In this document: in pieces, positions 1 to 64,000 of the stretch
Layout: every line of letters starts with the position of its first letter
Numbering within the stretch: position 1 is the first letter of the stretch
Origin: an uncultured Verrucomicrobiota bacterium
Lineage (GTDB): Bacteria > Verrucomicrobiota > Kiritimatiellia > JAAZAB01
Assembly: GCA_964463985.1 (NCBI GenBank)
Contig: CAYXEK010000007.1
Location: 3,404 to 67,403 of the forward strand
Direction of reading: 5' to 3'
DNA: 64,000 nucleotides
The notes under the pieces: model-generated
Seen by the model: only the letters and a program-made list of their open reading frames with translations
Databases searched by the model: none
What the model was told of the DNA's origin: nothing
Translations under genes and position numbers: made by a program

Positions 1-1403
1 GCGCCATGGTGGCTTAAACGGTATCCCTTTTCCCCCTCGTCCTGGGCCACCACGGTGTTTTCCGAGGCTTCCGGCTCGATAAACGTCGCTCCCTGGTAAT
101 AAGCGCTGAAGTATTCCCGGCGGATTTGCGTCGCGGACTTACCCTCGCCCGTCCGGCTGGGGCGCGGATGCGCGTAACTGGCGAAAGACGTCACGTATAA
201 CTGCCACGGGCGTCCGTATTGCCGGCCGGCGCTGCGCGTGAACAGGATACAGGCGCGGGTCGGCAGATTGGGGTGCATGCCTGAAACCGACATGGCCAGG
301 GTTTTGGCGCCCCATTCCGCGGCGTATTGCGGCCAGGTGATGTTGCCGCTCATGGCGTAAACGCTTCCATGGAACAAGCTTTGCTGGTATTTGAAGTAAG
401 CCATGACTTTTTCATAGGCATCCGCGCGGTTGGTGTAGGCGGGCAAATATTTATCCAGCATACCTTTTCCGCGCATGACCCGCAGGTTGCTGTCCCACTC
501 CGGCAGCGGAAAGCCCAGAAAGGTTTTATCGTATTTGGCCAAAAACGCCGAAAACGATTCCGCGTCGAATTGTTCCGGCTGCAAGCCCAGCAGGTTGCCG
601 GCGCCGGCGCGCCAGGGGCGGCACCGGAAGGCAAAAGGGTACTTATCCATCAAATCGCACTCGGGCAGGCTCTCCGGACGTAAAACCAACTGCCGGAGAT
701 GCGAGGTCAACTTGACCCGCCACTCGGCGGCTGAGATGGGGGCGGCCAGCGCCAGCGTCAATTGATCCTTTTCAATCTGGAGTTTGCCGGAAGCCGCCTG
801 CCATGCATTGCCGACGCGCGCCCAGGCCTCCAGTTTCGCGATCACCGCCGCGCCGCGAATGCCGGTGCGGCAAGCAATCCGGTCAACCGGCTGCGCCCGC
901 GCCAGACGCACTTCCAGGGCGGCGCGCATCGGCTGATTGCGCAAATCGTCATTGAACTGGTCGCCCCGCGCCACAAACCAGGCGTCGGGATCGCCGGCGG
1001 TCAGCGCCGCGGGGTGAAAAAACGCCACATCCGCGTCGCTCTCCGCCGGCAGGGGCTGCACCGCCGCCCCGGCCGCCGCGTTGACGCCGCCCGCGGCGCG
1101 GAATTCCAGCGCCTGCGCGGCGATCTGCCGGTGCAGACCATGGCGCTGCAAGAGGCCGCCGTAAGAATCAATCCGGATCACGGCCAAGCCGGATTCGCGG
1201 ATGAATTCTTCATCCTTGACGCCGTCGTACCCGCGCAGCGGCGGGGCCAGCATGATCCAGAAATCGCGGCCGGCAAATTCCGGCGCCGGCCATTCAGCCG
1301 CCGCCGCGCGCAGCGGCTGCGCCACCAGGTTAAGCTGCTCCGCCGTCCGCGCCGCCGGCGCGGCCATCGTCAAAACCGCCAGGATTGAAACCATAGTGCG
1401 CAT
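1..1403 (-). CDS. Secreted hypothetical protein (possible glycoside hydrolase), 3' end truncated by window edge
   Basis: Hand-translated minus frame is open from ATG at 1403 (MRTMVSILAVLTMAAPAARTAEQ, signal-peptide-like) to position 1 without a stop. It is absent from the ORF track, presumably because no stop lies in the window. The plus-strand ORFs 327-683, 762-1388 and 1201-1416 overlapping it are Arg/Ala-rich and look antisense. Confidence 0.55.
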   Translation of the reverse strand, partial: MRTMVSILAVLTMAAPAARTAEQLNLVAQPLRAAAAEWPAPEFAGRDFWIMLAPPLRGYDGVKDEEFIRESGLAVIRIDSYGGLLQRHGLHRQIAAQALEFRAAGGVNAAAGAAVQPLPAESDADVAFFHPAALTAGDPDAWFVARGDQFNDDLRNQPMRAALEVRLARAQPVDRIACRTGIRGAAVIAKLEAWARVGNAWQAASGKLQIEKDQLTLALAAPISAAEWRVKLTSHLRQLVLRPESLPECDLMDKYPFAFRCRPWRAGAGNLLGLQPEQFDAESFSAFLAKYDKTFLGFPLPEWDSNLRVMRGKGMLDKYLPAYTNRADAYEKVMAYFKYQQSLFHGSVYAMSGNITWPQYAAEWGAKTLAMSVSGMHPNLPTRACILFTRSAGRQYGRPWQLYVTSFASYAHPRPSRTGEGKSATQIRREYFSAYYQGATFIEPEASENTVVAQDEGEKGYRLSHHG

Positions 1404-1438
1404 GGCTGCCTCGTAGCATGTGAATTTTTTCATTGGAT

Positions 1439-2311
1439 TTACCGGTATTGTTGCCGCCCCGCCGCGTATGCCGCCGCCGCCTCCGCCGCCGTCGGCATCC
1501 GGTTGAACAACTTGACTTCGCCCATCAACCCTTTATACGGCAGCATCACGTTAAACACCGGGCTTTGGGCGCCGAGGTAAAAGAGCGCATAATTCGCCAT
1601 TTTTTCATAGGAAGGCCAGCGCACCTGGCTGATCAGATAAGGGCCGCGTTCCCGGGCCACTTCCACACCGTTGACATACATGCGCGCGAACACATCGTCA
1701 TATCCCAGCAGCAAATGCGTCCAAGCTCCTTCAGCGATTTCGGGGCCGACGATCCAATTGGGATTGAGATTGGAAACCAGCCCCTGCCACCGGTTGCTGT
1801 TGATCATCAGGAAAAACACCCCGCCGTACATCACCACGCATTTCCGCTCAGGTTCCGGCTGGGCCACCCCGCCGTCCACCGGCTTCACCCAGACGGACAC
1901 CGCCATCTGGCGGGTCTTATCCTCCGCCGGGTTGTCGTGGCTGACCATTTTCATGGTGCGCAGGAAATTACGGATCGGCAAACGCCCGTAGGAAAAACCG
2001 GCTATGTCGCCGCCCTTATGCTGGAATCCAGGCAGCATCGGCCGGGCGGCATCCAGGCCGGCGGGATAGCGGCCGCCGAATTGCAGGGCATGGGCGCCCC
2101 CGGCCAGCGGCGCCCATTCCACGCCGAACAATTCACCGTCGCCGACCAGCCCGGTCTGGTCGTGAATAATGTATCCCTGCCCTTCGTGCATTGGCCAATG
2201 GCCGATCAAGCCGCCGGGCGCTGCCGCCTCGTCCGCGCGCGCCCCCGCCGCCATGGACGCAATGGCCGCCGCCAGCCAGAAGCCTCGTCCCGCGCAGCAC
2301 CAGCGTTGCAT
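1439..2311 (-). CDS. LamG/concanavalin-A-like lectin domain protein, secreted
   Basis: ORF 1439-2419. Proposed start at internal ATG 2311 gives MQRWCCAGRGFWLAAAIASMAAGARA signal peptide. Body resembles the laminin-G/ConA-like beta-sandwich proteins common in PVC genomes. Confidence 0.6.
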   Translation of the reverse strand: MQRWCCAGRGFWLAAAIASMAAGARADEAAAPGGLIGHWPMHEGQGYIIHDQTGLVGDGELFGVEWAPLAGGAHALQFGGRYPAGLDAARPMLPGFQHKGGDIAGFSYGRLPIRNFLRTMKMVSHDNPAEDKTRQMAVSVWVKPVDGGVAQPEPERKCVVMYGGVFFLMINSNRWQGLVSNLNPNWIVGPEIAEGAWTHLLLGYDDVFARMYVNGVEVARERGPYLISQVRWPSYEKMANYALFYLGAQSPVFNVMLPYKGLMGEVKLFNRMPTAAEAAAAYAAGRQQYR

Positions 2312-2415
2312 CCCGCGCAAAAGTCCGCGCTCGTTAGCTCTTCGTTCCGACATGCCGCACCTCCGTTGCATTGCTTTTTGCCGCTCCCGCCGCATGGTAC
2401 AATTACCGCCGTCCT

Positions 2416-5400
2416 TCAATCAATTTCCAGACGGTATAACCTGCCCGCGCTCCAGCCCCAGGGCGCGGCGTTATCCCCAGCCGCCAGCAGTCGCAAGCCC
2501 GGACAAGCCGCCTGCCCGAGCGCTTCGCCGGACAGATTTAAAACATGGACAGTCCCCGCCTGGTCAGAGGCCAGCAAGGCCACCCCGGCGCGCACGAATT
2601 GCGTGACCGGCGCCGGCAACAGCCGATGCCAAAGCCTTTGTCCTTCCAGATCGTGCGCCGCCACAAATCCCAGCCTGGTGGCGGCAAATATCCGTTCGGC
2701 GCCGGCATCAAAAGCCACGCCGGCCGCTTCGCCGCCCAGGCTGCTTTCCCACATCCGGCAACCGCTGAATCGCCGGGGGTCATCCGCCGGCGCATGCTTC
2801 GGAATATGCGCCTTGATGGGATAGGGCGACAAATCGTCCAGCCGCGCCAGGTCGAATAATTGCAGGCTTGGATCGCAGGTCGCGGCGGCGGCGACCAAAA
2901 CACGTTTTCCGATGGCCGCCGCCGCGATTGCTGAACAAGCGGCGCCTACCGGCGTCAGGGAAGGCGGCGCGGCCACAAATCCGCCATCCAGATCAAGCAA
3001 CAGCAAATGCGCGCGATACGCCTGCAAGGAAGCCGCCACCAGAATACGCCGGGCATCGGATTGACCATAACGTACAATCCGCAAGTGTCCCGGCAGGCCG
3101 AGGCTGGGAAACAGGACATGCCAGGTTTCGCGTCCCTCCTGGTCGTAGAAATGCACATAGCCGTCGCCGGTGCCGACCACGAAACATGCCTGGCCGGCAT
3201 GGCGCAAGCCAACACCCGCAACCACCCCGGCGCTGGGCGATTGCCACCAGGGCCAGGCCGTCTCGCGGTACGGGAATTCAAACTGCCTGATTTTTTCACC
3301 GGCGCCGGTGCCGATCCAGATTCCCCGCTCGCCGAATCCGGCGAGGACGTTTTGCAATGCACCGCCTTCGACATACCCGGCGACACAGCGCACCGGTCCG
3401 GCCACGTGCGCATGCCATACCGGTTTGCCCGATGAATCCAAGCGGATGATCCCGCCCTGTTCCGTGCCGGCCAGCATGCCGTCCGCCGCCGGTTGCAGGC
3501 AGGTTATCGGGCTTCCCGCGCTAAAAACGGGAGTAAGGCGAATCTTTCCGAGGCCGGCGGCATCTGCCTGCGCGGGACGGACTGCCGGCCGGTCATGCCG
3601 GGGCGCGGACGCCCCGGCTCCATCGGGAACAATCGCGGCATATGCTTGTTCCGGCCAATCGCGCAAAATCCAGGGTGTTTTACCGCCGGCAACCGTCAAC
3701 TTGCCGTCGGTCACCTGGAGCCGTAACTCCGGCTCCTCCGGCCCGCGGATTTGCGCGATATGCGCCAGCTTCAGCACACCGCCCGCACGCACCGCGCCTC
3801 CCATCCGCGTCCGGCACTCGGTGAGCGCATAGGACTGGTTGTGATACCGTTCCTCCCAAACCCGGCGCCCGGCTTCCGTCTCGCCCCAGGTTTTGTCGGG
3901 CGCGACCGACGCGGTCATCCTCGCGCCTTCCGCCGGCAGGCCGGCCAGATGAAAATCAACGCGCGCGCCGCCCGGCGCCTGGCAGCACCAGCGCAAAAAG
4001 CGGCCTGCCAGGGACGCCTGGCCGGGGACACGGAATATGGCTTCGGCCGCGTAATCGCCGGCCACGCGCGCAGCGATGGTGTCGCACACCACCAGGACGC
4101 CACCGGGACGCAGGTAAATTTCACGCGTCCAGTCCGCGCCGCCATAATCCGGCAAGGTCATCCGCAAATATGCCGCGCCGTCCGCCCCGTATTCCCGCGC
4201 TTCCAGCCGCGCATATTCCGGCGATGGCCCGATTTCAGCATCGCGCACGATGATCATGTCGGTATTCAGCCCGTTTTCCATGTTCGCGCCGACCAGGCAC
4301 GACACGCCGAACCGGGCATAATCCAGGATGCCGCAGGCATCGTTGAACGAATGCCCGCCGCCGGTGATGCCGTCCAGCAGCAGATAGTCATCGTCGCGCC
4401 GCCAGCCGGCGCGCACAGCGATCTTGTCAAAACATTGCGCCAGCGGCACGTCAGGCGGCGGCTGGTTAAGATATTCAGCAACATTCGGCGGATAGCTGGC
4501 GTATTTATTGTAATATGCCGGGTCCACGGGAATCACGGTGATGCCGATCTGGCCGCGCGGTTCGACCGGCGCCACGCCATTGTCAAACGCCCGCAGAAAC
4601 CCCACCGGCGCCCGCCAGGTCAGGCGCCGGTGCAGCGGCGCCAATTCATGCACAAAACGGTAGCGGCCGTCATTGAACCAGGCGGCCGCGGTGCGCAAAG
4701 TCGGCCCGGGAAACTGCCGGTACAAATCCGAATGACCCGCGGACGGCATCCAGCCGTCGTTATTGACGATCGCAAGCGCGCATTCGGCGGCGGCGCGCGC
4801 GCCGCCCTCGTTGTAAAACCGGTGCCCGGGATCAATCAGGCCATAAAGCACAATGGCCGGTTGGGATAAAAACCAGTCATGGCACAAGCCGTCGCAGCCA
4901 TCCTTCCAACTCGACCGCAGGTTGGCGTAAGTCTGATCCGCAATGCGCCGCCATTTCTGCGGTTCCGTCAATCCGGGAAACCGCGCCTTGAAAAACTCCG
5001 AGACATACACCAGCGCCAGCGCGGGAATCAATTCATGGTTGCTGCGCGGCGTGGCCGGGCCATTGCTCGCGCGGGCTTGATTGACAATCGCGTATCCCTC
5101 CGGCCCTTCCGCCCAGTCATGGATATACCTGTAAATCAACGCCCGGTCATCCGGTGTAAACGCACCCATCAATTCACAAAGCATGAACGGCAGGAATTTA
5201 TTCAGGCTGGGCAGATGCATGCATTTCAGGGTCAGATATTTCCGCCAGACCGCGTGGTATTCGGCGCCCAGTTGTTCCTCACCGGTCAGATAGTATAAAA
5301 ATCCTTTCCAGTCAGCATTGGTCAGCCCGCGGTCCATGAAGATCTCATCGGGATTCAGGCGCGCTTCCCGGATTTCACGGACATGGTCATCAGCCATCGG

Positions 5401-5853
5401 CAACCGCGCGGCATTGATATCGAAGGCTTTAGCAGCCGGCGCCGCCAGCATGCGCAGGGCATGTTCCACTGCCGCCGCTGCGCCGGCCGCATCGCTGTAA
5501 CCGACCAGCAGTCCGTCATGACCGCTGCCGAATGGATTCGTCAGGCGCCGGACTTCATGCCCGCCCGGCCCGGGATACCAGAGGTCCGTCGCGCACAGGA
5601 ACCGGAAATACAGATCGCGCACGGCAGCGCTGTCGGCCAGGTTGCCGGCCATTATGACCGGACCCGGCGCGCGCGCCAGCGCGTCCGGCGGCGGATCTTC
5701 CAGAACGTCCACGCGCGCGGCCAAACGGCGCAAGGCATCGCCCATCCGGCGCGCCGCTGCCCGGCCATGATCCGAACGCGGCGCAGCAACGGTCAGGGGC
5801 GCCGCGTTCCAATCCGGCGCCGCCGGCGATTGCCGGCAAAATTCTATAAACAC
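2416..5853 (-). CDS. Large (1145 aa) heparinase-II/III-like alpha/alpha-toroid protein fused to C-terminal beta-propeller (PQQ/BamB-like repeats); no signal peptide
   Basis: Long uninterrupted ORF. Central GGGHSFNDACGILDY segment resembles the Hepar_II_III motif. C-terminal repeats (GTVHVLNLSGEALG, YVHFYDQEGRETWHV) are propeller blades. AT-rich promoter-like region at 5890-5990. Confidence 0.7.
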   Translation of the reverse strand: MFIEFCRQSPAAPDWNAAPLTVAAPRSDHGRAAARRMGDALRRLAARVDVLEDPPPDALARAPGPVIMAGNLADSAAVRDLYFRFLCATDLWYPGPGGHEVRRLTNPFGSGHDGLLVGYSDAAGAAAAVEHALRMLAAPAAKAFDINAARLPMADDHVREIREARLNPDEIFMDRGLTNADWKGFLYYLTGEEQLGAEYHAVWRKYLTLKCMHLPSLNKFLPFMLCELMGAFTPDDRALIYRYIHDWAEGPEGYAIVNQARASNGPATPRSNHELIPALALVYVSEFFKARFPGLTEPQKWRRIADQTYANLRSSWKDGCDGLCHDWFLSQPAIVLYGLIDPGHRFYNEGGARAAAECALAIVNNDGWMPSAGHSDLYRQFPGPTLRTAAAWFNDGRYRFVHELAPLHRRLTWRAPVGFLRAFDNGVAPVEPRGQIGITVIPVDPAYYNKYASYPPNVAEYLNQPPPDVPLAQCFDKIAVRAGWRRDDDYLLLDGITGGGHSFNDACGILDYARFGVSCLVGANMENGLNTDMIIVRDAEIGPSPEYARLEAREYGADGAAYLRMTLPDYGGADWTREIYLRPGGVLVVCDTIAARVAGDYAAEAIFRVPGQASLAGRFLRWCCQAPGGARVDFHLAGLPAEGARMTASVAPDKTWGETEAGRRVWEERYHNQSYALTECRTRMGGAVRAGGVLKLAHIAQIRGPEEPELRLQVTDGKLTVAGGKTPWILRDWPEQAYAAIVPDGAGASAPRHDRPAVRPAQADAAGLGKIRLTPVFSAGSPITCLQPAADGMLAGTEQGGIIRLDSSGKPVWHAHVAGPVRCVAGYVEGGALQNVLAGFGERGIWIGTGAGEKIRQFEFPYRETAWPWWQSPSAGVVAGVGLRHAGQACFVVGTGDGYVHFYDQEGRETWHVLFPSLGLPGHLRIVRYGQSDARRILVAASLQAYRAHLLLLDLDGGFVAAPPSLTPVGAACSAIAAAAIGKRVLVAAAATCDPSLQLFDLARLDDLSPYPIKAHIPKHAPADDPRRFSGCRMWESSLGGEAAGVAFDAGAERIFAATRLGFVAAHDLEGQRLWHRLLPAPVTQFVRAGVALLASDQAGTVHVLNLSGEALGQAACPGLRLLAAGDNAAPWGWSAGRLYRLEID

Positions 5854-6002
5854 ATTGGCCTCCCGGCCGCATGGCCGCTCAGCGCGTCCTTCATGCCAGC
5901 CATAATTTATAAATTAGTATATACTATTTCAATTAATCCGCAATATTTTTCCGCAGGCCGAACAAACCTTTTTTATTCCAGCGTTGCCGGGCGGGCGGCG
6001 GA

Positions 6003-7820
6003 CTAATGGATTGAAAACACCGTGCCCGCGGGAACCACGGCTTGCGAAGCTTCGGCCGTGTTGCCGTAGGCGCCCAGGTTGAGCCGCCGGCCGTTCGGAC
6101 GCGGCTCGTCCGCGAAATCGGCCGCCGGCTCCCCGGCATCAATCCCCGGGCTGTGGACAGCGTCCTCCGTCCAGCCCAGCGGCGTCCAGCGTCCGGCCCG
6201 GGACAGGGGATGCACATCCAGGATCTCGTAACCATCGCCGATGTTGCCCGTCAACTTGTCGGCATTGCCCCACACCGCCAGGCCGGTGGCGCTGTTGGAA
6301 GCGATATAATACGCCGTCACGGCCGGATTTGTCACGTACATGAAACGGCCGGCATGCTCATTCGCCGCCCAGCTTTTGCCGGCATCCGTCAGGGTGCATT
6401 GGCCGGGCAGCGGCCCGGCGCTCAGCGCCGCCGTCCAGGTGCCGGAGCCGACGGCCGGCCAGAGCGGATCGTTGGTCAGATGCCCCGGGCCGAAGACGAC
6501 GTCCGCGCCGTTAGGCTGATAATCGGCGGTATTGGTGCTCAGCAATGTGTAGGCAATGCTGACATTGGTGCTGTCGGCCAGCAGGTACATTTCATGCCCC
6601 CGGGCAGCCGCGTTGCGATCGCCCCAGAAAACGGAATTGCGCACATCCAGCCGGTCCAGATACGGTTGGGCGTACAAGGCGCCGCCGCTCCCTGAGCCGC
6701 TACTCCAGTTCCGGGTAAAAGTGCAGTTCTGTAAATAATTGGTTGAAGCCAGCGACAAGCCGCCACCATTCACCCGCGCGTAATTGCAGACGAAAACGCA
6801 TTGTTGCAGCGTGAGGATCTGGTTGATCGTAGCATGCGAGCGGGTATTAATCGCGCCGCCGTTAAAGTTTGTAGAGCGGTTCCCGACAAAAACACACCGG
6901 ACCAGTTCGCTGCTGCCGCCCTGAAAATACGCCCCGCCGCCGGACGCGGAGCAATGATTATCGTTGAAAATGCAATCAACCGCGTAGGTGCAGGCGTAGT
7001 TGTTATTGGCAAACCCGCCCGCGTCAGCAATTACCGCACGGTTGCCGCTGATCAGGCAGCGCGCCAAAACCCCCGTAGCGTAATTATTAATGGCCAGACC
7101 TCCGCCCATGGTCACGCCGCCATTGTTGACGAACCGGCAATCCGCGGCTTCAAAACGGATGCCGTAACGGTCCACATCGTCCACATTAATGCCGCCGCCG
7201 ATAAAATCGCCCCGGTTCTCCCGGAAGACGCAGTTGGTCACGGTCATGCTGCCCGATCGGACTTGCATGCCGGCGCCGCTGTTGCCGGCCAGGTTGGAAA
7301 CCACCAGGCAATTCGCCATGACGATATTCGTGGCGCGCATATTGTACAGGCCGACGCCATCTGTGGTGTAATCGCCGTACCCCCCGGTGAAGGTCAAGCC
7401 GTCCAGGCGGACGCCATGGGCGGTGATATACAAAACCCGCTTGGAATTGTTCGTGGGCTCGGCATCCTGCTGGATTTCACCGCTCAAAACAGCCGGGAAC
7501 GCATTCCAGTCGCGTTCGGGGAGCGCCGGCATGCCGTTGGTGAATCCGCCGTAGATGGATACGTTCTGCACATTGGCGGTGAAGGCCCGGTTGCGGTTGC
7601 CGTCGTCCGCCGGGTAGTACCGGCCCTGCGCCAGCCAGATGCTGTCGCCGCTCGCAGCCGCGGCCAACCCCTGGGTCAACGTTGAAAACGCGTTTCCCCA
7701 ATCCGCGCCCGACTGCGCGCCGCCGGATATATTAGCATCCACGTAAATCGTCGCCGCCGTCAGCAACGATGCCATGCCGTGCGCCAAACTGCCCGCCGCC
7801 AGCCAGATTTTCCTGCGCAT
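6003..7820 (-). CDS. Right-handed parallel beta-helix repeat protein (pectate-lyase fold), secreted
   Basis: 605 aa with N-terminal signal peptide. Numerous N/G-rich beta-helix coils (NCxFxxN, GGGxxxxxS repeats). C-terminal GIDAG...NLGAYGN segment typical of PVC beta-helix surface proteins. Confidence 0.8.
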   Translation of the reverse strand: MRRKIWLAAGSLAHGMASLLTAATIYVDANISGGAQSGADWGNAFSTLTQGLAAAASGDSIWLAQGRYYPADDGNRNRAFTANVQNVSIYGGFTNGMPALPERDWNAFPAVLSGEIQQDAEPTNNSKRVLYITAHGVRLDGLTFTGGYGDYTTDGVGLYNMRATNIVMANCLVVSNLAGNSGAGMQVRSGSMTVTNCVFRENRGDFIGGGINVDDVDRYGIRFEAADCRFVNNGGVTMGGGLAINNYATGVLARCLISGNRAVIADAGGFANNNYACTYAVDCIFNDNHCSASGGGAYFQGGSSELVRCVFVGNRSTNFNGGAINTRSHATINQILTLQQCVFVCNYARVNGGGLSLASTNYLQNCTFTRNWSSGSGSGGALYAQPYLDRLDVRNSVFWGDRNAAARGHEMYLLADSTNVSIAYTLLSTNTADYQPNGADVVFGPGHLTNDPLWPAVGSGTWTAALSAGPLPGQCTLTDAGKSWAANEHAGRFMYVTNPAVTAYYIASNSATGLAVWGNADKLTGNIGDGYEILDVHPLSRAGRWTPLGWTEDAVHSPGIDAGEPAADFADEPRPNGRRLNLGAYGNTAEASQAVVPAGTVFSIH

Positions 7821-7926
7821 GCCGGACCTCCTTGTGATGGTGATGACTTTTTATTGCTCTATCATCCTGCTTTATTTTTGGAATCAAGTCAACCGCAAGG
7901 CGTAAATCCTGGGCGCGCCGGGCGGA

Positions 7927-9069
7927 TCATGATTGCAGCAAAACCTCCGACATGGCCCGGACATTTTCCGCCGAGGTCCCCGGCAAAATGGCGTTCCCCG
8001 GTCCATGCACATAGCGCCGGCCGGCGCTTTCCGCCAATACCCGCGCGCAGTAATCCCGCACCTGCCCGGCCGATTGCCGCAGCAGGACATCCGAGCTGAC
8101 ATTGCCCCAGACATTCAAATCCGGGTAACACGCGCGCAGCCTGCCGACTTCCATGCCGGCGTCGCGATCCACCTCGCCGTAATCGGTAAAACCCGCCTCC
8201 TGGAACAGCATGTCCGTCACTTTCCAAAGATTGCCGTCCGTGCGCCAGATGTAATGCAGGTTCAATTTCCGGCAATGCGCCGCCAGTTTTTTGACGCGCG
8301 GCAGCATCAACTGGCGGAAGATTTCCGGCGAATACAGCGGCCCGTTCTTGTCGGCCATGTCGCCGCCGCCGGTGGCAATGCGAAAGCCATTGGCGGCCAG
8401 GACATCCAAAGCCGCCAGCGACAATTCCAACTGGCAGTCCAGGATATCGGCCACCGCGCCGGGCTCCAGCAGCGAAGCCATCAGGGAAGCCTCGTCCACA
8501 CCGACGGCGATGCCGCCGCCGCGCGCGGCGTATGCGAATTGACCGGCCGCCATGTTCCGGAAGGCGATTTCATCCGCCGCGTTTTTTTCGCGGATCAGGG
8601 CCAGCCGTTGCGGCAAATCCGCCTGCAGGCGCCGGGCGCGCGCCGGCCAATCCGCGACCGTCACAGGCGGCTTGGTGTTTTCGATTTCCACCAGCCAGAG
8701 CGCTTTGGGGTCCCATTGCCAGACTTCATGCGTTCCGCCGGGATGCTCGAAAACAAAGGTATATTCATCCAATTGCCGGCTGGGCCGGCGTCCGCCCAGG
8801 TTGCGCAGCGGCAGGCGGATCACATCCCATTTCAATTCCCGGTGGATGGCGATCAAATCCTCAAACAATTTTTGTTCGAACTCGGCATGGGCGGCCTCGC
8901 CGTTCACCCAGGCCCGGCACTCGGCGAAGGATAGGGAATGATAGCCGGTATGCACCGGCCGGCCCAGGATGCCGGACGAGACGTCGCAGGCGATGGTCGG
9001 GCAATACATCGGCAGGCGATCCGCCGGCTTGCCGTCCAACACCGCCATCACCCGTTTTTCTGAATTCAT
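7927..9069 (-). CDS. Uroporphyrinogen decarboxylase (URO-D/MtaA) family protein, paralog 1
   Basis: 380 aa, URO-D/methylcobamide methyltransferase-like TIM barrel (C-terminal ...VWGNVSSDVLL... region). True start may be Met8 (MAVLDGKPADRLP, at 9048), which is about 25 nt after a TATAAT at 9071-9076 on the minus strand. Confidence 0.75.
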   Translation of the reverse strand: MNSEKRVMAVLDGKPADRLPMYCPTIACDVSSGILGRPVHTGYHSLSFAECRAWVNGEAAHAEFEQKLFEDLIAIHRELKWDVIRLPLRNLGGRRPSRQLDEYTFVFEHPGGTHEVWQWDPKALWLVEIENTKPPVTVADWPARARRLQADLPQRLALIREKNAADEIAFRNMAAGQFAYAARGGGIAVGVDEASLMASLLEPGAVADILDCQLELSLAALDVLAANGFRIATGGGDMADKNGPLYSPEIFRQLMLPRVKKLAAHCRKLNLHYIWRTDGNLWKVTDMLFQEAGFTDYGEVDRDAGMEVGRLRACYPDLNVWGNVSSDVLLRQSAGQVRDYCARVLAESAGRRYVHGPGNAILPGTSAENVRAMSEVLLQS

Positions 9070-9094
9070 TATAAATCGTTTGATGTGTTATGCC

Positions 9095-10705
9095 TTACTG
9101 TTTTTTTTTAAAATCATAATTCGCTTCATGATCCCGCCACCATGTTTGCCAATCTTCCAACAATGTATTATACCCGCGATCGGGGTAAATGACGCCGCGA
9201 TATACATACGCGCCGGTGGCGTTTTCCAGTGCCCGGTTGATGGCATTCAACGTCACAGCATCCCTGCGATGTGTTTTCCGCGGGGTTTGCCCCAACAGAT
9301 CAAACAAAGCCGCAATGGCTCTCCGGTCGCCCTTCATTTGTCCTAGGGCGCGGATAATCGTCAACCGCGACTCCGCCGCCGCCCGCTGTCGCAGGTAAGG
9401 GGGATTTAGTTCCAGATCAGCCAGCGCAGCAACAAGGGCGGGCACGGCGGCATGATCGCCGATATTTCCCAATCCCTCTGCGGCGGCATCCCGCACGGAG
9501 CTTTCTGTATCGCGCAATGCTGTTTGCAACGGGGCTAAGGCCCCCGCCCCCATTCCGCTCAGGGCTTTTGTCACCGCTATCCTTACGTCGGTGTCAGCGT
9601 CATTCAGAAGCTCGCTCAGGGCCGCAATACTGTTTTCAGCCTTAAGTGAACCCAAAGCCTCAACCGCCGTCTCCCGCAAGCCAGCAGAGTCATCCGTTAA
9701 AAGCGCGATCAGCGGCGGCGCGGCGCGTTTATCGCCAAGGTTGCCCAAGGCAGCGGCCGCAATAATTCGTAAATCATCATCCGTGGAATCGTGCAACGCA
9801 GCCAGCAGTGGTTCAAAAGCCTGCGGGTCGCGTGTCTGTATGCGTCCCAGAACCTCTGCCGCATGCCGTCGCCCCGCGGCTTCCGCCGAATGCAACGCAC
9901 GTATCGCTAAACCGGCGGCTGGCTCCCCCAGCCAGATCAAAACCTCCGTTGTTTCCGTCCGCTTCTCGGGGTCAGGCGCAGCCAACCCCTCCACCATGAA
10001 ACCGCCCAGATCTTCGAGCATTTCCGCCAGTTGCACCGGCGGCAGGAGTTGCCGCAACGACCAAACGGCCCGCTCACGCACGATCGCATCTCCATCGTCC
10101 AATAACGGAATCATGGCAGCGCATATTTCCGGATCGCCGGCACGCCCCAGCGCTTCCACCACCGCGACCCGAATAGACGGTGTTTCATCCTGCAACAAAT
10201 CAACCAGCGCTTGCGAGGCCGTATTACCGCCGATCATGCCCAGCGCCCGGATGGCGCGCAGGCGCGTATCCGCGCGTTGTGCGCGCAAGAAGCGCCGCGC
10301 TTCAGCTGCCGCGGACGGGCCTAAACGCCCCAGCGCGGTCTCGGCCGCCGCGCGCACAAAACCGTCATCATCGTCCAATAGTTCCGCCAATGGCGCAGCG
10401 GCGCGGTCGGCACAGATTTCGCCAAGCACCCAAGCCGCAAGCCGGCGCGTATCGGCCCGGTCGTGGCGCAAAACCGCAATCAAGGGAGTGACGGCCTGTT
10501 CGCCCGTTGCGACCAATTCCACGGCCGCCTCCGCAGGCGGGTCGTATTCCAGGCGGCCCGGTTGTTCTTCCAATAGTTGCCGTATTAAAGCCGCCACATC
10601 TCCGCCTGCATCAAAACGATTGACTGCTTCCGCCGCGCAAAAGACCGTCCGCAACATCCACACGGACACAATCACTGTTACGCAAATAATGCGCGCTATG
10701 CTCAT
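9095..10705 (-). CDS. HEAT/PBS-lyase repeat protein with N-terminal membrane anchor
   Basis: Repeated (D/E)xxVRxxAxxALGxIG HEAT-like units along the sequence. Start ATG at 10705 overlaps the stop of the upstream gene (ATGA), implying translational coupling. Track ORF extends to 10774. Confidence 0.8.
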   Translation of the reverse strand: MSIARIICVTVIVSVWMLRTVFCAAEAVNRFDAGGDVAALIRQLLEEQPGRLEYDPPAEAAVELVATGEQAVTPLIAVLRHDRADTRRLAAWVLGEICADRAAAPLAELLDDDDGFVRAAAETALGRLGPSAAAEARRFLRAQRADTRLRAIRALGMIGGNTASQALVDLLQDETPSIRVAVVEALGRAGDPEICAAMIPLLDDGDAIVRERAVWSLRQLLPPVQLAEMLEDLGGFMVEGLAAPDPEKRTETTEVLIWLGEPAAGLAIRALHSAEAAGRRHAAEVLGRIQTRDPQAFEPLLAALHDSTDDDLRIIAAAALGNLGDKRAAPPLIALLTDDSAGLRETAVEALGSLKAENSIAALSELLNDADTDVRIAVTKALSGMGAGALAPLQTALRDTESSVRDAAAEGLGNIGDHAAVPALVAALADLELNPPYLRQRAAAESRLTIIRALGQMKGDRRAIAALFDLLGQTPRKTHRRDAVTLNAINRALENATGAYVYRGVIYPDRGYNTLLEDWQTWWRDHEANYDFKKKQ

Positions 10706-13700
10706 CACTCCTCCTTGTCCGTCCTGGTTTCCACGAAGGCCGCTGATTGAACGTCGTTGACGGAACGCGGGCATGCATCCATTAACGCCAGGCCGTGTTG
10801 CGGCATCACATCGTTCGTGAAGGCACGGTCAACCAGAATCCGCCCTTCCGCAGCTATGCGAATTTCCCCTCCCACTTCGCCGGTCTTGTTCAAGCTCACG
10901 GTGTATTCCCGCGTTCCGACTTTGAAGCGCACCCCAGCACAACCAGCGGCGTCAATCAGTTCACAAGCGGCCATCGCCGCAGCGGATGCGTTGCCAACCT
11001 CGATCAAGTGCAAGAAATGATCCTGCTCCCGCGCCGAGCCAGGGCGCACCTCGATCCGCCACCGGCCAACCTGCTCGCAAACATGCCCATCCTCATCCAA
11101 AATTCCCCGCAGCCAATGTTTCGGCAGACTTGGCGGGATCGCCCAGTTTCGGTTCCCGGCCCAGAATTCCCGGCCAGGCCCGCCGACCGCATGAACCGCC
11201 GCATCCTCGGGCAACAGCGTCCGGCAGAATATTTTCCCCTGGCCTTGCACGGCGGAAAACTCCCGTCCGCGTATCGCCGGCTCATTCGCCGTGTGCAGCA
11301 GCCATATCTTCGGATATTCGGCGCGCCGCGAAACCACGCGGTCGAACACCACAAAATGATTGGGCGGCAGAAAGATGAACTGCCGGATCATCTCCGCGCA
11401 TTTATTCGTGTGGTAAACGGGCGTGGCATCCGTTGCCATGTAAGCAAAGCAGCAATCGCTTTCGAACGCCAGCAACTTCGCGTCGCTGGGATATCTGCGC
11501 TGCCCGCCGCTGTTTACCGCACCGTTCGGCATTTCCTCGTCTGCCATATAAATCAGCACTGCGTTATGCGCCACAGTTTGCATATCGTAATGCCGCCCGG
11601 GCGCGCCCGCATGCAACATCGCCCTGGTTCCGCTGTCCAGCGCCAGCCATCCCTTTTTATAGATCGTGAAATGCGTCGTATCGAAATGCGCCTCACTGCG
11701 GCTCGCGCCCCCGGAATATAGCGCATAGGTATCTCCAAGACTAAAGCCGGAAGACATCAGGATAACGCCGCCGATTTCGAAATGGCGCGCTATCGGCATG
11801 CCTGGCGGAATGGCAGCGGGCGGCGCTGCCGCGATATCGATCAGAAATGGGAAAACAGGGAACTGGCCGGCGCCGCCGCCAACGCCTTCTCTTGAGATTC
11901 GTTCCCGCAGATGGCGGGCGATCGCCGCCTGCTCCGGAGATGTCGCGCTGAAGAAATACATGCTTCGCGCCAGATGATCATAAAGCAGTTGCGTTGGCTG
12001 TCCGTCGGCCTTGCGCCAGGAGCGCGAGTAGCCGAAATGCAGCAAGCCCGGATTAAAGCCCAGGGCATTGCGCAGGATGAAGCCCGGTGAAACCACATGC
12101 ACCAGTTCCGGCGGAATGCGTTTCCCCAGCGCCGATTCCCACATGTGCAATACCGGCCACAGTTCGTTCTGCCCTTCCGCGGTGTTATAATCCACCAAAC
12201 CGTGGGTTAGATGGCCCGTCAACCCCTCTTCCAGACGGAGTTTGATGTCGCCGCCATAAACATGCAACCATGCATCGCGCGAAAGAATTTCCAGCGCGCG
12301 CGTGTGCGCGACATCATTGAGATCATCGTCAATTATAAACATGCCCGCGTAACGATACACGTTGCGTTCATAGTAAGATGTATAATGACCAGCTTGTCCA
12401 ACCATTTTATCCTCGCAATGCAAAGTGTACACATATTCCAGCAAATCCGCGCGCAAGGATTCCCGCTCGCTCGGCGGCAGAGCATCCCACACCCAGTCCA
12501 ACGCCGCCATAAAGGCGATCCGCGGGTAACTCCGGCAGCGGGTAACCGTACGCGAAAGAAAATAGTCCATTGTTGCGCGCAACATCCGGCGCACCCGCGC
12601 CAGCGTCGCTTGGTCGCGCGTTACGCGGTAAACAAACGCCGCCTCCATCGCGCGCATTCCCCATTCCTCCGGCTGATTTGCCCAGGACGCGCCCTTCCCT
12701 TCCCATGAATCGAAAATATTCGGCGAGTCCGGCGCATATCCGGCGACACGCGCGCGCATGGCGTCAAAATGAGAGCGCTCGCCACTCAGCGCGCGTTCCA
12801 TCACGCAAGGCCAGCTATCCGCATTAAAAAACATCCGCGGCCTGTCATGGCGCAGGCGCGGCAACTGACGCAAGGTCTCGCGCGCCTGCCTCGCCCGCAA
12901 ACCTATTCCGGAACGTTCGGACACCCCTTCCATATCCAGAATTTTATCCAGTTCGCGTTGCGCATCCGTGTAACGCCGATCATGAATATAAGACCACGCC
13001 CGCTGATAAGCAGCGTCCTGCAACAGGGAGGCCGTCATTCCGCAGACATCATCCGGTGGCGTCACGCCGCCGATCTCCCCAAAACGCGCAATTTCCACCC
13101 GGTCAAATTCCTGGCGCGCCTCTGACGCGCGGCCCTCCGCAAGATATGCCATGCCTATCCCCAAGACCGCCCGCCCGCGTTCGACCGCACGGTGGCGCAC
13201 CGGTGCGCCACCGCCCGGCACATCAACCTCCGCGAGCGCCTCCAACACCCGAAACAGGCCGCGGATACCTTCGTAATCATCATCCCGGGGATCGTTCAGC
13301 CGCGCTTCCGCCAGCCGCCGCAGCGCTTCGAATTTTTGATCGTAATTTTCCGCGGCACGGACAGCCATCTCATACGCCTCGCGGAGCGCCTTAAAATCAA
13401 TAGCGCCTTTTACAAAAAAACCGCCGTGCGCAAGCAATTCGCAGGACCAGCGCATTGCTTCATCATAGGCGGAAGAATGGCGGCAACTATTCGGATTGCC
13501 CGCCGCAAAGGCGAATGAGGCGCTACCTCGCACAATGGCAGCCGCCAGGATGTTTTCGCCCTGCTTCAACGCGAGATCGAAAACATGGTTGTCCGCACGG
13601 ATTGGCGATTTCTTATTGCCATCATCAAGAGTGTCAAACACCGGCTGGCCGTTCAACCACCATTGCATCCACCAGTCGGCGCCGGCGCCCATCCGCAGCG

Positions 13701-14061
13701 TGGCCATCTCGGGCGCCTCGATAACGGCAAACAAATAGATTGTCGCGCCTCTCGGATTGTGTTCCGTAAGCGCATCGAAATCAACCGCCTGTCCGGGCGG
13801 ACAATCAAGCTGGCGCGCCTGGTAAACCTTTCCATTTATCTCAAGTTTTGACGGGATCGCCTTCATATTCTCGCCGGAGAGCAACATGGAACGGCGTGGA
13901 CTTCCGCCCGGCGCAAAGGTGTTGTCCTGTACCACCGGACCGAACACGGTCCATTTCGCCGGACATAATCCGCGGGAATCTGTTGCCGCGGCAAGCGTCG
14001 CCTGCCCCCACATTAACCCAGGCAAAAACAACATCCTTGCCGCAGTCTTGACAAGTTTCAT
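10705..14061 (-). CDS. Large (1118 aa) secreted heparinase-II/III-like / alginate-lyase-fold protein with N-terminal beta-sandwich
   Basis: Signal peptide MKLVKTAARMLFLPGLMWGQATLAAA. N-terminal galactose-binding-like sandwich. C-terminal GWLALDSG...HAGAPGRHYDM...AHNAVLIY resembles the Hepar_II_III domain. Confidence 0.75.
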   Translation of the reverse strand: MKLVKTAARMLFLPGLMWGQATLAAATDSRGLCPAKWTVFGPVVQDNTFAPGGSPRRSMLLSGENMKAIPSKLEINGKVYQARQLDCPPGQAVDFDALTEHNPRGATIYLFAVIEAPEMATLRMGAGADWWMQWWLNGQPVFDTLDDGNKKSPIRADNHVFDLALKQGENILAAAIVRGSASFAFAAGNPNSCRHSSAYDEAMRWSCELLAHGGFFVKGAIDFKALREAYEMAVRAAENYDQKFEALRRLAEARLNDPRDDDYEGIRGLFRVLEALAEVDVPGGGAPVRHRAVERGRAVLGIGMAYLAEGRASEARQEFDRVEIARFGEIGGVTPPDDVCGMTASLLQDAAYQRAWSYIHDRRYTDAQRELDKILDMEGVSERSGIGLRARQARETLRQLPRLRHDRPRMFFNADSWPCVMERALSGERSHFDAMRARVAGYAPDSPNIFDSWEGKGASWANQPEEWGMRAMEAAFVYRVTRDQATLARVRRMLRATMDYFLSRTVTRCRSYPRIAFMAALDWVWDALPPSERESLRADLLEYVYTLHCEDKMVGQAGHYTSYYERNVYRYAGMFIIDDDLNDVAHTRALEILSRDAWLHVYGGDIKLRLEEGLTGHLTHGLVDYNTAEGQNELWPVLHMWESALGKRIPPELVHVVSPGFILRNALGFNPGLLHFGYSRSWRKADGQPTQLLYDHLARSMYFFSATSPEQAAIARHLRERISREGVGGGAGQFPVFPFLIDIAAAPPAAIPPGMPIARHFEIGGVILMSSGFSLGDTYALYSGGASRSEAHFDTTHFTIYKKGWLALDSGTRAMLHAGAPGRHYDMQTVAHNAVLIYMADEEMPNGAVNSGGQRRYPSDAKLLAFESDCCFAYMATDATPVYHTNKCAEMIRQFIFLPPNHFVVFDRVVSRRAEYPKIWLLHTANEPAIRGREFSAVQGQGKIFCRTLLPEDAAVHAVGGPGREFWAGNRNWAIPPSLPKHWLRGILDEDGHVCEQVGRWRIEVRPGSAREQDHFLHLIEVGNASAAAMAACELIDAAGCAGVRFKVGTREYTVSLNKTGEVGGEIRIAAEGRILVDRAFTNDVMPQHGLALMDACPRSVNDVQSAAFVETRTDKEE

Positions 14062-14138
14062 AGCAAACCTTTATTGAAAATAAGAGCACAGTATCGAAGT
14101 GCGCCTGCTGCCTGACCAGCGCAAACGTCTGAGACGCG

Positions 14139-16040
14139 TCACCTAATGCTGAACATCATGCCTATCGGCACGTATTCATAGGCGCCCATGTCTGCCTGTC
14201 TGGTAAAGCGGTCAATCCTGGCGCGTCCGTCAAGGTCCGCTGCGCCTCCCTCCTGCATCCACCCGCGCACCATGCCCGTGTTGATGCAGGGCGACCCGCT
14301 TTGAAGCTGATAGCGCCCTTCCTCGGGCGCGCGGAACAACGGATCCGCCTCGATGTTGGCGGAACCCGGCATTCCGTTTGTGGGGATGGTGCAACAATTC
14401 ATAAAAACGATTTGGCTTCCGGTAGACGAAATACGTCCCCAATTCGAATTCTCTCCGTTCGTTAAATTACCGTAAATGATTGAATTAATTACATTCATAT
14501 TCGTGCTCCAGCTCGCAAACAATCCCGCCACAGCCCCTGTCCCCAACCCCGTATTGCCGGCGATCGTACACGACTCTACCAGCGTACTGCCCACAACATC
14601 GCCTTCAAGGTAAACTCCGCCCCCACGCACGGCACGGTTACTATAGATCAGGCAATTTCGGATTGTAACATTTTGGGAATCGCCGGGAGATGAAATACCG
14701 CCGCCAGCGTCATCCGCCTCGTTCCACGCTATTACGGAATGGGTGATGAGTAAATTACTGCTGGAAGCGTTTTGATAAATGCCAATTCCTCCCCCATCTC
14801 CGTTCGATCCCTGAATGGCATTCCCAACGATCCAGCAATTGCTGATCAAGGTTGAGTGCCCGAGCACTGCTATCCCGCCACCGGGCCGATTCTGCTTATG
14901 AACGTTGCCGCGGATCGTGGAGTTGACAATAGTCCCGCCCATCGGTGTAGCAGTTGTACTGCCGAACCAAACCCCGGCGCCATGGCCATTCGCGTTGGCT
15001 GTTGCAGCGATGGAATTACTCTCGATCAGGCAACCGTCTATCACGCCGCCCAGTTGACATAAGATGCCGGCGCCACCATGGAGGACCTCCTCGTGCAAAC
15101 GAACCCGGCTATGTATCAGGAGGCTGTTTCCCATTTCAACGCCACGCATGCCGGTGTTGGCCTCTATCGTCAGATTCGATGCAAGGGACCCTGCCCCCAA
15201 ATAGACCGCGGGAGCGAACCCCGCCGTAACGCAGCAATTGCTGGCAACTATCGTATCATACATCCTGAGGCCGCTTATGCCGGAGACGATCCTTCCGGCG
15301 ATATGATTAGTATTGTGCATGATGACGCAGCTTTTGAACTTGCCACTACCCGCATGGCAATAAATGGTCCCGGCTGTGTAGTGTGTCAAGTCGCTTGAAT
15401 TTTCCGCAATCAGGCAATCAACCACCTCCACATCCTCATGTATGACCGTCATCGCGCTGCCGCCATACTGGTCTGAGGTTTCCGGATCCAACTGAATCCG
15501 GTTCCTGATAATTGCGCAATTGGTGACCAGGCTGGCTCCATCCAGCCGCATGGCGCCGCCGCCTAAAGTATGCGCTGATTTAACAGCTACATTACCTTCC
15601 ACCCGGCAGTACCGCGCCGTGCCGTTGTTCATTAATATGCCGGCCGCGTATTCCGCGAGGCCATTCGCGATCACGATTCCGTCGAGCATGCCGCTGTTTA
15701 CGTTGAAAACACGGGTGGTGTTGCCGCCGCTCACCACGGTCTCCAGCGCCGGATTATTTGTGCCATAAAGAGCGCGTACCGTCCTGCCATCCGTCAACGC
15801 AATCTCGGCGGCGACCGTAAACTCGCCATTTGAAACCAGCACTACCCCGTTTGGCGCAGCGGCCTCAAGTCCGGCCTGAATCGTGGCCTTCGCCTGTGTC
15901 CAGCTTGCGCCCGAATTGCCGTCCTGACCGTCCAGCGACACATGCACCATATCCAACAATTGACTGTGTACGGACGCGGCCAGCAAAACAAAAACCACGC
16001 AGACCAAAATACGCGCTGATTTTCCGATTCTTGTGTTCAT
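14139..16040 (-). CDS. Right-handed parallel beta-helix repeat protein, secreted
   Basis: Start at ATG 16040 with GGGAGG Shine-Dalgarno upstream gives MNTRIGKSARILVCVVFVLLAASVHS signal peptide. Beta-helix coils throughout (NxxIxxN, GGGIxx). Confidence 0.8.
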   Translation of the reverse strand: MNTRIGKSARILVCVVFVLLAASVHSQLLDMVHVSLDGQDGNSGASWTQAKATIQAGLEAAAPNGVVLVSNGEFTVAAEIALTDGRTVRALYGTNNPALETVVSGGNTTRVFNVNSGMLDGIVIANGLAEYAAGILMNNGTARYCRVEGNVAVKSAHTLGGGAMRLDGASLVTNCAIIRNRIQLDPETSDQYGGSAMTVIHEDVEVVDCLIAENSSDLTHYTAGTIYCHAGSGKFKSCVIMHNTNHIAGRIVSGISGLRMYDTIVASNCCVTAGFAPAVYLGAGSLASNLTIEANTGMRGVEMGNSLLIHSRVRLHEEVLHGGAGILCQLGGVIDGCLIESNSIAATANANGHGAGVWFGSTTATPMGGTIVNSTIRGNVHKQNRPGGGIAVLGHSTLISNCWIVGNAIQGSNGDGGGIGIYQNASSSNLLITHSVIAWNEADDAGGGISSPGDSQNVTIRNCLIYSNRAVRGGGVYLEGDVVGSTLVESCTIAGNTGLGTGAVAGLFASWSTNMNVINSIIYGNLTNGENSNWGRISSTGSQIVFMNCCTIPTNGMPGSANIEADPLFRAPEEGRYQLQSGSPCINTGMVRGWMQEGGAADLDGRARIDRFTRQADMGAYEYVPIGMMFSIR

Positions 16041-16163
16041 ACATTCCTCCCTGTCAGTTTCTGATATTGGCCCCGCTTCGAGGAAATCCGCCCGCGCCCC
16101 GCAGATGCCGCCGCCGCCAGGCTGGCAGACTGCCACCTCTTCCAAACGTCTGGCCCAAAGCAG

Positions 16164-17429
16164 TCATTGCTCATCAATATTCATTTCCGCCCAAGCTTCT
16201 TGCAACGCCTGGTCGCGGCGAATTCGCATGCAATCAAAAGCCAGGTTCCCGACATGCCGGGCGTAAAACGCATGGGGAATGCGGTCCGGCCGCAGAACCC
16301 ATTCGCGCAGATTGTCGTCATACGGCGGCGGCCGGACCGGCCGACCGGACTTTTTGATTGTCATGGCGATATTCCTGAAAACCACATCTTCAATCGGCAT
16401 GCCGGGCAATCCGCAGATGAAAGCGCCACTTTCCGCAGTTATTTCCATATCATTGAAAACCAGATTTTTTATACATCCTTCCGCACCAGCGCCTGAGCCT
16501 ATCCAAAACGGGATGTAAGCATCCATAAGCATATTGGAAAAGCGAATGTTTTCGATATCTGTTCCCCGGCCGCTGCTAGGGCTCCAACGGGAAACAAAAT
16601 GTATACCTGTCCGACTGTTTCGGATAACGCAATTTGCGGCCGCGCAGTTGCGAACCACACCATTGCCCACACCTACCCTGAATGCGCATGTATCGGAGCT
16701 AAGCACGCAATTGGAGACAACCACATTCTCGCAGGCCATGTCCCGATGCTTCAGCCGCCCGTTATTGCCGCGGAAGGTAATACAATCATCACCGCTATCA
16801 ATAATGCAGTTCGTCACGACAACATTCCTGCAACTATCAATATCCAGCCCATCCCCGTTTGGTGTCGCGCGGGGGTTGCGGATACGGACATTGCGAATAA
16901 ATACGTCGGTGCAACCATGACAAAAACACGTCCAATACGTCGAATCATAGAGCGCCACTTCATCAATCTGAACGCGTTCGCACTCGCAGAAATAAATCAT
17001 CTGGCTCGGACGCTTGCCGTAAATGAAAATAAATTTGCCGGATTCTTCGTCTTTTTTGAAAAAAGCCCCGCTATTGCCGTCAATCGCTCCGCGCCCGCTG
17101 ATGGCAACATCCTTAACTTCCAAGCCGACTATCAGATGCCCCCCTGTCGTCTTTTCAATCGCGCTAGCTGAGTTCTGTGGAAAGCAGTTTTCGCCGCAAT
17201 AATCAACTAAATCCGGGCTACCCCGGATGATTGCTCCGGGCAACAGATGTAAATCCACACGATCTTTCAGAAACAGGGTTCCCGTCAGGAAAACTCCAGG
17301 GGGCACGATCACCCGCCCGCCGCCGCCCGCGGAACACCTGTCAATGGCGCTTTGGATGGAAGCCGTATCCTTGTGTGTTCCATCGCCAACAGCCCCATAA
17401 TCCCTAATGTCATGTAAATATGAAGTCAT
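16164..17429 (-). CDS. Glycoside hydrolase family 28 (polygalacturonase/rhamnogalacturonase-like)
   Basis: DYGAVGDGTHKDTASIQSAIDRC N-terminal motif and NPRATPNGDGLDIDSCRNVVVTNCIIDSGDDCITF catalytic region are GH28 signatures. AT-rich promoter-like region at 17430-17530. Confidence 0.9.
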   Translation of the reverse strand: MTSYLHDIRDYGAVGDGTHKDTASIQSAIDRCSAGGGGRVIVPPGVFLTGTLFLKDRVDLHLLPGAIIRGSPDLVDYCGENCFPQNSASAIEKTTGGHLIVGLEVKDVAISGRGAIDGNSGAFFKKDEESGKFIFIYGKRPSQMIYFCECERVQIDEVALYDSTYWTCFCHGCTDVFIRNVRIRNPRATPNGDGLDIDSCRNVVVTNCIIDSGDDCITFRGNNGRLKHRDMACENVVVSNCVLSSDTCAFRVGVGNGVVRNCAAANCVIRNSRTGIHFVSRWSPSSGRGTDIENIRFSNMLMDAYIPFWIGSGAGAEGCIKNLVFNDMEITAESGAFICGLPGMPIEDVVFRNIAMTIKKSGRPVRPPPYDDNLREWVLRPDRIPHAFYARHVGNLAFDCMRIRRDQALQEAWAEMNIDEQ

Positions 17430-17783
17430 GAGAGTTATTAAATATTTTCTATTGATGTTTTAAACTGCAAGTTTAAATCGATATTTCAATCGCGTCAATT
17501 ATCAAGGCGCAATATCTTTTGCATCAACCTGGCACTCTTACACGGTGGCGCATGCCGATCAAACGGCTTTGCGCCTGTTTTGCCATGCGCGTCTCCTATA
17601 ACTTCAATTTTACGCAGCATGACTTCCCCCATGGGGCGCCTGCCTGCTCCACCGGCGGCCAGCTTTGTCCAGCACAGGCCTGAGCTTTGTCGAATCGCTC
17701 AATATTGCAGTTCCTGGATAAGTGATACACATACACCGACCCATCACCATGAATTGCCGTAGCGGCTTTATTCTGCGCTCCCG

Positions 17784-18752
17784 TTAAAATCCAGCCGGCA
17801 CGCGTTCCCGGCGCATGGCGCGGGTTCGATTAAGCAAATCATCAATCGGCTCCACCTGGAATTCATCAAGAATGTCCGCGGCAGTCACATCCTCCCGATC
17901 ACAACAAAGCAGATGCAACGGTTCGCCCTCCACATGCTCCAACCGTACCGTATCGCCGTACTTGCGTTTTACCATCACAGCAAACGGTTCGGAATGTATT
18001 CTGGGAGCGTAGTGATATATCTGAAAGTCGAGATTGACCCGGGCGGTAAAATAAGTTTGTATCCCGCTGTCAAACGATTTTTTAACAATCCCTCCAATCG
18101 GATTGACGATGTAGGCTTCGCCGAATTCCACCGCGCTGGCCATATACATCCGGCAATCGCGCGCATACGCGGGCAAACGTGTACCGCCATGCATGGACGA
18201 CAGGAAACAGCATAGTTCAACTTTTTCCCGCCGATAAAACTCAAACAACTCCGGGAAATGCAAATCGAAACAAACGGCTATGCCGATCCGCCCAAAATCG
18301 GTTTCGAATGCTATTGGAGCTTCGCCTGGCGTCACTTCGTGTTTGCTCATCTCGCTCGGAGCGGGAAATATCTTGTCGTAAACACCCGCCACGCGGCCTG
18401 CCCGGTCAAATAGGACGCCGGAATTAAACAAGCGCCCGGAAGCCGGATCAATCCTGCCGATACCGGCAGCGATATAAATGTTATATTGCCGGGCCTTGCG
18501 CGCCAAAAACTCCTGGATATAACCTTCGCCGGGAATTGGTTCGGCCAATTCTCGTCCCGTCATTTCGTGGCCGCTGTCGTCCATAAGCGAGTTTGACAAA
18601 AAGTGCTCAGGCAGCAGCATTATATCCGGCTTATCCAAAGCGGCGCGATCAATCAGGAGTTCCCATATCTCGCGCACGCGGTCGCGTCCCTTACGGACAT
18701 CGTTAACTTTATTCATATACCGCATGGTTGCCACTTTTACCCAACGAGCCAT
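17784..18752 (-). CDS. Carbon-nitrogen hydrolase (nitrilase superfamily) protein
   Basis: IGIAVCFDLHFPE catalytic-Cys segment and DIMLLPE Glu region. Start may be an internal Met (M10/M13). Confidence 0.85.
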   Translation of the reverse strand: MARWVKVATMRYMNKVNDVRKGRDRVREIWELLIDRAALDKPDIMLLPEHFLSNSLMDDSGHEMTGRELAEPIPGEGYIQEFLARKARQYNIYIAAGIGRIDPASGRLFNSGVLFDRAGRVAGVYDKIFPAPSEMSKHEVTPGEAPIAFETDFGRIGIAVCFDLHFPELFEFYRREKVELCCFLSSMHGGTRLPAYARDCRMYMASAVEFGEAYIVNPIGGIVKKSFDSGIQTYFTARVNLDFQIYHYAPRIHSEPFAVMVKRKYGDTVRLEHVEGEPLHLLCCDREDVTAADILDEFQVEPIDDLLNRTRAMRRERVPAGF

Positions 18753-18850
18753 TGTCCCCTCCCCGACACTTATTTGCCAAAGTTGCTTTCAAAAACCCAC
18801 TGAAAACTGATCACCCCATAAGCGCCTCCTTCAAAAGCATGTTAAATATC

Positions 18851-18907
18851 TATTTCAGACCCCATCATTCCCAACACCGCCATCACCCGTTTTTCTGAAT
18901 TCATTAT
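18851..18907 (-). pseudogene. Remnant duplicated 5' end of the URO-D-family gene (MNSEKRVMAVLG...), 19-codon fragment
   Basis: 18873-18921 plus 19043-19052 are near-identical to 9038-9093 (promoter, ATG and first 11 codons of the gene at 7927-9069). The copy is interrupted by a MITE at 18922-19042. Confidence 0.6.
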
Positions 18908-18921
18908 AAATCGTTTTATGT

Positions 18922-19042
18922 GATCCAATTTTAAAAGTCTTGGCCGGCGTGAAAGCCGGCCCTCCAAGAATACAAAAACCGCAGGTTTTTGGAAGTTTGG
19001 GTTACACCCCAGCCGTTCTGTGCGGACTTTTGAAATTGGCTC
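18922..19042. mobile_element. MITE-like element copy A (~121 bp)
   Basis: Terminal inverted repeats GATCCAATTTTAAAAGTC...GACTTTTGAAATTGGCTC. Flanked by direct ATGT (18918-18921 and 19043-19046). Paralogous uninterrupted site at 9076-9090 carries a single ATGT. Internal hairpin ccggcgtgaaagccgg. Confidence 0.75.
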
Positions 19043-19078
19043 ATGTGTTATGGTTTAAAAGTTTTATGGAGGAAACAT

Positions 19079-20080
19079 TCAAACGCAACCTTTAACTTCT
19101 TCGATGTTTCGCGTCCCCCCGTCCCGCGCGGCTTCCGCCACGCGGACGGCTTGCAATCCGTCCCGCAAATCCGGAGCGGCGGCCGGGCCGGAACGCAGCA
19201 TTTCCACAAAGGCCGCGGTCTCGCCCAGCGTCCCGGTCTTTTCATAAAACGGCATTTCGGCCGGCGCCTGCCAGGCGAGGCTGATTTGTTTGCCTTCCCA
19301 GATTTCCAGGCGCCCGTTGTTCACATCCGCCAGCACATGGTAATTCTGGCCGAAGACTTCGTAGATTTCCTCGTGATGCCCGCCGTCAAACGCCATGGCG
19401 CAGTATCCTTCCAGGCCATTATTGAATTCCAGGCGCACGCCGGCATTGTTCATTCTTTCCGGAGCGCGGTTGGATGACACCGCCATCACCCGCGCCGGCG
19501 CCGCAAGCGACATGACCGTGTCGTAAACATGAATCCCGGTGGAATACATGTTTTCCGGCTCCACGCGGTGGTGGCGGACTATGCGCCCAAGAATCAAGTC
19601 CGGCGGCCGCTTTTCCCGCGCGCCGGCCAGCCAGTGCTGCGCCCGGGCCATGGCCGGGCCGAACCGCCGGTTGAACGACACCATGTTTTTCACGCCGCGG
19701 CGTTCGGCAATCTCCGCCAGCGCGGCCGTTTCGGCGGCCGACCAGCCCGGCGGCTTTTCGATCAGGGCGTTGAATCCGCGTTCCATGACGTCGCCGCCTA
19801 CCCGGCGCAGCAGTCTCGGCCCGACGATCACCAGCACGCCATCCGGCTTTTCCCGGTCCAGCATGGCGGCATAATCATTGTCAGTGCGGGCGAACCCAAA
19901 ATCCGCGGCATATTTTGACGCGCGCGCAGCGTCCAGGTCGCAGACCGCCGCCAGTTCCAGCGCGCCCGGCCGTTCACTCCGGATGCGAGAGAGCGCCTGG
20001 CCGTGGAACTGTGAATGCCCGCCCGCGCCGATCACGCAGATGCGCAGGGGAATATTGTTTTTTGTATGATTCTTGTGCAT
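19079..20080 (-). CDS. Gfo/Idh/MocA family NAD(P)-dependent oxidoreductase
   Basis: N-terminal Rossmann motif ICVIGAGGHSQFH, family-typical EKP motif and C-terminal alpha/beta domain. Confidence 0.85.
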   Translation of the reverse strand: MHKNHTKNNIPLRICVIGAGGHSQFHGQALSRIRSERPGALELAAVCDLDAARASKYAADFGFARTDNDYAAMLDREKPDGVLVIVGPRLLRRVGGDVMERGFNALIEKPPGWSAAETAALAEIAERRGVKNMVSFNRRFGPAMARAQHWLAGAREKRPPDLILGRIVRHHRVEPENMYSTGIHVYDTVMSLAAPARVMAVSSNRAPERMNNAGVRLEFNNGLEGYCAMAFDGGHHEEIYEVFGQNYHVLADVNNGRLEIWEGKQISLAWQAPAEMPFYEKTGTLGETAAFVEMLRSGPAAAPDLRDGLQAVRVAEAARDGGTRNIEEVKGCV

Positions 20081-20087
20081 TTTGTGG

Positions 20088-21512
20088 CTATTCCCCTTTT
20101 TCGAATTCCAAGTTTAAATGATTGCCTGCCGCCAGCATCCGGTTGGCTTCCGCGGCAATGCGCCGGCAGGCTTGTTCCGGCGGTTCCACGCCCAGCCATA
20201 CAAGCTGCATACGGCTGTACACATGCTCAACCACCGATATCCGCGGCGCCGTCACCACCGGCTCGGCGTGTTCCAATTCATTCAAAAACACACCAAACCC
20301 GGGAATTTTCTGCGCCATGCCGCGGCAGAACATTTCGCCTGTCTTGCGGTGGCAGGAAAAAGCATCGGCGCGTTCGGAAAGAAACAGTTGGTTTTCCGGC
20401 AGCAGCAGAAAGTTCAGCCAATCCCGCACCAACGCCGGCTGTTCAACCGCGCGCGGAATCATGCAGGCATCCAGCCGCAAATGCGTCGTACGGCGCGCGC
20501 CATGCGGCAGCGGCGCAAATCCCAGTTTAAATTTCTGCCGGGCATGCAGGAAACTGCGCGTCACCCAGGTGGTCAGGAAATGCCCATAATCAAATAAATC
20601 CCCCAGGTTCGCCTTGAGCGACAGCGGCAGGCAGCACAGGTGTTTGACATGCCCCAGATCCGCCAGGAACTCGATCGCGCGGATAGCGGCGGACTGGTCC
20701 AGGAGACACCGTCGTCCGTCCGCGGAAAACAACTCGCCGCCGAACATCCGCACGAAAATCGGCCAGCGGTTCATGCCGGTGGACAGGATCATCGGGTAAG
20801 ACCGGTAGCCGGCGCCCTTGGACTGATGCCGACGCAACCGCCGCACAAACTCATCCAAGGGGGAATCCGGCGAAAACTCCCCGGCCTTGGCAGAATAATC
20901 CAGGTTCTGGCAGCTCACCACCGGGCTGGCATTCACCGGCAGCGCCAGCAGCCGGCCCGCCGACGTCCGGCAGGCGGCCACCGCGGCCGGCGCACAGGCC
21001 TCCGGGTCCCACTCAAGCTCCGGCAACTCCTCCAGGGGCAGAAACGCGCGGAAATATCTGGGATCGGTCAGATACTGCCGCACCATCCATTCGTTCACAA
21101 ACAGCAGGTCGGCGGATTCCAGAACATCCGCCCGCGTTTCCAGTTCCGGCTGCCCGAATTCCGTCAATTCCACCTGCAGATTCTGCCGGCGCGCCCCGAA
21201 CTTCTGGAGCAACTCCAGCAGGGCGGCGTTCACCCGGGCGTTAAACGCGCTGGCGATGCGCAGTTTCCGGCGGGCGCGCATGATGTTCGGCGCGGCGGTC
21301 AGCGCCTTGGCGGTCAGCACCGTGCCCCGGCGGGACGCCCGCCGAAGCAACTGGCGATCGGCCAGCGTTTGCAGCGCCCGGTGCATGGTGGCGTAACTGA
21401 CGCGGTACCGCCGGCACAGGGCGGAGGCCGGCGGCAGTTTCTGCCCCGGCCGGCCATCCCGGCCGAAGTCGCGCAGCACCCGGTTGGCCAGATCAATGTA
21501 TTTTAAAGCCAT
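20088..21512 (-). CDS. GntR-family HTH transcriptional regulator fused to a periplasmic-binding-protein-like sugar-sensor domain
   Basis: N-terminal PPASALCRRYRVSYATMHRALQTLADRQLL winged-helix HTH, followed by a ~400-aa ligand-binding domain. Confidence 0.75.
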   Translation of the reverse strand: MALKYIDLANRVLRDFGRDGRPGQKLPPASALCRRYRVSYATMHRALQTLADRQLLRRASRRGTVLTAKALTAAPNIMRARRKLRIASAFNARVNAALLELLQKFGARRQNLQVELTEFGQPELETRADVLESADLLFVNEWMVRQYLTDPRYFRAFLPLEELPELEWDPEACAPAAVAACRTSAGRLLALPVNASPVVSCQNLDYSAKAGEFSPDSPLDEFVRRLRRHQSKGAGYRSYPMILSTGMNRWPIFVRMFGGELFSADGRRCLLDQSAAIRAIEFLADLGHVKHLCCLPLSLKANLGDLFDYGHFLTTWVTRSFLHARQKFKLGFAPLPHGARRTTHLRLDACMIPRAVEQPALVRDWLNFLLLPENQLFLSERADAFSCHRKTGEMFCRGMAQKIPGFGVFLNELEHAEPVVTAPRISVVEHVYSRMQLVWLGVEPPEQACRRIAAEANRMLAAGNHLNLEFEKGE

Positions 21513-21587
21513 GCCACCACCTTTTTTAATTAATCTATACTAAATACAAAAACCAGGCAAGCACATTTTTTGGGGCACGGCATATGC

Positions 21588-21616
21588 TTGACAAACAGTC
21601 TGGATTTGAGATTATG
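21588..21616 (+). promoter_or_regulatory. Putative sigma70-type promoter for hisD
   Basis: TTGACA at 21588-21593, 16-17 nt spacer, GATTAT (-10-like) at about 21610-21615. hisD ATG 50 nt downstream. Confidence 0.3.
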
Positions 21617-21668
21617 AACAGGTTTTCGAAAAGCCGCCAGGCCAGTTTTTCAAGACTGACGCAGCAAC

Positions 21669-23054
21669 ATGGACGACCAAGTTTTGCTTAATTATCAGCA
21701 GCAGCCCGAGGCGGGCGGTCCGCCGCCGGCCTTCCCGCCCATCTTCAACTGGGCGCCGGATAACGCACCCCCGGAAGTCGCGGCGTTTTTCGCCCGGCCG
21801 GCCTTCGACCCCCGGGCCGAACAAATCGCCCGGGAAGCCCTGACGGACATTCAGGCCCGGGGCGACGCGGCCGTGCTGGATTGCATCCGCAAATTCGAAA
21901 ACCAAACCCTGACCGCGGAAAATCTGCGCGTCTCCCGGGATGAACTTAATGCGGCGCGCGACCAAATGGACAGCGACTTCATCGCCGCCTGCCGGGAATC
22001 CCACGGCCGGATCATGCAATTCGCCCGCGCGGGGATGAAGAAGGATTGGACCACCGCCACCCCCAAGGGCGGCGTGGTGGGCGAACAATTTTCGCCGCTG
22101 GAGCGCGTCGGCGCTTATATCCCCGGCGGCGCCGCGCCGCTGGTCTCCACCGCTCTTATGACCATCACGCTGGCCAAGGCGGCCGGGGTTCCGGAAATCG
22201 CCGCCTGCTCGCCCGCGGCGGCGGACGGCGCGATGAACCCTTACCTGCTCTATGCCATAGAAACGGCCGGCGCCACGGAAATTTACCGTATCGGCGGCAT
22301 CCAGGCCATCGGCGCCCTGGCCTACGGCACGCAGACCATCAGGAAGGTCCAGAAGATCGCCGGCCCGGGCGGCCCGTTCGTCACCGCCGCCAAGCGCCTG
22401 GTGTACGGCGCGGTGGCCCTGGACCTGGTGGCCGGTCCCAGTGAAATCGCCGTGCTGGCGGACGAAAGCGCCAAGCCCGACCAGGTGGCGGCGGACCTTT
22501 TGTCCCAGGCGGAACACGGCACCGGCAGCGAAAAAATCCTGCTGGTGACCACTGACGCCCGGCTGGCGCTGGCGGTTAGGCTGGAACTGGCGCGCCAGAC
22601 GGCAACGCTTTCCCGCCGCTCCGCCATCCAAAGCGTCATCCGCGAAGGGGCGCTGATTATCGTGGTCAACCACCTGGATCACGGCATGGAATTATGCAAC
22701 CGGTTCGCGCCGGAACACCTGGAAATCATCGTCCGCGAACCGCGCAACTGGCTGAAAAAAGTGCGCAATGCCGGCGCGGCGTTTATCGGCGCCTGGACCC
22801 CGGAATGCGCCGGCGATTTCGTGGCCGGACCCAGCCACGTGCTCCCCACCGGCGGCGCCGCGGCCATGTTTTCCGGTTTGACGGCGGACGATTTCCGCAA
22901 ACGCACCAGCGTCATTTCCTTTACCCGCGCCGATCTGCACGCAACGCTCGATACGATTGAGACCTTCGGCCGGGTGGAAGGGCTGGACGCCCACGCCCGC
23001 TCCGCGCGCATCCGGTTCGCCAAACCCTCGCCGCCAGCGGACGGTCCGGCATGA
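21669..23054 (+). CDS. hisD: Histidinol dehydrogenase
   Basis: Full-length match to HisD signatures (GAYIPGGAAPLVSTALM, GPSEIAVLADESA, QAEHGTGS). Confidence 0.95.
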   Translation: MDDQVLLNYQQQPEAGGPPPAFPPIFNWAPDNAPPEVAAFFARPAFDPRAEQIAREALTDIQARGDAAVLDCIRKFENQTLTAENLRVSRDELNAARDQMDSDFIAACRESHGRIMQFARAGMKKDWTTATPKGGVVGEQFSPLERVGAYIPGGAAPLVSTALMTITLAKAAGVPEIAACSPAAADGAMNPYLLYAIETAGATEIYRIGGIQAIGALAYGTQTIRKVQKIAGPGGPFVTAAKRLVYGAVALDLVAGPSEIAVLADESAKPDQVAADLLSQAEHGTGSEKILLVTTDARLALAVRLELARQTATLSRRSAIQSVIREGALIIVVNHLDHGMELCNRFAPEHLEIIVREPRNWLKKVRNAGAAFIGAWTPECAGDFVAGPSHVLPTGGAAAMFSGLTADDFRKRTSVISFTRADLHATLDTIETFGRVEGLDAHARSARIRFAKPSPPADGPA

Positions 23055-24109
23055 ACATGCAAAACTCCGAAAAACTGATCCGTGCCAGCGTCCGGCGGAT
23101 GCAGGGCTATACCCCGGGAGAACAGCCCGCCGACCCGGCGGTTATAAAGCTCAACACCAACGAGTGCCCCTACCCGCCTTCGCCCCGGGTGCTGGAGGCG
23201 CTCGCCGCTTACGCCGCCGACAGCCTCCGGCTTTACCCCGACCCGCTATGCAAAACCGTGCGCCGCGCCGTAGCCGATTTGCATCAGTGCGCCGTCGAAC
23301 AGGTTTTTTTCGGCAACGGCTCGGATGAGATCCTGCGCCTGTGCGCCGAGGCTTTCGTGGAAAATGACGGCGCTATCGGCTATTTCGACCCGTCATACTC
23401 GCTGTACCCGGTACTGACCCAAATCCGCGATGCCCGGGCGCTGCCGGTCCCGCTCAACCGCGCGCTGGACTGGCCCGATCCCGACCCGGCAGCCGCGGAT
23501 TTGTTTTTCCTGACCAACCCCAACGCGCCCGGCGGGCGGCATTATCCGGCTGCGCAGGTGGAACAGTTCTGCCGCCAAGCGCGCGGCGTGGTGGTGATTG
23601 ACGAAGCTTACGTGGATTTCGCCGAGTTTGACTGCGCGCGGCTGGCGTTGACCCTGCCCAACACCCTGGCGCTGCGGACCCTGTCAAAATCATATTCCCT
23701 CGCCGGCCTGCGCGCCGGGTACGCGCTCGGCCCTCCGCCGCTGGTCGCGGCCATGTACAAGATCAAGGATTCCTACAATGTCAACCGGCTGACCCAGGCG
23801 CTGGCATTGGCGGCCGTCAAAGACCAGGCATACATGCGGACGCAAGTAGCCAGAATCAAGCAGACCCGGCGGCGCCTGGCGGAGGAATTGACGCGGAGGG
23901 GATGCGAGGTCTGGCCGTCGGCCGCCAATTTTCTCTGGTTGGCCCCGCCGGCGCCGGGCGCGGCGCGGCTGTATGATATGCTGAAGGAACGCGGCATCCT
24001 GGTGCGCTACTTCCCCGGGCCGCGCACCGGGACCAACCTGCGCATCAGCATCGGCACGGATGACCAGACCGACCGGCTGCTGGAAACACTGAGCGCCCTG
24101 GGCCTTTGA
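23051..24109 (+). CDS. hisC: Histidinol-phosphate aminotransferase
   Basis: Class-II aminotransferase. LNTNECPYPPSP N-terminus and SKSYSLAGLRAGY pyridoxal-Lys region. ATGA overlap with hisD stop. Confidence 0.9.
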   Translation: MNMQNSEKLIRASVRRMQGYTPGEQPADPAVIKLNTNECPYPPSPRVLEALAAYAADSLRLYPDPLCKTVRRAVADLHQCAVEQVFFGNGSDEILRLCAEAFVENDGAIGYFDPSYSLYPVLTQIRDARALPVPLNRALDWPDPDPAAADLFFLTNPNAPGGRHYPAAQVEQFCRQARGVVVIDEAYVDFAEFDCARLALTLPNTLALRTLSKSYSLAGLRAGYALGPPPLVAAMYKIKDSYNVNRLTQALALAAVKDQAYMRTQVARIKQTRRRLAEELTRRGCEVWPSAANFLWLAPPAPGAARLYDMLKERGILVRYFPGPRTGTNLRISIGTDDQTDRLLETLSALGL

Positions 24110-24225
24110 CCGCATGCGATGAACGGGTGCGCTTTCCGCTTGAGGCGGGTTGCGTCCGCAAACTGTTGACAGACCCTGAATATTGCGCTTGCCGCGCGCA
24201 ACACCCAGATACTATATTAGCCGGG

Positions 24226-25479
24226 ATGCAGGGACAAATCACAATTGAGCATGTCGGCAAATCTTACCGGCTCTACCGTTCCACCGGCGACCGTATCCGG
24301 GAAGCGTTGCATCCCCGCCGCCGCAAGTACCACCAATTGTTCAAGGCGCTGGATGACATTTCCTGCGCCGTCCACCCCGGCACCACCCTGGGGGTGATCG
24401 GGCGCAACGGCTCGGGCAAATCCACGCTCTTGAAAATAATCGCCGGCATCATCACTCCCACCCAGGGCCGGGCGCGCGCCGCCGGCCGGCTGGCGGCGCT
24501 GCTGGAACTGGGCGCCGGGTTCAACCCGGAACTGACCGGCCTGGAAAACATTTACTTCAACGGCACCATCATGGGTTACCGGCGCCGCGACATGCGGGCA
24601 AAGCTGCCGGAGATAACGGCCTTCGCCGACATCGGGCCGTATCTCGACCAGCCGGTTAAAACCTATTCCAGCGGCATGTTTGTCCGCCTGGCATTCGCCG
24701 TCGCCATCAATGTGGAACCGGATATTCTGCTGGTGGACGAAGCGCTGGCAGTGGGCGACATTAATTTCCAGGCCCGCTGTTTCCGCAAACTGAACGAATT
24801 CCGCCGCAGCGGCCGCACGGTGGTGTTCGTCACCCACTCGCTGGACACCATTCTGCGGTACTGCGACAAAACCATCGTGCTGGAGCAAGGCCGCAAGGCG
24901 GCGGAAGCCGACCCCAAAACAGCGGTGGATGCCTACAAGCAACTGATGGCCGAGCGCGATCAGCGCCGGATCGCCCCGGCCCCGACGGCAGCCGCCGCCC
25001 CGGCGCAGGCATACCGCGGCCATTTCCAGCGCAATCCGGACACGCTGACCTACGGCAACGGCGCCGCCGATATCGCTGATTTCGGGCTGTTTGACGCAGC
25101 CGGGCGCCCGACCCGCTTATTGACCAGCGGCGAGTTTTGCAGCATCCGCATGGAAGTCGTTTTCCATACCGCATTGACAAATCCGATTTTCGCCTATACC
25201 ATCAAGGACCTGAAAGGACTGGAACTTACCGGCGCCAACACGCTCTTCCAGGAAATCGCCACCGGCGAATACCGGCCCGGCCAGCAGGCCCGGGTGCATT
25301 TCCGGCAAAGGTTAAACCTGCAGTCCGGCCGGTATGCGCTTTCGCTGGGCTGCACCGGCATGCACGGCGACACCCTGCTGGTTTACCAGCGGCTGTACGA
25401 CGTGCTCCTGTTCGAAGTCGCCGCCCCCCGGCCGGTGGTGGGATTGTTCGATCCGGAAACGCAAATTGAAATCACATGA
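24226..25479 (+). CDS. O-antigen/teichoic-acid-type ABC exporter ATP-binding protein (Wzt/TagH-like) with C-terminal Wzt_C carbohydrate-binding domain
   Basis: Walker A GRNGSGKST, signature YSSGMFVRLAFA, Walker B ILLVDEALAVGD. C-terminal ~150 aa (TYGNGAADIADFGLFD...) matches the Wzt O-antigen-binding domain. Start taken at the internal ATG 24226. Confidence 0.85.
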   Translation: MQGQITIEHVGKSYRLYRSTGDRIREALHPRRRKYHQLFKALDDISCAVHPGTTLGVIGRNGSGKSTLLKIIAGIITPTQGRARAAGRLAALLELGAGFNPELTGLENIYFNGTIMGYRRRDMRAKLPEITAFADIGPYLDQPVKTYSSGMFVRLAFAVAINVEPDILLVDEALAVGDINFQARCFRKLNEFRRSGRTVVFVTHSLDTILRYCDKTIVLEQGRKAAEADPKTAVDAYKQLMAERDQRRIAPAPTAAAAPAQAYRGHFQRNPDTLTYGNGAADIADFGLFDAAGRPTRLLTSGEFCSIRMEVVFHTALTNPIFAYTIKDLKGLELTGANTLFQEIATGEYRPGQQARVHFRQRLNLQSGRYALSLGCTGMHGDTLLVYQRLYDVLLFEVAAPRPVVGLFDPETQIEIT

Positions 25480-25491
25480 GCGAACTGCAAA

Positions 25492-26403
25492 ATGGCGATG
25501 CTGGATACAACCTGCTATAAAGGCGCGGATGCCTATACCGACGGTCCGATCGAGGACGAGTTGCTGGCGCTGGCCGGCGCCGGGCCGGTGACGCCGGATA
25601 TGCTGGCCCGCGACAACCGCTGGCCGGTGCTTTGCCACTTCGCCCCCGAACGGCGCAATCTGCTGGAATGGTTTCCATTCAATCCCGCCGGGCGTCTGCT
25701 GGAAGTCGGCGCCGGATGCGGGGCTCTGACCGGCCTGTTTTGCGATAAAGTCGCCGAAGTTCACGCAGCCGAATTGTCGCTCAAACGCAGCCGCATTCTG
25801 CAGGCCCGTTACGCCGGCCGCGCCAACCTGCGGATTCGGGTGGGAAACGTGCTGGACATGCCGCCGGACGAACGCTTCGACTACATTACGCTGATCGGCG
25901 TTCTGGAGTATGCCGCCGCTTTCGTCCCGGATTCGCGCCCGCACCTGGCGCTGCTGCGGCGGCTGGCTGCACAGCTCAAGCCGGCGGGAACGCTGCTGCT
26001 GGCGATTGAAAACAAATTCGGCCTGAAATATTTTGCCGGCGCCCCGGAAGACCATACCGGCCGCCTCTTTGAGGGGATTGAAGGCTACCCCGGCGCCGGC
26101 GCGGCCCGCACTTTCGCGCGGCACGAGCTGGACCAGCTGCTGGCCCAGGCCGGTTTTGACCGCCGCGATTTTTATTATCCTTATCCCGACTACAAACTCC
26201 CGCGGGAAATTTTTTCCGACGCCTGGCTGCCGCCGCCCCATCATGTCCTGCCGGACGCCCCCAATTACGACCATGAACGCCTGCGCATGCTGAGCGAAAC
26301 GCGCGCGTGGGAAAACATCATCCGCGCCGGCTATTTCCCGTTGTTCGCTAATTCCTTCCTGGTGGCGGCCGGGCGGGCGGCGACGCAGCCACGCGGGGAT
26401 TGA
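25492..26403 (+). CDS. Class I SAM-dependent methyltransferase
   Basis: Motif I LEVGAGCGALTG, acidic post-I and motif II. Directly follows wzt. Confidence 0.8.
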   Translation: MAMLDTTCYKGADAYTDGPIEDELLALAGAGPVTPDMLARDNRWPVLCHFAPERRNLLEWFPFNPAGRLLEVGAGCGALTGLFCDKVAEVHAAELSLKRSRILQARYAGRANLRIRVGNVLDMPPDERFDYITLIGVLEYAAAFVPDSRPHLALLRRLAAQLKPAGTLLLAIENKFGLKYFAGAPEDHTGRLFEGIEGYPGAGAARTFARHELDQLLAQAGFDRRDFYYPYPDYKLPREIFSDAWLPPPHHVLPDAPNYDHERLRMLSETRAWENIIRAGYFPLFANSFLVAAGRAATQPRGD

Positions 26404-26444
26404 TCCCGCGCGGAAAGGGTTGGTATGGCAGCCTGGAAAGAAAT

Positions 26445-27101
26445 ATGAAAACGAAAATTCAAGATATGCAAAACCAAATCGCCGCTTCCATTGCGCTCAA
26501 ACGCCGGCTGCTTGACCGGCCGCGGATTCTAACCCGCCTGGCGGAAATGGCGGCGGCGGCAACAGCGGTTTTCCGCGGCGGCGGCCGGCTCCTGCTGGCC
26601 GGCAACGGCGGCAGCGCCGCGGACGCGCAGCATATTGCCGGGGAACTGGTGGGCCGTTTCATGCGCGAGCGGGCGGCCCTGCCTGCCCTGGCGCTTTCCA
26701 CCGACACTTCCATTCTTACCGCGCTGGGCAACGATTATGCATTCAACATTGTCTTTGCCCGGCAGGTGGCGGCCCATGGCCGGCGCGGCGACATGTTGCT
26801 GGGGATTTCCACATCCGGCAATTCCGCCAACGTGGTGGAGGCATTGAAAACCGCGCGCGCCATGGGCTTGATCACCGCCGGCCTGACCGGCCGGGGCGGC
26901 GGCAGGATGGCGCCGCTCTGCGATTATTGCATCAGCATTCCGTCGCGCGATACACCGCGGGTGCAGGAAAGCATGCTGCTGCTGGAACACGTTTTCTGCG
27001 GGCTGATCGAGGAGGCAATGTTCCCGGCGGCGGGGCCAAAACCGCGCGCCAGCCGCCAGCCCCGGCGGAAAGCGGCGGCGCGCCGCTCCCGGAGTCACTG
27101 A
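26445..27101 (+). CDS. gmhA: D-sedoheptulose-7-phosphate isomerase (phosphoheptose isomerase)
   Basis: SIS-domain signatures LLAGNGGSAADAQHIAGEL and GISTSGNSANV. ATG 26445 preceded by GGAAAG. Confidence 0.9.
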   Translation: MKTKIQDMQNQIAASIALKRRLLDRPRILTRLAEMAAAATAVFRGGGRLLLAGNGGSAADAQHIAGELVGRFMRERAALPALALSTDTSILTALGNDYAFNIVFARQVAAHGRRGDMLLGISTSGNSANVVEALKTARAMGLITAGLTGRGGGRMAPLCDYCISIPSRDTPRVQESMLLLEHVFCGLIEEAMFPAAGPKPRASRQPRRKAAARRSRSH

Positions 27102-28126
27102 TCCGCGGGCCGGCTCCACATCAAATCATGCATGGCCTGGCGCAATTCCGCGAGCCCTGATCCCGCGCGGGCGGAGATGGGTATGGGCTGCCGGCCGGTC
27201 AGGCGCCGGAATTCCCCTAGGTTGGCCGCGGCCTCGGGCAGGTCCATTTTATTGGCCGCCACCAGCATTGGGCGCTGCAGCAAATCGGCGCGGTAGAGGC
27301 GCAGTTCTTCCAGCAGATTGCGGCAGTCATCCGCCGGCGACCGCCCTTCCGTACCGGCCATGTCGAGCACCAACAACAAGGCGCGGGCCCGTTCCACGTG
27401 GCGCAAAAATGCCGTGCCCAGGCCCGCGCCGGCGTGGGCGCCGGGTATCAAGCCGGGGATGTCCACCACCCGCAATTCGCGGTACGCCGCCTCGTATTTG
27501 ACCGTGCCGATCACCGGGTTCAGCGTGGTAAAGGGATAAGCGGCAATGCGCGGATGAGCATGGCTGATTTTGCCGAGCAACGTTGACTTGCCGGCGTTGG
27601 GGAAACCGATCAAACCGATATCCGCGATGATTTTAAGATCGAAGCGGATTTGCCTGGTTTCGCCGGGAGCGCCGCTGGTATGCTCGCGCGGCGCCTGATG
27701 CGTGCTGGTCTTCCAATGGCAATTGCCCAGGCCGCCCCGGCCGCCGGCCGCCACTTGCAGCCGGGCGCCGTCTTCCAGCAGGGCGCCCATGCTGGCGTCC
27801 GCATCCAGGTCGCGGACTTCCGTGCCGCATGGAACCTTGATCGTCAAATCGCGGCCGTTGCGGCCATGCTGCTGCTTACCCCGTCCGGGCTCGCCGTCCC
27901 CCGCGCGCTGCAGGGGCTGGAAATACAAGGCTATCAAGGAGTCAACGTTGCGGTCGGCCTCGGCAAACACATGCCCGCCGCGTCCTCCATCGCCGCCGTC
28001 GGGACCGCCGCGCGGCACAAATTTTTCGCGGCGGAAACTGGCGCAACCATCGCCGCCGGCGCCGGCGACAACGCGCGCCGCGGCAGAATCAACGAATTTA
28101 TGGCTTTTTAACCTGCGGGGGCACAC
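27095..28126 (-). CDS. obg: GTPase Obg/CgtA
   Basis: Obg fold N-domain [44 protein letters not shown] and G-domain [12 protein letters not shown]...DIPGLI. Likely GTG start. Confidence 0.95.
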
Positions 28127-28365
28127 GCGTTAATTCGCACCCTTTTGCCGTTCTTTTCAAATTTCACCAGGCCTTCCTGCAGGGCGAACAGGGTGTTGTC
28201 GCGCCCCTGTCCGACGCCCAGGCCCGGCATAATTTTCGTGCCGCGCTGGCGGACGATGATGCTGCCGATTGTCACAAGCTGCCCGTCGAAACATTTCACG
28301 CCCAGCCGCCGGCCCGCGCTGTCGCGTCCATTGCGGGCGCTGCCGCCGCTTTTTTTCGTTGCCAT
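28108..28365 (-). CDS. rpmA: 50S ribosomal protein L27
   Basis: [24 protein letters not shown]...[24 protein letters not shown] is the canonical L27 sequence. Confidence 0.95.
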
Positions 28366-28411
28366 GGCAAAATTTCCCCCGACTGATCCGCGCCGGCGGC
28401 GCTGGACCTGG

Positions 28412-28723
28412 TTAAACGCTTTCGATTTTCAAGACCGTCTGTTCCTGGCGATGGCCCTGTTTGCGGTTATATCCCTTGCGCCGTTTCTTGCGGTAGGCCA
28501 CGACCTTGCCGCCGCGCAGGTGCTCCACCACCGTCGCAACAACTTCGGCCTGCTCGACATGCGGCCGCCCCACGGTTAAAGTAGCGCCATCCGACACCGC
28601 AAGCACCGGTTGGATGGTGATCCGCGCGCCAACTTCCGCCGGCAAACGCTCTACGCGCAAGGTGTCCGACGCCTGCACCCGGTATTGTTTGCCGCCGGTT
28701 TCGACTACTGCATAAGCTTTCAT
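28412..28723 (-). CDS. rplU: 50S ribosomal protein L21
   Basis: [16 protein letters not shown]...[27 protein letters not shown]. Start at ATG 28723 with GGGAGTG Shine-Dalgarno. Forms the conserved rplU-rpmA-obg operon. Confidence 0.95.
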
Positions 28724-29000
28724 GGTCACTCCCGCTTGGTTCCGCCTGGGCGGCGGCATGCAAACACGACATGGCCGCAATGAAACGCCGACGCCTGATC
28801 CGCGTCCCGGCGAAACTCGCGGACGCAGCCGGCCGCGCCCGGTTGCAAACTCTCCGCCGCGTCATTCAGTAAAAAACAAAAGTTAGCAAAACGGCGGGAA
28901 ATGTCAATTGTGAAAATTTTGTTGCTTTGCCGGCGGGAAACCGTATCTTGTCCAACACCGGCGTCCGGGTTGTCCCGCATTACTTTACAGATCCCACAGC

Positions 29001-29498
29001 ATGAGTCCATTTGCACATGTCGCTGTTTCCACCGCGCTGGGAGGCGCCGTCTGGCTGGCGTTGAAATCTTTCCCGGCGGGGCTGGCCTGCCTGCTGGCGG
29101 GGGTGCTGGTGGACCTGGACCACCTGCTGGATTACGTTTACAATTACGGCTGGCGCCCGCGCGCCGGCCATTTCCTCCGGACCTTCAAAAACGACATTCT
29201 GCGCCGCATCATAGTTTTGCTGCATTCCTGGGAACTGGCGCCCCTGGCGGCGCTGGCGGTCTGGCGCAGCGGCTGGCACCCGGTCGGCATCGGCCTGCTG
29301 ACGGGCGCGGTGGCGCACCTGGCGTTGGACCAGATGTTCAACCGCCATAATCCGCTGGCCTATTTTTTAACGTACCGGATTTACCACCGGTTTGCCGGCC
29401 GCCCGTTTTACGGCCGGGATGAATACCGGCGCCGCCTGCGCCGGCTGCGCGCAAACGAAACCAGCCGGCGGAACAATCCGCCGCCAACGACCGCTTGA
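29001..29498 (+). CDS. Membrane-bound metal-dependent hydrolase-like protein (YdjM/DUF457-like), hypothetical
   Basis: 165 aa, 3-4 predicted TM helices, DLDH and HxxxD motifs. Confidence 0.5.
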   Translation: MSPFAHVAVSTALGGAVWLALKSFPAGLACLLAGVLVDLDHLLDYVYNYGWRPRAGHFLRTFKNDILRRIIVLLHSWELAPLAALAVWRSGWHPVGIGLLTGAVAHLALDQMFNRHNPLAYFLTYRIYHRFAGRPFYGRDEYRRRLRRLRANETSRRNNPPPTTA

Positions 29499-29577
29499 CC
29501 GCTTCCGTAAAAATCTTGAAACCAACCCGTTGCGGACAGTCAAAGAAACTGAAATCAAACACAACAGGAGCGGCGGC

Positions 29578-30780
29578 ATGCGCGATAAACGCAAATACGA
29601 AGAACTGTTTCCGGAAGAATTCATGGAAATCATGGCGCAGCGTCCGATCTGTTACTGGGCCTGCGGACCAATGGAATATCACGGGCTGCAGAATACGCTG
29701 GGCATTGACCCGGCCAAGGCGTATGAAATCTGCCTGCGCGCGGCAAAAATCAGCGGCGGCATAGTGTTTCCGATGGTGCCGTTTGCGCCGGGCGGCGCCC
29801 CGCCATCGCTGAAACGGGCCCAATTGCGTCCGCTGAACCCGTCGTTGTCGCCTTCCCTGATGACCTGCGTGGATACATGCGAGCGGCTCTACGTGGAGCT
29901 GTTCGAGTCGCTGGCCGACATGGGATTCAAAGTCTGCCTGGCTTTCGGCGGGCATGGACCGGCCGGCGCCCTGCTGAAGAAAATCGAATGCGCCCTGGAC
30001 GGGCGCATGGACAACATGCTTTTTGCCACCTATACCAGCACCACTTTCATTGATCAAGCGGTGTACGCCCTCGGCGCGAAGATGTTCGGCCATGGCGGCA
30101 TGTGGGAAACCTCGATGAATATGGCCGTCAACCCTGCCTTCGTGGATTTGTCCAGGACCGACGGACCGGCCGGCGGCTGGCCGGCATACCCGGGGTTCGA
30201 AAAATATCCGGACGAATTAAGGGAAGCCGTCATGCATTCCAACCTGCCATTCGGCAATCAATTGATTGATGTTTCCGCCCGGGCCATGGCGGAGATTGCG
30301 TCTACGCTCCTGCAAACAGGGAAGTTGACGCATCCGGGAAATGTGATTGCCATGCGAATCGGCCCGGCGCGTGAATTGTCCGGCGCTTTGTCCGGCCTGC
30401 CCTGCCCGGACCCGGCCGAGACAGCCGCGTATCCCGAGCGGATTTTCCGCAAAACGCTGTGTTCGCTGCCGGAATTTAAAAATCTTTTCCAGGGGCGGCC
30501 TCTTTTCGCAATCCTGGCTTTCGACCTGGAAGGCGGGCATGCCCCGGACCGGACGCTTGGATTCGACTACGACGCGCCGATCAAGGTCTGGATTGACGGC
30601 CAAACCTGCCTCGTGGACGAGGCCGGCACACCGCCGATGTCCGCCCGGAACGGCCGTCCGAAAAAATCCGTCTCAATTCCGCCGGCCGGGGGCCGGCAGT
30701 CGGTGACGGTGGCCCTGGTGTCGCGGCAAGGCGCGCCGCCGAACATCCGGATATGGCTGCCGGGGTGGGACCATGTTTAA
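29578..30780 (+). CDS. Creatininase-family amidohydrolase with C-terminal extension
   Basis: Start at ATG 29578 with AGGAG Shine-Dalgarno. MEYHGLQN...GIVFPMVPF...FGGHGP motifs match creatinine-amidohydrolase-family metal ligands. Confidence 0.75.
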   Translation: MRDKRKYEELFPEEFMEIMAQRPICYWACGPMEYHGLQNTLGIDPAKAYEICLRAAKISGGIVFPMVPFAPGGAPPSLKRAQLRPLNPSLSPSLMTCVDTCERLYVELFESLADMGFKVCLAFGGHGPAGALLKKIECALDGRMDNMLFATYTSTTFIDQAVYALGAKMFGHGGMWETSMNMAVNPAFVDLSRTDGPAGGWPAYPGFEKYPDELREAVMHSNLPFGNQLIDVSARAMAEIASTLLQTGKLTHPGNVIAMRIGPARELSGALSGLPCPDPAETAAYPERIFRKTLCSLPEFKNLFQGRPLFAILAFDLEGGHAPDRTLGFDYDAPIKVWIDGQTCLVDEAGTPPMSARNGRPKKSVSIPPAGGRQSVTVALVSRQGAPPNIRIWLPGWDHV

Positions 30781-33019
30781 CTCGAAACTCATCCAGGACA
30801 GGTTGCGCCGCGCCAATGCGGATCCGCTGCGGCGGGGACGGCTGGATCCGCATCGCGGGATTGTTTTGGACCAGGCGGCCACCCCGGCGGAGCACGAAAT
30901 AGCGCTTGCCGGCCGCTGGCGCGTGGAATGCCGCGGTCTTGACCGGGATGCCGCGGCGGCGCTGACCGATGATTTCAGCGATTTTCTGCGGCGGATGCAG
31001 GTGGCGGTAACGGACAGCGCGGAGCAGGCGGTGGTATTCCATCTGGACCCCGGCCTGAATCCGCGCGATTGCCGGCATGAATGCCGGCCGGGATTGATCG
31101 CCATAGAAGGCGGCGGCACTTCCGGCCTCTGGGCCGGCGCGGCCTGGGCGGAGTGGGAAATGCGCCGCCGGCATGCCGCCATCATGCCGGCGGGCCGGAT
31201 CGAACGGCGGGCCTTGTGGAACGAGCAGATCAGCCAGGGGCCCTGGGGCGGAAATTTCTCGGTGCCGGATTTTTCCCCGGAGTTTCTCGCCGACGATGGA
31301 TTCCGCTTGTATGCCCATTATGGTGTAAACAGCATGATGATTTACGGAGATTTGCTGTTTTACGCCAACACCCGGATTTTGCCGGAGCTGAATTGCCCGG
31401 ATTACGAAAGGAACATCGCCATGCTCCGCGATGCCGCGCGGCGGGCCGCCCGTTACGGCGTCGGCTTCGCTTACCTGCCGGTCGGCCCCAAGTTGCGCGG
31501 CGATCATCCCGTTTTCAAAAACCATCCGGAAACCCGCGGCACCAGCCTGCATGACAGGGACATATATTGCCTTTGCTCTTCCAACCGGCTGGTGCTGGAT
31601 TTTTACGCGGAAATATTCGCCAACCTGGCGCGCGAAGTGCCGGAATTGCACGGATTCATACTGATCGTCGGCGGCGAAAGTTTCTACCATTGCCGCATGT
31701 GGGTGAATGTCAAACATCCCTGCCCCGTTTGTTACCGGCGCGATCCGGAGGAAATGCTGGCGGGACTGATCGCGCCGATTTGCCAGGCCGTGAAAGCCGC
31801 GCGGCCGCAAACTTACGTGGCGGTCTGGCAGTATAATCCGACTCCTTGCATGCGGCAACAGGGCTTGGATCTGATTTCCCGGCTGCCGGCGGAGGCGGCG
31901 GTATTCCACCAGATTGACAAAGGGGCAACGCTGCACAAGGCCGGTTACAGCAAAAAAATCTGGGATTACAGCATAGACTTCAACGGCATCGCGGAATTGA
32001 CCGCTGAATACGCAGCGGCGGCGCGGCGCCACGGCCATCCGTTTTTCGTTAAAACTGAAACCGGCACCGGCCTGGAACTGATCCAGTTTCCCGGCGTGCC
32101 GGCCATGCAAAGGCTGGCAGACAAGTGGCTGAACGTGCGCGCCCTGCAACCGGCCGGCGTGCATCAGGCCTGGATTTTCTTCGGCATGTGCGGCACGCGC
32201 GCGGAAATGCTGGGTCTTTGGGCGGCATACCGGCCGGACCTGCCCCGCGATAAATTCCTGGAACAACTCGCCGCCCGCGATTTCGGCGCGGAATCCGTCG
32301 CGCCGGTAATGCAGGCCTGGTCGTCAATGAGCCAGGCCATGGGTCATTTGCCGGCCATCCCGGCCTATTACGCCGGACCCGGTTTTCTGGGACCGGCGCA
32401 TCCGCTGGCGCCGCGGTCAGACGCAAAAATCCCGGATGTGTTTTACGCCAATCTTTACTATCTCATGGAAGGCGATGAAACCTTTTCCGGCAAGCAGTTG
32501 GGCGCCAGCGCACGGGTGTGCCTGGCGATGAACCGGCTGGAACGGCGTTTCTTCCCCGGGCTTGCGCTCGATGATCCAGCGGCTGATTTATGGGCCGTAT
32601 TGGAAGCCGAATACTACGCCGCCGCGGATGCCGGACGGCGGGCATGGGAATTGCTCCGGGCGGCCGGGGAGCAGGCGCGCCTGCCGGCGGCGCGCCTGAA
32701 TCTGGCCGGGGAAACCAACCTGACCGAGCTGGTATACCGTTCCATTTTGTCCTGCGGCAACACCATCGCGTTTCTGCGCCGGCGCGCGGAGTTTGAAGCG
32801 GGCGGCGCGGCGGCGCTGGCGGAAATGAACCGCATTGCCGCCGATGAAAAAGCCAACGCGCTGGCCGCCATACCCATCTATCGGAAGGAACCATGGCTGG
32901 ACCTGGCCTTGCGCCTGGATGGGATATTCAGCCGCTGCGAGGACATGATCGCCGAAAAAGTGCGCTGGATAGACGAATGGCAGGCAAGCATATCCGGCGC
33001 CGGACGGCGGCAACCTTGA
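30773..33019 (+). CDS. Hypothetical protein, 748 aa, possible glycoside-hydrolase-like TIM barrel
   Basis: Long ORF overlapping the previous stop by 8 nt (operon). No motif I can name with confidence. Confidence 0.65.
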   Translation: MFNSKLIQDRLRRANADPLRRGRLDPHRGIVLDQAATPAEHEIALAGRWRVECRGLDRDAAAALTDDFSDFLRRMQVAVTDSAEQAVVFHLDPGLNPRDCRHECRPGLIAIEGGGTSGLWAGAAWAEWEMRRRHAAIMPAGRIERRALWNEQISQGPWGGNFSVPDFSPEFLADDGFRLYAHYGVNSMMIYGDLLFYANTRILPELNCPDYERNIAMLRDAARRAARYGVGFAYLPVGPKLRGDHPVFKNHPETRGTSLHDRDIYCLCSSNRLVLDFYAEIFANLAREVPELHGFILIVGGESFYHCRMWVNVKHPCPVCYRRDPEEMLAGLIAPICQAVKAARPQTYVAVWQYNPTPCMRQQGLDLISRLPAEAAVFHQIDKGATLHKAGYSKKIWDYSIDFNGIAELTAEYAAAARRHGHPFFVKTETGTGLELIQFPGVPAMQRLADKWLNVRALQPAGVHQAWIFFGMCGTRAEMLGLWAAYRPDLPRDKFLEQLAARDFGAESVAPVMQAWSSMSQAMGHLPAIPAYYAGPGFLGPAHPLAPRSDAKIPDVFYANLYYLMEGDETFSGKQLGASARVCLAMNRLERRFFPGLALDDPAADLWAVLEAEYYAAADAGRRAWELLRAAGEQARLPAARLNLAGETNLTELVYRSILSCGNTIAFLRRRAEFEAGGAAALAEMNRIAADEKANALAAIPIYRKEPWLDLALRLDGIFSRCEDMIAEKVRWIDEWQASISGAGRRQP

Positions 33020-33070
33020 AATTTTCCGGGAAACGCGTATACTGCTCCGCGCCAGGACGAGGACCAGCTT

Positions 33071-34228
33071 ATGAATATGCACTTTCACGAACAATTTCAA
33101 AAGTTCTGTCAAAAAGGTCGGGGTGTAACCCGACTCTTCAAAACCGGGTTGTGTTTTCGTTTTGGAGGGGCGACTTCCACGTCGTCCCGGACTTTCGGAA
33201 TTGGCTCTCATCCCCAGCGGAGAATACTCATTTGCGTTAGTTTGGGGCTATGGCTGCTGGCCGCGGCGGACGTCCCGGCCCAGTGGCCGGCGCACGTCGC
33301 GGAAGTAAAAATCGCCAGTTCGTCCGACGGTGTGGAACAACCGGCCATGTTTTACGCGCCGGCAGGAACCAATCCCATGCCCCTGCTGGTTTCGCTGCAT
33401 ACATGGAGCGGCAATTACCGGCAGGTCGCCGCCGCCCGCGCCAATTGGTGCCGGGCCAACCAATGGGCCTTCGTGCACCCGGATTTCCGCGGGCCGAACA
33501 AGACACCGGACGCCATGGGCTCGGATTTGGCGGTCCAGGACATTCTCGACGCCGTAGATTACGCCAGAACCCGGACCGCCATTGACGAATCCCGGATTTA
33601 CCTGGCGGGATTTTCCGGCGGCGGACACGCCGCCCTCCTGCTGGCCGGGCGCGCTCCAGAAATCTGGGCCGGAGTATCCGCCTGGTGCGGCATCTCCGAT
33701 TTGAAAAAATGGCATGCCCAGAGCCGCGGTTACGGACGCAGCATTGAAGCCGCGGTCCGGGGCAATCCCCAGCAGGACGCCCGCGCCGCCGCGGAATGCC
33801 GGCGCCGTTCGCCGGCGGCCTGGCTGGAAAAAGCCCGCCGCATTCCAATAGATATCGCCGCAGGCATCCATGACGGCCACTCTGGCAGCGTGCCGGTCAG
33901 CCAGAGCCTGGAAGCATTCAACCTGCTGGCGGACCCGGAGGACCGGCTCGCGGAAGCGGATATTGCTTACATTGCCCGCGAACAGGCTATCCCGGACCAT
34001 CTCCGGAAGGAAGGCGGGGGCCTGATGTTAAACAAATACCAGATTCATTTCCGCCGCCAGTCGGGCAACGCGCGTATCACAATTTTTGAAGGCGGCCACC
34101 AGGGACTGGACGGCGCGGCGCTGCCATGGCTCGCCCGGCAGCGCAGGGGCGCACCCGCAGTCTGGACCGCCGACGACCCGCCGGCGGATTTGCAAATCGG
34201 CGCGGACGCGGCCGCCACGGGAAAATAG
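33071..34228 (+). CDS. Alpha/beta-hydrolase (esterase/peptidase S9-like) with internal signal peptide; first ~46 codons are MITE-derived
   Basis: GFSGGGHAA nucleophile elbow and downstream Asp/His regions. Codons 6-46 of the annotated ORF are the MITE copy at 33088-33207. The hydrophobic RRILICVSLGLWLLAAADVPA segment follows it. Confidence 0.7.
   Translation: MNMHFHEQFQKFCQKGRGVTRLFKTGLCFRFGGATSTSSRTFGIGSHPQRRILICVSLGLWLLAAADVPAQWPAHVAEVKIASSSDGVEQPAMFYAPAGTNPMPLLVSLHTWSGNYRQVAAARANWCRANQWAFVHPDFRGPNKTPDAMGSDLAVQDILDAVDYARTRTAIDESRIYLAGFSGGGHAALLLAGRAPEIWAGVSAWCGISDLKKWHAQSRGYGRSIEAAVRGNPQQDARAAAECRRRSPAAWLEKARRIPIDIAAGIHDGHSGSVPVSQSLEAFNLLADPEDRLAEADIAYIAREQAIPDHLRKEGGGLMLNKYQIHFRRQSGNARITIFEGGHQGLDGAALPWLARQRRGAPAVWTADDPPADLQIGADAAATGK
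33088..33207. mobile_element. MITE-like element copy B (~120 bp)
   Basis: CAATTTCAAAAGT...ACTTTCGGAATTGGCTC termini (left TIR degenerate). Core gtcggggtgtaacccgac hairpin and cgacttccacgtcgtcc shared with copy C. Flanks tcac/tcat. Confidence 0.7.
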
Positions 34229-34249
34229 TTGCGGCGGGGGACAGGCCGC

Positions 34250-35590
34250 TTAACGCCCGCAACAATGCTTGTATTTGCGGCCGCTGCCGCAGGGGCATGG
34301 CGCATTCCTGCCCAACGGAGGGCGGACGGCATTCGCCGCCGGACCGGCGCTGATCGCCGCGGCCAGACGCCGCAGTTCCGGCACGGCATGCCGGAAAAAA
34401 ACGCGCCAGCCCTCGCACAGGCGGCTGAGTTCCCCGCCGCCCGGACCGCGGTGTTTGGGGCAATCGCCCGCGCAGAATTCCAGCCAGGGGCAGGCGGCGC
34501 AGGCCGCCGCCCAGCGCTGTTTGCGCCGACCGAATTCGGCATAAAGCGGAGATTGCCGGAGTTGCGCCCAGGAAACCCCGGCTATGTTGCCCAACCGCCA
34601 ACGCTGATCCACGAAAAAATCGCAGGGATACACGTCGCCGTTATGTTCAACCAGAAAGTATTGCCGGCAATCGTTTTCCATGGAACACATGCCGGCCGGC
34701 TGGCGCAAAATGCGGGCCAGGATCGAATCAAACAGGCGGATCGAGACCCGGCCGGCATCCGGCCGCCAGCAATCAAACAACTCGCACAGGAAATCGCCCC
34801 ACTCCCCGCCGGCAATGGCAAACGGCTGCCGGCCGCCCTGCGCGTCATATTCGACGCAGGGGATGAATTGCTGAAAATTAAATCCCTGTCCGCATAAATA
34901 CCGGTATACCTCGGATGCCCGGCGGACATTGGCGGCCGTAACCAGAGTGAGAATATTGAACTCCGCGCGCCGGCGGCGCAAGCAGGCGATTCCGCGCATC
35001 ACCGCGGCATGCGAACCGGATGCCGGATCCGCGCCGTGGCGGTAACGGTCGTGGATAGCAGGCGGCCCATCCAGGCTGACGCCCACCAGGAAACGGTAAC
35101 TGGCCAGGTGGCCGGCAAACTCATCGTCCAACAGCGTGCCGTTGGTCTGCAACCCATTGGAAACCACCGCGCCGGCGCGGCCGTATTGCTGTTGCAGGCG
35201 CGTCACTTCCCGGAAAAAATCCACGCCCATCAGCGTGGGTTCCCCGCCCTGCCAGCCGAAAACATGCTGGGCCATGTCCAGGGCCATGTACCCTGAAATC
35301 AACCTTTCCAGCGTCGTCCGGCTCATGCGCGGCGCCGCCGCATCCGGGTACAAAGCGGCGCGGCTCCGGTAGAAGCAATACTCGCATTGCAGATTACAGT
35401 CCGCGCCCACCGGTTTGATCAGCAGGGAAAATGACGTATTCGCCGGCGCGGCGGGCGCCGGTTTGTCAACCGCCTCCAGCGGTCCGGGTGATTGACAATT
35501 CACGGTGTTCAGTGTTAGGGGTTCATCCACCGTTGCAAAATACGCCTGGCCGGTTAAAACCGTCAAGCAATTTATGGCAAATCCTTGCAA
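34250..35590 (-). CDS. Anaerobic sulfatase-maturating enzyme (radical SAM/SPASM) with C-terminal SEC-C zinc motif
   Basis: CNLQCEYCFY radical-SAM cluster, SPASM Cys clusters (CxxCxxxxxC...C), terminal PCPCGSGRKYKHCCG. The N-terminal ~50 aa before FSLLIKP may not be translated (possible GTG start). Confidence 0.9.
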   Translation of the reverse strand: MQGFAINCLTVLTGQAYFATVDEPLTLNTVNCQSPGPLEAVDKPAPAAPANTSFSLLIKPVGADCNLQCEYCFYRSRAALYPDAAAPRMSRTTLERLISGYMALDMAQHVFGWQGGEPTLMGVDFFREVTRLQQQYGRAGAVVSNGLQTNGTLLDDEFAGHLASYRFLVGVSLDGPPAIHDRYRHGADPASGSHAAVMRGIACLRRRRAEFNILTLVTAANVRRASEVYRYLCGQGFNFQQFIPCVEYDAQGGRQPFAIAGGEWGDFLCELFDCWRPDAGRVSIRLFDSILARILRQPAGMCSMENDCRQYFLVEHNGDVYPCDFFVDQRWRLGNIAGVSWAQLRQSPLYAEFGRRKQRWAAACAACPWLEFCAGDCPKHRGPGGGELSRLCEGWRVFFRHAVPELRRLAAAISAGPAANAVRPPLGRNAPCPCGSGRKYKHCCGR

Positions 35591-35683
35591 AGTCCGCGCT
35601 AAAAATGTAAATTGCGTTTGGATTTATTTGCCGCGTTTTGACGGCGCCGGAAGGCGCGGCCGTTTGAATATGCAGGGGACCAT

Positions 35684-37201
35684 ATGAGCAGCCGCATCGG
35701 CTTTGACAACCAGCTTTATCTCCGGGAGCAAACCCTGGCCATCCTGGAGCGCGCGGAGCATTTCGGCAAGAAACTCTACCTGGAATTCGGCGGCAAGCTG
35801 TTTTTTGACTATCACGCCGCGCGCGTCCTGCCGGGATACGATCCGAACGTCAAAATCCGCCTCCTGCGCGAATTGCGCGAAAAGGCGCAGATTCTGCTCT
35901 GCATTCACGCCGGCGCCATAGAACAGAAAAAAATGCGCGCGGACTTCGGCATCACCTACGACACCGACGCCTTGAAACTGATTGACGACCTGCGCGAATG
36001 GGAAATTGAATTGTGCGCGGTGGTGATCACGCGCTACGACGAACAGCCCGGCGCCGTCCTTTTTAAAAACAAACTCGAACGCCGCGGCGTGCGCGTTTAT
36101 ACGCACCGCCCCACCCGCGGTTACCCGACGGATGTGGACCTGATTGTCAGCGAGCGCGGTTACGGCGCCAATGAATTCATCCCCACCACCAAACCGCTGG
36201 TCGTCGTCACCGGGCCCGGCCCGGGCAGCGGCAAACTGGCGACCTGCCTGAGCCAGATTTACCACGAACGGAAATACGGCGTGCAGGCCGGCTACGCCAA
36301 ATTCGAGACTTTCCCCATCTGGAACCTGCCGCTCAACCATCCCGTTAACATCGCCTACGAAGCCGCCACCGCGGACTTGCAGGATATCAACATGATAGAC
36401 CCGTTCCACCTGGAAGCCCGCCGCGTTACCGCCATCAATTACAACCGCGATATCGAGGCCTTCCCGATCGTCCGCAAAATCCTGCGGCATATCGCCGGGC
36501 AGGAAACCCTGTACCAGTCGCCGACAGAAATGGGCGTCAACCGCGTGGCCTGCGGCATTACCGATGACGATCTGGTGCGCGAAGCCGCCGGCGCGGAGGC
36601 GATCCGGCGCTATTTCCGCTACGCCTCGGAATACGCCATGGGGTTCGTGGACAAGCCCACCGTCGCCCGCGCCGCCCGGCTGCTGGAAACGCTGCATCTG
36701 AATCCCGAAGACCGCCCGGTCGTCCTGCCCGCCCGGCAAGCCGCGCGCGACGCGCAGACCGCCGGCAAGGGACACGACGGCATTTACTGCGGCGCCGCCA
36801 TGGCCTTGCCGGACGGCACGCTGGTCACCGGCAAAAATTCGCCCATGATGCATGCCGCTTCCAGCCTGATCCTCAATGCCGCCAAACAGCTCGCGGGCGT
36901 GCCGGACAAACTGCACATTCTTTCGCCGATCATTACCGAAGCTGTGGCCCGCCTGAAACATGACATCCTGTCCGGCCGCAACCCCAGCCTGGATCTTGAC
37001 GAAACCCTGATTGCCCTCAGCATCAGCGCCACCAACAACCCCACAGCGCAATTGTGCCTGGAAAAACTCAAAGACTTGCGCGGTTGCGACGTGCACATGA
37101 CCCATATCCCCACCCCGGGCGACGAAGTAGGCTTGCGCCGCCTGGGCGTACACCTGACCACCGACCCTAATTTCTCCACCAACGACCTTTACGTCGGTTG
37201 A
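35684..37201 (+). CDS. DUF1846/UPF0371 family protein
   Basis: 505 aa. N-terminus MSSRIGFDNQLYLREQ...KLYLEFGGKLFFD characteristic of the UPF0371 family. Confidence 0.8.
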   Translation: MSSRIGFDNQLYLREQTLAILERAEHFGKKLYLEFGGKLFFDYHAARVLPGYDPNVKIRLLRELREKAQILLCIHAGAIEQKKMRADFGITYDTDALKLIDDLREWEIELCAVVITRYDEQPGAVLFKNKLERRGVRVYTHRPTRGYPTDVDLIVSERGYGANEFIPTTKPLVVVTGPGPGSGKLATCLSQIYHERKYGVQAGYAKFETFPIWNLPLNHPVNIAYEAATADLQDINMIDPFHLEARRVTAINYNRDIEAFPIVRKILRHIAGQETLYQSPTEMGVNRVACGITDDDLVREAAGAEAIRRYFRYASEYAMGFVDKPTVARAARLLETLHLNPEDRPVVLPARQAARDAQTAGKGHDGIYCGAAMALPDGTLVTGKNSPMMHAASSLILNAAKQLAGVPDKLHILSPIITEAVARLKHDILSGRNPSLDLDETLIALSISATNNPTAQLCLEKLKDLRGCDVHMTHIPTPGDEVGLRRLGVHLTTDPNFSTNDLYVG

Positions 37202-37345
37202 CCATTGCCCACTTTAATTCCCCAACCCATACCTGACGCGAGCTTGCGTCTATAATCCAAATGGAGGGCGGTCAGGCCCTTGCTCACCGATTACGAAGGC
37301 GCGCAGGGCCTGCGCGCCCAACCTTTTCTGTATATACAATTTATT

Positions 37346-37465
37346 GAGCCAATTTCAAAAGTCCTATCAAAAAGGTCGGGGTGTAACCCGACCCTCCAAA
37401 AACGGGTTGTTTTTCCATTTTGGAGGGACGACTTCCACGTCGTCCGAGACTTTTGAAATTGGCTC
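37346..37465. mobile_element. MITE-like element copy C (120 bp, best-preserved)
   Basis: Perfect 18-bp TIRs GAGCCAATTTCAAAAGTC / GACTTTTGAAATTGGCTC. Flanked by direct TATT (37342-37345 and 37466-37469). Internal hairpins gtcggggtgtaacccgac and ggacgacttccacgtcgtcc. Confidence 0.8.
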
Positions 37466-37545
37466 TATTGATTTTGTTTCGCATGAAAAGGCCAATCATC
37501 CTTTGTCAAATACGAGAAAATGACAAATACACTTGTTTTTTTGCT

Positions 37546-37640
37546 GTTGAATCGATTTTAAAAGTCAGCCTTTGCAAAAAGTATTCCGTAGAGCCTGTTA
37601 CAAAAGCAGCGGACTACGTGGAAGTCGTCTCTCCAAAATG
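37546..37640. repeat. Degenerate MITE fragment (copy E)
   Basis: TIR-like cgattttaaaagtc at 37546-37561, and core ggactacgtggaagtcgtctctccaaaatg at 37611-37640 matching the reverse complement of the MITE core. No right TIR. Confidence 0.4.
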
Positions 37641-37705
37641 CGGAATCAGCCATGCCTGATCCATCATGGCATAATTATTGCTTTTAAAGCTGTTTAAGGA
37701 TTAAT

Positions 37706-37746
37706 TTGCCTTTTACAGACATGCGGTTTATAATATTTTCATTATG
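37706..37746 (+). promoter_or_regulatory. Putative promoter of the pseudopilin operon; near-leaderless start
   Basis: TTGCCT (37706-37711), 17 nt spacer, TATAAT (37729-37734). ATG at 37744 only ~10 nt downstream and no Shine-Dalgarno. Confidence 0.35.
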
Positions 37747-38166
37747 AAGAAAGGTTTTACGCTGGTGGAAGTGGTAATAGCTTCAGCATTGCTGGCAATC
37801 ACTATCGGAGCTTTGTTGACGGCCGTCATGACGGCGCGCCGGTCGGCGCTGGTGTCGGGCACGCGGCTGGCGGCCATGCAGGTGGCGCGCGAGCAGATGG
37901 AGACGTTGTTGAATTATCCGTTCAGCGCCGCTACGCAGTTGAGTTGGGGCGTGCATGCAATACCGCCGGTGACGCAATTGATTTACGGATCGCATGCCTC
38001 CGCCACGGGGGTGTTTTACGGTAATTATGTCGTTTCAAGCAATGCGCAATTTTCGCCGGTACTGGTTAAAAACATCAGCCTGACGATTTTCTGGACGAAT
38101 GCCGGCACGCGCTTTTCCTCCAGCGTCAACCTGCAGGGATCCATCAGCAGGCCCTTGCACCCATGA
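37744..38166 (+). CDS. Prepilin-type N-terminal cleavage/methylation domain protein (T2SS GspH/I-like minor pseudopilin)
   Basis: MKKGFTLVEVVIASALLAITIGALL: class-III signal (G-F-T-L-V-E) plus hydrophobic helix. Confidence 0.8.
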   Translation: MKKGFTLVEVVIASALLAITIGALLTAVMTARRSALVSGTRLAAMQVAREQMETLLNYPFSAATQLSWGVHAIPPVTQLIYGSHASATGVFYGNYVVSSNAQFSPVLVKNISLTIFWTNAGTRFSSSVNLQGSISRPLHP

Positions 38167-38798
38167 TCAATTTCAAACATTTAGCGGGCGGGGCCGGACG
38201 GGGCCGGATCGCGCCAGGGCGTTGCGCCGGCGCGCGGGGTTTTACCATGGTGGAATTGATCGTTGCCGCGGGCATTTTCAGCCTGGTGTCGGCCGCCGTC
38301 ATCAGTATTTACCTGGTATGCCAAAGGGTCTGGCAAACCACTACCATGAATATTCACGCCGCGCGCGAAGTGAGCCTGGCTTTGAATAAGATAGTTTACG
38401 GGACTGGCACCAATCCCGGCATGCGCGCCGCCATCCGCGTTACGCTGCAAACCAATTGCAGCGGCTGGCGCACCGGCGCCGGTTATCCGCTGGCGGCCAA
38501 CAGCACCTCGCATGGAGTCAATGCGGGGGGCACGCCGGACGGCAGCTGGCGGATGATCGTCTTGAACACCAACGGCCTCCAGTGGATTGATTACAACGCC
38601 AAGGCCAGCAACCTGGTTTTCTGGCCCATCACCAATGCCGTCAACAGCCGGCTGCCGCTCGGCAATTATATAGCCGGCGCGCAAGTCGCAACCAACCCGG
38701 GCGGCGTGAACATCAGCCTTGCGGCCCGGCGCCGGCATGGGCGGATCAGCGCCGTCTACACGGCTTCAACTTTCGTGAATTTGCGCAATCAAAATTAA
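38163..38798 (+). CDS. Prepilin-type protein (GspJ-like minor pseudopilin)
   Basis: ...ARGFTMVELIVAAGIFSLVSAAV... ATGA overlap with the upstream gene. Confidence 0.75.
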   Translation: MINFKHLAGGAGRGRIAPGRCAGARGFTMVELIVAAGIFSLVSAAVISIYLVCQRVWQTTTMNIHAAREVSLALNKIVYGTGTNPGMRAAIRVTLQTNCSGWRTGAGYPLAANSTSHGVNAGGTPDGSWRMIVLNTNGLQWIDYNAKASNLVFWPITNAVNSRLPLGNYIAGAQVATNPGGVNISLAARRRHGRISAVYTASTFVNLRNQN

Positions 38799-38806
38799 AA
38801 GCACGC

Positions 38807-40492
38807 GTGTTACATGGAATGAATTCTCCATCTCAAAATTCCGGAGCGGTTTTGGTGGCGGTAGTCAGTTTTACCGCGTTGGCCGCCATTCTGGCCGCCA
38901 GCATGCTGACCGACGGCATTACGCAAATCAGCCTGGCCCGGCGCCAGGTCGCTATGGAACAGGCCTTCTACCTGGCGGAAGGCGGCGCGGAACAGGCCGT
39001 GGCCTACATCCGCAACGGCCAATCGGTGCCCGGCGTCGTTACAGGAGAATTCGTTTTCCCCAACAATGCCACCGGCAAATTCACCGCGGTGATCGTCCAG
39101 GCATTCAATACCGCCGGCGGAGGCTCAACCGGGACCAACTCCCTGGCCGGCAGCATCAACATCAATCCCAACAATTCTTCCCAGAACGAGTTCCTGCTGG
39201 TCAAGCCCGACGGCACCACCATCACCCGCGACGACCTGCAGGGCGACACCACGGTTTACACCAGCGCGCCCTGCGTGTATTACACTGGTCCGGCGGTGAT
39301 GATCCGGGTCAAACCCAAAGGCAACGGCAACCAGAACACTTTTATCGTCAACGGCGCTGTCTATCCCCTGATCAACGCCAACACTTATGACCTGGTGTCC
39401 CTGAATATGCAGGTCCAAGTGTACAACGACGGACGCAACCAGGGTAACGGGCGAGCCAACGGACAGTGGTGGCTCGGCAGCATCGCCGGCAACGATGCGA
39501 CGATCGGTGAGCAATCCGCCGCCGGCGCCGGCCCGGTCGCGCGCCAATTCACGATCTTTTCCACCGGCCGGATCGGCAGCGCCCACCGGGCAGTGATCCT
39601 GGAAGGCGTGCAGCAACAGGCCTGGTCCCGCTTCGCGTTATGGTACAACAACTCCGCGGGCCCGATCTGGATCGGCGCCGGCGAGGTTTTCAACGGGCCG
39701 GTCCACGCCAACACCATGATCTACCTCGACGGCAACCCGATCTTCAACGATTTGTTGTCTTCCACCGCGGCCTGGTGGGGGCCCGGCAGCGATTTATCCC
39801 AGGTGCAGTTCAACGGCGGCACCTGGCTGAACGCGCCGGCCGACACCATGGCCACCGTGGTGTTCAGCAACCTGCTGGCAGACGCGACGCTGACAGTCAC
39901 CGGCCAGACCTACATGACCATGGCCGGCACGAACATCTTCATCACCAACACCCGGAGGGGCTGGAACAATTACCGCCTCGCCGCGCCTTCCAACGGCCTG
40001 CTTTACGTGGACACCGCCAATTACGGGGCGGGCAAAAACGGCATCATCTATCTCGGAGGGGAACTGGACGGCCGCCTGACGGTCGTGGCGGAAGACAGCA
40101 TCCGGATCACCAATCATCTGACTTACGCGGTCCACCCGACCAACGGCTCGGACGACGCCCTGGGGCTGATAGCCCAAAATGACGTCGAGGTCCGCAATAA
40201 CGCGCCGGCCAACCTGAATGTTTTCGCGCACATCATCGCCTGCAACACCGACAACAGCACGTATGAAAGCGGGTTCTTCGTTCAGGATTACAGCACCCGT
40301 TACGGCTGCGGTTTCCTGAACGTCTATGGCGGCATTGTGGAAAACAACCGCGGCGCGGTCGGCACCACCTCCGGCAGGGGGTACACCAAGAATTACACAT
40401 ACGACGAGCGGTTCCGCACCGCGCCGCCGCCCCATTATCCGACGGTGCTGGATATCTATCAATGGGACAATTGGAGGGAAAAAGCGTTATGA
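38807..40492 (+). CDS. GspK/PilX-like large minor pilin (561 aa)
   Basis: N-terminus SGAVLVAVVSFTALAAILAASML...ARRQVAMEQAFYLAEGGAE resembles the PilX_N/GspK N-domain (no Glu5). Large Gly/Asn-rich body. Confidence 0.7.
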   Translation: MLHGMNSPSQNSGAVLVAVVSFTALAAILAASMLTDGITQISLARRQVAMEQAFYLAEGGAEQAVAYIRNGQSVPGVVTGEFVFPNNATGKFTAVIVQAFNTAGGGSTGTNSLAGSININPNNSSQNEFLLVKPDGTTITRDDLQGDTTVYTSAPCVYYTGPAVMIRVKPKGNGNQNTFIVNGAVYPLINANTYDLVSLNMQVQVYNDGRNQGNGRANGQWWLGSIAGNDATIGEQSAAGAGPVARQFTIFSTGRIGSAHRAVILEGVQQQAWSRFALWYNNSAGPIWIGAGEVFNGPVHANTMIYLDGNPIFNDLLSSTAAWWGPGSDLSQVQFNGGTWLNAPADTMATVVFSNLLADATLTVTGQTYMTMAGTNIFITNTRRGWNNYRLAAPSNGLLYVDTANYGAGKNGIIYLGGELDGRLTVVAEDSIRITNHLTYAVHPTNGSDDALGLIAQNDVEVRNNAPANLNVFAHIIACNTDNSTYESGFFVQDYSTRYGCGFLNVYGGIVENNRGAVGTTSGRGYTKNYTYDERFRTAPPPHYPTVLDIYQWDNWREKAL

Positions 40493-40869
40493 ACGGCGCA
40501 TTCAACGGCCGCCAACCGGACGCTCCCGCGCCGCTGATGATTATCGCGGCCGCGGTTTTGATCGCGGCAGGGGTGGGCGCGTCGGTCTGGACCTTGTGGC
40601 ATACCTTGCGCGCTCCTCCCGGCGCGGCGCCGGAAGCGCTGGCGGCGGCTAAGCCGGCGCCTGCCATGCCCGCCGCGGTACCCGCCCAAGCCGCGGCCCC
40701 GGCGCGGGGCGGCGAATTCACCACCGATTTTGAGCAGATGCGTCAGCGCGCACAAACCGCGCGGACGACGGCGGAAGTGCTGCGCCGCGCCAGGCGGGCC
40801 AACGCCAATTCCGCCTGGACCGAGGAAATGATCAAGGCCGTGGAACGCGGGGATGTAGCCATCCGCTGA
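40489..40869 (+). CDS. Small single-pass membrane protein (127 aa), hypothetical
   Basis: ATGA overlap with the previous stop. One TM (LMIIAAAVLIAAGVGASVW), Ala/Pro-rich linker, charged helical C-terminus. Could be a GspM/PilO-like accessory protein (inference). Confidence 0.5.
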   Translation: MNGAFNGRQPDAPAPLMIIAAAVLIAAGVGASVWTLWHTLRAPPGAAPEALAAAKPAPAMPAAVPAQAAAPARGGEFTTDFEQMRQRAQTARTTAEVLRRARRANANSAWTEEMIKAVERGDVAIR

Positions 40870-40908
40870 CGATAGGTCAGGCCGCGCGCCACAACGAACG
40901 GAAATATT

Positions 40909-41319
40909 ATGCCCGCCAAAGCGACAAGCGGATTCACCCTGGTGGAAATGATGGTAGCCGGAACGCTTTTTTTACTGTTCTGCGCGGGATTCTTCTCCGC
41001 CTACCTCGCGGCCATGGGCACGCAAAAAATGGCGGCGAATCATTATCGCGCGCTCTGCCTCGCCCGCAACCGCATTCAGCATGCGCGCGCCACGGAATAC
41101 TCCAGCCTGGAATTGCTGGCGGAATCTTCCAACGCCATTGACGCCTTCGGCAATCCCGACACGGCCGGCGGTTTTCAACGCACCACGACCATTATCCCGG
41201 CAACCAATACTCCGGCGAAGATTTCAGAATTTACCGTCCAGGTATGGTACCCGGCGCACCGCGGGCGTTTAAGCGCCGCGCCGGTGGAACAATCCACCCT
41301 GATCTCCGATCCGATGTAA
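40909..41319 (+). CDS. Prepilin-type protein (GspH/I-like)
   Basis: MPAKATSGFTLVEMMVAGTLFLLFCAGFF class-III signal. Confidence 0.8.
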   Translation: MPAKATSGFTLVEMMVAGTLFLLFCAGFFSAYLAAMGTQKMAANHYRALCLARNRIQHARATEYSSLELLAESSNAIDAFGNPDTAGGFQRTTTIIPATNTPAKISEFTVQVWYPAHRGRLSAAPVEQSTLISDPM

Positions 41320-41327
41320 GTCAAAAC

Positions 41328-43403
41328 ATGCCATTCTACCCGTCATTCATACGCAGCGGCCGGCGCGCCGGTTTCACCGCGGTGGAACTGATCATCAGCG
41401 CTTCCATCATGGCGCTGGTCATGACCGGCGCCATCGCCACTTTTGTTTACGGACTGCGCACCTGGCGCAATGAAACCATCACCAGCGAATTGCACCAGGA
41501 CCTGGAAAAAGCGATGGAACATATCCGCAACGATTTGCGGCTTTCCAGCGTGGGCGTGGGCCTGATGTCATTTTACCCTACCAATGCCGCCGAATACACC
41601 GCCATCAGTTTCCCGCTTTCCTCTCCCGCCGGCGACAACCTTTTGCGGCGGGATTTGAACACCAACAGCCCGAACTACGGACGCATCATCTGGGATCAAA
41701 CCGTGATTTACCACGTACGGCCCGGACAGCCCGATGAATTGCTGCGGACCTTATTCACGCCGCGGAACAGCAACGCCGCGCCGCATGATTTCTACACCCA
41801 ATTGCGCGCAGTGGCGCTCAGCACCGATCTCGCCGGCGTGCAGGCCGCCGCCATGGCGGGTGAAAATGCCACCAGCCGGGTGATTTTTCAGAACCTGGTA
41901 AGCATGCGCATCCGGCCGCCGGAATTGCTGTTTGACGGCTATGCCGCCTCCTACCAGCGCGCGCGCAATCTTAACTGGGGCAGCGTGGTGCTGGGCGACG
42001 GCATCAACGACCTGACCTTTACCGTAGTGGGCAAAAACACCGACAGCGCCGGCTACAAGATGGGTATTGACTGGTTTTCGCTCAGCCCCAGCGCCAGCCG
42101 GCGCGAGGGCGAGATTTTCCTGCCGGCCGATTCTCATCCGGTTTCGCCTTTCTACCGGGCCATCCTGTCCGGCGGGACGGTTTCCGCCCAGGATATGTCC
42201 CCGCACGGCGCCGGCTGGAGCGGCAACTGCCAGTTGACCTTCGACGCCGGCGCCATCGGCAACGCTATCACCTTCAAGGCCCATAACGATCTCTGGTGCG
42301 ATTCGCAGTTTGACACCCCGCCGGGCGTCATTGCCAGCAATGTCAGCCGCAAATGCGACACCAATTTCATTGCGCAGCCCCCCTATATCCCCGATTATGT
42401 CATGGACATGGACAAAGGCATAACCTGGACCGCGGAGAACGCCACGGATGGCGCGATCGGCGCCATTACGCTGACGAATGACGTCCCTGTGATCAACATC
42501 ATCTATGGCGGCAGCAGCAATGCGCCAGGCAACATCATCTACAACGGCGCCCGGGCATGCCTGAATTTCCAGGCGCCCACCAACGGCCAGCTTTTCATTG
42601 ACAACGTGAAAATCATGCAGCAATTGTCCGGCACCAATCCTGTGGCCGGCACCGTTCAGAACGTGACCTTTGCCGGCAGTTCCTGGCGCAAGGTCGGCGC
42701 GGGCGGCGAGGCTTGGAGCGATTGGATCGACTTTCCGTTCGACCGCAACGTTTCCTGCCTGGTATCTTTTCAGCTAAAAACGGACAACTTGATCCTTGCC
42801 AACGCCAGGACATGGTTGTCCACCGCCACCAACCCGCCCATGTCGTATTTGAACAATATGCCGCATAACCAGTTGATCGGTCTGGGTGCGATCGCGGTAT
42901 TGTATCCCTCCAACGCCGTCTACCTTTCCGGGATTTTTGACACCCGGCTGGCCAATCCTTCCTATCGCCTCCTTAACTGGACCCAGGTGGAGCCCTGGCC
43001 TTATGGCGACATTGACATCCGCGTGCGGTCCGGCGACCAGCGTGACTTAAGCGACGCCTGCGCATGGGATTTCTACGGCGTCAATAACGATCACAATAAC
43101 ATCGTTGGCATTTCGGGCGGTCGTTACGTTCAATACGAGGTTTTATACAACACCATCCAACCGCATACGTTAAACGCCAAACTGCGGGACGTCACAATCA
43201 GTTGGGCCGGATCCACGGGGTTGGTGGATTTAGTGGTCGGATTCGCCCGCGGGCCGGATTACGGGATCGTCAAAGCCGAAGTCAACGGACAAGCTTTCAT
43301 CAAGGGAATCGAGGTGGAAATGGAAATTTTCAAAGCCGGACCTTTCGGCACCAACCGCGTATCCGGCCTGATGGAAGTGCGGCCTTTGAATACGGGGAAA
43401 TAG
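41328..43403 (+). CDS. Giant prepilin-type protein (691 aa; GspJ-like N-terminus plus ~600-aa extra domain)
   Basis: Start ATG 41328 immediately after the upstream stop. RRAGFTAVELIISASIMALVMTGAIATF signal and helix. Remainder has no recognisable domain, possibly a lectin/adhesin beta-rich module. Confidence 0.75.
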   Translation: MPFYPSFIRSGRRAGFTAVELIISASIMALVMTGAIATFVYGLRTWRNETITSELHQDLEKAMEHIRNDLRLSSVGVGLMSFYPTNAAEYTAISFPLSSPAGDNLLRRDLNTNSPNYGRIIWDQTVIYHVRPGQPDELLRTLFTPRNSNAAPHDFYTQLRAVALSTDLAGVQAAAMAGENATSRVIFQNLVSMRIRPPELLFDGYAASYQRARNLNWGSVVLGDGINDLTFTVVGKNTDSAGYKMGIDWFSLSPSASRREGEIFLPADSHPVSPFYRAILSGGTVSAQDMSPHGAGWSGNCQLTFDAGAIGNAITFKAHNDLWCDSQFDTPPGVIASNVSRKCDTNFIAQPPYIPDYVMDMDKGITWTAENATDGAIGAITLTNDVPVINIIYGGSSNAPGNIIYNGARACLNFQAPTNGQLFIDNVKIMQQLSGTNPVAGTVQNVTFAGSSWRKVGAGGEAWSDWIDFPFDRNVSCLVSFQLKTDNLILANARTWLSTATNPPMSYLNNMPHNQLIGLGAIAVLYPSNAVYLSGIFDTRLANPSYRLLNWTQVEPWPYGDIDIRVRSGDQRDLSDACAWDFYGVNNDHNNIVGISGGRYVQYEVLYNTIQPHTLNAKLRDVTISWAGSTGLVDLVVGFARGPDYGIVKAEVNGQAFIKGIEVEMEIFKAGPFGTNRVSGLMEVRPLNTGK

Positions 43404-43422
43404 ATGTCAGAAAGGAACAGCC

Positions 43423-44523
43423 ATGTCAAATAACACTTTGCGGCGCAACCGCGCCGGCCGCCGCGGCTCGGCGCTGGTGACGGTCATGTGCGTATCGGCG
43501 GTGCTGCTGCTGGCCAGCATGGTGATGGCTTACATCACCCGGCAGTCGGTGGCGCGAGCCCAGCGGATCAACACCGGCGCGCGGGCCCTAGCCGTCGCGG
43601 AAGCCGGCATTGCGGGCATGATCTCGCTGCTGAGCACCAATTACAACATGTGGCGGAACACCAACCACAGCGCCCAGTTTGGCGGCGGCTACTTTACCGT
43701 CAACAGCCTGACGCAATCCAACGGCAACGTGCTGCTGGTCAGCACCGGCGTGGTTGGCAGCGTGGCGCGCTCAACGATCATGGAACTGCTCGGCACTTAC
43801 CAGGACTGGAATGATTCGCTGTTTCAACTGGACGGCGTCATCCTGGCCGGCGGCGATGTGCGTTTTTCATCGGCCGCCTACGAAATCAACGGCAATGTGC
43901 ATGCCAACGGCAGCGTGATCGCCAACGGCGGCGCGAAAAACGGTGACTTCATCAGCAATGCGGTCATCACGGCTGTAGGCTCGGTCGCCGATTTGAACAA
44001 TGTTGACGCCACCAACGAAATCTCCGGCGCGCCCTTGCGGGTGCTGCCGACGTTCGATTTCGACAGCTACCGGCAACTGGCCATTTCCAACGGTTTGTAT
44101 TACAGCAATTCCATGACTTTCAACGGCTGGAATGCCTGGCCGTCCAACGGGGTGGTCTATGTCAATGGCGATGTGGTGATCGCCAATCACAGTTCTCTGG
44201 TGGGCACGCTCGTGGCCAACGGCAACATCCAGGTGCAGAATAATTTCACTCAGACCAATTTTCCGGGACAAACCAACTGGCCTTCCGTGATGAGCACCGG
44301 CAACGTCACGCTGCAAAACAAAGAGGATTATTACGGCATCATTTATGCCGCTTTGAATGTCAGCATCCAGAACAACATCACCTGCTATGGCGGCATTATC
44401 AGCGGCGGTTACACCGAGATTCAGAACCACGGCACCATGAACCAGCCGCCCGGCTACCCACCCTGGGACCCGCTCAATCCCTCCGTACCCCCGGAAGTCA
44501 TCGTCGGCGGCTGGCTGAAGTAA
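43423..44523 (+). CDS. GspK/PilX-like minor pilin (366 aa) with beta-solenoid-like Asn/Gly repeats
   Basis: RRGSALVTVMCVSAVLLLASMVMAYITRQSVARAQRINTGARALAVAEAG N-domain. Repeated NGNVxANGSVIANGG units. Confidence 0.7.
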   Translation: MSNNTLRRNRAGRRGSALVTVMCVSAVLLLASMVMAYITRQSVARAQRINTGARALAVAEAGIAGMISLLSTNYNMWRNTNHSAQFGGGYFTVNSLTQSNGNVLLVSTGVVGSVARSTIMELLGTYQDWNDSLFQLDGVILAGGDVRFSSAAYEINGNVHANGSVIANGGAKNGDFISNAVITAVGSVADLNNVDATNEISGAPLRVLPTFDFDSYRQLAISNGLYYSNSMTFNGWNAWPSNGVVYVNGDVVIANHSSLVGTLVANGNIQVQNNFTQTNFPGQTNWPSVMSTGNVTLQNKEDYYGIIYAALNVSIQNNITCYGGIISGGYTEIQNHGTMNQPPGYPPWDPLNPSVPPEVIVGGWLK

Positions 44524-44773
44524 GCGCAAGCCGGCTTTGCCGCAGCAGCGTCAGCGCTTTGCGCCCGCGCGCCGGCGGTTGGCATTGATCGGCAAGATAG
44601 AGGCATCTTCCGTTGGCGCATGCCGTTACGCGACAGTTTGACGCAGAGCGCCGGTCGGCCATATTACGTGTAAAATTCATGCGGAGTGGTTGCGGGAAAA
44701 TTGCTCTTGTGCTAGTATTCTTTTTTTGACGCGCTTCAGGCGCGGCATGCACGGCATCCGCCAAGGAGTCAAC

Positions 44774-45790
44774 ATGAGCCGACAAATCGCCCGCGACGCC
44801 ATCAATCTCAAACCCACGCCGCGCATCGCCCATACGGAATATTCGCTGGCGCATCACAAGGAATACGTTGCCAGGCTCCAGCCGCAATCCATCCTGGACG
44901 CCTGGGATATTGACTTCCCGTTCACCACCAATAACGGCCCCATCCGCTGGGCGGACGCCGGACGCGTCACCGACATGGGCCATGCCGGCTATGACGTGGA
45001 CGGCAGCGATTTCCGGCCGGTGGGCGATTGCCCGTTTACCGACGCGGAAGAGATTTACGAGTTCGATCCGGCGCGGGAATACGGTCTGCCCGGACACCGC
45101 GAACTGGTAAAATTTTATGAGGAGGCGCACCAGGCCCGCAACGCGTCGAATCCCAACCAACTCTGGCCGGGCGGTTATTATCCGACGGTCGTTTCCGGCG
45201 CCATTCAATCATTCGGCTGGGATATGCTGCTGCTGGCCGCCGCCGACCTGGAGCGCTTCGCCGAAGTCCTGCGCCGGTTTGCCGCCTATACCGCGCATTA
45301 CGTCGCCGCCTGGGCGGAAACTTCCATCGAGGTGTTCATCCAACACGACGACATGGTCTGGAGCGACGGGCCGTTCCTGCGCCCCGATTTTTACCGCGGC
45401 GTGATCTTCCCGCTGTACAAATCCATGTGGGCGCCGCTGAAAAAAGCCGGCAAGAAAATCATGTACTGCTCCGACGGCACCTTCGACATGTTCATGGAAG
45501 ACATCCTGGACTGCGGGGCCGACGGCCTGATTTTCGAGCCATCCAATGACTTCGCCGGGGTGGTCCGGCGTTTCGGCCGCCGCTGCTGCCTGGTGGGCAG
45601 CAAGGTGGATTGCCGCACCCTGGCCGCGGGCAACTGGGACAAGGTCAAGCAGGAAATGGACGATACCCTGGCGCTGGCCCGCGATTGCGCGGGACTGATC
45701 TGGGCGGTGGGCAACCACCTGGCGCCCAACATTTCCGATGAAATGATGGACCTGTACATCAACTACCTGCGCCGGCACTGGCAGCGCTGA
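44774..45790 (+). CDS. Uroporphyrinogen decarboxylase (URO-D/MtaA) family protein, paralog 2
   Basis: ATG 44774 with AAGGAG Shine-Dalgarno. TIM-barrel family features (KKIMYCSDGTFDMFMEDILDCGADGLIFEP). Confidence 0.8.
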   Translation: MSRQIARDAINLKPTPRIAHTEYSLAHHKEYVARLQPQSILDAWDIDFPFTTNNGPIRWADAGRVTDMGHAGYDVDGSDFRPVGDCPFTDAEEIYEFDPAREYGLPGHRELVKFYEEAHQARNASNPNQLWPGGYYPTVVSGAIQSFGWDMLLLAAADLERFAEVLRRFAAYTAHYVAAWAETSIEVFIQHDDMVWSDGPFLRPDFYRGVIFPLYKSMWAPLKKAGKKIMYCSDGTFDMFMEDILDCGADGLIFEPSNDFAGVVRRFGRRCCLVGSKVDCRTLAAGNWDKVKQEMDDTLALARDCAGLIWAVGNHLAPNISDEMMDLYINYLRRHWQR

Positions 45791-45796
45791 GGGCGG

Positions 45797-46607
45797 CTAT
45801 CTCCGCCCGCGCAGGATTTTCAGCGCCGCATCCACGCCGGCGTTTTCATGCACCAGCGCGCAGATGGCGCGCGTCATGCGCACCGGCGTGGCATGGCCGA
45901 AGGCATTGCGCCCCACCGCCACGCCGCTGCCGCCGGCGTCCAGGGAGTCGCGGATGATCTGCAGCAGCATGCGATCATCCGTCAGCTTTTCCCCGCCGGC
46001 AATCACCACCGGGATCGGACAGCCGGCCACCACTTTCTCGAACGATTTGGCCGACCCGGTATAGGTCACCTTGACGATATCCGCTCCCAGTTCCGCCGCA
46101 ATGCGCGCGGCATGCCGGACGCTGTCGGGATCGCTCTCGGACTTGATTTTCTTGCCGCGCGCGTACATCATCGCCAACAGGGGCATGCCCCACTCCATGC
46201 ATTGCACCGCAACCTGCCCCAAGTCGCGCAGCATGACCGATTCGTTCTCCGCGCCGATATTGATGTGCACACTGACGGCGTCGGCGCCGAATTTCAAGGC
46301 ATTTTCCACCGTGTTCACCAGCACCTTGGCGTTGGGATCGGGGCTCCAGACCGTGCTCCCGGAAAGGTGCAGGATCAAGCCCACATCCTTGCCCTGCCGG
46401 CGATGGCCGTGCAACGGCAGGCCGATATGCCCCAGCACCGCATTTGCGCCGCCTTCAGCAACGGCATTCACCATATCGCGCATGTTTTCGATGCCGGGTA
46501 TCGGGCCGACCGTCACCCCGTGGTCCATCGGCACAATGACCGCGCGCATGGTATCGCGGTTGATGATCCGCTCCAACCTGATCAACTTGCCTGGCATGAA
46601 TCCCATA
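45797..46607 (-). CDS. Class I aldolase of the DhnA/LsrF/AroA' (DeoC/FbaB) family
   Basis: Start ATG 46607 with GGGAGG Shine-Dalgarno. VKVTYTGS Schiff-base-Lys region. Family-typical length of ~270 aa. Confidence 0.8.
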
Positions 46608-46774
46608 TTAAAATTCCTCCCAAAAAAACGGACCGAATCTTCAGAGCCAACCGGCGCTCCCGCCGGCCGGATAAGCGCATTTACCCTTGGTGGTTCGCCG
46701 GCAACTGCATGCCCATGGCGCAATAGGTCGGAGGGGTAAAACATCCTGCGGCTGAAGTCACATCGGCGCGGCGC

Positions 46775-47218
46775 TTACTGGTTTTTCAACAAATCCTGCA
46801 AGTGCTGAACGTAGGCAGCCGCCCCGCCGCGCTGGTACCCGGTCTGGGCAATCACTTCTCCGCCGGCTTTCAGCAACAGGATGGTAGGAAAGCCGCGAAT
46901 CTGGTATTTCCTGAGCAGGCTTTCGTTCTGCTTCCTTTCAGCCTCCGGTAATTGCCTGTCGCGCGGAAAATCCGCCTTGAACAACACCAGGTTGTCCTTG
47001 GCAAAATCCTGGAATTCCTTTTGCGTAAAAACTTCTTCTTTAAGCTTGAAGCACCAGCCGCACCAATCCGATCCGGTAAAATCCACCAGGATAGGACGCT
47101 TGAGTTCCGCCGCCTTTTGCCTGGCTTTCTCAAAGTCCGTGAGCCAGCCATCCGCCGCCGAAGCCATTCCTGCCAGCAATATTCCCGCCAGGACCAAGCC
47201 GATCATATTTTTTTGCAT
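46775..47218 (-). CDS. Thioredoxin-fold protein (secreted, WCGWC active site)
   Basis: Signal peptide MQKNMIGLVLAGILLAGMASAA and CGWC motif. Start ATG 47218 with GGGGAG Shine-Dalgarno. Confidence 0.8.
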   Translation of the reverse strand: MQKNMIGLVLAGILLAGMASAADGWLTDFEKARQKAAELKRPILVDFTGSDWCGWCFKLKEEVFTQKEFQDFAKDNLVLFKADFPRDRQLPEAERKQNESLLRKYQIRGFPTILLLKAGGEVIAQTGYQRGGAAAYVQHLQDLLKNQ

Positions 47219-47373
47219 TGTTATCTCCCCTGTCGAACATGATTCAATCAACCGATTCGTTATATATAGTGACAAACCCCCGCCGGCATGTCAAGCCCGC
47301 CCGCGCCCCCGATCCGGGCGCAGGGAAAACATTGAAGGCCTGTAGTGCGCCGTTGCCTGGAGCAATCCGGATT

Positions 47374-49812
47374 TTATTCGCGGATGCCGGCACGGATGCC
47401 CAGCACGGCGCGCAGGCCGGCTTGATGCGCATAGGGTCCGGCATCGCCGAATGGCGCCAGGCTGAAAATATCGGCGGGATTCTGCGTCGGCGCAGCCAGC
47501 AGGTAGCTGTAACGATATTCGCCCGCCCCGGCGGCGATCGCGGCCAGGTTCTTGATGTCATCGGCAACCGCGTCGGATACCGGCGGCGCCGCGGCGCCTG
47601 TCCGAAGCTTGTATAATTGCATCCCCAGACCGCCGAGTTCAACTTCGCCGCTGCGCGGCCGGTAAAAAGAGTCCGTCCCGCCGGCGCCGGCCAGGGCCGG
47701 CAAATGTTTCTGGAACACATCTTCCCAGGCCGCGGATCGAGGAATCCATGCCTCGCGGCCGCCGCCGCCATTGCGCACAATGGAAACCACATCGCGGGAC
47801 CAGTGCCAGGCGATGGCCATGCCCCAGCGCGGATCGTCGAAAAAGCGCGGCCGGTCAGGCTGTTCCGGCTGTTGTTCCATCGCCAAGGTCAAAGCCGCCC
47901 CCAGGAAATCATTCAGCAGGGCGTCGCCGCAATCGGTGTTGCCGGTGGCATAGGCCAGCGCCAGGAGCAGCATGTAGCGGCCGGTCCAATCAAAAAAACC
48001 TTCCGGATCGCCCTGTTCCAGGCAAACCGTCCGGGCCGCCAGCCATTCCTGGAACGCCGTCTCCGCCCAGGCGGGCGCAGCCCTTCCGGACGCTGGCAGG
48101 CAGACGGCGGCGAACTCTTCTGCGCGGTCCGCCGAGGCCACCCCCAGACTGTAATAAAGAATCATTAACCGGCGAAAGCGTTCTGCGTCCCGCACCTGCG
48201 CCGCCCGCCAACGCGCGGCGTCCCATGCCCGCCGCACGCGCCGCAGGCTGTCGGCCAGCCGGCGGCGTTCCTGCTCGGAAAACCGGATGATCTCCGTTTC
48301 CAGCCGGCGCCGGCCGACTTCCAACCCGGGGCGCACAAACGCCACGCGGATTTTATCCAGTTCGCCGGTTTCCTCGCTCGGCAACAACTCGCCCGCCGCG
48401 CCGGCAAAAACGATTTCCTCCGGATCATCGCCCCCGGGCAGCGGGCGGACAATCCGCCAGATCAGCATCAGACGCACCGCCATTCTGGGAGGAGGCTCAG
48501 GCTGGCCTTCCGGCGCCGGCTCGGACGGTCTCAAGGTACAGGTCAACGCGATTTCGGGCTGGGAGCCGGCGCCCGGCGGCGCGGCGGCAAGCCAGTCGCA
48601 TAAACGCGCCGCGGGCGGGACAGCCGCAGAGTCGCCCGGAGTCAGCATCGCCTCCAGTTCCCGCTCAAGCTCGCGCAGGCGGGCATTGCGTGCGTTTTCC
48701 TCCGGCAGGGCGGCGGCGTCCAGGGCCGCCTTGCGCCAGGCGGCGAATTCATGGCGGTAGGTCCAGACAAAGCCGAAGATGGCCGGCAGAGCGGCGGCGT
48801 CAAAGACAGCCTGTCGAGCCGCATTCGTGGGCGCCACTCTGCGCGCCTGCAAATCATTTTCCATTACCGCCAACATACGCGAACCGGCAATTTCATCCAA
48901 CGCAGCCGTCATGGCCGGTTCCGCCGCACGGCGAGTCCAGAGCGTGGATCCGATTGCCGCCAGCAGCCCGGGATGGGCTATGTTTTTCAAGGCAAACGTC
49001 CAGAGTTGATTGCGGGCGGCTGGGAAATCGGGCAACAGCCGCCGCAACTCGAAAGGCGCCGCGGCAATTTCCAATACCGGCGCCCCCAACGCCAGGGCCG
49101 TCTTGTCCGGGGAACTCACCAGGCCGGCGCGGCCCATGGCAGCGGCCAGACGGCTGTGCAAAGCCTCATCTGCCGGATCTGCGGAAGCCAGGGCGCCGGG
49201 CAATTCCGGGTCGGCATTAAACACCAGGGCTGCCAAGCCTGCTTCCGGCAGCCAATCGGGAAGGAGAGCCAGGTTGCTTAACCGGGTGTTGCCCAGGGCG
49301 GCCAGGGCCGCCGCGCCGCGCGCCAGGGGTGAATCGGCGCGCCGGAATCCCTCATGCAACCCCGCATATGCGGCGAAAAAATTATTGTAAAAAAACCAGG
49401 CCGCGGCGCTGATTCCGTCTGACGCCGACTCCAATTCCGCACCGGTCAAAAACCTGCCGGTATCCAAATCCTGGTACACTCGGGCCGTCCACCGCCGCGC
49501 CCGGGGGCGGCCGACGCCCAAGGCTTCGCGCACCGCCGCCTCGTCCACGGAGTAAAGGCCGGCCACGCGCGGCGCGCCCGCTTCCAGCAGCCGGGTGAAA
49601 GCCTTTTGCAGCGCCGCATCGCGTTCGGGATTCATGCTGAAAACCGGGGGGCAGGCGGCGCGCTCCGGCAGCCTGGCCGTAGCGGCGGAATATTCCGCCA
49701 GGCGCGTTAAATCTTCCTCCGTCCGCGGCGACTGCGCCCCCGCGGCCAGCCCCAGCGCCGTAGCCACGCAACCAACCAGAATTTGACCGTGATATTTAAA
49801 TCGCCGATTCAT
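47374..49812 (-). CDS. Hypothetical Ala-rich lipoprotein (812 aa)
   Basis: N-terminal signal with L-V-G-C lipobox (MNRRFKYHGQILVGC). No recognisable domain. Same strand as, and upstream of, the thioredoxin and aldolase genes. Confidence 0.65.
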   Translation of the reverse strand: MNRRFKYHGQILVGCVATALGLAAGAQSPRTEEDLTRLAEYSAATARLPERAACPPVFSMNPERDAALQKAFTRLLEAGAPRVAGLYSVDEAAVREALGVGRPRARRWTARVYQDLDTGRFLTGAELESASDGISAAAWFFYNNFFAAYAGLHEGFRRADSPLARGAAALAALGNTRLSNLALLPDWLPEAGLAALVFNADPELPGALASADPADEALHSRLAAAMGRAGLVSSPDKTALALGAPVLEIAAAPFELRRLLPDFPAARNQLWTFALKNIAHPGLLAAIGSTLWTRRAAEPAMTAALDEIAGSRMLAVMENDLQARRVAPTNAARQAVFDAAALPAIFGFVWTYRHEFAAWRKAALDAAALPEENARNARLRELERELEAMLTPGDSAAVPPAARLCDWLAAAPPGAGSQPEIALTCTLRPSEPAPEGQPEPPPRMAVRLMLIWRIVRPLPGGDDPEEIVFAGAAGELLPSEETGELDKIRVAFVRPGLEVGRRRLETEIIRFSEQERRRLADSLRRVRRAWDAARWRAAQVRDAERFRRLMILYYSLGVASADRAEEFAAVCLPASGRAAPAWAETAFQEWLAARTVCLEQGDPEGFFDWTGRYMLLLALAYATGNTDCGDALLNDFLGAALTLAMEQQPEQPDRPRFFDDPRWGMAIAWHWSRDVVSIVRNGGGGREAWIPRSAAWEDVFQKHLPALAGAGGTDSFYRPRSGEVELGGLGMQLYKLRTGAAAPPVSDAVADDIKNLAAIAAGAGEYRYSYLLAAPTQNPADIFSLAPFGDAGPYAHQAGLRAVLGIRAGIRE

Positions 49813-49858
49813 TGAAAAACAATTATGCGCGCGGCCCGGCTGGAATGCAACACCGTTT

Positions 49859-51130
49859 TCATTGGGCGGGCGCCGGGTCGGCTGTGCGCCGGCGGCACAA
49901 ATTGTCCCGGCGATACCGGGCGGGGGTCACCCCGGCCACGCGCTTAAACTGCTTGATGAAATAACTCTGGTCGCAAAACCCCGTGGCATAAGCGATTTCC
50001 GGACATGGCTGGTCGGTCTGCTCCAGCAACTGCATCGCCTGGCGCACCCGGCGCTGGGTCAAGTGCTGCAAAAAAGTCCTGCCGGTGCGCTGCTTCAGCA
50101 GGTGGCTGACATGGAAAACGCTCAAGCCCGCGGCGGCGGCGGTTTCCGCCAACGACAAGTTGCGCTGATAATGCCGGTTGATATGATCCAGCACCCGCAG
50201 CAAGGCCGGATGCCCGACGCCGTGGCTGCGGGAATAGATGCCGTCCATAAACGCGTCTAAAGCCTGCATCAAAACATGCGCCAGAGTTTCAAAGTCGCGC
50301 GCGGCGATTAACTTGCGCATCCATTGGTGGTTTTGCTCAAGGAGCGGCTCCATTTGCGCGTTATCTTCCACCGCCGCCCGCGTCAGGTAGCCCATCATCT
50401 CAATCGCCCGCGCGCGCAGCACCACCAGCTTGGGCGATGAAAGAAACATCACGCCCAGCGTCTCGTTCAGCACGCGGCGGGCGCCATTGCGGTCTCCGGA
50501 TTTAATGAGGGACAATAACAGGCGTTCCTTGTCCACCGGATAATGCGTCGGCGCAACCGCTCCGCGCTTGCGCTGTTCGTCCATGGCCTCGGCAATCTGG
50601 CGCTGCTGCACGGCTTTCCGGCGATTTTCGTCCAACAATTCAGGCTGCCAGCCGCTGATCTGGTAAAAAACTTCTGAAAGCGACCAGGCTGCCGCGCGGA
50701 TGCGCGCCGACGGCCAGAGCCGCAATCGCGCCACATAACGCCGGGCAGCCTCCGGCGCCGCTCCCTGGCGCAGCAAATCACGCAGCGCTTCCTCGTCCGC
50801 CCCTGCATGCGCCAGAACCTCGCCGCCCAGTATTCCGCCCGCCAGTTCCCGGCGGTTCACCAGCGCCACAATCCAACTGATAATGCCGCCGGCGCGGTAA
50901 AACACATACGGTTCGCCCCATTGCAGGGCTTCCTGCAGGCAACAGGCCAGAGCATCGTGATAAGGGGGCAAGCCCGGCAACTGGCCGGCCAAGCGCCCCG
51001 ATAAAAGCGGATGTCCATCCACTCCCACCGGCACCGCATGCAGCCTGAAATTACGATAATAATCCCGGCACACCGCCGCCAAAACGCGCCGCGCCGGGGT
51101 AAAAAGTTGTTTTTTCACAAATCCTCCCAT
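49859..51130 (-). CDS. AraC-family transcriptional regulator
   Basis: C-terminal dual HTH (LSLAETAAAAGLSVFHVSHLLKQRTG...IAYATGFCDQSYFIKQFKRVAGVTPARYRR). Divergent from the corrinoid-protein gene. Confidence 0.85.
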   Translation of the reverse strand: MGGFVKKQLFTPARRVLAAVCRDYYRNFRLHAVPVGVDGHPLLSGRLAGQLPGLPPYHDALACCLQEALQWGEPYVFYRAGGIISWIVALVNRRELAGGILGGEVLAHAGADEEALRDLLRQGAAPEAARRYVARLRLWPSARIRAAAWSLSEVFYQISGWQPELLDENRRKAVQQRQIAEAMDEQRKRGAVAPTHYPVDKERLLLSLIKSGDRNGARRVLNETLGVMFLSSPKLVVLRARAIEMMGYLTRAAVEDNAQMEPLLEQNHQWMRKLIAARDFETLAHVLMQALDAFMDGIYSRSHGVGHPALLRVLDHINRHYQRNLSLAETAAAAGLSVFHVSHLLKQRTGRTFLQHLTQRRVRQAMQLLEQTDQPCPEIAYATGFCDQSYFIKQFKRVAGVTPARYRRDNLCRRRTADPAPAQ

Positions 51131-51348
51131 AAAACAGCAAGATTGTTATAAAAAAAACTGTTTTTGTCTATACCAAATTAACCGGATAAGCTTTAATGCG
51201 CGCCAGTTTGGTTTGTTTGGTTGTCTGACGGAATTGGCGGAAGCGGCCAACCGCCCACCGCCGGGCGGCGAAACTCAATCATAAAATGCGCAATCGCGCA
51301 GTCGGGCAGCCATTGCGGCGCAAAAAAAGCGACAGGAAAGGACAGTAC

Positions 51349-51987
51349 ATGAGCAGCACTTTGGAACAAATCACGGAAAATCTGATCAAGGGCAAGGCTA
51401 ACGATGTCAAGGCGCTGGTGCAAAAAGCGCTGGACGAAAAAGCCAGCCCCGCCGACATTCTGAACAAGGGATTGCTTGCGGGCATGAGCGTGATCGGCGA
51501 GCGTTTTAAAAACAACGAAGTTTACGTGCCGGAGGTTTTGATTGCGGCGCGCGCGATGAAGGCGGGCATGGAAATTCTGAAACCTCTGCTGGCATCGGCA
51601 GGCGTCGAGCCGCTGGGAACGGTGGTGGTGGGGACGGTCAAGGGCGACCTGCATGATATCGGCAAGAATCTGGTTTGCATGATGCTGGAGGGCGCCGGCT
51701 TCAAAGTCGTGGATGCCGGCATCAATGTCGAGCCGGCTAAAATGGTGGAACTGGCCAAGGAAAACAACGCCGCCGTAATCGGCGCTTCCGCGCTGCTGAC
51801 CACCACGATGGTGAACATGAAAAACGTGGTGGAAAGCGTCAAGTCCGCCGGGCTGTCAGGCAAGATCAAGGTCATGATCGGCGGCGCGCCGGTTACCCAG
51901 GCTTTTGCCGACGAAATCGGCGCGGACGGCTATGCTCCGGACGCCGCCTCAGCCGCCGACCTGGCCAAAACTCTGCTTAAGCAATAA
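51349..51987 (+). CDS. Cobalamin-binding corrinoid protein (MtaC/MtbC-type)
   Basis: B12-binding_2 cap domain plus Rossmann B12 domain with DxHxxG (GDLHDIGKNLV) and AVIGASALLTTTM / VMIGGAPV motifs. ATG 51349 after GGAAAGGACAG. Confidence 0.9.
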   Translation: MSSTLEQITENLIKGKANDVKALVQKALDEKASPADILNKGLLAGMSVIGERFKNNEVYVPEVLIAARAMKAGMEILKPLLASAGVEPLGTVVVGTVKGDLHDIGKNLVCMMLEGAGFKVVDAGINVEPAKMVELAKENNAAVIGASALLTTTMVNMKNVVESVKSAGLSGKIKVMIGGAPVTQAFADEIGADGYAPDAASAADLAKTLLKQ

Positions 51988-52011
51988 CCAGCGGAACCGC
52001 GGCAAAACACA

Positions 52012-52056
52012 GGGCGCTTGTTCCGCCGTCCAGGCGGGCAGGCGCCCTTTTTTTTA
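52012..52056 (+). terminator. Rho-independent terminator for the corrinoid-protein gene
   Basis: GGGCGC...GGCGCCC stem with inner CCGCC/GGCGG, followed by T8 (52048-52055). Overlaps the stop codon of the convergent GH29 gene. Confidence 0.55.
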
Positions 52057-53412
52057 ACGGGCCTGACCGTCCAACCAGACGGATTCGCCGCGCCGTCGCG
52101 CCCAGGGCACGTAACACAGGGGATGGTCGCTCCACAGGGGCGATTTGCCGACGGACGGATTCACCGCCGGCGGCGCATCGCATTCGAGCCTGATCACCGG
52201 GAACAGCATTTGCTCCATTTGCGGCGGCAATCCGTTGATCGTCAATTCCCAATCATTCTGGCTGACGGATAACGGGTAATCCGACCCCAGCAACGCGGCC
52301 CGCCGTACCCGGGTTTGCAGCCAGGTTAGACGCAGCGACGGCCGCCGGTCCCAGAAACGGAGAATCAAGTACAGGTTGTTGCCGCGACAGGACAGGCGTC
52401 CCAGCGTAACGACGTCCGGCAATTCCCGAGTTTCCGTGCCGTAAACGGCTTCGCCGTTGATCCGCAGCCAATCGCCAATCACCCCGGCGCGCTCGACAAA
52501 TGCCGGCGGCATCGCGCCGTCGGCGTCCGGCCCGACATTCAGCAGCAGATTCCCGCCCTGGCTGGCGGCTTCCACCAGCATGTCGAGCAGCAAGTCCGCC
52601 GGGCGCCAATGCTCGCCGACCGTGTACCCCCACAGGCGCCAGGTGCTGACCTGGCAGGACTCCCACAGGCGGTCCGGCTCGGCCTTGATGTGCTGTTCCG
52701 GGGTGCCGAAATCGCCGAGTTCCCGGGAATGCCCGGCGTCTTCCAGCATGTTCTGGTAGTGATCCGGTCCTGCAGGCTTGACCGCGGGCTTGCCGAGCCG
52801 GTTGTTGATCAGAATTTCCGGCTGCAGGCCGCGCATCATGCGCACCAGTTCCTCCGAACGCCAATCCTCGCGGGTGCGCGGCCAGGAACCATCGAACCAG
52901 ATCACGTCAATCTTGCCGTAATTGGTCAGCAACTCGCGCACCTGGCCGTGCGCGTATTCGCAAAACGTGCGCCAGCCGTCCGGGTTGATATCCGGCCCTT
53001 CCAGGTAAGCCGGCACGCGGAAATCCGCGAGCGAATAATACAAGCCCACCCGCAGGCCGGCGGCGCGGAAGGCCTCCACGTACTCGGCCACGAAATCGCG
53101 CTTAGCCGCCTGCGCCACGCTGGTGTAATCCGTCAGCCGCGAATTCCACAGGCAATAACCGTCATGGTGCCGGGTGGTCAACACCGCGTAGCGGAATCCG
53201 CCGGCGACGGCGATTTCCGCCCAGCGCCGCGCGTCGAACTTTTGCGGCTGCCAGCGGCAGGCAGCCGCGGCGTATTCCCTCTGATCCAGCCATTCGCGGA
53301 TCAGGACCTGCTCGCCACGCCCCACCTGCGCGTAGGGCCCCCAGTGGATGAACATCCCGAAGCGCGCCGCGGGAAACCAGCGCCATTTTTCCGGGATACT
53401 GATGTTGGACAT
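52054..53412 (-). CDS. Alpha-L-fucosidase, glycoside hydrolase family 29
   Basis: FGMFIHWGPYA and TTRHHDGYCLWNS catalytic-region signatures. ATG at 53412. Confidence 0.9.
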   Translation of the reverse strand: MSNISIPEKWRWFPAARFGMFIHWGPYAQVGRGEQVLIREWLDQREYAAAACRWQPQKFDARRWAEIAVAGGFRYAVLTTRHHDGYCLWNSRLTDYTSVAQAAKRDFVAEYVEAFRAAGLRVGLYYSLADFRVPAYLEGPDINPDGWRTFCEYAHGQVRELLTNYGKIDVIWFDGSWPRTREDWRSEELVRMMRGLQPEILINNRLGKPAVKPAGPDHYQNMLEDAGHSRELGDFGTPEQHIKAEPDRLWESCQVSTWRLWGYTVGEHWRPADLLLDMLVEAASQGGNLLLNVGPDADGAMPPAFVERAGVIGDWLRINGEAVYGTETRELPDVVTLGRLSCRGNNLYLILRFWDRRPSLRLTWLQTRVRRAALLGSDYPLSVSQNDWELTINGLPPQMEQMLFPVIRLECDAPPAVNPSVGKSPLWSDHPLCYVPWARRRGESVWLDGQAR

Positions 53413-53445
53413 GATTGATTCCCTTCTCAGATGAGCCATTTGCAT

Positions 53446-53552
53446 AAGTCTCGGTCAACGAAGAAGTCGTCCCTCCAAAATGGAAAAACAACCCGTTTTT
53501 GGAGGGTCGGGTTCCACCCCGACCTTGTGGCAAGGGTTTTTGAAATTTGTTC
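53446..53552. mobile_element. MITE-like element copy D (reverse orientation, one terminus truncated)
   Basis: Matches the reverse complement of copy C over aagtctcgg...cgtccctccaaaatggaaaaacaacccgtttttggagggtcgggtt(c)caccccgacc...tttttgaaatt. Lies 34 nt upstream of the GH29 start codon. Confidence 0.65.
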
Positions 53553-53603
53553 AGATGTAATAATTACCCGGTCCAAAGCTTGGCAAACGTGCGCGCAGCC
53601 GGT

Positions 53604-54686
53604 TCAATACCGCGCCAGTTCCAGACCGCGATCGCGGAAATAGATGAAAGTTTCGTAATCAACTTCGGGCGGGGTCGAGTGGTCGGTAGACAGAATATAG
53701 GGGGTCCGGGTGGCCATTAACGGCAAAATCTTTTTGCGCAATTCGGCGTCAATCCGCGCGCGATCATTGGATATCAGCTCGCGGATGTCAATATTGCCCA
53801 TGAATCCCAGGCGGTCGCCGTACAACTTGTTCAACCGCACCATGTCCATGCCGGCCTTGACCTCCATCGCCTGCAGCATGTCGATGCCGGCCTCGATCAT
53901 GCCAGGCACGAGCGGCTCGACGAACCCGCAGGAATGCATGATCACGCGCATGCCGCGCTGGTGCGCCCAGGCGATGGTGCGTTTATGCGCGGGCATGATC
54001 AATTCCCGGTACATTGCCGGCGACATGAATGGCTTTTCCTTGAATCCCATGTCTTCCCAGAACCAGATGCCGTCCGGCAGACCCTCCTCGGCAAACAGCA
54101 TTTCCCAGAGGTTAATGGTCATTTCGGCATAAAAGGAAGCCATTTCCAGCACCCACTCCGGATCGAGCGCCATGCCGACCAGAAGGTGTTCATGTCCGCA
54201 GACCGGGTGGAGCTGCTCGAAAACATTCGTGCCGAACCACATGAAAAAACGGTTTTTGTCGGCCGCCGCCTGGCGGGCCAAACGGTAGGCTTCAAAATTC
54301 ACCCGGCGCCGGTCGGGCTTTAAAAACGGCTTGATATGCTGTTCCCAGCCCGCGCGATCCCGCACCAGGAAGTCCACATGCTCCGGCGTGCCGGACTTGG
54401 CTTTCCACTGGCGTAAGACTGCGCCGTTGCCGTCGCGCACGAGCTTGGTGTCGGCGTCCTCCTCCAAAATCGTTGGGGGAACGTCAAGATTGGCGATCAT
54501 GTTAAAGCCGCCGGACCCGACAATATCCATATTGAAAAACTCGCTCAATCCCTTAGGCGGGAGATGCCCCTCGGCTGTCCAGCGCCGGGTGGTTTCTCCC
54601 CAGAAAGACTCGCTGAAGGCGGCGCGATCGGCCGGCCGCCGTTCCAGCAAATTGCCTACGCGTTCCCGTGAAGTCATTTCCGGCAT
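53604..54686 (-). CDS. Uroporphyrinogen decarboxylase (URO-D/MtaA) family protein, paralog 3
   Basis: Family-typical C-terminal half (RVIMHSCGFVEPLVPGMIEAGIDMLQ...GDRLGFMGNID). Confidence 0.8.
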   Translation of the reverse strand: MPEMTSRERVGNLLERRPADRAAFSESFWGETTRRWTAEGHLPPKGLSEFFNMDIVGSGGFNMIANLDVPPTILEEDADTKLVRDGNGAVLRQWKAKSGTPEHVDFLVRDRAGWEQHIKPFLKPDRRRVNFEAYRLARQAAADKNRFFMWFGTNVFEQLHPVCGHEHLLVGMALDPEWVLEMASFYAEMTINLWEMLFAEEGLPDGIWFWEDMGFKEKPFMSPAMYRELIMPAHKRTIAWAHQRGMRVIMHSCGFVEPLVPGMIEAGIDMLQAMEVKAGMDMVRLNKLYGDRLGFMGNIDIRELISNDRARIDAELRKKILPLMATRTPYILSTDHSTPPEVDYETFIYFRDRGLELARY

Positions 54687-54745
54687 GGCCTGATTCTCCT
54701 TGATTAAACGAAATTCATTACGAGGTTTTGACCGGGCATTGAAAC

Positions 54746-55753
54746 CTAGACATGAAGTTCCGCCACCGTAAAACCGGCGGCCGCCAGCATGGCCAGGTCG
54801 GCGGCGTGACCCTGTCCGGGCGTAGTCAGGTAATCGTTGGTAAACATCGAGTTGGCGGCATAGAGGGCCAGCGGCTGCATCGGCCCCAGAACCGCCTCGC
54901 GCCCGCCGGCAATCCGGATTTCGCGGTCCGGCAAAACGAACCGGAACATCGCCAGAATCCGCAATCCTTCCATGGGCGACAGGCGCGGCCGGCCGGCCAA
55001 CCGGGTGCCGGCGCGCGGGTCAAGCAGGTTGACGGGCACGGAATCGGCGTCAATTTCACGCAAGGCGAATGCCAGTTCCACGCGGTCGGCCGGCGTTTCC
55101 CCCATGCCCAGCAATCCGCCGCTGCATAATTCCATCCCGGCGCGCTTGGCGGCCCGCGCAGAAGCCACGCGGTCGTCATAAGTATGAGTTCGACAGATTT
55201 CCGGGTAAAACCGGCGGGATGTTTCAAGGTTATGGTTATAGCGATCCACGCCCGCCGCTTTCAGACGCCGGGCCTGGACGTCATCCAGCAATCCCATCGA
55301 GGTGCAGACCTGCAAATGCGGGTGCCGGCGCTTGATCAGACTGGCGGCGGCGCAGATGTTCTGCAGGGCGGCTTCGTCCGGCCCGCGGCCGCTGAGCACG
55401 ATGCAATAACGCACCGCCCGGGCCTGCACGGCAGATTCCGCGCCGGCGGCGATTTCCTCCGCCGATTGCAACGGGTATTGCGGCGCGCCGGAAATTGCCG
55501 CCGCGCTCTGGCTGCAGTAAGCGCAGTCTTCCGAACACAATCCGCTCTTGGCGTTATGTAACAGGTGCAGGCGGACGCCCCGGCCGAAATATTTTTTGCG
55601 GATGGCAAATGCGGCGGACAGCAAGTCCAGCAGGTTGTCATCCGGCGTATCCAGGATGGACAGGGCCGCGGGACGTTCAACGGACTCCCCTGCCAGCACG
55701 CGCGCGCTTAAAGCGCGCCAATCAGATTCAGGCTTTGCGGTTGCAATTGACAT
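54746..55753 (-). CDS. bioB: Biotin synthase
   Basis: CSEDCAYCSQS radical-SAM motif and YNHNLETS. Start at the internal ATG 55753. The track ORF extends to 56194 only because it reads through an upstream tandem repeat. Confidence 0.9.
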   Translation of the reverse strand: MSIATAKPESDWRALSARVLAGESVERPAALSILDTPDDNLLDLLSAAFAIRKKYFGRGVRLHLLHNAKSGLCSEDCAYCSQSAAAISGAPQYPLQSAEEIAAGAESAVQARAVRYCIVLSGRGPDEAALQNICAAASLIKRRHPHLQVCTSMGLLDDVQARRLKAAGVDRYNHNLETSRRFYPEICRTHTYDDRVASARAAKRAGMELCSGGLLGMGETPADRVELAFALREIDADSVPVNLLDPRAGTRLAGRPRLSPMEGLRILAMFRFVLPDREIRIAGGREAVLGPMQPLALYAANSMFTNDYLTTPGQGHAADLAMLAAAGFTVAELHV

Positions 55754-55972
55754 GCGGATGGGGATACCCTGTTTTGCGCAGGATGTCAAGGTAGAATTCG
55801 CCCCGCCCCACCCGCGGGGGCGCATCTGCGATTCGTTGCAGGCAAGCAGGCACCGGCAATGCGATTGATTGCTTGCGTACAGTTTTTGGCCGCGCAGCGG
55901 TTTTGGAGTGCGCAGGCTCGACTGCGCTTTTATAGGGTTGCGTTTAACCCGCAAGACCTGAAGCCGTAGCAG

Positions 55973-56099
55973 AAAAGCGGCGTCAAACCGCCGCAGTCCA
56001 AAGCAGCTTTCCTGCGCAAAAGCGGCGTCAAACCGCCGCAGTCCAAAGCAGCTTCGCCGCGCAAGAGCGGCGTCAATCCCTGCGGAACAGACTTGCGCC
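55973..56099. repeat. 45-bp tandem repeat (2 perfect + 1 degenerate unit) containing hairpin gcggcg-tcaaac-cgccgc
   Basis: aaaagcggcgtcaaaccgccgcagtccaaagcagctt at 55973-56009 and 56018-56054 (37/37 identical), separated by 8-nt linkers (tcctgcgc / cgccgcgc). Degenerate third unit at 56063-56099. Intergenic between bioB and the CPA2 gene. Confidence 0.8.
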
Positions 56100-56127
56100 C
56101 GAGCAAGTCTGGCTAAAGTCAACAACC

Positions 56128-56156
56128 TTGACATCCGGCTGCCGGCATTTATAATG
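56128..56156 (+). promoter_or_regulatory. Consensus sigma70 promoter for the CPA2 antiporter gene
   Basis: TTGACA (56128-56133), 16-nt spacer, TATAAT (56150-56155). ATG at 56200. Confidence 0.6.
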
Positions 56157-56199
56157 CTGGCGCTGTTTTGGATGCTGCTGGCAGAGGCAAACATTTTCC

Positions 56200-58470
56200 A
56201 TGGGCATTGAATTCATTCAGGATTTTACCGTGGTCCTGCTGGTGGCGGGCATAGCCGGCGCCATCTGCCGGCGACTGGGCGCTTCGGCCACCATCGGCTA
56301 CCTGCTGGCCGGGATGGTGGTGGGGCCTTATACCCCGCCGGTGGACCTCGTATCCAACCTCGACAGCATCCAGACGCTCTCGCAACTGGGCTTGATTTTC
56401 CTGATGTTTTCCACCGGGTTGGGGTTGAGTTTCCGCAAGCTTAGCCAACTGGGCATGGCCTTGTTCGCCGCGGTTCTGTGCAGCACGCTGGTGATCATCA
56501 CCCTCATGCGGATGGGCGGGGCGGTATTGCATACCCACACCATGACCGCCTTGTTCATCGCCGGGATGCTGGCCAGTTCGAGTTCGGCGATCATCAGCCG
56601 CATTCTGCATGAAGGCGGCTTCATTCACCGGCATGCCGGACAATTGGCCATGACGATTACCCTGCTGGAAGACCTGGCGGCATTGATCCTTTTCAGCGTC
56701 GTCGGCTCCTATGCCGCGGCGGACCAGACCCATCTGGTGCATCAGACAGGATCATTTTTTGCCTTCCTGTCCCTGGTGGTCATTCTGGCACTGTTGTGGG
56801 TGCCCCGTTTCCTGGCAGCCATCCAGCGCCGGCTGCAGGAAGAATTGCGGACGCTGCTGGTGGCCGGCACACTGTGCCTGCTGGCGGTGCTGGCCACCCG
56901 CGCGGGCTATTCCCCGGCGCTGGGCGCCTTCCTGCTGGGCGTGATTATCGCCGGCACACCGCAGCGCGCGGCGATTGAGCGGACCTTTGCCGGCCTGCGC
57001 GACATCTTCTCCGCCGTCTTCTTCGTCTCCATCGGCATGCTGATAGACGTGCATGTATTTTTCAACCCCTGGCTCATGCTCCTGCTGGCGGCGCTGGCTG
57101 CCGGGGCGATTGCCGTACGCCTGGTTGCCGCCACCACCGGCATGTTGCTGGCCGGGTACAAAGGCCGGGACGTTTTCCCCGCCGCCCTGACCTTGACGGT
57201 GACCGGAGAATTTTCCTTCATCTTCGCCCAATTGGGCGTCAGCCGCGGTGTGCTGCCGGAATCCGCCCAGGCGCTGGCGGTGGGGGTATGCGTGGCGACA
57301 GCCGCCTTTGCCTCCCTGGCGGTGCCGCGCAGCGAGGGCATTACGGCCTTCCTGATCGCGCACCAGCCGCGGCTGCTGGCGCGGGCGGTCAATGGCTGGC
57401 AAAACCTGCTGGCCGCCCTGGGGCGGCGCGGCCAGGCCAGCATGCTCTGGCGCTTTGCCCGCAAACGCGTCTGGCAGATCGGCGTAGAAATCCTATTTGT
57501 GACCGGTCTGCTCATCTTTGCCGAGCCCTTGTTCGCGCAGGTATTCGACTGGCTGGGACACAGCCCGGAAACAGGGTCGCGCATCAACCTGTTATTCTGG
57601 TCGGTATTCGGCTTGTTCCTGCTTGGTCCGCTGATTGCCATCTGGCGCAATATCGGCGCCCTGGCCATGCTTTATGCCCAGGCGGCCACGCTGGAAGAGG
57701 CCCGGCAAAGTTACCGCTCAGCCCTGCTGGAAAATTTGATCAAGCTGATTGCCGCCGTCGTGCTGGCCGGCTGGTTGTGGCTGTTCTGGCCGGCGCATTT
57801 CGCTTCCATCTGGATTCCGGTGGCGCTGGCGGGCGGCCTGGGCGTCATGGCCGTCCTGTTCTGGCGCAAGATGATTTACTGGCACAGCGTGATGGAAGGC
57901 CGCATTTACCGCGCCTTTCAGGGCGGCGAACTCGCGCACGCCCAAGCCTGGCGCGACAAAACAGCGGAATGGAACGTCACCATCGGCGAAAGCATGATTC
58001 CCGATTACAGCCCGCACGGCGGGCGTTCCATCGCTGATCTGAACCTGCGCGCGCGGTTCCGCTGCACCATAATCGCCATTGAGCGCCAGGGATACCTGAT
58101 CATGAACCCGGCGGCCGCCACAGCCGTTTACCCGCAGGACAAACTGTTGCTGCTGGGCGCGGCGGATCAGATTGCCGCCGCCCGGGAATGGCTGGCGGGC
58201 GGGCAATCGCCGACGCCGGACGACGCCGACCTGGATGATATTCATTTTGAAACCATCACCGTGCCGGAAGACAGCCCGCACCTGGGCCAGACGTTGATGC
58301 GCCTGGGAATTGCCGGACAGTTGGGCGTGCAGATCACCGGCATCCGCCGCGCCGGCGTGGAGCATATCAATCCGCCCGCCGCGGAAACACTGCAAGCGGG
58401 CGATGAAGTCCTGGCGCTGGGTTTGCCCCGCCAGATCCGCGCCTTCCGCGAGTGGCTGGCGGGCGGGTGA
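56200..58470 (+). CDS. Monovalent cation:proton antiporter-2 (CPA2/Kef-type) with two C-terminal TrkA-C (RCK_C) domains
   Basis: 12-13 TM Na+/H+-exchanger core (GYLLAGMVVGPYT...). Two C-terminal repeats (...IAIERQGYLIMNPAAATAVYPQDKLLLLG... and ...ITGIRRAGVEHINPPAAETLQAGDEVLALG...). Confidence 0.9.
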   Translation: MGIEFIQDFTVVLLVAGIAGAICRRLGASATIGYLLAGMVVGPYTPPVDLVSNLDSIQTLSQLGLIFLMFSTGLGLSFRKLSQLGMALFAAVLCSTLVIITLMRMGGAVLHTHTMTALFIAGMLASSSSAIISRILHEGGFIHRHAGQLAMTITLLEDLAALILFSVVGSYAAADQTHLVHQTGSFFAFLSLVVILALLWVPRFLAAIQRRLQEELRTLLVAGTLCLLAVLATRAGYSPALGAFLLGVIIAGTPQRAAIERTFAGLRDIFSAVFFVSIGMLIDVHVFFNPWLMLLLAALAAGAIAVRLVAATTGMLLAGYKGRDVFPAALTLTVTGEFSFIFAQLGVSRGVLPESAQALAVGVCVATAAFASLAVPRSEGITAFLIAHQPRLLARAVNGWQNLLAALGRRGQASMLWRFARKRVWQIGVEILFVTGLLIFAEPLFAQVFDWLGHSPETGSRINLLFWSVFGLFLLGPLIAIWRNIGALAMLYAQAATLEEARQSYRSALLENLIKLIAAVVLAGWLWLFWPAHFASIWIPVALAGGLGVMAVLFWRKMIYWHSVMEGRIYRAFQGGELAHAQAWRDKTAEWNVTIGESMIPDYSPHGGRSIADLNLRARFRCTIIAIERQGYLIMNPAAATAVYPQDKLLLLGAADQIAAAREWLAGGQSPTPDDADLDDIHFETITVPEDSPHLGQTLMRLGIAGQLGVQITGIRRAGVEHINPPAAETLQAGDEVLALGLPRQIRAFREWLAGG

Positions 58471-58589
58471 ACGGCCGCAGACATGCATAAATCGCCACGC
58501 CGCCCAGGCCGGCATTGTCCGTTCGAGCTTAGCGCAAGTTATTCACCCTGCGAATGCCGGCCTCCTTACGGGGGAACAATCCGGCAATC

Positions 58590-60599
58590 TTACTCCTCAA
58601 ACACCACAACCGCCCAGCCGCGCAGATAGGGAATGCATACCGTGGCATAATTGCCGTCAATGGTGAAATCCAGGCGCTCCCGGGCGGGCGCCAGGTACAC
58701 CTGCCGGGGGACGCGGCCGTCCAGACGCAGGCTGACGGTCAGCCCGGTCAACTCCAGCGGCTCTTCGATCATGTTGATTCCCGCGCCGCGCGCTTCGGGA
58801 AGGTAGGCCAGCACATACACCATGCGCCGGCCGGGCTGCGACGTCACGGTGATCCGGGCAAAAGACGGCAATACGAGCCGCACGGGCATACCGGCGGAAG
58901 CGCGCACCAGCGGTTCCGGGAGAAACCGCGCCAGCAGGTTGGCGATGATCTGCCGCATGGGCGTGGCCGCGCTTTTATAATACGTCTGGAAAATGGGGTG
59001 GCTGACATAGGCGACACGCCCCTTGAGCGTGACTGCGGGCCGGCCTGTGTCCCTGTCCGGCGGCGTGTAACGGTTGGCATGCCGGCCGTCCCATTCGTTG
59101 TTGTAATAAGGCGCCACAATCGTCGCCAGCACTTCCGTGCCCGGCCGGGCCTTGACGGCCAGGCCGTGCGCATACAGGGTCACCGGCATGTCCGGCAAGC
59201 CGGTGGCCAACTCCGGCTGAAACGCAATATAGGCCGGATCGTATGGATCGGCGCCGGCATACTCCACACCGAAATCATCCAGCACGAACCTTTCCCGCGC
59301 TGCATCCAACCCGGAATTGCCGGTGGCGATGATGGCGCCACCGCGGGCCAGGTGCTTTTGCAGGCGCCCGGCGATTTCGGCATTGACGGTGATTTCGTCC
59401 GGCAAAACCAGCACCTGGTATTTATCCCACGGCGCCGCCAGGCTGACATTGTCGAACTGCATTTTCAGTTCGCATAACACGCGGGTGGCGGCCTTGAGCG
59501 ACATCAAGGCGGCCTGGTTCTGCTGTTCCCGGACGCCGCCGCGCCATTTATAGCCGGGATAGCAGCAGGATGGCATGATATTAGCCATTTCCGTCACCGG
59601 CACGGCGCCCGCGATCCACGGCTGCAGCGGCCGCAGTTTATCATAGACAGCCTGGTCCAATGCCATCACGGCGGGGTTCAGATCGCCGCGCGGGTGCAGA
59701 TGGTCGCCGATATTCGGCATCAAGCCGTTGGCAATGCCGTTGATGCAATCATACTCCACGCCGGCCGGGGCGCGGACACCGCCAAAATCGCCCCAGGTCA
59801 TCTGGAACCGGCCGGTCATGTTCAACACCGGCTTGCCCAGCGTGCGCAGATGCCGCGCCATCATGGGCAGCAGCTCGTAGCCGCTGCCGCCCTGCGGCAG
59901 ACATTCGAGTTCCAGGTAGTTGCCGAAATCCGCCTGGGCTTCGTAATCCAGCCCGTTGAAATAAAGCAGCAGGCCGGGATTGACGCCGCGGACAGCTGCG
60001 GACAGCCGGCGCCCCATGTTGACCATTTTGTCGTAATTAAAATCGTGCAATTGCTCCGGATTGCGCCAGTCCACGCCGACGGCCTTCATCTTCTCCATGC
60101 ATTCAATCCCGATGCAAGGCTGGGTCTGGCAGCAGTCGAAAAAGAAGCCGCTTACCGGATACGCCCGCGCCACTTCCACCGCCATCCCGGCCACATGCTC
60201 AGCATACCCGGTGTTGTAACACATCTGACGGCAATAGGCGTTGTTGAACCGTTCGTCATACATCCGGCCATCGGCGCGCAGCACGGTCCAATCGCGCCGG
60301 CGATACGCTTCCTCATGGCTCAAGCCGACATTGATATAGGCGGAAACGGCAATGTTTTCGGCGCGGCATGCCCGGACAAGATCGCCGAACAAATCGCGCT
60401 TCAGGGCCGGATGGGGTATGCCCAGTTTGGTGGGATAATAAGCCATCCCCTGATTGCAGCGCGCCGGAAAGACGATGAAATCCGCGCCGCATTCCCGGAT
60501 CCGGCCGGCGAAGGCCTTGGCGTCAAAATCAGCGCCCACGTCCGGGTTCGCCGGCATGGTGTGAAAATCAAAGAACAGCGACCATTGGGGTAAATGCAT
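58590..60599 (-). CDS. Putative glycoside hydrolase (TIM barrel, GH42-like, with beta-galactosidase-trimerisation-like domain)
   Basis: 669 aa, no signal peptide. N-terminal (beta/alpha)8-like region. C-terminal VLVLPDEITVNAEIAGRLQKHLARGGAIIATGNSG resembles the GH42 trimerisation/GATase-like domain. Family assignment uncertain. Confidence 0.7.
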   Translation of the reverse strand: MHLPQWSLFFDFHTMPANPDVGADFDAKAFAGRIRECGADFIVFPARCNQGMAYYPTKLGIPHPALKRDLFGDLVRACRAENIAVSAYINVGLSHEEAYRRRDWTVLRADGRMYDERFNNAYCRQMCYNTGYAEHVAGMAVEVARAYPVSGFFFDCCQTQPCIGIECMEKMKAVGVDWRNPEQLHDFNYDKMVNMGRRLSAAVRGVNPGLLLYFNGLDYEAQADFGNYLELECLPQGGSGYELLPMMARHLRTLGKPVLNMTGRFQMTWGDFGGVRAPAGVEYDCINGIANGLMPNIGDHLHPRGDLNPAVMALDQAVYDKLRPLQPWIAGAVPVTEMANIMPSCCYPGYKWRGGVREQQNQAALMSLKAATRVLCELKMQFDNVSLAAPWDKYQVLVLPDEITVNAEIAGRLQKHLARGGAIIATGNSGLDAARERFVLDDFGVEYAGADPYDPAYIAFQPELATGLPDMPVTLYAHGLAVKARPGTEVLATIVAPYYNNEWDGRHANRYTPPDRDTGRPAVTLKGRVAYVSHPIFQTYYKSAATPMRQIIANLLARFLPEPLVRASAGMPVRLVLPSFARITVTSQPGRRMVYVLAYLPEARGAGINMIEEPLELTGLTVSLRLDGRVPRQVYLAPARERLDFTIDGNYATVCIPYLRGWAVVVFEE

Positions 60600-60607
60600 T
60601 TTCCTCC

Positions 60608-63600
60608 TTAATCATCCTGAAATCCCGTGGCCGTCTCCCCGGCCTCCATTTGTAGGCCGCTGACCCATATCCGCGAGCCGGACGGCGGCGCCGGACGCAT
60701 AAATATCCAGTAAATTGGCCGGCCATTGAAATCAGTCCAATCGGGGGAATAGGGTTTTAATTCTCCGGCAGCCTGGTAGCGCTGCCATTCCACCGTCAGC
60801 GGAAAACGGGTATAACGCCCTTTTCCGGCAAAAGGCAATTGCACGATAGCCGTATCGCCATGCTTCGCGCCTTTGCCATAGAATGAAAACACCATCTTGC
60901 GTGGTTGGTCATTCGGGGCATCAGGCGGATAACAGATGCCGCAGATACCACCGGATAACTCGGGCTTGCTGTAGACCATGCATAAGGATGGGCTGCCATT
61001 CCAAGGCGTTTGCGCGTCGAGATACCAGGAAGAACCCGGTTTCCCGCGTTCCGGATCAAGGCCTTCGCTCCAGTTGGGAAGATAGAAGTCCGGCACGCCT
61101 TGATTATGCTGTTGTTTGAAACAGGGGTTGGGCACATGATTTTTGCCATGCATTGCCCGGCGGTAAATCCCGACGACATCCACGCGCGGCGCGGGTTCTC
61201 CCGGCATGGCCGTCATCGAAACCGCCACGGCCACCGGCGCGGGCAGTCCGGCCGCCCCCTCCGTCGGACGCGGCGGGAGTTGCAACCGATACGCGCGCAC
61301 CCCGTACCCCTCGATTTTGTCCTTAAATTTCTCCTTATCCAATTTCATCGCACTTTGTGGCTTCGTGCCTTTGTGAGAGATTTCCGTACTTTCGCCGGCG
61401 CCAAACATCCGCGCCGCCGCCTGCAATCCGCCGATCCCGAACTCCGTCTCCACGGCATGGGCGGCGATATTGGCGGCCAGCAGTAAATAATCGCCGTCGG
61501 GGTATTGGAACACGGCGGCATTGACCATGGGGAACTTTTGTTCCGCCGGAATAAAATTGTCCGGCGCATAACGGATTTGCTGCGCGACCTCGCCGTTGAG
61601 CAGCGCGGGCGACATTTCCCTGATTTGAGCGTTAATCGTGCGCAGCGCGTCCCAGGCATCTGCGCCGACCACGCAGTCCAAGGCAAAATAAAACAATCCC
61701 CGGGCGCCGTATATCACCGCGGTATAAGCCTGGCAGAGCATGTGGGCCTTGCTCATGCCGATCGGCGTTCGATAGATATCCAGCTTATTCGCCAACGGCA
61801 CGAAAAACATGATTTTGTTGTCCTGGCGGCAGCGCTCCCGCAGGATATAGGCATAATAAGCCGTATACAAACCCGGTTCGCTGTAAATCCGTCCCGTGAA
61901 CGGGCGCGGATAGATGTCGAATCCCAGGATTTCCCCCCAGCGCGTCCAATTGCCGCCGTGCGGGATGTTCATCGAATACAGCAAAAACAGGGGCCGGTAA
62001 GGGTCAATGGCCTTGGCTGTATTCCAATACCATTCGGCGACGGCAATGTTCGCGTCCCGATCGCCCAGGTTTGGCTCATCCACATTGTAATAACATAGCA
62101 TGTTGCGGCGTTCCCGCAGGATTTTGGCGTTCTCCGCCAGCATTGGCGCAAGTTTCACGTAACCTTCCCGCTGATAAGCCAGCCGCTCGGCCAGCGGCTG
62201 CATCAGCCGCGGCTGGCTGTCGCCCGGCTTGTATCCCGCCCACGGCGTCGCTGAAACAATCCATTCAATCACATCCAGTCCGTATTTGTCCGCGAGTTTT
62301 GCGAACCGTTCGGCCTGGGCATTCGCCAGCGGAGCCGCGCCCGGATCTTTGGTAATATGCTCATTGACGAGCGTGGTAAACCCGGCATCCTTGAGAAACT
62401 TGAACAGGTTTTCGTCATAAATTTTGACGTTATTATAGATTCCCACTGGGAATATCGGCCGGCCATCCTTAAGGATCGCACCGTTGATAAAGTCGCATTT
62501 CACCTCAAAGCCGGGACGCGGATCGAGGCGCTTGACGGTCAGTGTCTTTGCCGCCAGTTCTTGCCCGGCCGCGATCAGACGCGCGATCACGGTGTTATCG
62601 CCGAGTTGGAGCGCGTTTAATGGAAGGCCGGGCGTCATGACCGGTTGCAGTCCTTTGATTTGCGGGATGGCCGCCCCATTGACCTCGAGAGCCAGGACGG
62701 CCTCCGGGAGCATGGTCGGCGGCAGGCCTATTTCCAACCGAATCTCCGCGTTTTCTTCGATTGTGTAATAACTGCGTCCGACAAAAGCCTGCTTGATGAC
62801 ATTCAAAGCAGAAAGATCTGCGATCGCCATGGCTGCCAGCAGGCTGCCATCCGCCGCATCCGTCAAGGCCACGCGGACCTGGCGTTCGCGTAAATCTTCG
62901 GCCGCAACGCTCAGGATCAGGTCGCGCTGATATCGTTCGGCCCCTGCGCGTTGCCCGGTTTTTCCGTCCAAATCAATGATTGAGAAAGCTTTTTCTACGC
63001 CACCCGCGCCGAAGTCCTCCAGCACCTGGACCTTCACCTGGCCGGCGACTCCGGTAAACCGCTGCAAGGTTACCTTAACATCATAGAAGAATTGCCCGGC
63101 TTGCCGCCGCCAGCCAACGATTTCGGCCGCCGCGATTTGCGGCGCGAACGGGGCTTCCGGCTTAAACCCGCCCAAACCGGAGACTGCGCAAAAATTGTTT
63201 AAATCGTGCGATTTGCCCCGGCCCGGAGTGCCGGCCTTGAGCGTGGAATAAACCGTACGTTCGTTTTGTTTCGCCCCCATGGGGTCCAGTTCAATGGCCC
63301 GGAGATTGCGGGCAATATTGATGTGAACGCTAACAAGGTCATCGCATTCCAGGGCCTGCAACGGGATGGCGACCTCGGCCGTCCAGCCGCGCGGCAGGCG
63401 CCTGGCGGCGCTGCGCCAGAAAGTATTCCAGCCGACATCCTGCTTGCGCACGGGAGTCGTTTGGATCCGCTGTTCCATTGCCACATTGTCGGCCGTAAGC
63501 ACGAACCAGTAATAGCGGTCTTGCGCCTTTTCCGGTTGCAGATACACTTCCACCGACTCGTTGGCATAAAAATTCGGATAAATATCGTCGTGTTTAAACA

Positions 63601-63883
63601 CGGTTTGGATGACATGCGCCATGTTGGAATTGGCGCATTGGAACCCCAGGTAGAGCCACTTACTGTCACGGGCCAGCAAGACAACCGTATCTGAGACGGG
63701 GGTGTCGGTGTTTTCCAAATATAATTGCCCGATTTTGGCTGCCGCCTGCCAGTCTGGTTCGTCCAGCATGCCGTCAATTTTCGGCGGAGCGATGGCGGGA
63801 ATTACCGGGAATTCCGGATTCGCGGCCAGCGCGCCAATCGCGGCTCCGAAAAATATTCCCAATGTCAGCCTGAATGTGTTCAT
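60608..63883 (-). CDS. Large secreted carbohydrate-active protein (1092 aa) with N-terminal CBM9/DOMON-like domain and GH-like TIM barrel
   Basis: Start ATG 63883 gives MNTFRLTLGIFFGAAIGALAA signal peptide. PPKIDGMLDEPDWQAA is a CBM9-like signature. The remainder is a long alpha/beta region. Confidence 0.7.
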   Translation of the reverse strand: MNTFRLTLGIFFGAAIGALAANPEFPVIPAIAPPKIDGMLDEPDWQAAAKIGQLYLENTDTPVSDTVVLLARDSKWLYLGFQCANSNMAHVIQTVFKHDDIYPNFYANESVEVYLQPEKAQDRYYWFVLTADNVAMEQRIQTTPVRKQDVGWNTFWRSAARRLPRGWTAEVAIPLQALECDDLVSVHINIARNLRAIELDPMGAKQNERTVYSTLKAGTPGRGKSHDLNNFCAVSGLGGFKPEAPFAPQIAAAEIVGWRRQAGQFFYDVKVTLQRFTGVAGQVKVQVLEDFGAGGVEKAFSIIDLDGKTGQRAGAERYQRDLILSVAAEDLRERQVRVALTDAADGSLLAAMAIADLSALNVIKQAFVGRSYYTIEENAEIRLEIGLPPTMLPEAVLALEVNGAAIPQIKGLQPVMTPGLPLNALQLGDNTVIARLIAAGQELAAKTLTVKRLDPRPGFEVKCDFINGAILKDGRPIFPVGIYNNVKIYDENLFKFLKDAGFTTLVNEHITKDPGAAPLANAQAERFAKLADKYGLDVIEWIVSATPWAGYKPGDSQPRLMQPLAERLAYQREGYVKLAPMLAENAKILRERRNMLCYYNVDEPNLGDRDANIAVAEWYWNTAKAIDPYRPLFLLYSMNIPHGGNWTRWGEILGFDIYPRPFTGRIYSEPGLYTAYYAYILRERCRQDNKIMFFVPLANKLDIYRTPIGMSKAHMLCQAYTAVIYGARGLFYFALDCVVGADAWDALRTINAQIREMSPALLNGEVAQQIRYAPDNFIPAEQKFPMVNAAVFQYPDGDYLLLAANIAAHAVETEFGIGGLQAAARMFGAGESTEISHKGTKPQSAMKLDKEKFKDKIEGYGVRAYRLQLPPRPTEGAAGLPAPVAVAVSMTAMPGEPAPRVDVVGIYRRAMHGKNHVPNPCFKQQHNQGVPDFYLPNWSEGLDPERGKPGSSWYLDAQTPWNGSPSLCMVYSKPELSGGICGICYPPDAPNDQPRKMVFSFYGKGAKHGDTAIVQLPFAGKGRYTRFPLTVEWQRYQAAGELKPYSPDWTDFNGRPIYWIFMRPAPPSGSRIWVSGLQMEAGETATGFQDD

Positions 63884-64000
63884 GTGCGGAGCAGCCGATT
63901 TTTTTATTCCCGGCGGACACCGGTTTGACGGATGTTTTTCATGCCGCCTCATTCCGCGATCACGCAAACATCATAAGGCGCCAGATTGACCCGGCCCGCA

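Follow-up and report, generated by a model that had tools for sequence, protein, structure and literature searches.

A repeat of about 120 bp, in which inverted ends enclose a set of hairpins, recurs within 64 kb of an uncultured Kiritimatiellia genome. It raises the question of whether the repeats are copies of a mobile element and, if so, which enzyme would move them and where the hairpins in their interior come from. An initial annotation had described five copies of a MITE with 18-bp terminal inverted repeats and 4-bp target duplications. Here, the whole 64-kb stretch of DNA that was analysed is referred to as the window.

A profile constructed from four copies (A, B, C, and D) was run against the whole window with all filters off. 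The four copies are recovered at full length (Table 1), and the only further match in the 64 kb at E<0.01 is a partial one at 37591-37650, which scores better on the minus strand (E=3e-7) than on the plus strand (E=0.019). This match lies in the fifth proposed copy, E, which contains two end-like sequences (GAATCGATTTTAAAAGTC and GAGCCTGTTACAAAAGCA) and one inverted REP unit (GGACTACGTGGAAGTCGTC; REP units are described below). Of the five copies originally counted, four are thus complete elements and the fifth is a rearranged remnant. This remnant is old, since a homologous remnant is present in the related assembly GCA_040775225.1. Two promoter-like sites were noticed at 37706-37739, outside the elements.

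Table 1. Copies of the 120-bp element in the 64-kb window and the empty site corresponding to copy A
Feature	Position	Strand	Description	Profile search E-value
Copy C	37346..37465	+	intact 120-bp MITE	1e-39
Copy B	33088..33207	+	120 bp	8e-37
Copy D	53433..53552	-	full-length 120 bp, decayed ends	1.5e-34
Copy A	18922..19042	- (assigned)	121-bp subfamily	4e-25
Remnant E	~37549..37662		rearranged, decayed copy	
Empty site for copy A	9036..9092	+	paralogous 57 bp, one ATGT at 9083-9086	

The ends of copy C, GAGCCAATTTCAAAAGTC and GACTTTTGAAATTGGCTC, form a perfect 18-bp inverted repeat (18/18 positions complementary), and the copy is flanked by an exact duplication of TATT (37342-37345 and 37466-37469), just as had been claimed for the best copy. 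In A, B, and D, the terminal inverted repeats contain two to seven mismatches. Exact duplications also flank copy A (ATGT at 18918-18921 and 19043-19046, where a reading of the letters agrees with the earlier description) and copy D (AGAT at 53429-53432 and 53553-53556), whereas the flanks of copy B (TTCA versus TCAT) are duplicated in part only; the claim of 4-bp target duplications therefore holds exactly for A, C, and D and only partially for B. Copy D, which had been described as truncated at 53446-53552, has its full 120 bp between the AGAT repeats. Relative to C, 17 of 120 positions have changed in copy B and 16 in copy D, and the ends of D differ from those of C at 7 of 36 terminal positions. 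When faster decay of the ends than of the core was tested in B and D, none was detected (p=0.39 and 0.24).

For copy A, an insertion event can be reconstructed within the window itself. The copy and one ATGT were deleted in silico, and the flanks were joined; the joined sequence aligns with the empty site listed in Table 1 without gaps at 56/57 identity (E=4e-27). The initial annotation had already pointed to an uninterrupted site with a single ATGT, at 9076-9090, and the alignment extends this observation to the whole 57 bp. The empty site comprises the 5' end and upstream region of the gene at 7927-9069 (minus strand). In fact, an exact empty site for A exists because 57 bp of the 5' region of this gene have been duplicated at the locus of copy A.

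For the other copies, the window was compared with close relatives; homologues of a protein of the window that are named Kiritimatiellia are 88% and 82% identical to it and assign the organism to this class. Copy D, which lies 52 bp past the stop codon of a URO-D-like gene and 21 bp ahead of the start of a fucosidase gene (53412), has no counterpart at the orthologous junction of GCA_964650945.1 or of SRR8925805, a short-read assembly. The two genes are spaced by 6 bp in both relatives, compared with about 190 bp in the window, where D lies in the spacer. Copy B is absent at the orthologous site of GCA_040775225.1, which contains instead about 40 bp with AGGAGG-N7-ATG. Since the window and this relative match up to the element boundary on each side, B replaced about 40 bp; that is, site B represents a replacement rather than a clean insertion. 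The spot occupied by B is that of the ribosome-binding site and start codon of the orthologous alpha/beta-hydrolase gene. Copy C is also missing in GCA_040775225.1, within a larger indel, and comparison with that assembly gave no clean orthologous empty site for C. In addition, short-read assembly of the same organism breaks off within the copies: two independent contigs end in copy C, at window position 37373, and a further contig (L245) ends in copy D. Such interruption of three independent short-read contigs in C or D is as expected for a multi-copy repeat.

The MITE interpretation of the initial annotation is borne out by the inverted ends, the duplications, the empty site, the absence of copies from relatives, and the autonomous insertion sequences with the same ends that are described below. 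The repeats in the window are genuine copies of a non-coding mobile element of about 120 bp. It had also been stated that no transposase gene is present in the window. This agrees with our searches: with three related transposases as queries, the best tblastn E-value for a DDE transposase in the window is 0.2, and a RAYT query gave no match there at E<=1e-3.

The first indication of what might move the elements comes from their ends. The exact 18-mer GACTTTTGAAATTGGCTC was scanned in one genome per species and was found at at least 116 loci; by our estimate, about 17 matches would be expected by chance at that collection size. Among the matches listed, the loci recur within the same genomes of four lineages, namely Desulfobacterota (Desulfosudis, Desulfocicer, and Desulfobacterium), Spirochaetota (Treponema, Rectinema, and relatives), Victivallales, and Kiritimatiellia. 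Also among the matches listed, the 18-mer and its inverted partner delimit at least 76 short elements, which span 81-206 bp and most often measure 122, 143, or 129 bp, and the interiors of these elements differ by lineage, each lineage having its own specific interior. An exact 4-bp duplication is present in 58 of the 75 listed elements in which both flanks are readable, and in 65 of the 75 the flanks agree at three or more of the four positions; these duplications, again among the matches listed, comprise 45 different tetranucleotides and are AT-leaning. Termini and duplications are thus conserved across 75 further copies (among the matches listed), whereas their lack of conservation had been named by the initial annotation as an observation that would speak against a mobile element. 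Note that not every pair of ends encloses one element: a 1.9-kb end pair in L027, at first a candidate for a long element, was rejected as two separate MITEs around ordinary genes. Similarly, single ends in L005 and L113, considered as ends of insertion sequences, adjoin genes for SWIM and HD-domain proteins, not transposases.

Ends of the same type were also found on full-length insertion sequences. In another Kiritimatiellae genome (L067, GH20), a DDE_Tnp_1 gene reads toward an unpaired right end and stops about 180 bp short of it. The homologues of its protein form a large set of transposases of about 375 aa with DUF772 and DDE_Tnp_1 domains, many of them on contigs of 1.4-1.5 kb. One complete example, from a metagenome (L117), is an insertion sequence of 1445 bp that has the ends GAGCCTCTTTCAAAAGTC and GACTTTTGAAATTGGCTC and encodes a 384-aa transposase (P0002); no matching duplication is present in its flanks. 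A relative of 1417 bp occurs in four metagenomic copies (L119-L122), which are flanked by exact duplications of TATT, AGTT, AAGT, and AATT.

The NCBIfam models place these transposases nearest to IS1182, at 81-88 bits against a cut-off of 270, and the IS5 models also score below cut-off. Since every model scores below its cut-off, the family assignment rests on the annotation of relatives with 37-43% identity and on the shared ends and duplication length. The nearest annotated proteins, encoded on annotated plasmids, are an "IS1182 family transposase" (43% identity) and that of the "IS1182-like element ISUnCu17" (37%). On the plasmid pKAM643_2, ISUnCu17 has GAGCCTCTTGCAAAAGGC as one end and, as its other end, GAGTTTTGCAAGAAGCTC / GAGCTTCTTGCAAAACTC, with an ATGA/ATGA duplication. 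The consensus GAGCC(A/T)(A/C)TT(T/G)CAAAAG is common to the ends of the window elements, of ISUnCu17, and of related short IS1182-family insertion sequences (about 1.4-1.5 kb, with a single transposase of about 375-390 aa that has DUF772 and DDE_Tnp_1 domains), and the ISUnCu17-like insertion sequences generate, like the MITEs of the window, a variable, AT-leaning target duplication of 4 bp. Unlike these insertion sequences, the window elements are 120 bp long and contain no transposase; the sequence common to both is limited to the 18-bp ends, and both ends of the window MITEs are of the right-end type of the insertion sequences. Because the ends and the 4-bp duplication are the same as those of ISUnCu17, the sequence comparison supports the derivation of the window elements, as MITEs, from the ISUnCu17-like branch of IS1182. 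The guess of an IS5/IS1182-like parent was, to this extent, a good one: the nearest annotated transposases are those of IS1182 and ISUnCu17, with matching ends and the ATGA duplication.

The interior of the elements is of different origin. REP-associated tyrosine transposases (RAYT) have REP units as their substrates, and the 84-bp interior of the window elements has the form of a pair of inverted REP hairpins whose tags face inward. Its layout is GG-stem-GTGGAA-stem-CC CTCCA, a spacer, and TGGAG GG-stem-TTCCAC-stem-CC; in copy C, the two units lie at 37374-37393 (+) and 37426-37445 (-). The stem pairs are GTCGGG and GACGAC in copies B, C, and D, and GCCGGC and GTCGGG in copy A, where the other stem forms a GGCCGGC...GCCGGCC hairpin at 18942-18961 and the GTCGGG unit is decayed. 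By score, the orientation of copy A is ambiguous (83.6 bits on the plus strand, 74.7 bits on the minus strand), and the copy was called minus on the basis of its linker and the order of its REP units. The hairpins shared among the cores, the different hairpin of copy A, and the partly inverted, modular core, all reported by the initial annotation, are real and are accounted for as REP units.

When core hairpin 1 (GGTCGGGGTGNAACCCGAC) was scanned against metagenome contigs, it was found at at least 120 loci, and the MITE profile matches these, among the matches listed, over the core only and not over the ends. Stem pairing was then evaluated on loose matches to GG-N5-NTGNAA-N5-CC, a pattern that requires no pairing. 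Among the matches listed, 186 of 233 pair at all five stem positions, compared with about 70 expected by shuffling. The units on which the REP assignment relies lie on metagenome contigs found with one stem as the query, so that 120 of the 186 carry that stem by construction. The paired units comprise 19 stem types, which covary; the loop is GTGGAA in 159 units; and the 3' tag is CTCCA in 106, CTCCC in 20, and CCTAC in 38 (all among the matches listed). Read in reverse, CCTAC corresponds to GTAG, the canonical REP tag.

Tandem arrays of the REP unit, in both orientations and with no ends around it, are present in L181, L136, L220, and L201, and an identical unit, GGTCGGGGTGGAACCCGACC, is shared by MITE cores and by arrays in direct contact with RAYT genes. 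The genes that the arrays abut in L201 and L181 encode two proteins that are 45% identical to each other and contain the HUH motif. Both proteins pass the NCBIfam RayT model (84.6 and 80.6 bits, respectively, with a cut-off of 80), and the named homologues of this RAYT belong to Kiritimatiellae, Pontiellaceae, and Verrucomicrobiota. Moreover, a RAYT gene of Kiritimatiellae (L255) has TGGAG/CTCCA-tagged hairpins on both sides. Since the unit is conserved beside RAYT genes and a Kiritimatiellae RAYT is flanked in this manner, the unit would be the REP of a RAYT system native to the class. Judged from these sequence matches, then, the MITE core is an inverted REP pair of a RAYT system.

It might be objected that the internal hairpins are generic GC-rich stem-loops of independent origin and that their likeness to the RAYT arrays is a coincidence. 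For example, other subfamilies with the same ends contain two hairpins and a central hairpin whose sequences are unrelated, so that this architecture may be favoured in itself; furthermore, the Pfam Y1_Tnp model gives the L201 protein only 20.5 bits, under its cut-off of 23. However, 19 types of stem show covariation around a conserved GTGGAA loop, closing GG/CC, and 5-nt tag, and coincidence would also have to account for the identity of GGTCGGGGTGGAACCCGACC in RAYT-touching arrays and in MITE cores, for RAYT genes that pass the NCBIfam cut-off for RayT, and for the existence of a GTAG-tagged variant. Hence a coincidental likeness is highly improbable.

If the core is a REP pair, the elements might be regarded as REPINs that are moved by RAYT, in which case the 18-bp "ends" would merely be an extended outer stem of the palindrome. 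A core of the kind seen beside RAYT genes is what such a reading requires, and the entire element does fold into a single compact structure. IS200/IS605-type Y1 transposases, however, are not known to generate duplications on insertion, whereas exact 4-bp duplications of variable sequence flank these elements, both within the window and, among the matches listed, in 58 of 75 further copies. In addition, DDE insertion sequences have ends that match the outermost 18 bp exactly, and the same ends bound elements of Desulfobacterota and Spirochaetota whose cores contain no REP units (among the matches listed). Within the window, REP units are confined to the MITE copies, with no free unit in the 64 kb, and none was found in about 60 kb from close relatives. 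Mobilization as REPINs by RAYT is, on these grounds, extremely improbable.

We consider it very probable, instead, that the elements are non-autonomous MITEs of IS1182 type (ISUnCu17-like) with a captured REP-pair interior, moved in trans by a DDE enzyme. The 18-bp inverted ends would be the putative binding and cleavage sites of an ISUnCu17-like transposase (about 375 aa, DUF772 and DDE_Tnp_1), which another locus of the genome, with a full-length insertion sequence, would provide in trans. This transposase would pair the two ends and then excise or copy the element, and its insertion by way of a 4-bp staggered cut would give rise to the 4-bp duplication. As to the origin of the interior, a REP pair may have been captured between two ends of the insertion sequence, or it may have been inserted into a minimal end-to-end palindrome; the REP-carrying element would now be spread by the DDE enzyme. 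An ISUnCu17-like insertion sequence is probably present in this very genome, and copy C, as the sole intact copy, is probably still mobile in this host.

The same core is not restricted to these ends. Among the matches listed, the REP-pair core was found inside MITEs with at least four other end types. Elements with the ends CATGGTCTTTTCCTTTGGC are typically 143 bp long and have an exact 10-bp duplication in 5 of 6 cases; those with GTTTCTGTTGCGGAAA measure about 121 bp, with a 6-bp duplication in 3 of 9; those with CAGCTATTCTCATTTTGGCC measure about 143 bp, with a 9-bp duplication in 1 of 7; and those with AGCCTCTTGCAAAACCC measure about 128 bp, and no duplication was recovered for them (each count refers to the matches listed). 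One element (L155) is a hybrid of two end types, and in one genome two core types occur on one kind of end. In four of the resulting five end lineages, the duplications measure 4, about 6, about 9, and 10 bp, and the fifth lineage is set apart by its ends only. REP pairs of Kiritimatiellia/Verrucomicrobiota RAYT could have been taken up repeatedly as MITE interiors, by at least five unrelated lineages of DDE insertion sequences, with ends and cores also recombining; we put this forward tentatively and regard it as rather doubtful. If it is true and not a coincidence, the chimeras may be substrates of two transposase classes, and the REP pair may actively promote the spread of the MITE, possible ways being juxtaposition of the ends and nicking by RAYT. 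In that event, conversely, REPINs, regarded as passed on by vertical descent alone, may move between genomes by means of DDE transposons.

Whichever enzyme is involved, an element of this kind might act on the genes around it. For either strand of copy C, whether taken as RNA or as single-stranded DNA, the predicted fold consists of three hairpins closed by a stem of 18 bp; as RNA, the fold has an energy of -64.7 kcal/mol (z=-9.2). All four copies lie between co-directional genes, 37-145 bp past a stop codon, and, relative to transcription, three of them point the same way (all four with A taken as minus), although this is not significant. Taken together with reports that REPs and MITEs affect mRNA stability (PMC3733652), the placement, the common orientation, and the very stable fold of C could point to a conserved cis-regulatory or structural RNA, such as a riboswitch, attenuator, terminator, or mRNA stabiliser, that is kept by selection at particular genes.

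Against such a role, the neighbouring genes are unrelated: copy A is flanked by genes of GFO_IDH and CN-hydrolase type, B by a gene of unknown function and the alpha/beta-hydrolase gene, C by a DUF1846 gene and a prepilin-like gene, and D by the URO-D-like gene and the fucosidase gene. The initial annotation had noted that occurrence always beside one gene family would suggest a regulatory motif, and the four unrelated gene pairs are the opposite of this. Copies B and D are, moreover, absent from the orthologous sites of close relatives, and the fold is largely lost in these older copies (z=-3.8 for B and -1.95 for D). No Rfam family was found in the whole window at gathering score, and a permissive Rfam scan of 37300-37700 yielded nothing beyond generic hairpins with scores far under the threshold. 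Nor did ARAGORN predict a tRNA-like gene at any copy, and a promoter/terminator scan found no terminator-like T tract around C and E. An orientation bias is also lacking in a sister subfamily from Desulfobacterales (7 versus 11, p=0.48). A conserved RNA is therefore very unlikely as the basis of the family, and the elements are again best regarded as MITEs of the ISUnCu17-like branch.

The decay of B and D is uniform over the whole element, and the copies are therefore most simply read as selfish, with incidental effects on neighbouring genes. Copy B provides an example of such an incidental effect, in that it appears, from the alignment with its orthologue, to have displaced the native start region of the hydrolase gene. 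Individual copies may have a secondary, copy-specific effect on neighbouring genes.

The family can now be compared with known systems. Classical bacterial MITEs include Correia/NEMIS, RUP, ERIC, Nezha, and MITEAba12 (PMC3733652, PMC10969869). The window elements resemble them in having inverted ends, target duplications, an intergenic site, a strong fold, and, as we infer here, a dependence on transposase in trans. They differ in that their interior is a REP pair from another transposase system, and in that their ends recur in at least four bacterial lineages, each with interiors of its own.

For REPINs and RAYT, reference is made to Bertels and Rainey 2011 (PMC3116915) and, for RAYT, to Nunvar 2010 as cited in PMC3733652. 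As in REPINs, two short, GC-rich, inverted hairpins with conserved tags are present, and the units cluster beside single RAYT genes. In contrast to REPINs, DDE-type ends and a 4-bp duplication enclose the pair, GGAG (CTCCA) is a commoner tag than GTAG (among the matches listed), and the window contains neither free REP units nor RAYT. In view of the DDE-type ends and duplications and the lack of free REP copies, the elements are not filed as strict REPINs.

The closest hint in the published literature is a brief remark by Di Nocera et al. 2013 (PMC3733652, section 7) on REP dimers "inserted within long palindromic sequences". These were noted in Anabaena variabilis (GTAG-15) and Halothiobacillus neapolitanus (CGTC-1), for which that report gives no duplications, transposase partner, or MITE interpretation (PMC3733652). 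Those dimers resemble the present elements in that a REP dimer is situated within a longer inverted repeat in many copies. In the present case, unlike theirs, the outer repeat is tied to a named family of insertion sequences and the core is found with several end types.

The insertion sequences IS1397, ISKpn1, and IS621 insert specifically into REP/BIME sequences. They have in common with the present elements that DDE or other insertion sequences are physically associated with REPs. The geometry here is the reverse: there an insertion sequence lies inside a REP cluster, whereas here a REP pair lies inside the ends of an insertion sequence. No paper was found by searching open-access literature text for the end or REP strings, and a keyword search for literature on MITEs of Kiritimatiellia returned nothing relevant. 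A MITE family with REP-pair cargo and with ends conserved across phyla is, as measured against open-access text, new.

Regarded simply as a MITE, the family is ordinary, being one more in an uncultured Kiritimatiellia genome, tied to ISUnCu17-like IS1182. In addition to this, the analysis brings out points that are absent from the initial annotation: the REP/RAYT character of the hairpins, the occurrence of the ends in at least four bacterial lineages, and the full length of copy D. One 18-bp end is nearly unchanged across Desulfobacterota, Spirochaetota, Victivallales, and Kiritimatiellia despite the lineage-specific interiors, which shows how little of an insertion sequence suffices for long-term spread across phyla. 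REP pairs, the substrates of a domesticated RAYT and regarded as vertically inherited, appear here as the cargo of several DDE-type MITE families. This links two repeat systems that are usually handled apart, and it offers a testable route for the dispersal of REPs and for the modular evolution of MITEs. The recurrence of REP doublets with several unrelated MITE ends is the part worth following up. In practice, the copies break short-read assemblies and mislead gene callers; for example, the ORF at 33071-34228 (385 aa) reads through copy B in frame and is accepted by gene callers.

The 18-bp terminal inverted repeats of the MITE family, which match those of IS1182-type (ISUnCu17-like) insertion sequences, also enclose other elements in the loci fetched from genomes. 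In Kiritimatiellia AnMBR.bin297, two elements of 154-155 bp differ in their interior although they have the same layout, namely a hairpin, a long central hairpin and a second hairpin; the three-hairpin architecture recurs despite unrelated sequences. There are also minimal elements of 39 bp, which consist of two 18-bp ends and a 3-bp joint and nothing else (GAGCCAATTTCAAAAGTCGGTCACTTTTGAAATTGGCTC). The spirochaete MITEs carry an end-hairpin like this minimal element at both extremities.

Coordinates of the elements and genes considered in this part
Feature	Sequence	Position	Strand	Remark
tRNA-Ala (GGC)	window	11001-11076	minus	ARAGORN
ORF through copy B	window	33071-34228		in frame across B
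Duplicated 57-bp piece	window	18871-18921 + 19043-19052 vs 9036-9092		small segmental duplication
Minimal 39-bp element	L036; likewise L010, L111	1364-1402 (L036)		Treponema and Rectinema genomes
154-155-bp elements, same ends	L009; L077	4209-4362; 3396-3550		Kiritimatiellia AnMBR.bin297
RAYT genes with internal REP units	L201; L181	2587-3117; 2266-2853
Hybrid element	L155	about 776-960		ends of two types, one REP-pair core

A metagenome contig (L155) contains a hybrid element whose two ends differ in type, CAGCTATTC... on one side and CATGGTCTTTTCC... on the other, with the REP-pair core unchanged between them. This suggests that MITE families recombine via their common core. In the relative GCA_964650945.1, an element of ~260 bp (L250, about 4359-4620) occupies the position that matches copy C of the window. 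Its ends are related and its right junction, GGCTC|TATTG, is identical to that of copy C; its interior includes a (GTGTTCG)n minisatellite and additional end-like sequences.

REP units, the short hairpins of the core, are also found within coding sequences. In the RAYT (REP-associated tyrosine transposase) genes of two metagenome contigs they lie in frame and at an identical position, and the L181 gene contains four of them. RAYT homologues range from 131 to 277 aa in length, and this spread suggests that such in-frame insertions are common. A 1346-aa protein of L201 (3481-7521) likewise includes REP-encoded peptide stretches, e.g. GGTAPS and GVEPDPP.

Copy B itself is read as 40 codons in frame with zero stops, and gene callers take the ORF that contains it as a 385-aa protein. 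The orthologous hydrolase in GCA_040775225.1, whose site is without B, has 342 aa and a signal peptide at its start. The only canonical in-frame start codon downstream of B is the TTG at 33242, and a start there would leave the signal peptide very short.

At the locus of copy A, a duplicated 57-bp piece repeats the beginning of gene 7927-9069, with its start codon and the sequence upstream of it. Behind the ATG (18905-18903) of this piece there is only a 20-codon ORF, followed by a stop. Elsewhere in the window, the long mechanical ORF 10705-14061 encloses the tRNA-Ala call, and both lie on the minus strand. Either the tRNA is a false positive or the ORF is not genuine in its 3' part.

Follow-up and report, generated by a model that had tools for sequence, protein, structure and literature searches.

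Two paralogous sets of predicted minor pilins encoded in one gene cassette of a Kiritimatiellia bacterium

RESULTS

Layout of the cassette

The window analyzed here is a 64-kb stretch of a Kiritimatiellia contig, in which seven tightly packed plus-strand genes (g1 to g7, forming modules A and B) occupy positions 37744 to 44523. The genes and the two promoter-like features upstream of them are listed below; in prepilin motifs, the slash follows the signal Gly.

37667..37682, plus strand: candidate sigma-54 (-24/-12) promoter, TGGCATAATTATTGCT; the g1 ATG lies 62 nt downstream
37706..37734, plus strand: sigma-70-like hexamers, TTGCCT-17-TATAAT, with 10 of 12 consensus matches
37744..38166, plus strand: g1, 140-aa prepilin (MKKG/FTLVE), GspI/PilV/ComGE-like small minor pilin of module A
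38163..38798, plus strand: g2, 211-aa prepilin with a long leader (...ARG/FTMVE), J/PilW-like minor pilin of module A
38819..40492, plus strand: g3, 557-aa ComZ-like K-type tip pilin (predicted) of module A
40489..40869, plus strand: g4, 126-aa bitopic protein that accompanies module A
40909..41319, plus strand: g5, 136-aa prepilin (SG/FTLVE), I-like minor pilin of module B
41328..43403, plus strand: g6, 691-aa modular J-type pilin (RAG/FTAVE) of module B
43423..44523, plus strand: g7, 366-aa K-type tip pilin (predicted) of module B

A first-pass annotation had described seven packed open reading frames with two ATGA overlaps, and all of these were located on the plus strand as it had reported (g1/g2 at 38163 to 38166 and g3/g4 at 40489 to 40492); the remaining intergenic gaps are 8 to 39 nt. 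Independent gene calls for an identical public contig give lengths of 140, 211, 557, 126, 136, 691 and 366 aa for g1 to g7. The 561 aa previously given for g3 apply if translation is counted from an upstream GTG, while its ATG yields 557 aa, and the single-transmembrane protein g4, previously put at 127 aa, is actually 126 aa long. An Rfam scan of the window detected no RNA family, and no convincing intrinsic terminator was seen 3' of g7.

Prepilin signals and predicted folds

Four of the proteins (g1, g2, g5 and g6) carry a canonical G/F-T-x-x-E class III signal, and by this predicted signal they belong to the type IV pilin/pseudopilin superfamily. A six-frame regular-expression scan of the whole 64 kb returned exactly four canonical prepilin motifs, all of them within the cassette, a clustering that exceeds chance. 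The Pfam N_methyl model scored g1 at 26.8 bits and g2 at 24.6 bits and placed g1, g2 and g6 above its cut-off; g5 was just under it (19.6 bits versus 21.2) and matched TIGR02532 at that model's cut-off, and g3 and g7 did not match N_methyl. The N-termini of g3 and g7 are of the GspK/PilX type: a conserved Gly leads into a hydrophobic helix that has no Glu5. The earlier count of six class III signals therefore holds in canonical form for four proteins, the other two being Glu5-less and K-type. Across homologues, the prepilin motif of g1 is kept and G/FTxxE motifs are conserved; G8, T10 and E13 of g5 are invariant (29 homologues), as is G15 of g7 (55 homologues), and the signal Gly is near-invariant across 57 homologues of g3, of which 23 are matched by PilX_N.

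Predicted structures of g3 and g6 as monomers show alpha1 helices of 54 to 58 residues packed on pilin beta-sheets, so that the pilin fold anticipated from the first-pass annotation is present in both. Structural matches of their pilin domains are pseudopilins of type II secretion systems (T2SS), GspJ/XcpW/EpsJ and GspK/XcpX, and also ComZ; a J-type fold (GspJ/XcpW/PilW) is thus represented in the cassette. By sequence, ComZ, GspJ and GspK were undetectable in PDB searches, and phmmer and hmmsearch missed ComZ. Queried with g3, g6, g7 or any of the six pilin-family profiles, the PDB returned only alpha1-helix matches to pilins, except that 38 aa of g6 matched a xanthan-binding module.

The curated NCBIfam models for GspH/I/J/K, PilV, ComG, HpsC and Verru_Chthon C gave N-terminal matches, all of them sub-threshold. 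Scores for GspI/J/K and PilV were 16 to 21 bits against cut-offs of 44 to 130 (for PilV, 18 bits against 52), and for HpsC (NF038304; cut-off, 200) g6 reached 22.7 bits, through the N-terminal helix alone. Since these were sub-threshold N-terminal matches alone, we rejected membership in the curated models. No cassette protein matched a catalytic family. The types given for g1, g2, g5 and g7 come from paralogy, size, gene order and the sub-threshold N-terminal matches.

Proteins of the two modules

The best NCBIfam matches of g1 (ComGE, XpsI, GspI and PilV) are N-terminal and below all cut-offs, and ComGE is the best match for g5 as well. Both proteins have the size and position of an I-type subunit, and their PDB profile matches cover the alpha1 helix alone; they look more I-like than H-like. 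The much larger g3 is predicted to join its Glu5-less signal to a GspK-type pilin fold with an inserted beta-sandwich of ~150 aa (aa ~95-245), which is conserved but missing from its shorter relatives. In the structure model, the GspK-like pilin domain is interrupted near the C terminus by a triangular, ice-binding-like beta-solenoid of the DUF4900 family. The hallmarks of a K-type capping subunit (largest, Glu5-less and with a GspK-like pilin fold) are thereby found in the cassette. Following g3, g4 has an N-terminal transmembrane segment, a Pro/Ala linker and a conserved C-terminal helical motif of ~55 aa; it matched no Pfam or NCBIfam family and had no homology outside its synteny partners, and a g4-like gene sits after the g3 homologue in several loci.

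In module B, the structure predicted for g6 consists of a GspJ/XcpW-like pilin domain together with ~500 aa of beta-sandwich, carbohydrate-binding-module (CBM)-like modules; a pilin module with a grafted carbohydrate-binding-type beta-sandwich is thus among the cassette's products. At E<=1e-30, the g6 family counts 354 cluster representatives, and outside the N-terminal motif it matched no Pfam or NCBIfam model. One partial g6 homologue comes from a Victivallis vadensis MAG (L041). Variants of ~970 aa in sister lineages carry an FG-GAP beta-propeller placed at a fixed site. Glycan binding by the modeled CBM-like modules is plausible; for their best match, the esterase CBM-like fold, an independent pocket for sugar binding is unproven (PMC9105624). 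Mature g6 would be ~75 kDa, which is large for secretin passage, so its surface display is not assured. From its sequence, g7 appears to be a shorter g3 paralogue that has the beta-solenoid but not the insertion. It contains the stretch NGNVHANGSVIANGG, and its homologues match pAdhesive_15, Ice_binding, DUF7305 and DUF2572; together with the homology to g3, these ice-binding-like adhesive matches of relatives back the solenoid that the first-pass annotation had suggested.

Paralogy and synteny

Profile-profile comparison with hhalign aligned g1 with g5 (98.8%, E 8e-17, 111 columns), g2 with the pilin domain of g6 (98.0%, E 2.8e-13, over alpha1 and the first strands) and g3 with g7 (96.3%, E 1.9e-9, spanning alpha1 and the solenoid). 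By these profile alignments, modules A (g1 to g3) and B (g5 to g7) are true paralogues. The cassette had been read as two tandem H/I-J-K-like sets; the I-J-K duplication is borne out, but there is no H-type subunit (GspH/FimU) in the window and no fourth pilin in either module. Such a subunit may be encoded elsewhere. The I-J-K order is that of gspIJK and of pilV-W-X (PMC9934059).

The g5-g6-g7 trio is a conserved stand-alone unit in ~30 PVC MAG loci, where it is retained at 28 to 33% identity amid housekeeping genes. Module A (g1 to g4) is mobile relative to it, being upstream, convergent or absent within 10 kb; in L005, L010, L013 and L017 it is on the opposite strand or has other partners. 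All seven genes form one packed operon in the window and its closest relatives.

Regulation

The sigma-54 consensus TGGCAY-N5-TTGCW has a single match across both strands of the 64 kb (0.23 expected), the candidate promoter upstream of g1, from which transcription would start near 37692. Of 11 loci with a g1 homologue, 7 have the motif 75 to 110 nt upstream of that gene, and where module B stands alone it precedes the g5 homologue in 13 of 26 loci (~0.5 expected); loci in which B directly follows A have no sigma-54 motif upstream of g5. A gene for a sigma-54 response regulator neighbors cassette homologues in three loci. In this lineage, modules A and B are fused behind one candidate sigma-54 promoter and are probably co-expressed. 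Co-transcription of the two modules in this genome could mean joint action instead of alternatives. A recurrent minus-strand sigma-54-like match inside g7 homologues (TGGCATGCACGTTGCC) was discarded as a promoter, being the antisense of conserved NVHAN codons. The sigma-70-like hexamers, which begin at the start coordinate of the first-pass annotation, are a weak promoter candidate from which the g1 mRNA would be almost leaderless, and matches of this kind are not enriched in the region (5 versus 3.6 expected from shuffles).

Assembly machinery

Among the window's other open reading frames, we found no T2SS or type IV pilus (T4P) ATPase, platform protein, secretin, peptidase or major pilin, in line with the first-pass annotation, which had noted that ATPase, platform protein, secretin and major pilin were missing. 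The absence from the window of H subunit, major pilin, ATPase, platform protein and secretin alike weighs against a filament-tip reading of the cassette. Pfam annotation of ~45 window open reading frames and of recurrent neighbors in ~40 related loci returned mostly housekeeping genes (RNase III, IlvD, XerC and TPR proteins). The window is also rich in glycan-degrading genes.

Among these loci, L023, L033 and L036 alone have a PilM-like gene next to module B, and a secretin gene adjoins it in just two of them, L033 and L036. The linked cluster in these relatives contains PilM_2, GspM/PilO-like and secretin genes and opens with a separate PilM-type gene (PF11104, TIGR01175), not GspL. One linked gene has weak GspM matches, and the GspD and PilQ models give the L033 and L036 secretins nearly the same scores. 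In L042, one small GspG-like pilin and a single weak T2SSE match turned up. No GspC/E/F/L genes were seen across the ~40 loci, and no ComEA/ComEC/DprA competence genes were present near the cassette.

DISCUSSION

Both the targets that a type IV filament binds and its ability to assemble at all depend on its minor-pilin tip complex. We think it likely that the cassette encodes two paralogous core minor-pilin sets, which would form alternative I-J-K priming or tip complexes for a type IV filament, with the machinery genes located elsewhere. Directly observed are the prepilin signals, the predicted g3 and g6 folds, the paralogy of the modules, their modular synteny, the promoter motif and the pilM/secretin linkage in three relatives; from these we infer complex formation, tip position, ligand and machine identity. 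A prepilin peptidase from elsewhere in the genome would cut after the conserved Gly, and each I-J-K trio would join through its alpha1 helices in the inner membrane into a quasi-helical cap with the Glu5-less K subunit on top. With this cap as primer, a PilM/secretin-type machine, also encoded outside the window, would polymerize a major pilin, and the cap would end as the filament tip. The beta-solenoids of g3 and g7 could be a bulky tip plug or an adhesive surface, as has been proposed for ComZ and cyanobacterial PilX, and the module B J subunit would display its CBM-like beta-sandwich modules as what is most likely a ligand-binding, probably glycan-binding, head. Two modules would give two alternative tips and hence two functional filament types.

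Several characterized systems resemble this arrangement. In cyanobacteria, two core minor-pilin sets, 'Com' and 'EPS', prime two filaments on one machine, and every PilX bears an ice-binding-like beta-solenoid that is proposed to substitute for the PilY1 plug (preprint, 10.64898/2026.02.12.705559). The Com/EPS sets (PilX, HpsA-D) thus share with the PVC cassette the two paralogous sets per genome and the solenoid PilX; they belong to a different phylum, include a FimT/H-type subunit and carry their extra domains on PilX, whereas the cassette has no H-type gene and its largest extension is on the J-type pilin of module B. The T4P of Streptococcus sanguinis follows the same concept of a pilin module with grafted adhesive modules in a tip complex: its modular tip pilins are PilA-PilB-PilC, the lectin module of PilC binds glycans, and the tip is nucleated by an I-like subunit (PMC9934059). 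In that organism, a monoderm, the filament does not have to pass a secretin, the modules are ConA-like lectin and vWA, the pilins have no sequence relationship to those described here, and only the cassette has a solenoid K subunit. The FimU-PilV-PilW-PilX-PilY1 complex of type IVa pili (T4aP) in Pseudomonas and Myxococcus primes assembly and bears the tip adhesin, and its core minor pilins are also encoded apart from the machinery; Myxococcus has several alternative minor-pilin sets (PMC9934059). The cassette, in contrast, has no PilY1 and no FimU/PilE, and its adhesive domains are fused into pilins, although the FG-GAP propeller of the ~970-aa g6 variants recalls that of PilY1. The Verru_Chthon cassette (TIGR02596-TIGR02600) is likewise a PVC multigene cassette with prepilin N-termini. 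Its protein C scored 12.4 to 17.4 bits (cut-off, 256.5) against g1, g2 and g6, and proteins A, B and D had no matches; as the similarity covers the N-terminal helix alone, the cassette proteins are not members. A literature search on Kiritimatiellota/Kiritimatiellales pili, DUF4900 and DUF1559 yielded nothing relevant.

The structural matches of the pilin domains to GspJ/XcpW/EpsJ and GspK/XcpX raise the alternative that the trios are T2SS pseudopilus tips, GspI-J-K-type caps that push secreted proteins such as this organism's many CAZymes through a GspD secretin, with the bulky domains selecting or contacting cargo. The GspI-GspJ-GspK/XcpV-W-X tip (PDB 3ci0, 5vtm, 2ret and 3nje) has the same I-J-K order and a K subunit without Glu5, the L033 and L036 secretins fit GspD about as well as PilQ, a linked gene has weak GspM matches, and glycan-degrading genes abound in the window. 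Yet the linked cluster is headed by a PilM-type gene rather than GspL, which is the T4aP arrangement, and GspC/E/F/L were unseen in the ~40 loci. The trios also lack GspH, J is ~3 times larger, and the K subunits have a solenoid of the ComZ/cyanobacterial PilX type in place of the alpha-helical domain inserted in GspK (PMC6561018). We regard a T2SS role as rather unlikely. A competence role for at least module A, with g3 as a ComZ-like DNA receptor on a short DNA-uptake pilus and module B serving adhesion, would mirror the cyanobacterial Com/EPS pair, in which the sets split competence from motility and adhesion. In Thermus, ComZ binds DNA, forms a tip complex with PilA2 and has been interpreted as a tip subunit that attaches to a neighboring minor pilin (PMC6561018). 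The PilA1-PilA2-PilA3-ComZ locus (PDB 6qvi, 6qvf and 5g23) has a similar order, with small minor pilins before a giant K-type subunit, and ComGE tops the NCBIfam matches of g1 and g5. Against this, there is no detectable sequence similarity to ComZ, its DNA-binding lysines cannot be mapped, g3 carries the extra conserved beta-sandwich insertion of ~150 aa, and ComEA/ComEC/DprA are absent near the cassette. Since the solenoid fold is common to adhesins and ice-binding proteins, it gives no indication of the ligand. The cassette also differs from the Thermus locus in that its set is duplicated, the module B J subunit is itself giant, and no major pilin is adjacent. We consider a competence role unlikely.

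It is less probable again that the six pilin-like proteins build one composite tip in which module B extends A like accessory minor pilins. The single operon and its one sigma-54 promoter, with none before g5 in the window and its closest relatives, would fit such an arrangement, but most loci have module B alone with its own sigma-54 promoter, module A is on the opposite strand or differently partnered in four loci, and two Glu5-less K-type caps are hard to fit in one tip. That the proteins are not pilins at all, but ordinary Sec-secreted enzymes or adhesins with chance hydrophobic N-termini, seems very improbable. N_methyl does miss g3 and g7, and both g6 and g3 are mostly beta-sandwich or solenoid, folds common in secreted CAZymes; the models nevertheless place long alpha1 helices on pilin beta-sheets that match GspJ, GspK and ComZ, and the G/FTxxE motifs are conserved among homologues. 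We rejected the secreted-enzyme version on the fold models and the absence of catalytic families.

Building on the reading of two alternative tip complexes, a more specific and doubtful proposal makes module B the head of a "glycan-fishing" pilus that is retractile and under sigma-54 control. Its giant J-type pilin would show CBM-like modules (in sister lineages, an integrin-like FG-GAP propeller) at the tip of the filament to capture polysaccharide or particles for a bacterium living on complex glycans. The adhesin, a separate protein (PilY1) in model T4aP, would in effect be built into the J/K pilins, and module A would contribute another, ComZ-like cap that serves a second task.

The tip complexes that have been solved or tested are those of a few proteobacteria, of Thermus, of cyanobacteria and of streptococci. 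Kiritimatiellia and Lentisphaerae are anaerobic polysaccharide degraders that are hard to culture. Tip complexes of this sort are already known from Thermus, cyanobacteria and the T2SS, and the cassette is a real, uncharacterized variant of them. It extends to Kiritimatiellia and Lentisphaerae a tip logic based on I-J-K trios, K caps with a solenoid and duplication of the sets; new here is a J subunit with ~500 aa of CBM-like modules, for which sister lineages substitute a beta-propeller. As the g6 family has no model beyond its N-terminal motif, giving it a name would benefit annotation across many PVC genomes, and the conserved candidate sigma-54 promoters offer a direct handle on regulation. 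If g6 binds glycans, pili would be tied to substrate capture in glycan degraders of the gut, bioreactors and sediments.

Architecture of the pilin-like cassette

The first-pass annotation had described a tightly packed cassette of seven genes, two overlapping by ATGA. The open reading frames confirm this layout, and so do the genes called on a public contig of identical sequence (L001).

Genes of the pilin-like cassette
37744-38166 (+): g1, I-like, 140 aa
38163-38798 (+): g2, J-like, 211 aa
38819-40492 (+): g3, K-like, 557 aa (561 aa from an upstream GTG)
40489-40869 (+): g4, small membrane protein, 126 aa
40909-41319 (+): g5, I-like, 136 aa
41328-43403 (+): g6, giant J-like, 691 aa
43423-44523 (+): g7, K-like, 366 aa

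We refer to g1-g4 as module A and to g5-g7 as module B. The ATGA overlaps fall at the g1/g2 and g3/g4 junctions, and the remaining intergenic gaps are 8-39 nt. The g4 protein is bitopic, contains a Pro/Ala linker and ends in a helical motif that is conserved; it matched no family in family-model searches.

Six class-III signals had been proposed. Those of g1 (MKKG/FTLVE), g2 (ARG/FTMVE), g5 (SG/FTLVE) and g6 (RAG/FTAVE) are canonical, and a six-frame motif scan found no others in the whole 64 kb; three of the four exceed the Pfam N_methyl threshold, with g5 slightly below it. The g3 and g7 proteins, however, lack Glu5. In both, a conserved Gly precedes the hydrophobic helix (near-invariant across the g3 family and invariant across the g7 family), both have weak N-terminal matches to GspK, and 23/57 g3-family members match PilX_N. 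Judged by sequence, these N termini are K-type signals.

Profile comparison (hhalign) paired g1 with g5 (probability 98.8%, E 7.8e-17, 111 columns), g2 with g6 (98.0%, E 2.8e-13, alpha1 and first strands) and g3 with g7 (96.3%, E 1.9e-9, alpha1 and solenoid, with g3 residues ~95-245 missing from g7), and pairwise BLASTP gave hints of all three pairings. These profile matches show modules A and B to be paralogues, and the paralogy of all three gene pairs bears out the earlier proposal of two tandem minor-pilin sets.

Conservation and linked machinery in relatives

Homologues were found almost entirely in PVC MAGs (Kiritimatiellia, Lentisphaerae, Victivallales and 'Verrucomicrobiota'), with a single Omnitrophota besides. 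A Kiritimatiellia MAG recovered from an anaerobic membrane bioreactor is the nearest genome (g6 identity 92%). At 35 loci from genomes and several from metagenomes, the g5-g6-g7 trio is a fixed unit, still kept at 28-33% identity amid housekeeping genes. At the same loci, the position of module A relative to module B is variable.

Position of module A relative to module B
Directly upstream, same strand: the window, L007-L009, L011, L012, L020, L021
Downstream, convergent: L010, L013, L014, L017, L027
Absent within 10 kb: ~18 loci

In L005, different small pilin genes follow module A. A PilM-type gene (PF11104) adjoins module B in three species, in clusters at L023:13377-16893, L033:3758-9287 and L036:3577-9011. 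These clusters also hold further small genes beside module B, two of them (in L023 and L036) with weak GspM/PilO-like matches, and, in L033 and L036, a secretin with similar PilQ and GspD scores; in L023, a 1205-aa LamG/TSP3 protein stands in place of the secretin. Small GspG/PilA-type pilins (MKKGFTLVEIMIVVAIIGLLAAIAIP...) occur 1-10 kb from the modules in some relatives (L021:2263-2667 (-), L023:12-365 (+) and L042:8640-9152 (-)), adjoining the trio in L042, and are candidates for the major subunit. TPR proteins also recur beside module B (L023, L031-L033, L036, L040).

Candidate sigma-54 promoters

The sigma-54 consensus TGGCAY-N5-TTGCW has a single match in the window (0.23 expected), at 37667-37682, 62 nt 5' of g1. 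Scoring the element across loci as TGGCAT-N6-TGCT (GG-N10-GC), we found it 75-110 nt 5' of g1 homologues at 7/11 loci, with one further locus at 346 nt. Where module B stands alone, it precedes g5 homologues at 13/26 loci with at least 10/11 matches, and at several more with 9/11; the chance expectation across these 26 loci is ~0.5 (background 6.6e-5 per nt). None precedes g5 where B directly follows A. Since such elements lie 5' of both g1 and stand-alone g5, each module seems to form a sigma-54 unit by itself, and in the lineage of the window the two have been joined behind one candidate promoter. A sigma-54-dependent response regulator (receiver, Sigma54_activat and HTH_8) neighbors the pilin modules in three species (L021:2990-4342 (-), in a cluster that L025 and L026 share), which fits conserved sigma-54 promoters. 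The earlier start coordinate of 37706 derived from sigma-70-like hexamers at 37706-37734, which are weak evidence. We rejected a recurrent sigma-54-like string, TGGCATGCACGTTGCC, on the minus strand within g7 homologues (for example at L009:12574, L013:12749 and L017:12527) as a false promoter match, antisense to conserved NVHAN solenoid codons.

Predicted structures of the large pilins

The AF2 model of g6 (pLDDT 86.4) has an alpha1 helix at residues 18-71 and is otherwise all-beta. Structure comparison returned many CBM6/16/36/61, MAM and PHR jelly-rolls among the matches, Foldseek concurred, and residues 216-253 resemble in sequence the C terminus of the xanthan-binding module MiXBM (E 4.6e-6). 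The modeled fold suggests carbohydrate binding without proving it, because the esterase domain that it matches best, itself an unclassified CBM-like fold, has sugar-binding residues only at a domain interface (PMC9105624). After clustering at 50% identity, the g6 family still counts 354 representatives (E<=1e-30), most of them ~690 aa and aligning end to end, with no Pfam domain beyond N_methyl. In a variant of ~970 aa (L031-L037, L040; proteins P0041-P0078), an FG-GAP/VCBS beta-propeller, recalling those of PilY1 and integrin, has been inserted at a constant position, with g6 residues ~483 and ~496 on either side.

The g3 model (pLDDT 87.1) has a helix at residues 8-65, and its family corresponds to Pfam DUF4900 (51/57 members). 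Residues ~95-245 (window ~39100-39555) form a strongly conserved beta-sandwich insertion with the motifs ININPNNS..NEFLL..PDG..ITRDDL and VKPKG.G.QN, kept in ~550-aa DUF4900 proteins and missing from shorter relatives of ~420 aa and from g7; it gave no specific structural or family match. Relatives of g7 match Pfam ice-binding-like adhesive domain families, DUF7305 and DUF2572. For comparison with g3, ComZ has been described as a pilin domain of the GspK type into which an ice-binding-like solenoid is inserted, and it is argued to cap the pilus tip, where it would bind both the neighboring pilin PilA2 and DNA (PMC6561018).

Other genes in the window

The remaining genes serve housekeeping and glycan use. 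Their products include GH28, fucosidase-like and heparinase-like proteins, a Wzt ABC ATPase, a maturase of the radical-SAM/SPASM type, and proteins that are URO-D-like or bind B12. Searches of these genes found no machinery for type IV pili or for type II secretion, in line with the first reading.

Side observations on the window
34250-35590 (-): radical-SAM/SPASM protein ending in a SEC-C-type Cys motif (CPCGSGRKYKHCC), which looks like an anaerobic sulfatase-maturase-type enzyme; in L003, a close relative, its gene and the DUF1846 gene are kept immediately 5' of the cassette
7927-9069 (-), 44690-45790 (+), 53604-54686 (-), 51286-51987 (+), 49859-51130 (-), 54746-56194 (-): three URO-D-like (MtaA/CmuA-type) paralogues, a B12-binding protein, an AraC/PocR-type regulator and a radical-SAM/BATS protein, which together resemble a system for corrinoid-dependent methyl transfer or demethylation beside glycan-use genes; in L005 the AraC and B12-binding pair is again found close to the pilin module
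11001-11076 (-): putative tRNA-Ala(GGC) (ARAGORN), within the C-terminal part of a mechanically listed 1118-aa ORF (10705-14061 (-)) that has only a weak heparinase II/III match; one of the two calls may be in error
14001-20000: G+C dip (0.52-0.56 versus ~0.60-0.66 elsewhere) spanning a GH28/pectate-lyase-like gene, a CN-hydrolase and unannotated ORFs, which could be acquired DNA
47374-49812 (-), 60608-63967 (-), 30773-33019 (+), 6003-7820 (-), 14139-16145 (-): large ORFs (605-1119 aa) with no Pfam family at E<=0.001

Relation to known systems

In its anatomy, the cassette is consistent with a pair of I-J-K-type core minor-pilin sets, each priming and capping a type IV filament. The original observation stands, and the reading given to it is supported as far as architecture goes. 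The PilM-type neighbor at three loci favors a T4aP-like machine over a T2SS. We infer glycan binding by g6, a tip location and trimer formation; a subunit of ~75 kDa is large to go through a secretin, which makes surface display less than certain. The Thermus PilA/ComZ locus and the GspIJK tip of the T2SS are close precedents, as are the tip pilins of S. sanguinis, which are modular and lectin-bearing (PMC9934059). Closest in logic is a cyanobacterial pair of solenoid-PilX minor-pilin sets, which prime two distinct filaments (preprint 10.64898/2026.02.12.705559). Unlike these precedents, the cassette has no H-type subunit, the J subunit of its module B is a pilin of giant size and modular build, the unexplained g4 accompanies the pilins, and all curated sequence models score its proteins far under threshold. 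The cassette is unannotated and well conserved, and the principle that it follows is already known.

Follow-up and report, generated by a model that had tools for sequence, protein, structure and literature searches.

The conserved core of this locus is a gene pair, an AraC-family regulator and a corrinoid protein, and not the combination of corrinoid protein, URO-D-family protein and GH29 fucosidase that the first-pass annotation had regarded as the unit. In 42 of 72 related loci, spanning PVC bacteria, Clostridia and Spirochaetota, the corrinoid gene has a homolog of the regulator no more than 1.2 kb upstream, whereas a corrinoid gene is found within 10 kb at 1 of 46 other loci of the URO-D family concerned (loci of at least 5 kb, outside the lineage of the window). 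For the window, that is, the whole 64-kb stretch of DNA analysed, our best explanation, plausible but somewhat short of an even chance, is that two units stand side by side: a regulator with the carrier of a split-MetH/methyl-THF hub, and a 360-aa URO-D-fold protein (URO-D-360) that would connect the methionine/THF pool with a methyl donor or acceptor. All the genes named at first pass were recovered with Pfam at, or a few codons from, the positions assigned to them, including two further URO-D paralogs and a GH28 gene (16164-17429, - strand, from the scan of large ORFs); the earlier reading of the locus as a whole is partly supported.

The regulator and the corrinoid carrier

The corrinoid (cobamide-binding) protein is encoded at 51349..51987 on the + strand (212 aa). 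The longest ORF opens at 51286; translation almost certainly starts instead at the ATG at 51349, since this codon is preceded by a ribosome-binding site, GGAAAGGA, and lengths of 210-212 aa are seen in more than 100 homologs. Pfam detects B12-binding_2 (4e-24) and B12-binding (3e-27) domains, and the DxHxxG lower-ligand histidine motif can be read off the translation as DLHDIG (51646..51663, + strand), together with SAL (51787-51795) and GG (51880-51885). Among NCBIfam models, the protein scores 208 bits with MtgC, 203.9 bits with TIGR02370 (cutoff 215.3) and 150 bits with MetH; the closest solved structure is 1Y80 (6e-66), with MttC (7XCN) and an O-demethylase corrinoid protein (4JGI, 1e-36) also matching. 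Orthologs with 80-94% identity are present in Kiritimatiellia and Lentisphaerota. The protein is a genuine stand-alone, methyltransferase-cognate carrier, as the first-pass annotation had held in describing a true cobalamin-binding protein, and its identity as a MetH fragment was rejected.

The regulator (49859..51130, - strand, 423 aa) combines HTH_18 (7e-23) and HTH_AraC (2e-16) domains with an N-terminal PocR sensor (6e-07), and a 218-bp spacer separates it from the corrinoid gene. The divergent arrangement, already described at first pass, is kept in PVC bacteria, and in Clostridia both genes lie on the same strand. When the intergenic regions of the window and of the related loci L012, L007, L003, L005 and L013 were aligned, the sole conserved block was a 40-nt element (51134..51173; ACAGCAAGATTGTTATAAAAAAAACTGTTTTTGTCTATAC) that overlaps a sigma-70-like match on the - strand. 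This element is a candidate operator/promoter of the pair, and the AraC protein would regulate the genes.

Next to the regulator, an 812-aa protein with an N-terminal signal-like segment (47374..49812, - strand) has no Pfam or NCBIfam match. It is syntenic with the regulator-corrinoid pair in close relatives only: L007 and L012 have a counterpart with 73-81% identity at the corresponding place, and ORFs of 825-830 aa fill it in L003, L004 and L005.

Downstream of the orthologous corrinoid gene, relatives among the Kiritimatiellia and Lentisphaerota encode homocysteine-binding (PF02574, HcyMT) and pterin-binding (PF00809, Pterin_bind) methyltransferases together with FTHFS, FolD and MTHFR. In 15 of 67 loci, the carrier gene has HcyMT and/or Pterin_bind behind it on its own strand, and several loci also have FTHFS, FolD and MTHFR downstream. 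Where the AraC gene is divergent, such split-MetH partners and THF enzymes follow in 9 of 24 loci, as against 3 of 24 for a URO-D gene. Because PVC orthologs head these operons, the protein would act as the methyl carrier that the enzymes of a split-MetH/methyl-THF system share. The slot downstream varies strongly among close relatives, with L003, L005, L007 and the window all different: in L007, whose corrinoid ortholog is 88% identical, an MtaA-like gene with an H-x-C...C site and a DUF2284 gene come next instead, and in L030 RACo directly follows the carrier. In L043 (Kiritimatiellia), three URO-D genes, GH29, GH38, AraC/PocR, corrinoid, MFS, Pterin_bind, FTHFS, FolD and MTHFR genes share one strand, and in L089 the corrinoid gene, three URO-D genes, RACo and DUF2284 lie beside a GH29. 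The surroundings of this corrinoid family contain 21.7 URO-D superfamily genes per Mb vs 4.5 in control loci, an enrichment of about 5-fold, and GH29 occurs near it in 3 independent lineages only, among 84 loci. As for the window, tblastn of the 64 kb with proteins of related loci as queries gave no match for Pterin_bind, HcyMT, RACo, FTHFS or MTHFR, and Pfam scans of its large ORFs likewise gave no MT II or activase, in agreement with the earlier remark on the lack of MtrH-like and RamA-like genes.

URO-D-360 and the GH29 fucosidase

Convergent to the corrinoid gene, as first described, and separated from it by a 66-bp gap, lies a GH29 alpha-L-fucosidase without signal peptide (52054..53445, - strand; Pfam Alpha_L_fucos 1e-77). 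URO-D-360 (53604..54686, - strand) sits 1.6 kb from the corrinoid gene, is also convergent and so is not co-transcribed with it. The biotin synthase gene bioB (54746..56194, - strand; TIGR00433, 370 bits vs a cutoff of 225, with the match beginning at residue 172) stands 59 bp upstream of URO-D-360 in the same orientation; the two may be co-transcribed, and are probably unrelated in function. This gene order is not an assembly artefact, since it is also found in the Kiritimatiellia MAG L012 (AnMBR.bin297), with 85-97% protein identity.

PF01208 covers the C-terminal half of URO-D-360 only (3.6e-14). Candidate ligands are H251 (53934-53936), C253 (53928-53930), E275 (53862-53864) and D335/H336 (53679-53684), and an alignment of 31 family sequences displayed H251-x-C253, E275 and D335-H336 as invariant; identity across phyla is 58-76%. 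The H-x-C aligns with that of MtaA (4ay7), and the H-x-C-x21-E-x60-H spacing equals that of the MetE zinc site (H641, C643, E665 and C726 in E. coli). The AF2 model (pLDDT 94.6) reaches a TM of 0.70 with UROD as well as with MtaA, and of 0.52 with MetE. URO-D-360 appears to keep an MtaA/MetE-type metal site, would bind a metal, and is a candidate corrinoid-dependent methyltransferase. Its membership of the MtaA family was nevertheless rejected, because the MtaA/CmuA match (1.8e-10, 40.6 bits) falls far under the TIGR01463 cutoff of 235 and His336, with Asp335, replaces the second zinc cysteine of the S-methyltransferases. HemE was discarded for all URO-D proteins of the window, in line with the first-pass reading: neither PROSITE signature occurs in them, HemE models give no match, and MtaA/CmuA, below threshold, are their best hits in NCBIfam. 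URO-D-360 has in common with HemE the (beta/alpha)8 fold (TM ~0.70), but differs in the partial PF01208 coverage and in a Cys/His metal site that HemE lacks.

The part in methyl transfer that the first-pass annotation had suggested for all three URO-D proteins may hold for URO-D-360; the other two lack the His-x-Cys. The paralog at 44774..45790 (+ strand, 338 aa; PF01208 3.6e-14) is 23% identical to URO-D-360 and has C-S-D...N-H at the metal-site positions; the three distinct contexts of its family among loci L172-L175 (L173 repeats L172) contain sulfatase, GH35, PfkB and small AraC genes and are free of corrinoid, activase and MT II genes. The paralog at 7927..9069 (- strand, 380 aa; PF01208 1e-13) has R-T-D...N-A, that is, no metal ligands at the aligned positions; it sits 42 kb away from the corrinoid gene, among HEAT-repeat, heparinase-II/III-like and GH28 genes arrayed on the same strand. 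We judge both to lie outside the corrinoid module.

The longest-kept neighbours of the URO-D-360 family are metK, which immediately precedes the URO-D gene in 6 loci spread through a deep clade, and metXW, which immediately follows it in 5 PVC loci. The one corrinoid-bearing locus among the 46, L117, is a split-MetH operon with URO-D-360, corrinoid, HcyMT, MTHFR and Pterin_bind on one strand, where URO-D-360 and the corrinoid gene are tightly linked (37-bp gap) independently of the window. Other contexts are heterogeneous (arsenic-resistance-like with SBF and LMWPc, GH172, sulfatases), those in Mahella and several other loci being glycan or sulfatase contexts; in the MAG GCA_964475405.1, L176, with the URO-D-360 ortholog, and L005, with the regulator-corrinoid pair, lie on separate contigs. 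A GH29 gene lies directly downstream of URO-D-360 in the window, L012 and L114, and one gene away in L126. Including distant relatives with a His-Ser-Cys/His (HSC/His) site, such a URO-D gene directly precedes a cytoplasmic GH29 in three independent lineages (window, L114, L043), and the window GH29 is 38-45% identical to the short enzymes of L114 and L043; the significance of this association would fall if GH29 density is high in these genomes. The glycan link drawn at first pass finds a basis in this recurrence and in the one-strand array of L043, but not in the longest-kept neighbours, and a link to sugar demethylation is possible.

Explanations for the locus

In the preferred reading, the first unit would comprise an AraC-type activator with a PocR small-molecule sensor and the divergent 212-aa corrinoid protein, with the conserved promoter element. 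The carrier would cycle between Co(I) and methyl-Co(III) as the 'hub' of a split methionine-synthase/methyl-THF system, comparable to roseobacter MtgC, and its partner genes would have to lie elsewhere in this genome. The second unit would be the bioB-URO-D-360-GH29 array on the opposite strand. Here URO-D-360, a deeply conserved MtaA/MetE-like barrel, would bind zinc through its His-Cys-Glu-His(Asp) site and depend on the corrinoid carrier, the zinc activating a heteroatom so that a methyl group passes to the carrier or comes from it; the substrate, a methyl donor or acceptor of small size that the fucosidase may release, would in this way be joined to the methionine/THF methyl pool. We propose this role because the neighbours elsewhere are metK, metXW, the split-MetH operon and cytoplasmic GH29. 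Against it stand the rarity of corrinoid linkage, the separate contigs in GCA_964475405.1, the convergent orientation, the unrelated housekeeping flank of bioB, the His/Asp in place of the second zinc cysteine, the heterogeneous URO-D-360 contexts and the lack of MT II, HcyMT and activase genes in the window. The first four of these, with 45 of the 46 loci free of a corrinoid gene, together with the highly variable slot after the corrinoid gene and the mosaic of housekeeping and glycan genes that forms the window, would also fit the absence of any coupling: the corrinoid protein would serve only remote split-MetH or other methyltransferases, and URO-D-360, as a corrinoid-independent enzyme (e.g. 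hydrolase, decarboxylase or metalloid-handling), would be near by chance. We consider this somewhat unlikely in view of the second, independent linkage in L117, the URO-D enrichment around this corrinoid family, and a conserved ligand set that is hard to explain without methyl-transfer chemistry.

The full first-pass proposal was an anaerobic O-demethylase for methyl-ether sugars, e.g. 2-O-methyl-fucose, made of the corrinoid protein and all three URO-D paralogs, each an MT I for the sugar released by nearby glycosidases. L043 speaks for it, as Pterin_bind, FTHFS, FolD and MTHFR on one strand with corrinoid and URO-D genes would complete a route from methyl through THF to formate; so do the recurring URO-D/GH29 pairs, the L089 cluster and the glycan loci that harbour both distant paralogs. 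The variant metal sites are compatible as well, since in URO-D O-methyltransferases the zinc cysteines are reportedly swapped for carboxylates or non-ligands (PMC10418091). We nonetheless regard it as unlikely: GH29 is scarce near the corrinoid family, the 44774 family has no corrinoid, activase or MT II partner, the 7927 paralog has no candidate ligand, metK and metXW rather than glycosidases are the longest-conserved neighbours, and our literature search gave no paper tying URO-D proteins to sugar demethylation. Alternatively, URO-D-360 could itself be a methyl-corrinoid:homocysteine methyltransferase of URO-D lineage, analogous to core MetE/Mes, with the neighbouring corrinoid protein as donor. 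The MetE-like spacing, the thiol alkylation performed by MtaA, the metK and metXW pairs kept across deep clades, a very high conservation typical of a core enzyme, and the precedent of core methionine synthases using methyl-corrinoid donors (PMC7857596, PMC7005905) point that way. This is improbable, however, as URO-D-360 would be redundant in L117, whose operon already has a PF02574 homocysteine methyltransferase; PVC relatives have HcyMT beside the same corrinoid ortholog, the second cysteine is His, the gene lies in glycan or sulfatase contexts in Mahella and several other loci, and the GH29 pairing would be left unexplained.

Comparison with known systems

MtaR of E. limosum, an AraC/PocR activator, heads the corrinoid-dependent mta (methanol methyltransferase) operon, and the window regulator likewise joins a PocR sensor to an AraC HTH and adjoins the corrinoid-protein gene of a methyltransferase system (PMC13602510). 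It is divergent, however, while MtaR is the first gene of its operon, and the window has no MtaB-type gene.

Anaerobic aryl O-demethylases (Acetobacterium, Desulfitobacterium) consist of an MT I (OdmB/VdmB), a corrinoid protein, an MT II and an activating enzyme. Their MT I is a URO-D-superfamily protein with non-Cys zinc ligands, the window corrinoid protein is related to 4JGI, and in relatives the acceptor is a pterin-binding MT II feeding THF C1 enzymes, as in L043. The window, on the other hand, has neither MT II nor activating enzyme, and its proposed substrate would be a small molecule, such as a sugar, and not a phenyl methyl ether.

With the methylcobamide:CoM methyltransferases MtaA, MtbA and MtsA, URO-D-360 shares the URO-D fold and the aligned H-x-C, and with these and the bacterial Mlps (type 1 mlp clusters) its proximity to a corrinoid protein, where the URO-D superfamily is enriched; L089, L049 and L072 seem to be genuine Mlp clusters (PMC10418091). 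It differs from MtaA in its low identity (~13-14%), sub-cutoff score and second zinc ligand, and from the clusters in that neither a RACE/RamA gene nor an Mlp2/Mlp3 pair is present in the window.

In roseobacters, MtgC has been shown genetically to be one carrier for both methionine synthesis and substrate (glycine-betaine) demethylation (PMC12478193; Price et al. 2018). The present genes belong to anaerobic PVC bacteria, with a carrier nearer to 1Y80/MtgC of Firmicutes; the pterin and homocysteine modules are absent from the window, and the substrate-side enzyme would be of URO-D fold in place of the MttB-family MtgB. As in MtgC/MtgD/MtgE/MtgB, a stand-alone B12-binding carrier is adjoined by separate pterin- and homocysteine-binding methyltransferases, here in orthologous PVC loci, and a single carrier would serve several methyltransferases. 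The MtgB-C-E-(MetF)-D layout is mirrored by L117, with URO-D-360 in the position of MtgB.

The regulator and the corrinoid carrier

Protein database matches name Kiritimatiellia, Lentisphaerota or Verrucomicrobiota as the nearest relatives of the proteins in the window, which has a G+C content of ~61%. The closest locus, from the Kiritimatiellia MAG AnMBR.bin297 (L012; L-numbers denote the genomic loci of relatives), has an identical gene order, with proteins 85–97% identical. Pfam and NCBIfam recovered each of the genes named in the first-pass annotation, and the URO-D (PF01208) and B12-binding (PF02310/PF02607) profiles that it had proposed as a check matched, the former over the C-terminal half only.

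The corrinoid gene (longest ORF 51286–51987, + strand; Pfam and NCBIfam) should be started at 51349, a position that has a ribosome-binding site and yields the 212 residues expected from its homologs, which are 210–212 aa long. The stand-alone protein combines a four-helix cap (PF02607, 4e-24) with a Rossmann B12-binding domain (PF02310, 3e-27), and its cobamide-binding motif is complete (DLHDIG at residue 100, SAL at 147, GG at 178). It narrowly misses the curated cutoff of TIGR02370 (203.9 bits against 215.3), reaches 205–208 bits with the MtgC models (cutoffs 310–370), and scores lower, at 150 bits, with the MetH models. Judged by domains, length and motif, and with the family-model cutoffs missed, it is a predicted cobamide binder of the methyltransferase-cognate type (MtaC/MtbC/MttC/MtgC), which would cycle between Co(I) and CH3-Co(III). 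The possibility raised earlier that it is a MetH domain split off by a sequencing error can be set aside: the ORF is complete, with its own ribosome-binding site and stop codon, more than 100 homologs share its length of 210–212 aa, and MtgC, TIGR02370 and 1Y80 all score above MetH.

Divergent from this gene lies the regulator (49859–51130, − strand; Pfam), with an N-terminal PocR sensor domain (6e-07; 29.8 bits against a cutoff of 23.9) and a C-terminal AraC helix-turn-helix (HTH_18, 7e-23). The only conserved block of the divergent spacer, common to six loci, is an element of ~40 nt at 51134–51173. It is AT-rich, carries two imperfect direct repeats (ACnG...TTGTnTATA) and lies 4–43 nt upstream of the regulator start codon; the AraC proteins of the six loci are down to 56% identical. 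Searches for a cobalamin or other riboswitch in the leaders found none at gathering thresholds over the 64 kb and none at E ≤1 in 49800–56400. On the far side of the regulator, an 812-aa protein (47374–49812, − strand) with a signal-like N-terminus and no match to any family keeps its position beside the pair in L012, L007, L003, L004 and L005, five Kiritimatiellia loci in which its other flank is different each time.

To place the pair in a wider context we fetched 80 genomic loci whose corrinoid proteins are 58–94% identical, added three loci from protein look-ups and a 21-kb slice of the window, and clustered the neighboring ORFs of all 84. Of the 72 loci with enough sequence, 42 have an AraC/PocR gene no more than 1.2 kb upstream of the corrinoid gene; it is divergent in the PVC bacteria and shares the strand of the corrinoid gene in Clostridia. 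Downstream, the content varies. Genes for a homocysteine methyltransferase (PF02574) and/or a pterin-binding protein (PF00809) follow on the same strand in 15/67 loci, including 9 of the 24 with a divergent AraC gene, and FTHFS often comes next (L015, L019, L022, L043). In L030 the gene directly after the corrinoid gene encodes RACo, an activase, which several Clostridial loci also have close by. A URO-D gene occurs within 3 kb downstream in 11/67 loci; among those with a divergent AraC gene these are the window, L012 and L007 only. URO-D superfamily genes reach a density of 21.7 per Mb around the corrinoid family, against 4.5 per Mb (non-anchor genes) in a control set, the loci of the window's URO-D-360 protein. 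These varied downstream genes indicate that one and the same carrier ortholog is paired with methyltransferases that differ from genome to genome.

The corrinoid protein of L007 shares 88% identity with that of the window, and downstream of its gene come a true MtaA-like gene with the H-x-C...C set and a DUF2284 gene. No window paralog is an ortholog of this MtaA-like gene (identity at most 22%), and DUF2284 was not found in the window. Immediately beyond (L007 11760–15790) stand SLFN/AlbA_2-HATPase and AAA_13/SMC-like genes, possibly an inserted defense-type island, which shows that this slot downstream of the corrinoid gene is variable. A BioB gene convergent to the corrinoid gene was rejected as the ancestral order, since the radical-SAM genes that occupy this position in L003 and L005 are not orthologous to it. 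The idea that the proteins following the corrinoid gene in Clostridial loci supply a missing substrate-side methyltransferase (MT I) found no support, one having no solved relative and another being a RecD2-like helicase.

Three Clostridial loci (L068, L081, L085) present a stand-alone trio of RACo, AraC/PocR and corrinoid genes, beside which no URO-D, homocysteine methyltransferase or pterin-binding methyltransferase gene was detected. A RecD2-like helicase gene comes next in L081, L082 and L085, the upstream sequence of L082 being too short to show RACo. The stand-alone trio raises the possibility that the regulator–carrier pair also has a sensing role.

The URO-D-fold proteins

The window encodes three URO-D paralogs that are only 21–26% identical to one another (Pfam and NCBIfam): the 360-aa protein URO-D-360 (53604–54686, − strand) and two named by their start positions (44774–45790, + strand; 7927–9069, − strand). 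In all three, PF01208 aligns to the C-terminal half only (profile positions ~164–346, 51–53 bits), PROSITE URO-D signatures 1 (PxWxMRQAGR) and 2 are missing, and the HemE models of NCBIfam give no match, so that the paralogs are not true HemE enzymes, the outcome on which the first-pass reading depended. Their best NCBIfam matches are MtaA/CmuA models, far from the cutoff (TIGR01463: 40.6, 23.7 and 31.4 bits against 235.4).

That annotation had also treated the paralogs as one corrinoid-linked set, and here they part ways. At the MtaA zinc positions (H-x-C...C), URO-D-360 has H251-S-C253...D335-H336, with His336 where MtaA-like proteins have Cys, the 44774 paralog has C-S-D...N-H, and the 7927 paralog R-T-D...N-A; a clear ligand set is kept by URO-D-360 alone. 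The spacing of this putative metal site, H-x-C-x21-E-x60-H, equals that of the E. coli MetE zinc ligands (H641, C643, E665, C726). Within this superfamily, the His-Cys-Cys set belongs to S/Se-methyltransferases, and O-methyltransferases carry carboxylates or non-ligands in place of the cysteines (Kountz and Balskus, PMC10418091); the variant sites of the paralogs therefore do not decide their chemistry.

The gene contexts of the other two paralogs give no evidence of work with the corrinoid protein, on which they may act in trans. The 44774 family, 55–84% identical within PVC bacteria, occurs in three distinct PVC glycan contexts (L172–L175) with sulfatases, an overlapping GH35, a second URO-D, PfkB and small divergent AraC genes, and never beside a corrinoid gene in those examined; it is an unexplained URO-D-fold class in sugar catabolism. 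The ligand-less 7927 paralog belongs to a same-strand array (7927–17429, − strand) with a 605-aa protein, a HEAT-repeat protein, a 1118-aa heparinase-II/III-like protein, a 668-aa protein and the GH28 (16164–17429, − strand; Pfam), which looks like a polyuronide-degradation operon.

Several other genes on this side of the window deserve mention. The product of 45797–46744 (− strand), a 'DeoC/LacD aldolase', exceeds the cutoffs for 2-amino-3,7-dideoxy-D-threo-hept-6-ulosonate (ADH) synthase (NF005556, 385.9 bits against 241; TIGR01949, 364.5 against 299), which catalyzes the opening step of the DAHP-independent, archaeal-type pathway to aromatic amino acids and would be unusual in a bacterium. 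Upstream of the module, 38163–44523 (+ strand) encodes prepilin-type N_methyl proteins, a DUF4900 protein and a weakly GspK-like protein; in L003 and L005, genes for relatives of the N_methyl and DUF4900 proteins stand at 15–20 kb of the locus, on the downstream side of the corrinoid gene. Further upstream, a radical SAM/SPASM protein with a terminal SEC-C motif adjoins a DUF1846 protein (34250–35590, − strand, and 35684–37201, + strand).

URO-D-360 matches 3811 database proteins, the best 120 of which are 58–97% identical and come from Kiritimatiellia, Lentisphaerota, Planctomycetota, Hydrogenedentota, the FCB group and the Firmicute Mahella, with 58–76% identity across phyla. Across 31 diverse members, H251, S252, C253, E275, K277, D335, H336, E211 and D212 are invariant. 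Compared with solved structures, the family profile found only MtaA (4ay7; E 0.03, H-x-C on H-x-C) and one HemE. The AlphaFold (AF2) model of URO-D-360 (pLDDT 94.6), the one paralog submitted to fold comparison, matched 4ay8/4ay7 in Foldseek with E 5e-12 and TM 0.70–0.74; it fits UROD and MtaA equally (TM ~0.70) and MetE less well (0.52).

Gene neighborhoods of URO-D-360 and the fucosidase

In the window, the gene upstream of URO-D-360 encodes a biotin synthase and the next a Na+/H+ exchanger. The BioB ORF (54746–56194, − strand) has 482 aa, of which the biotin synthase model aligns from residue 172 onward only, and its L012 ortholog has 347 aa; the window ORF has probably been extended too far at its N-terminal end, where it reaches to within 6 bp of the divergent exchanger start (56200).

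Five look-ups and a metagenome scan gave 46 URO-D-360 loci, each 5 kb or longer and together 673 kb. The metK gene lies directly upstream in 6 loci, with 2 more at 3 kb, and a metX-metW fusion directly downstream in 5 PVC loci. In a neighbor-joining tree the sequences paired with metK are spread over a deep clade, and those paired with metXW fall in a PVC clade sister to the window sequence, a spread which indicates that these linkages have been kept over long divergence. Other recurrent neighbors are GH172/DUF2961 (3 loci), sulfatases and an arsenic-resistance-like set (SBF, LMWPc, P-type ATPase). In one Kiritimatiellia clade (L176/L177, L009, L102, L105, L106), URO-D-360 follows an ArsR-type HTH, a SAM methyltransferase, a P-type ATPase, LMWPc and SBF, the last two of which may correspond to ArsC and Acr3, and in L176 a second HxxC...H URO-D lies directly upstream; this context hints at a possible role with methylated metalloids. 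A tie to the non-phosphorylative fucose pathway through enolase-superfamily neighbors of URO-D-360 found no support: the one in Mahella is ManD/galactonate-dehydratase-like, and the metK-linked one is muconate-cycloisomerase/racemase-like and not a fuconate dehydratase.

The fucosidase gene of the window (52054–53445, − strand) encodes a clear GH29 catalytic domain (PF01120, 262 bits against a cutoff of 25.2). Its co-location with the corrinoid gene, central to the first-pass proposal, does not extend to a conserved unit: GH29 lies near the corrinoid gene in 3 independent lineages among the 84 loci. Every GH29 in 1.9 Mb of fetched loci is, on the other hand, close to a URO-D gene. A GH29 gene comes after URO-D-360 in the same orientation in L012 and the window, across a gap of 158 bp, and in L114, where the gap is 194 bp; L126 has the order metK, URO-D-360, one more gene, GH29; and in L043 a URO-D of the HSC/His type, 31% identical, directly precedes GH29. 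Three of these fucosidases (window, L114, L043) are short proteins without a signal peptide and share 38–45% identity with one another. Two non-window GH29 genes within 2 kb downstream of 46 anchors correspond to a Poisson P of ~0.01 at the background of ~1.7 GH29 per Mb estimated from the corrinoid loci, and to ~0.17 at 8 per Mb, a density plausible for fucoidan degraders. The association of URO-D-360 with GH29 is suggestive only.

Possible roles and comparison with known systems

Our working model, held tentatively and at somewhat less than even confidence, is that the regulator and corrinoid protein form the hub, a shared methyl carrier, of a split methionine-synthase/methyl-THF system, into which URO-D-360 would feed as a corrinoid-dependent methyltransferase. 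The other parts of the hub would be encoded elsewhere in this genome, in keeping with the first-pass statement that MtrH-like and RamA-like genes are missing: pterin-binding, homocysteine-binding, RACo/RamA, FTHFS and MTHFR genes are all absent from the 64 kb. URO-D-360, assisted by a metal, would link some methyl donor or acceptor to the hub. The domains, motifs, fold, conservation and gene neighborhoods behind this model are observed, and metal binding, use of the corrinoid protein, transfer direction and substrate are inferred from them. Of the corrinoid (de)methylation system proposed from the sequence, the genes, the corrinoid protein and the non-HemE nature of the URO-D proteins stand; the conserved unit is instead the regulator–corrinoid pair, whose most frequent partners among the divergent-AraC loci are of the split-MetH/THF kind.

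A corrinoid gene accompanies URO-D-360 in 1 of its 46 loci (L117), and in the MAG GCA_964475405.1 the URO-D-360 ortholog and the regulator–corrinoid pair are on separate contigs; that the two are merely juxtaposed in the window we consider rather unlikely. In L117, URO-D-360, the corrinoid gene (37-bp gap), PF02574, MTHFR and Pterin_bind genes follow one another on one strand. This arrangement bears on two further readings. It speaks against URO-D-360 as a methionine synthase of the URO-D lineage, an explanation to which we give little credence, because a PF02574 enzyme is already there. It also favors a substrate-side (MT I-like) role, compatible with a full sugar O-demethylase, which is improbable on present evidence although it deserves more credence than a methionine synthase. 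URO-D-360 and its HSC/His-type relatives would then be the substrate-side methyltransferases of an anaerobic cobamide-dependent system acting on methylated fucose-containing oligosaccharides, with a dedicated cytoplasmic GH29, and the methyl group would pass through the shared AraC/PocR-controlled corrinoid protein to homocysteine or THF. The strongest single support for this idea is L043, where three URO-D genes (one His-Cys-Cys, two of the HSC type), GH29, GH38, AraC/PocR and corrinoid genes share one strand, followed on it by an MFS transporter, Pterin_bind, FTHFS, FolD and MTHFR. In the literature searched, no relevant paper connected proteins of the URO-D family with fucosidases, with methylated sugars or with the demethylation of polysaccharides.

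To our knowledge, no mechanism has been established for the anaerobic removal of methyl ethers from 2-O-methyl-fucose, 2-O-methyl-xylose, 6-O-methyl-galactose or 4-O-methyl-glucuronate, and the one sugar-demethylation route we know of needs oxygen (cytochrome P450). If the sugar O-demethylase existed, glycan methyl ethers would feed methionine/SAM synthesis in PVC bacteria; such a cobamide-dependent route would account for part of the B12 demand of the glycan degraders among them and give a role to their many unannotated 'uroporphyrinogen decarboxylase family' genes. Whichever reading holds, the regulator–corrinoid pair is a widely conserved module with varying partner methyltransferases, a finding that carries the concept of a shared corrinoid hub beyond marine roseobacters into anaerobic PVC bacteria and Clostridia, and URO-D-360 represents a large family of thousands of sequences with an MtaA/MetE-like site, made directly testable by its metK/metXW links.

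Corrinoid methyltransferase systems, shared corrinoid carriers and their AraC/PocR regulators are already known. New are the wide conservation of the regulator–carrier pair in PVC bacteria and Clostridia, an uncharacterized URO-D family that has a His-Cys-Glu-His site and is linked to metK, metXW and split MetH, and the recurrent pairing of this family with a cytoplasmic GH29; we found no paper describing any of these in the literature searched. URO-D-360 shares the (beta/alpha)8 fold of the MtaA/CmuA family (TIGR01463) and differs from it in score and in lacking the His-x-Cys...Cys site. Likewise, the window has neither the His-Cys-Cys URO-D nor the RACE gene of a type 1 mlp cluster (Kountz and Balskus), and neither the PF00809 nor the PF02574 protein of a split methionine synthase. 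Of a four-component anaerobic O-demethylase it holds the corrinoid protein and candidate MT I genes, without the acceptor-side methyltransferase (MT II) or RACo/RamA; in relatives, Pterin_bind is found in L043 and others, and RACo in L030. The regulator, with PocR and AraC HTH domains and a gene adjoining that of the corrinoid protein, resembles MtaR, an AraC/PocR activator at the head of a corrinoid methyltransferase operon (PMC13602510). The carrier family in turn resembles MtgC, for which genetics has shown a double role, in a split methionine synthase and in the demethylation of glycine betaine (PMC12478193), in that one carrier is paired with several methyltransferases.
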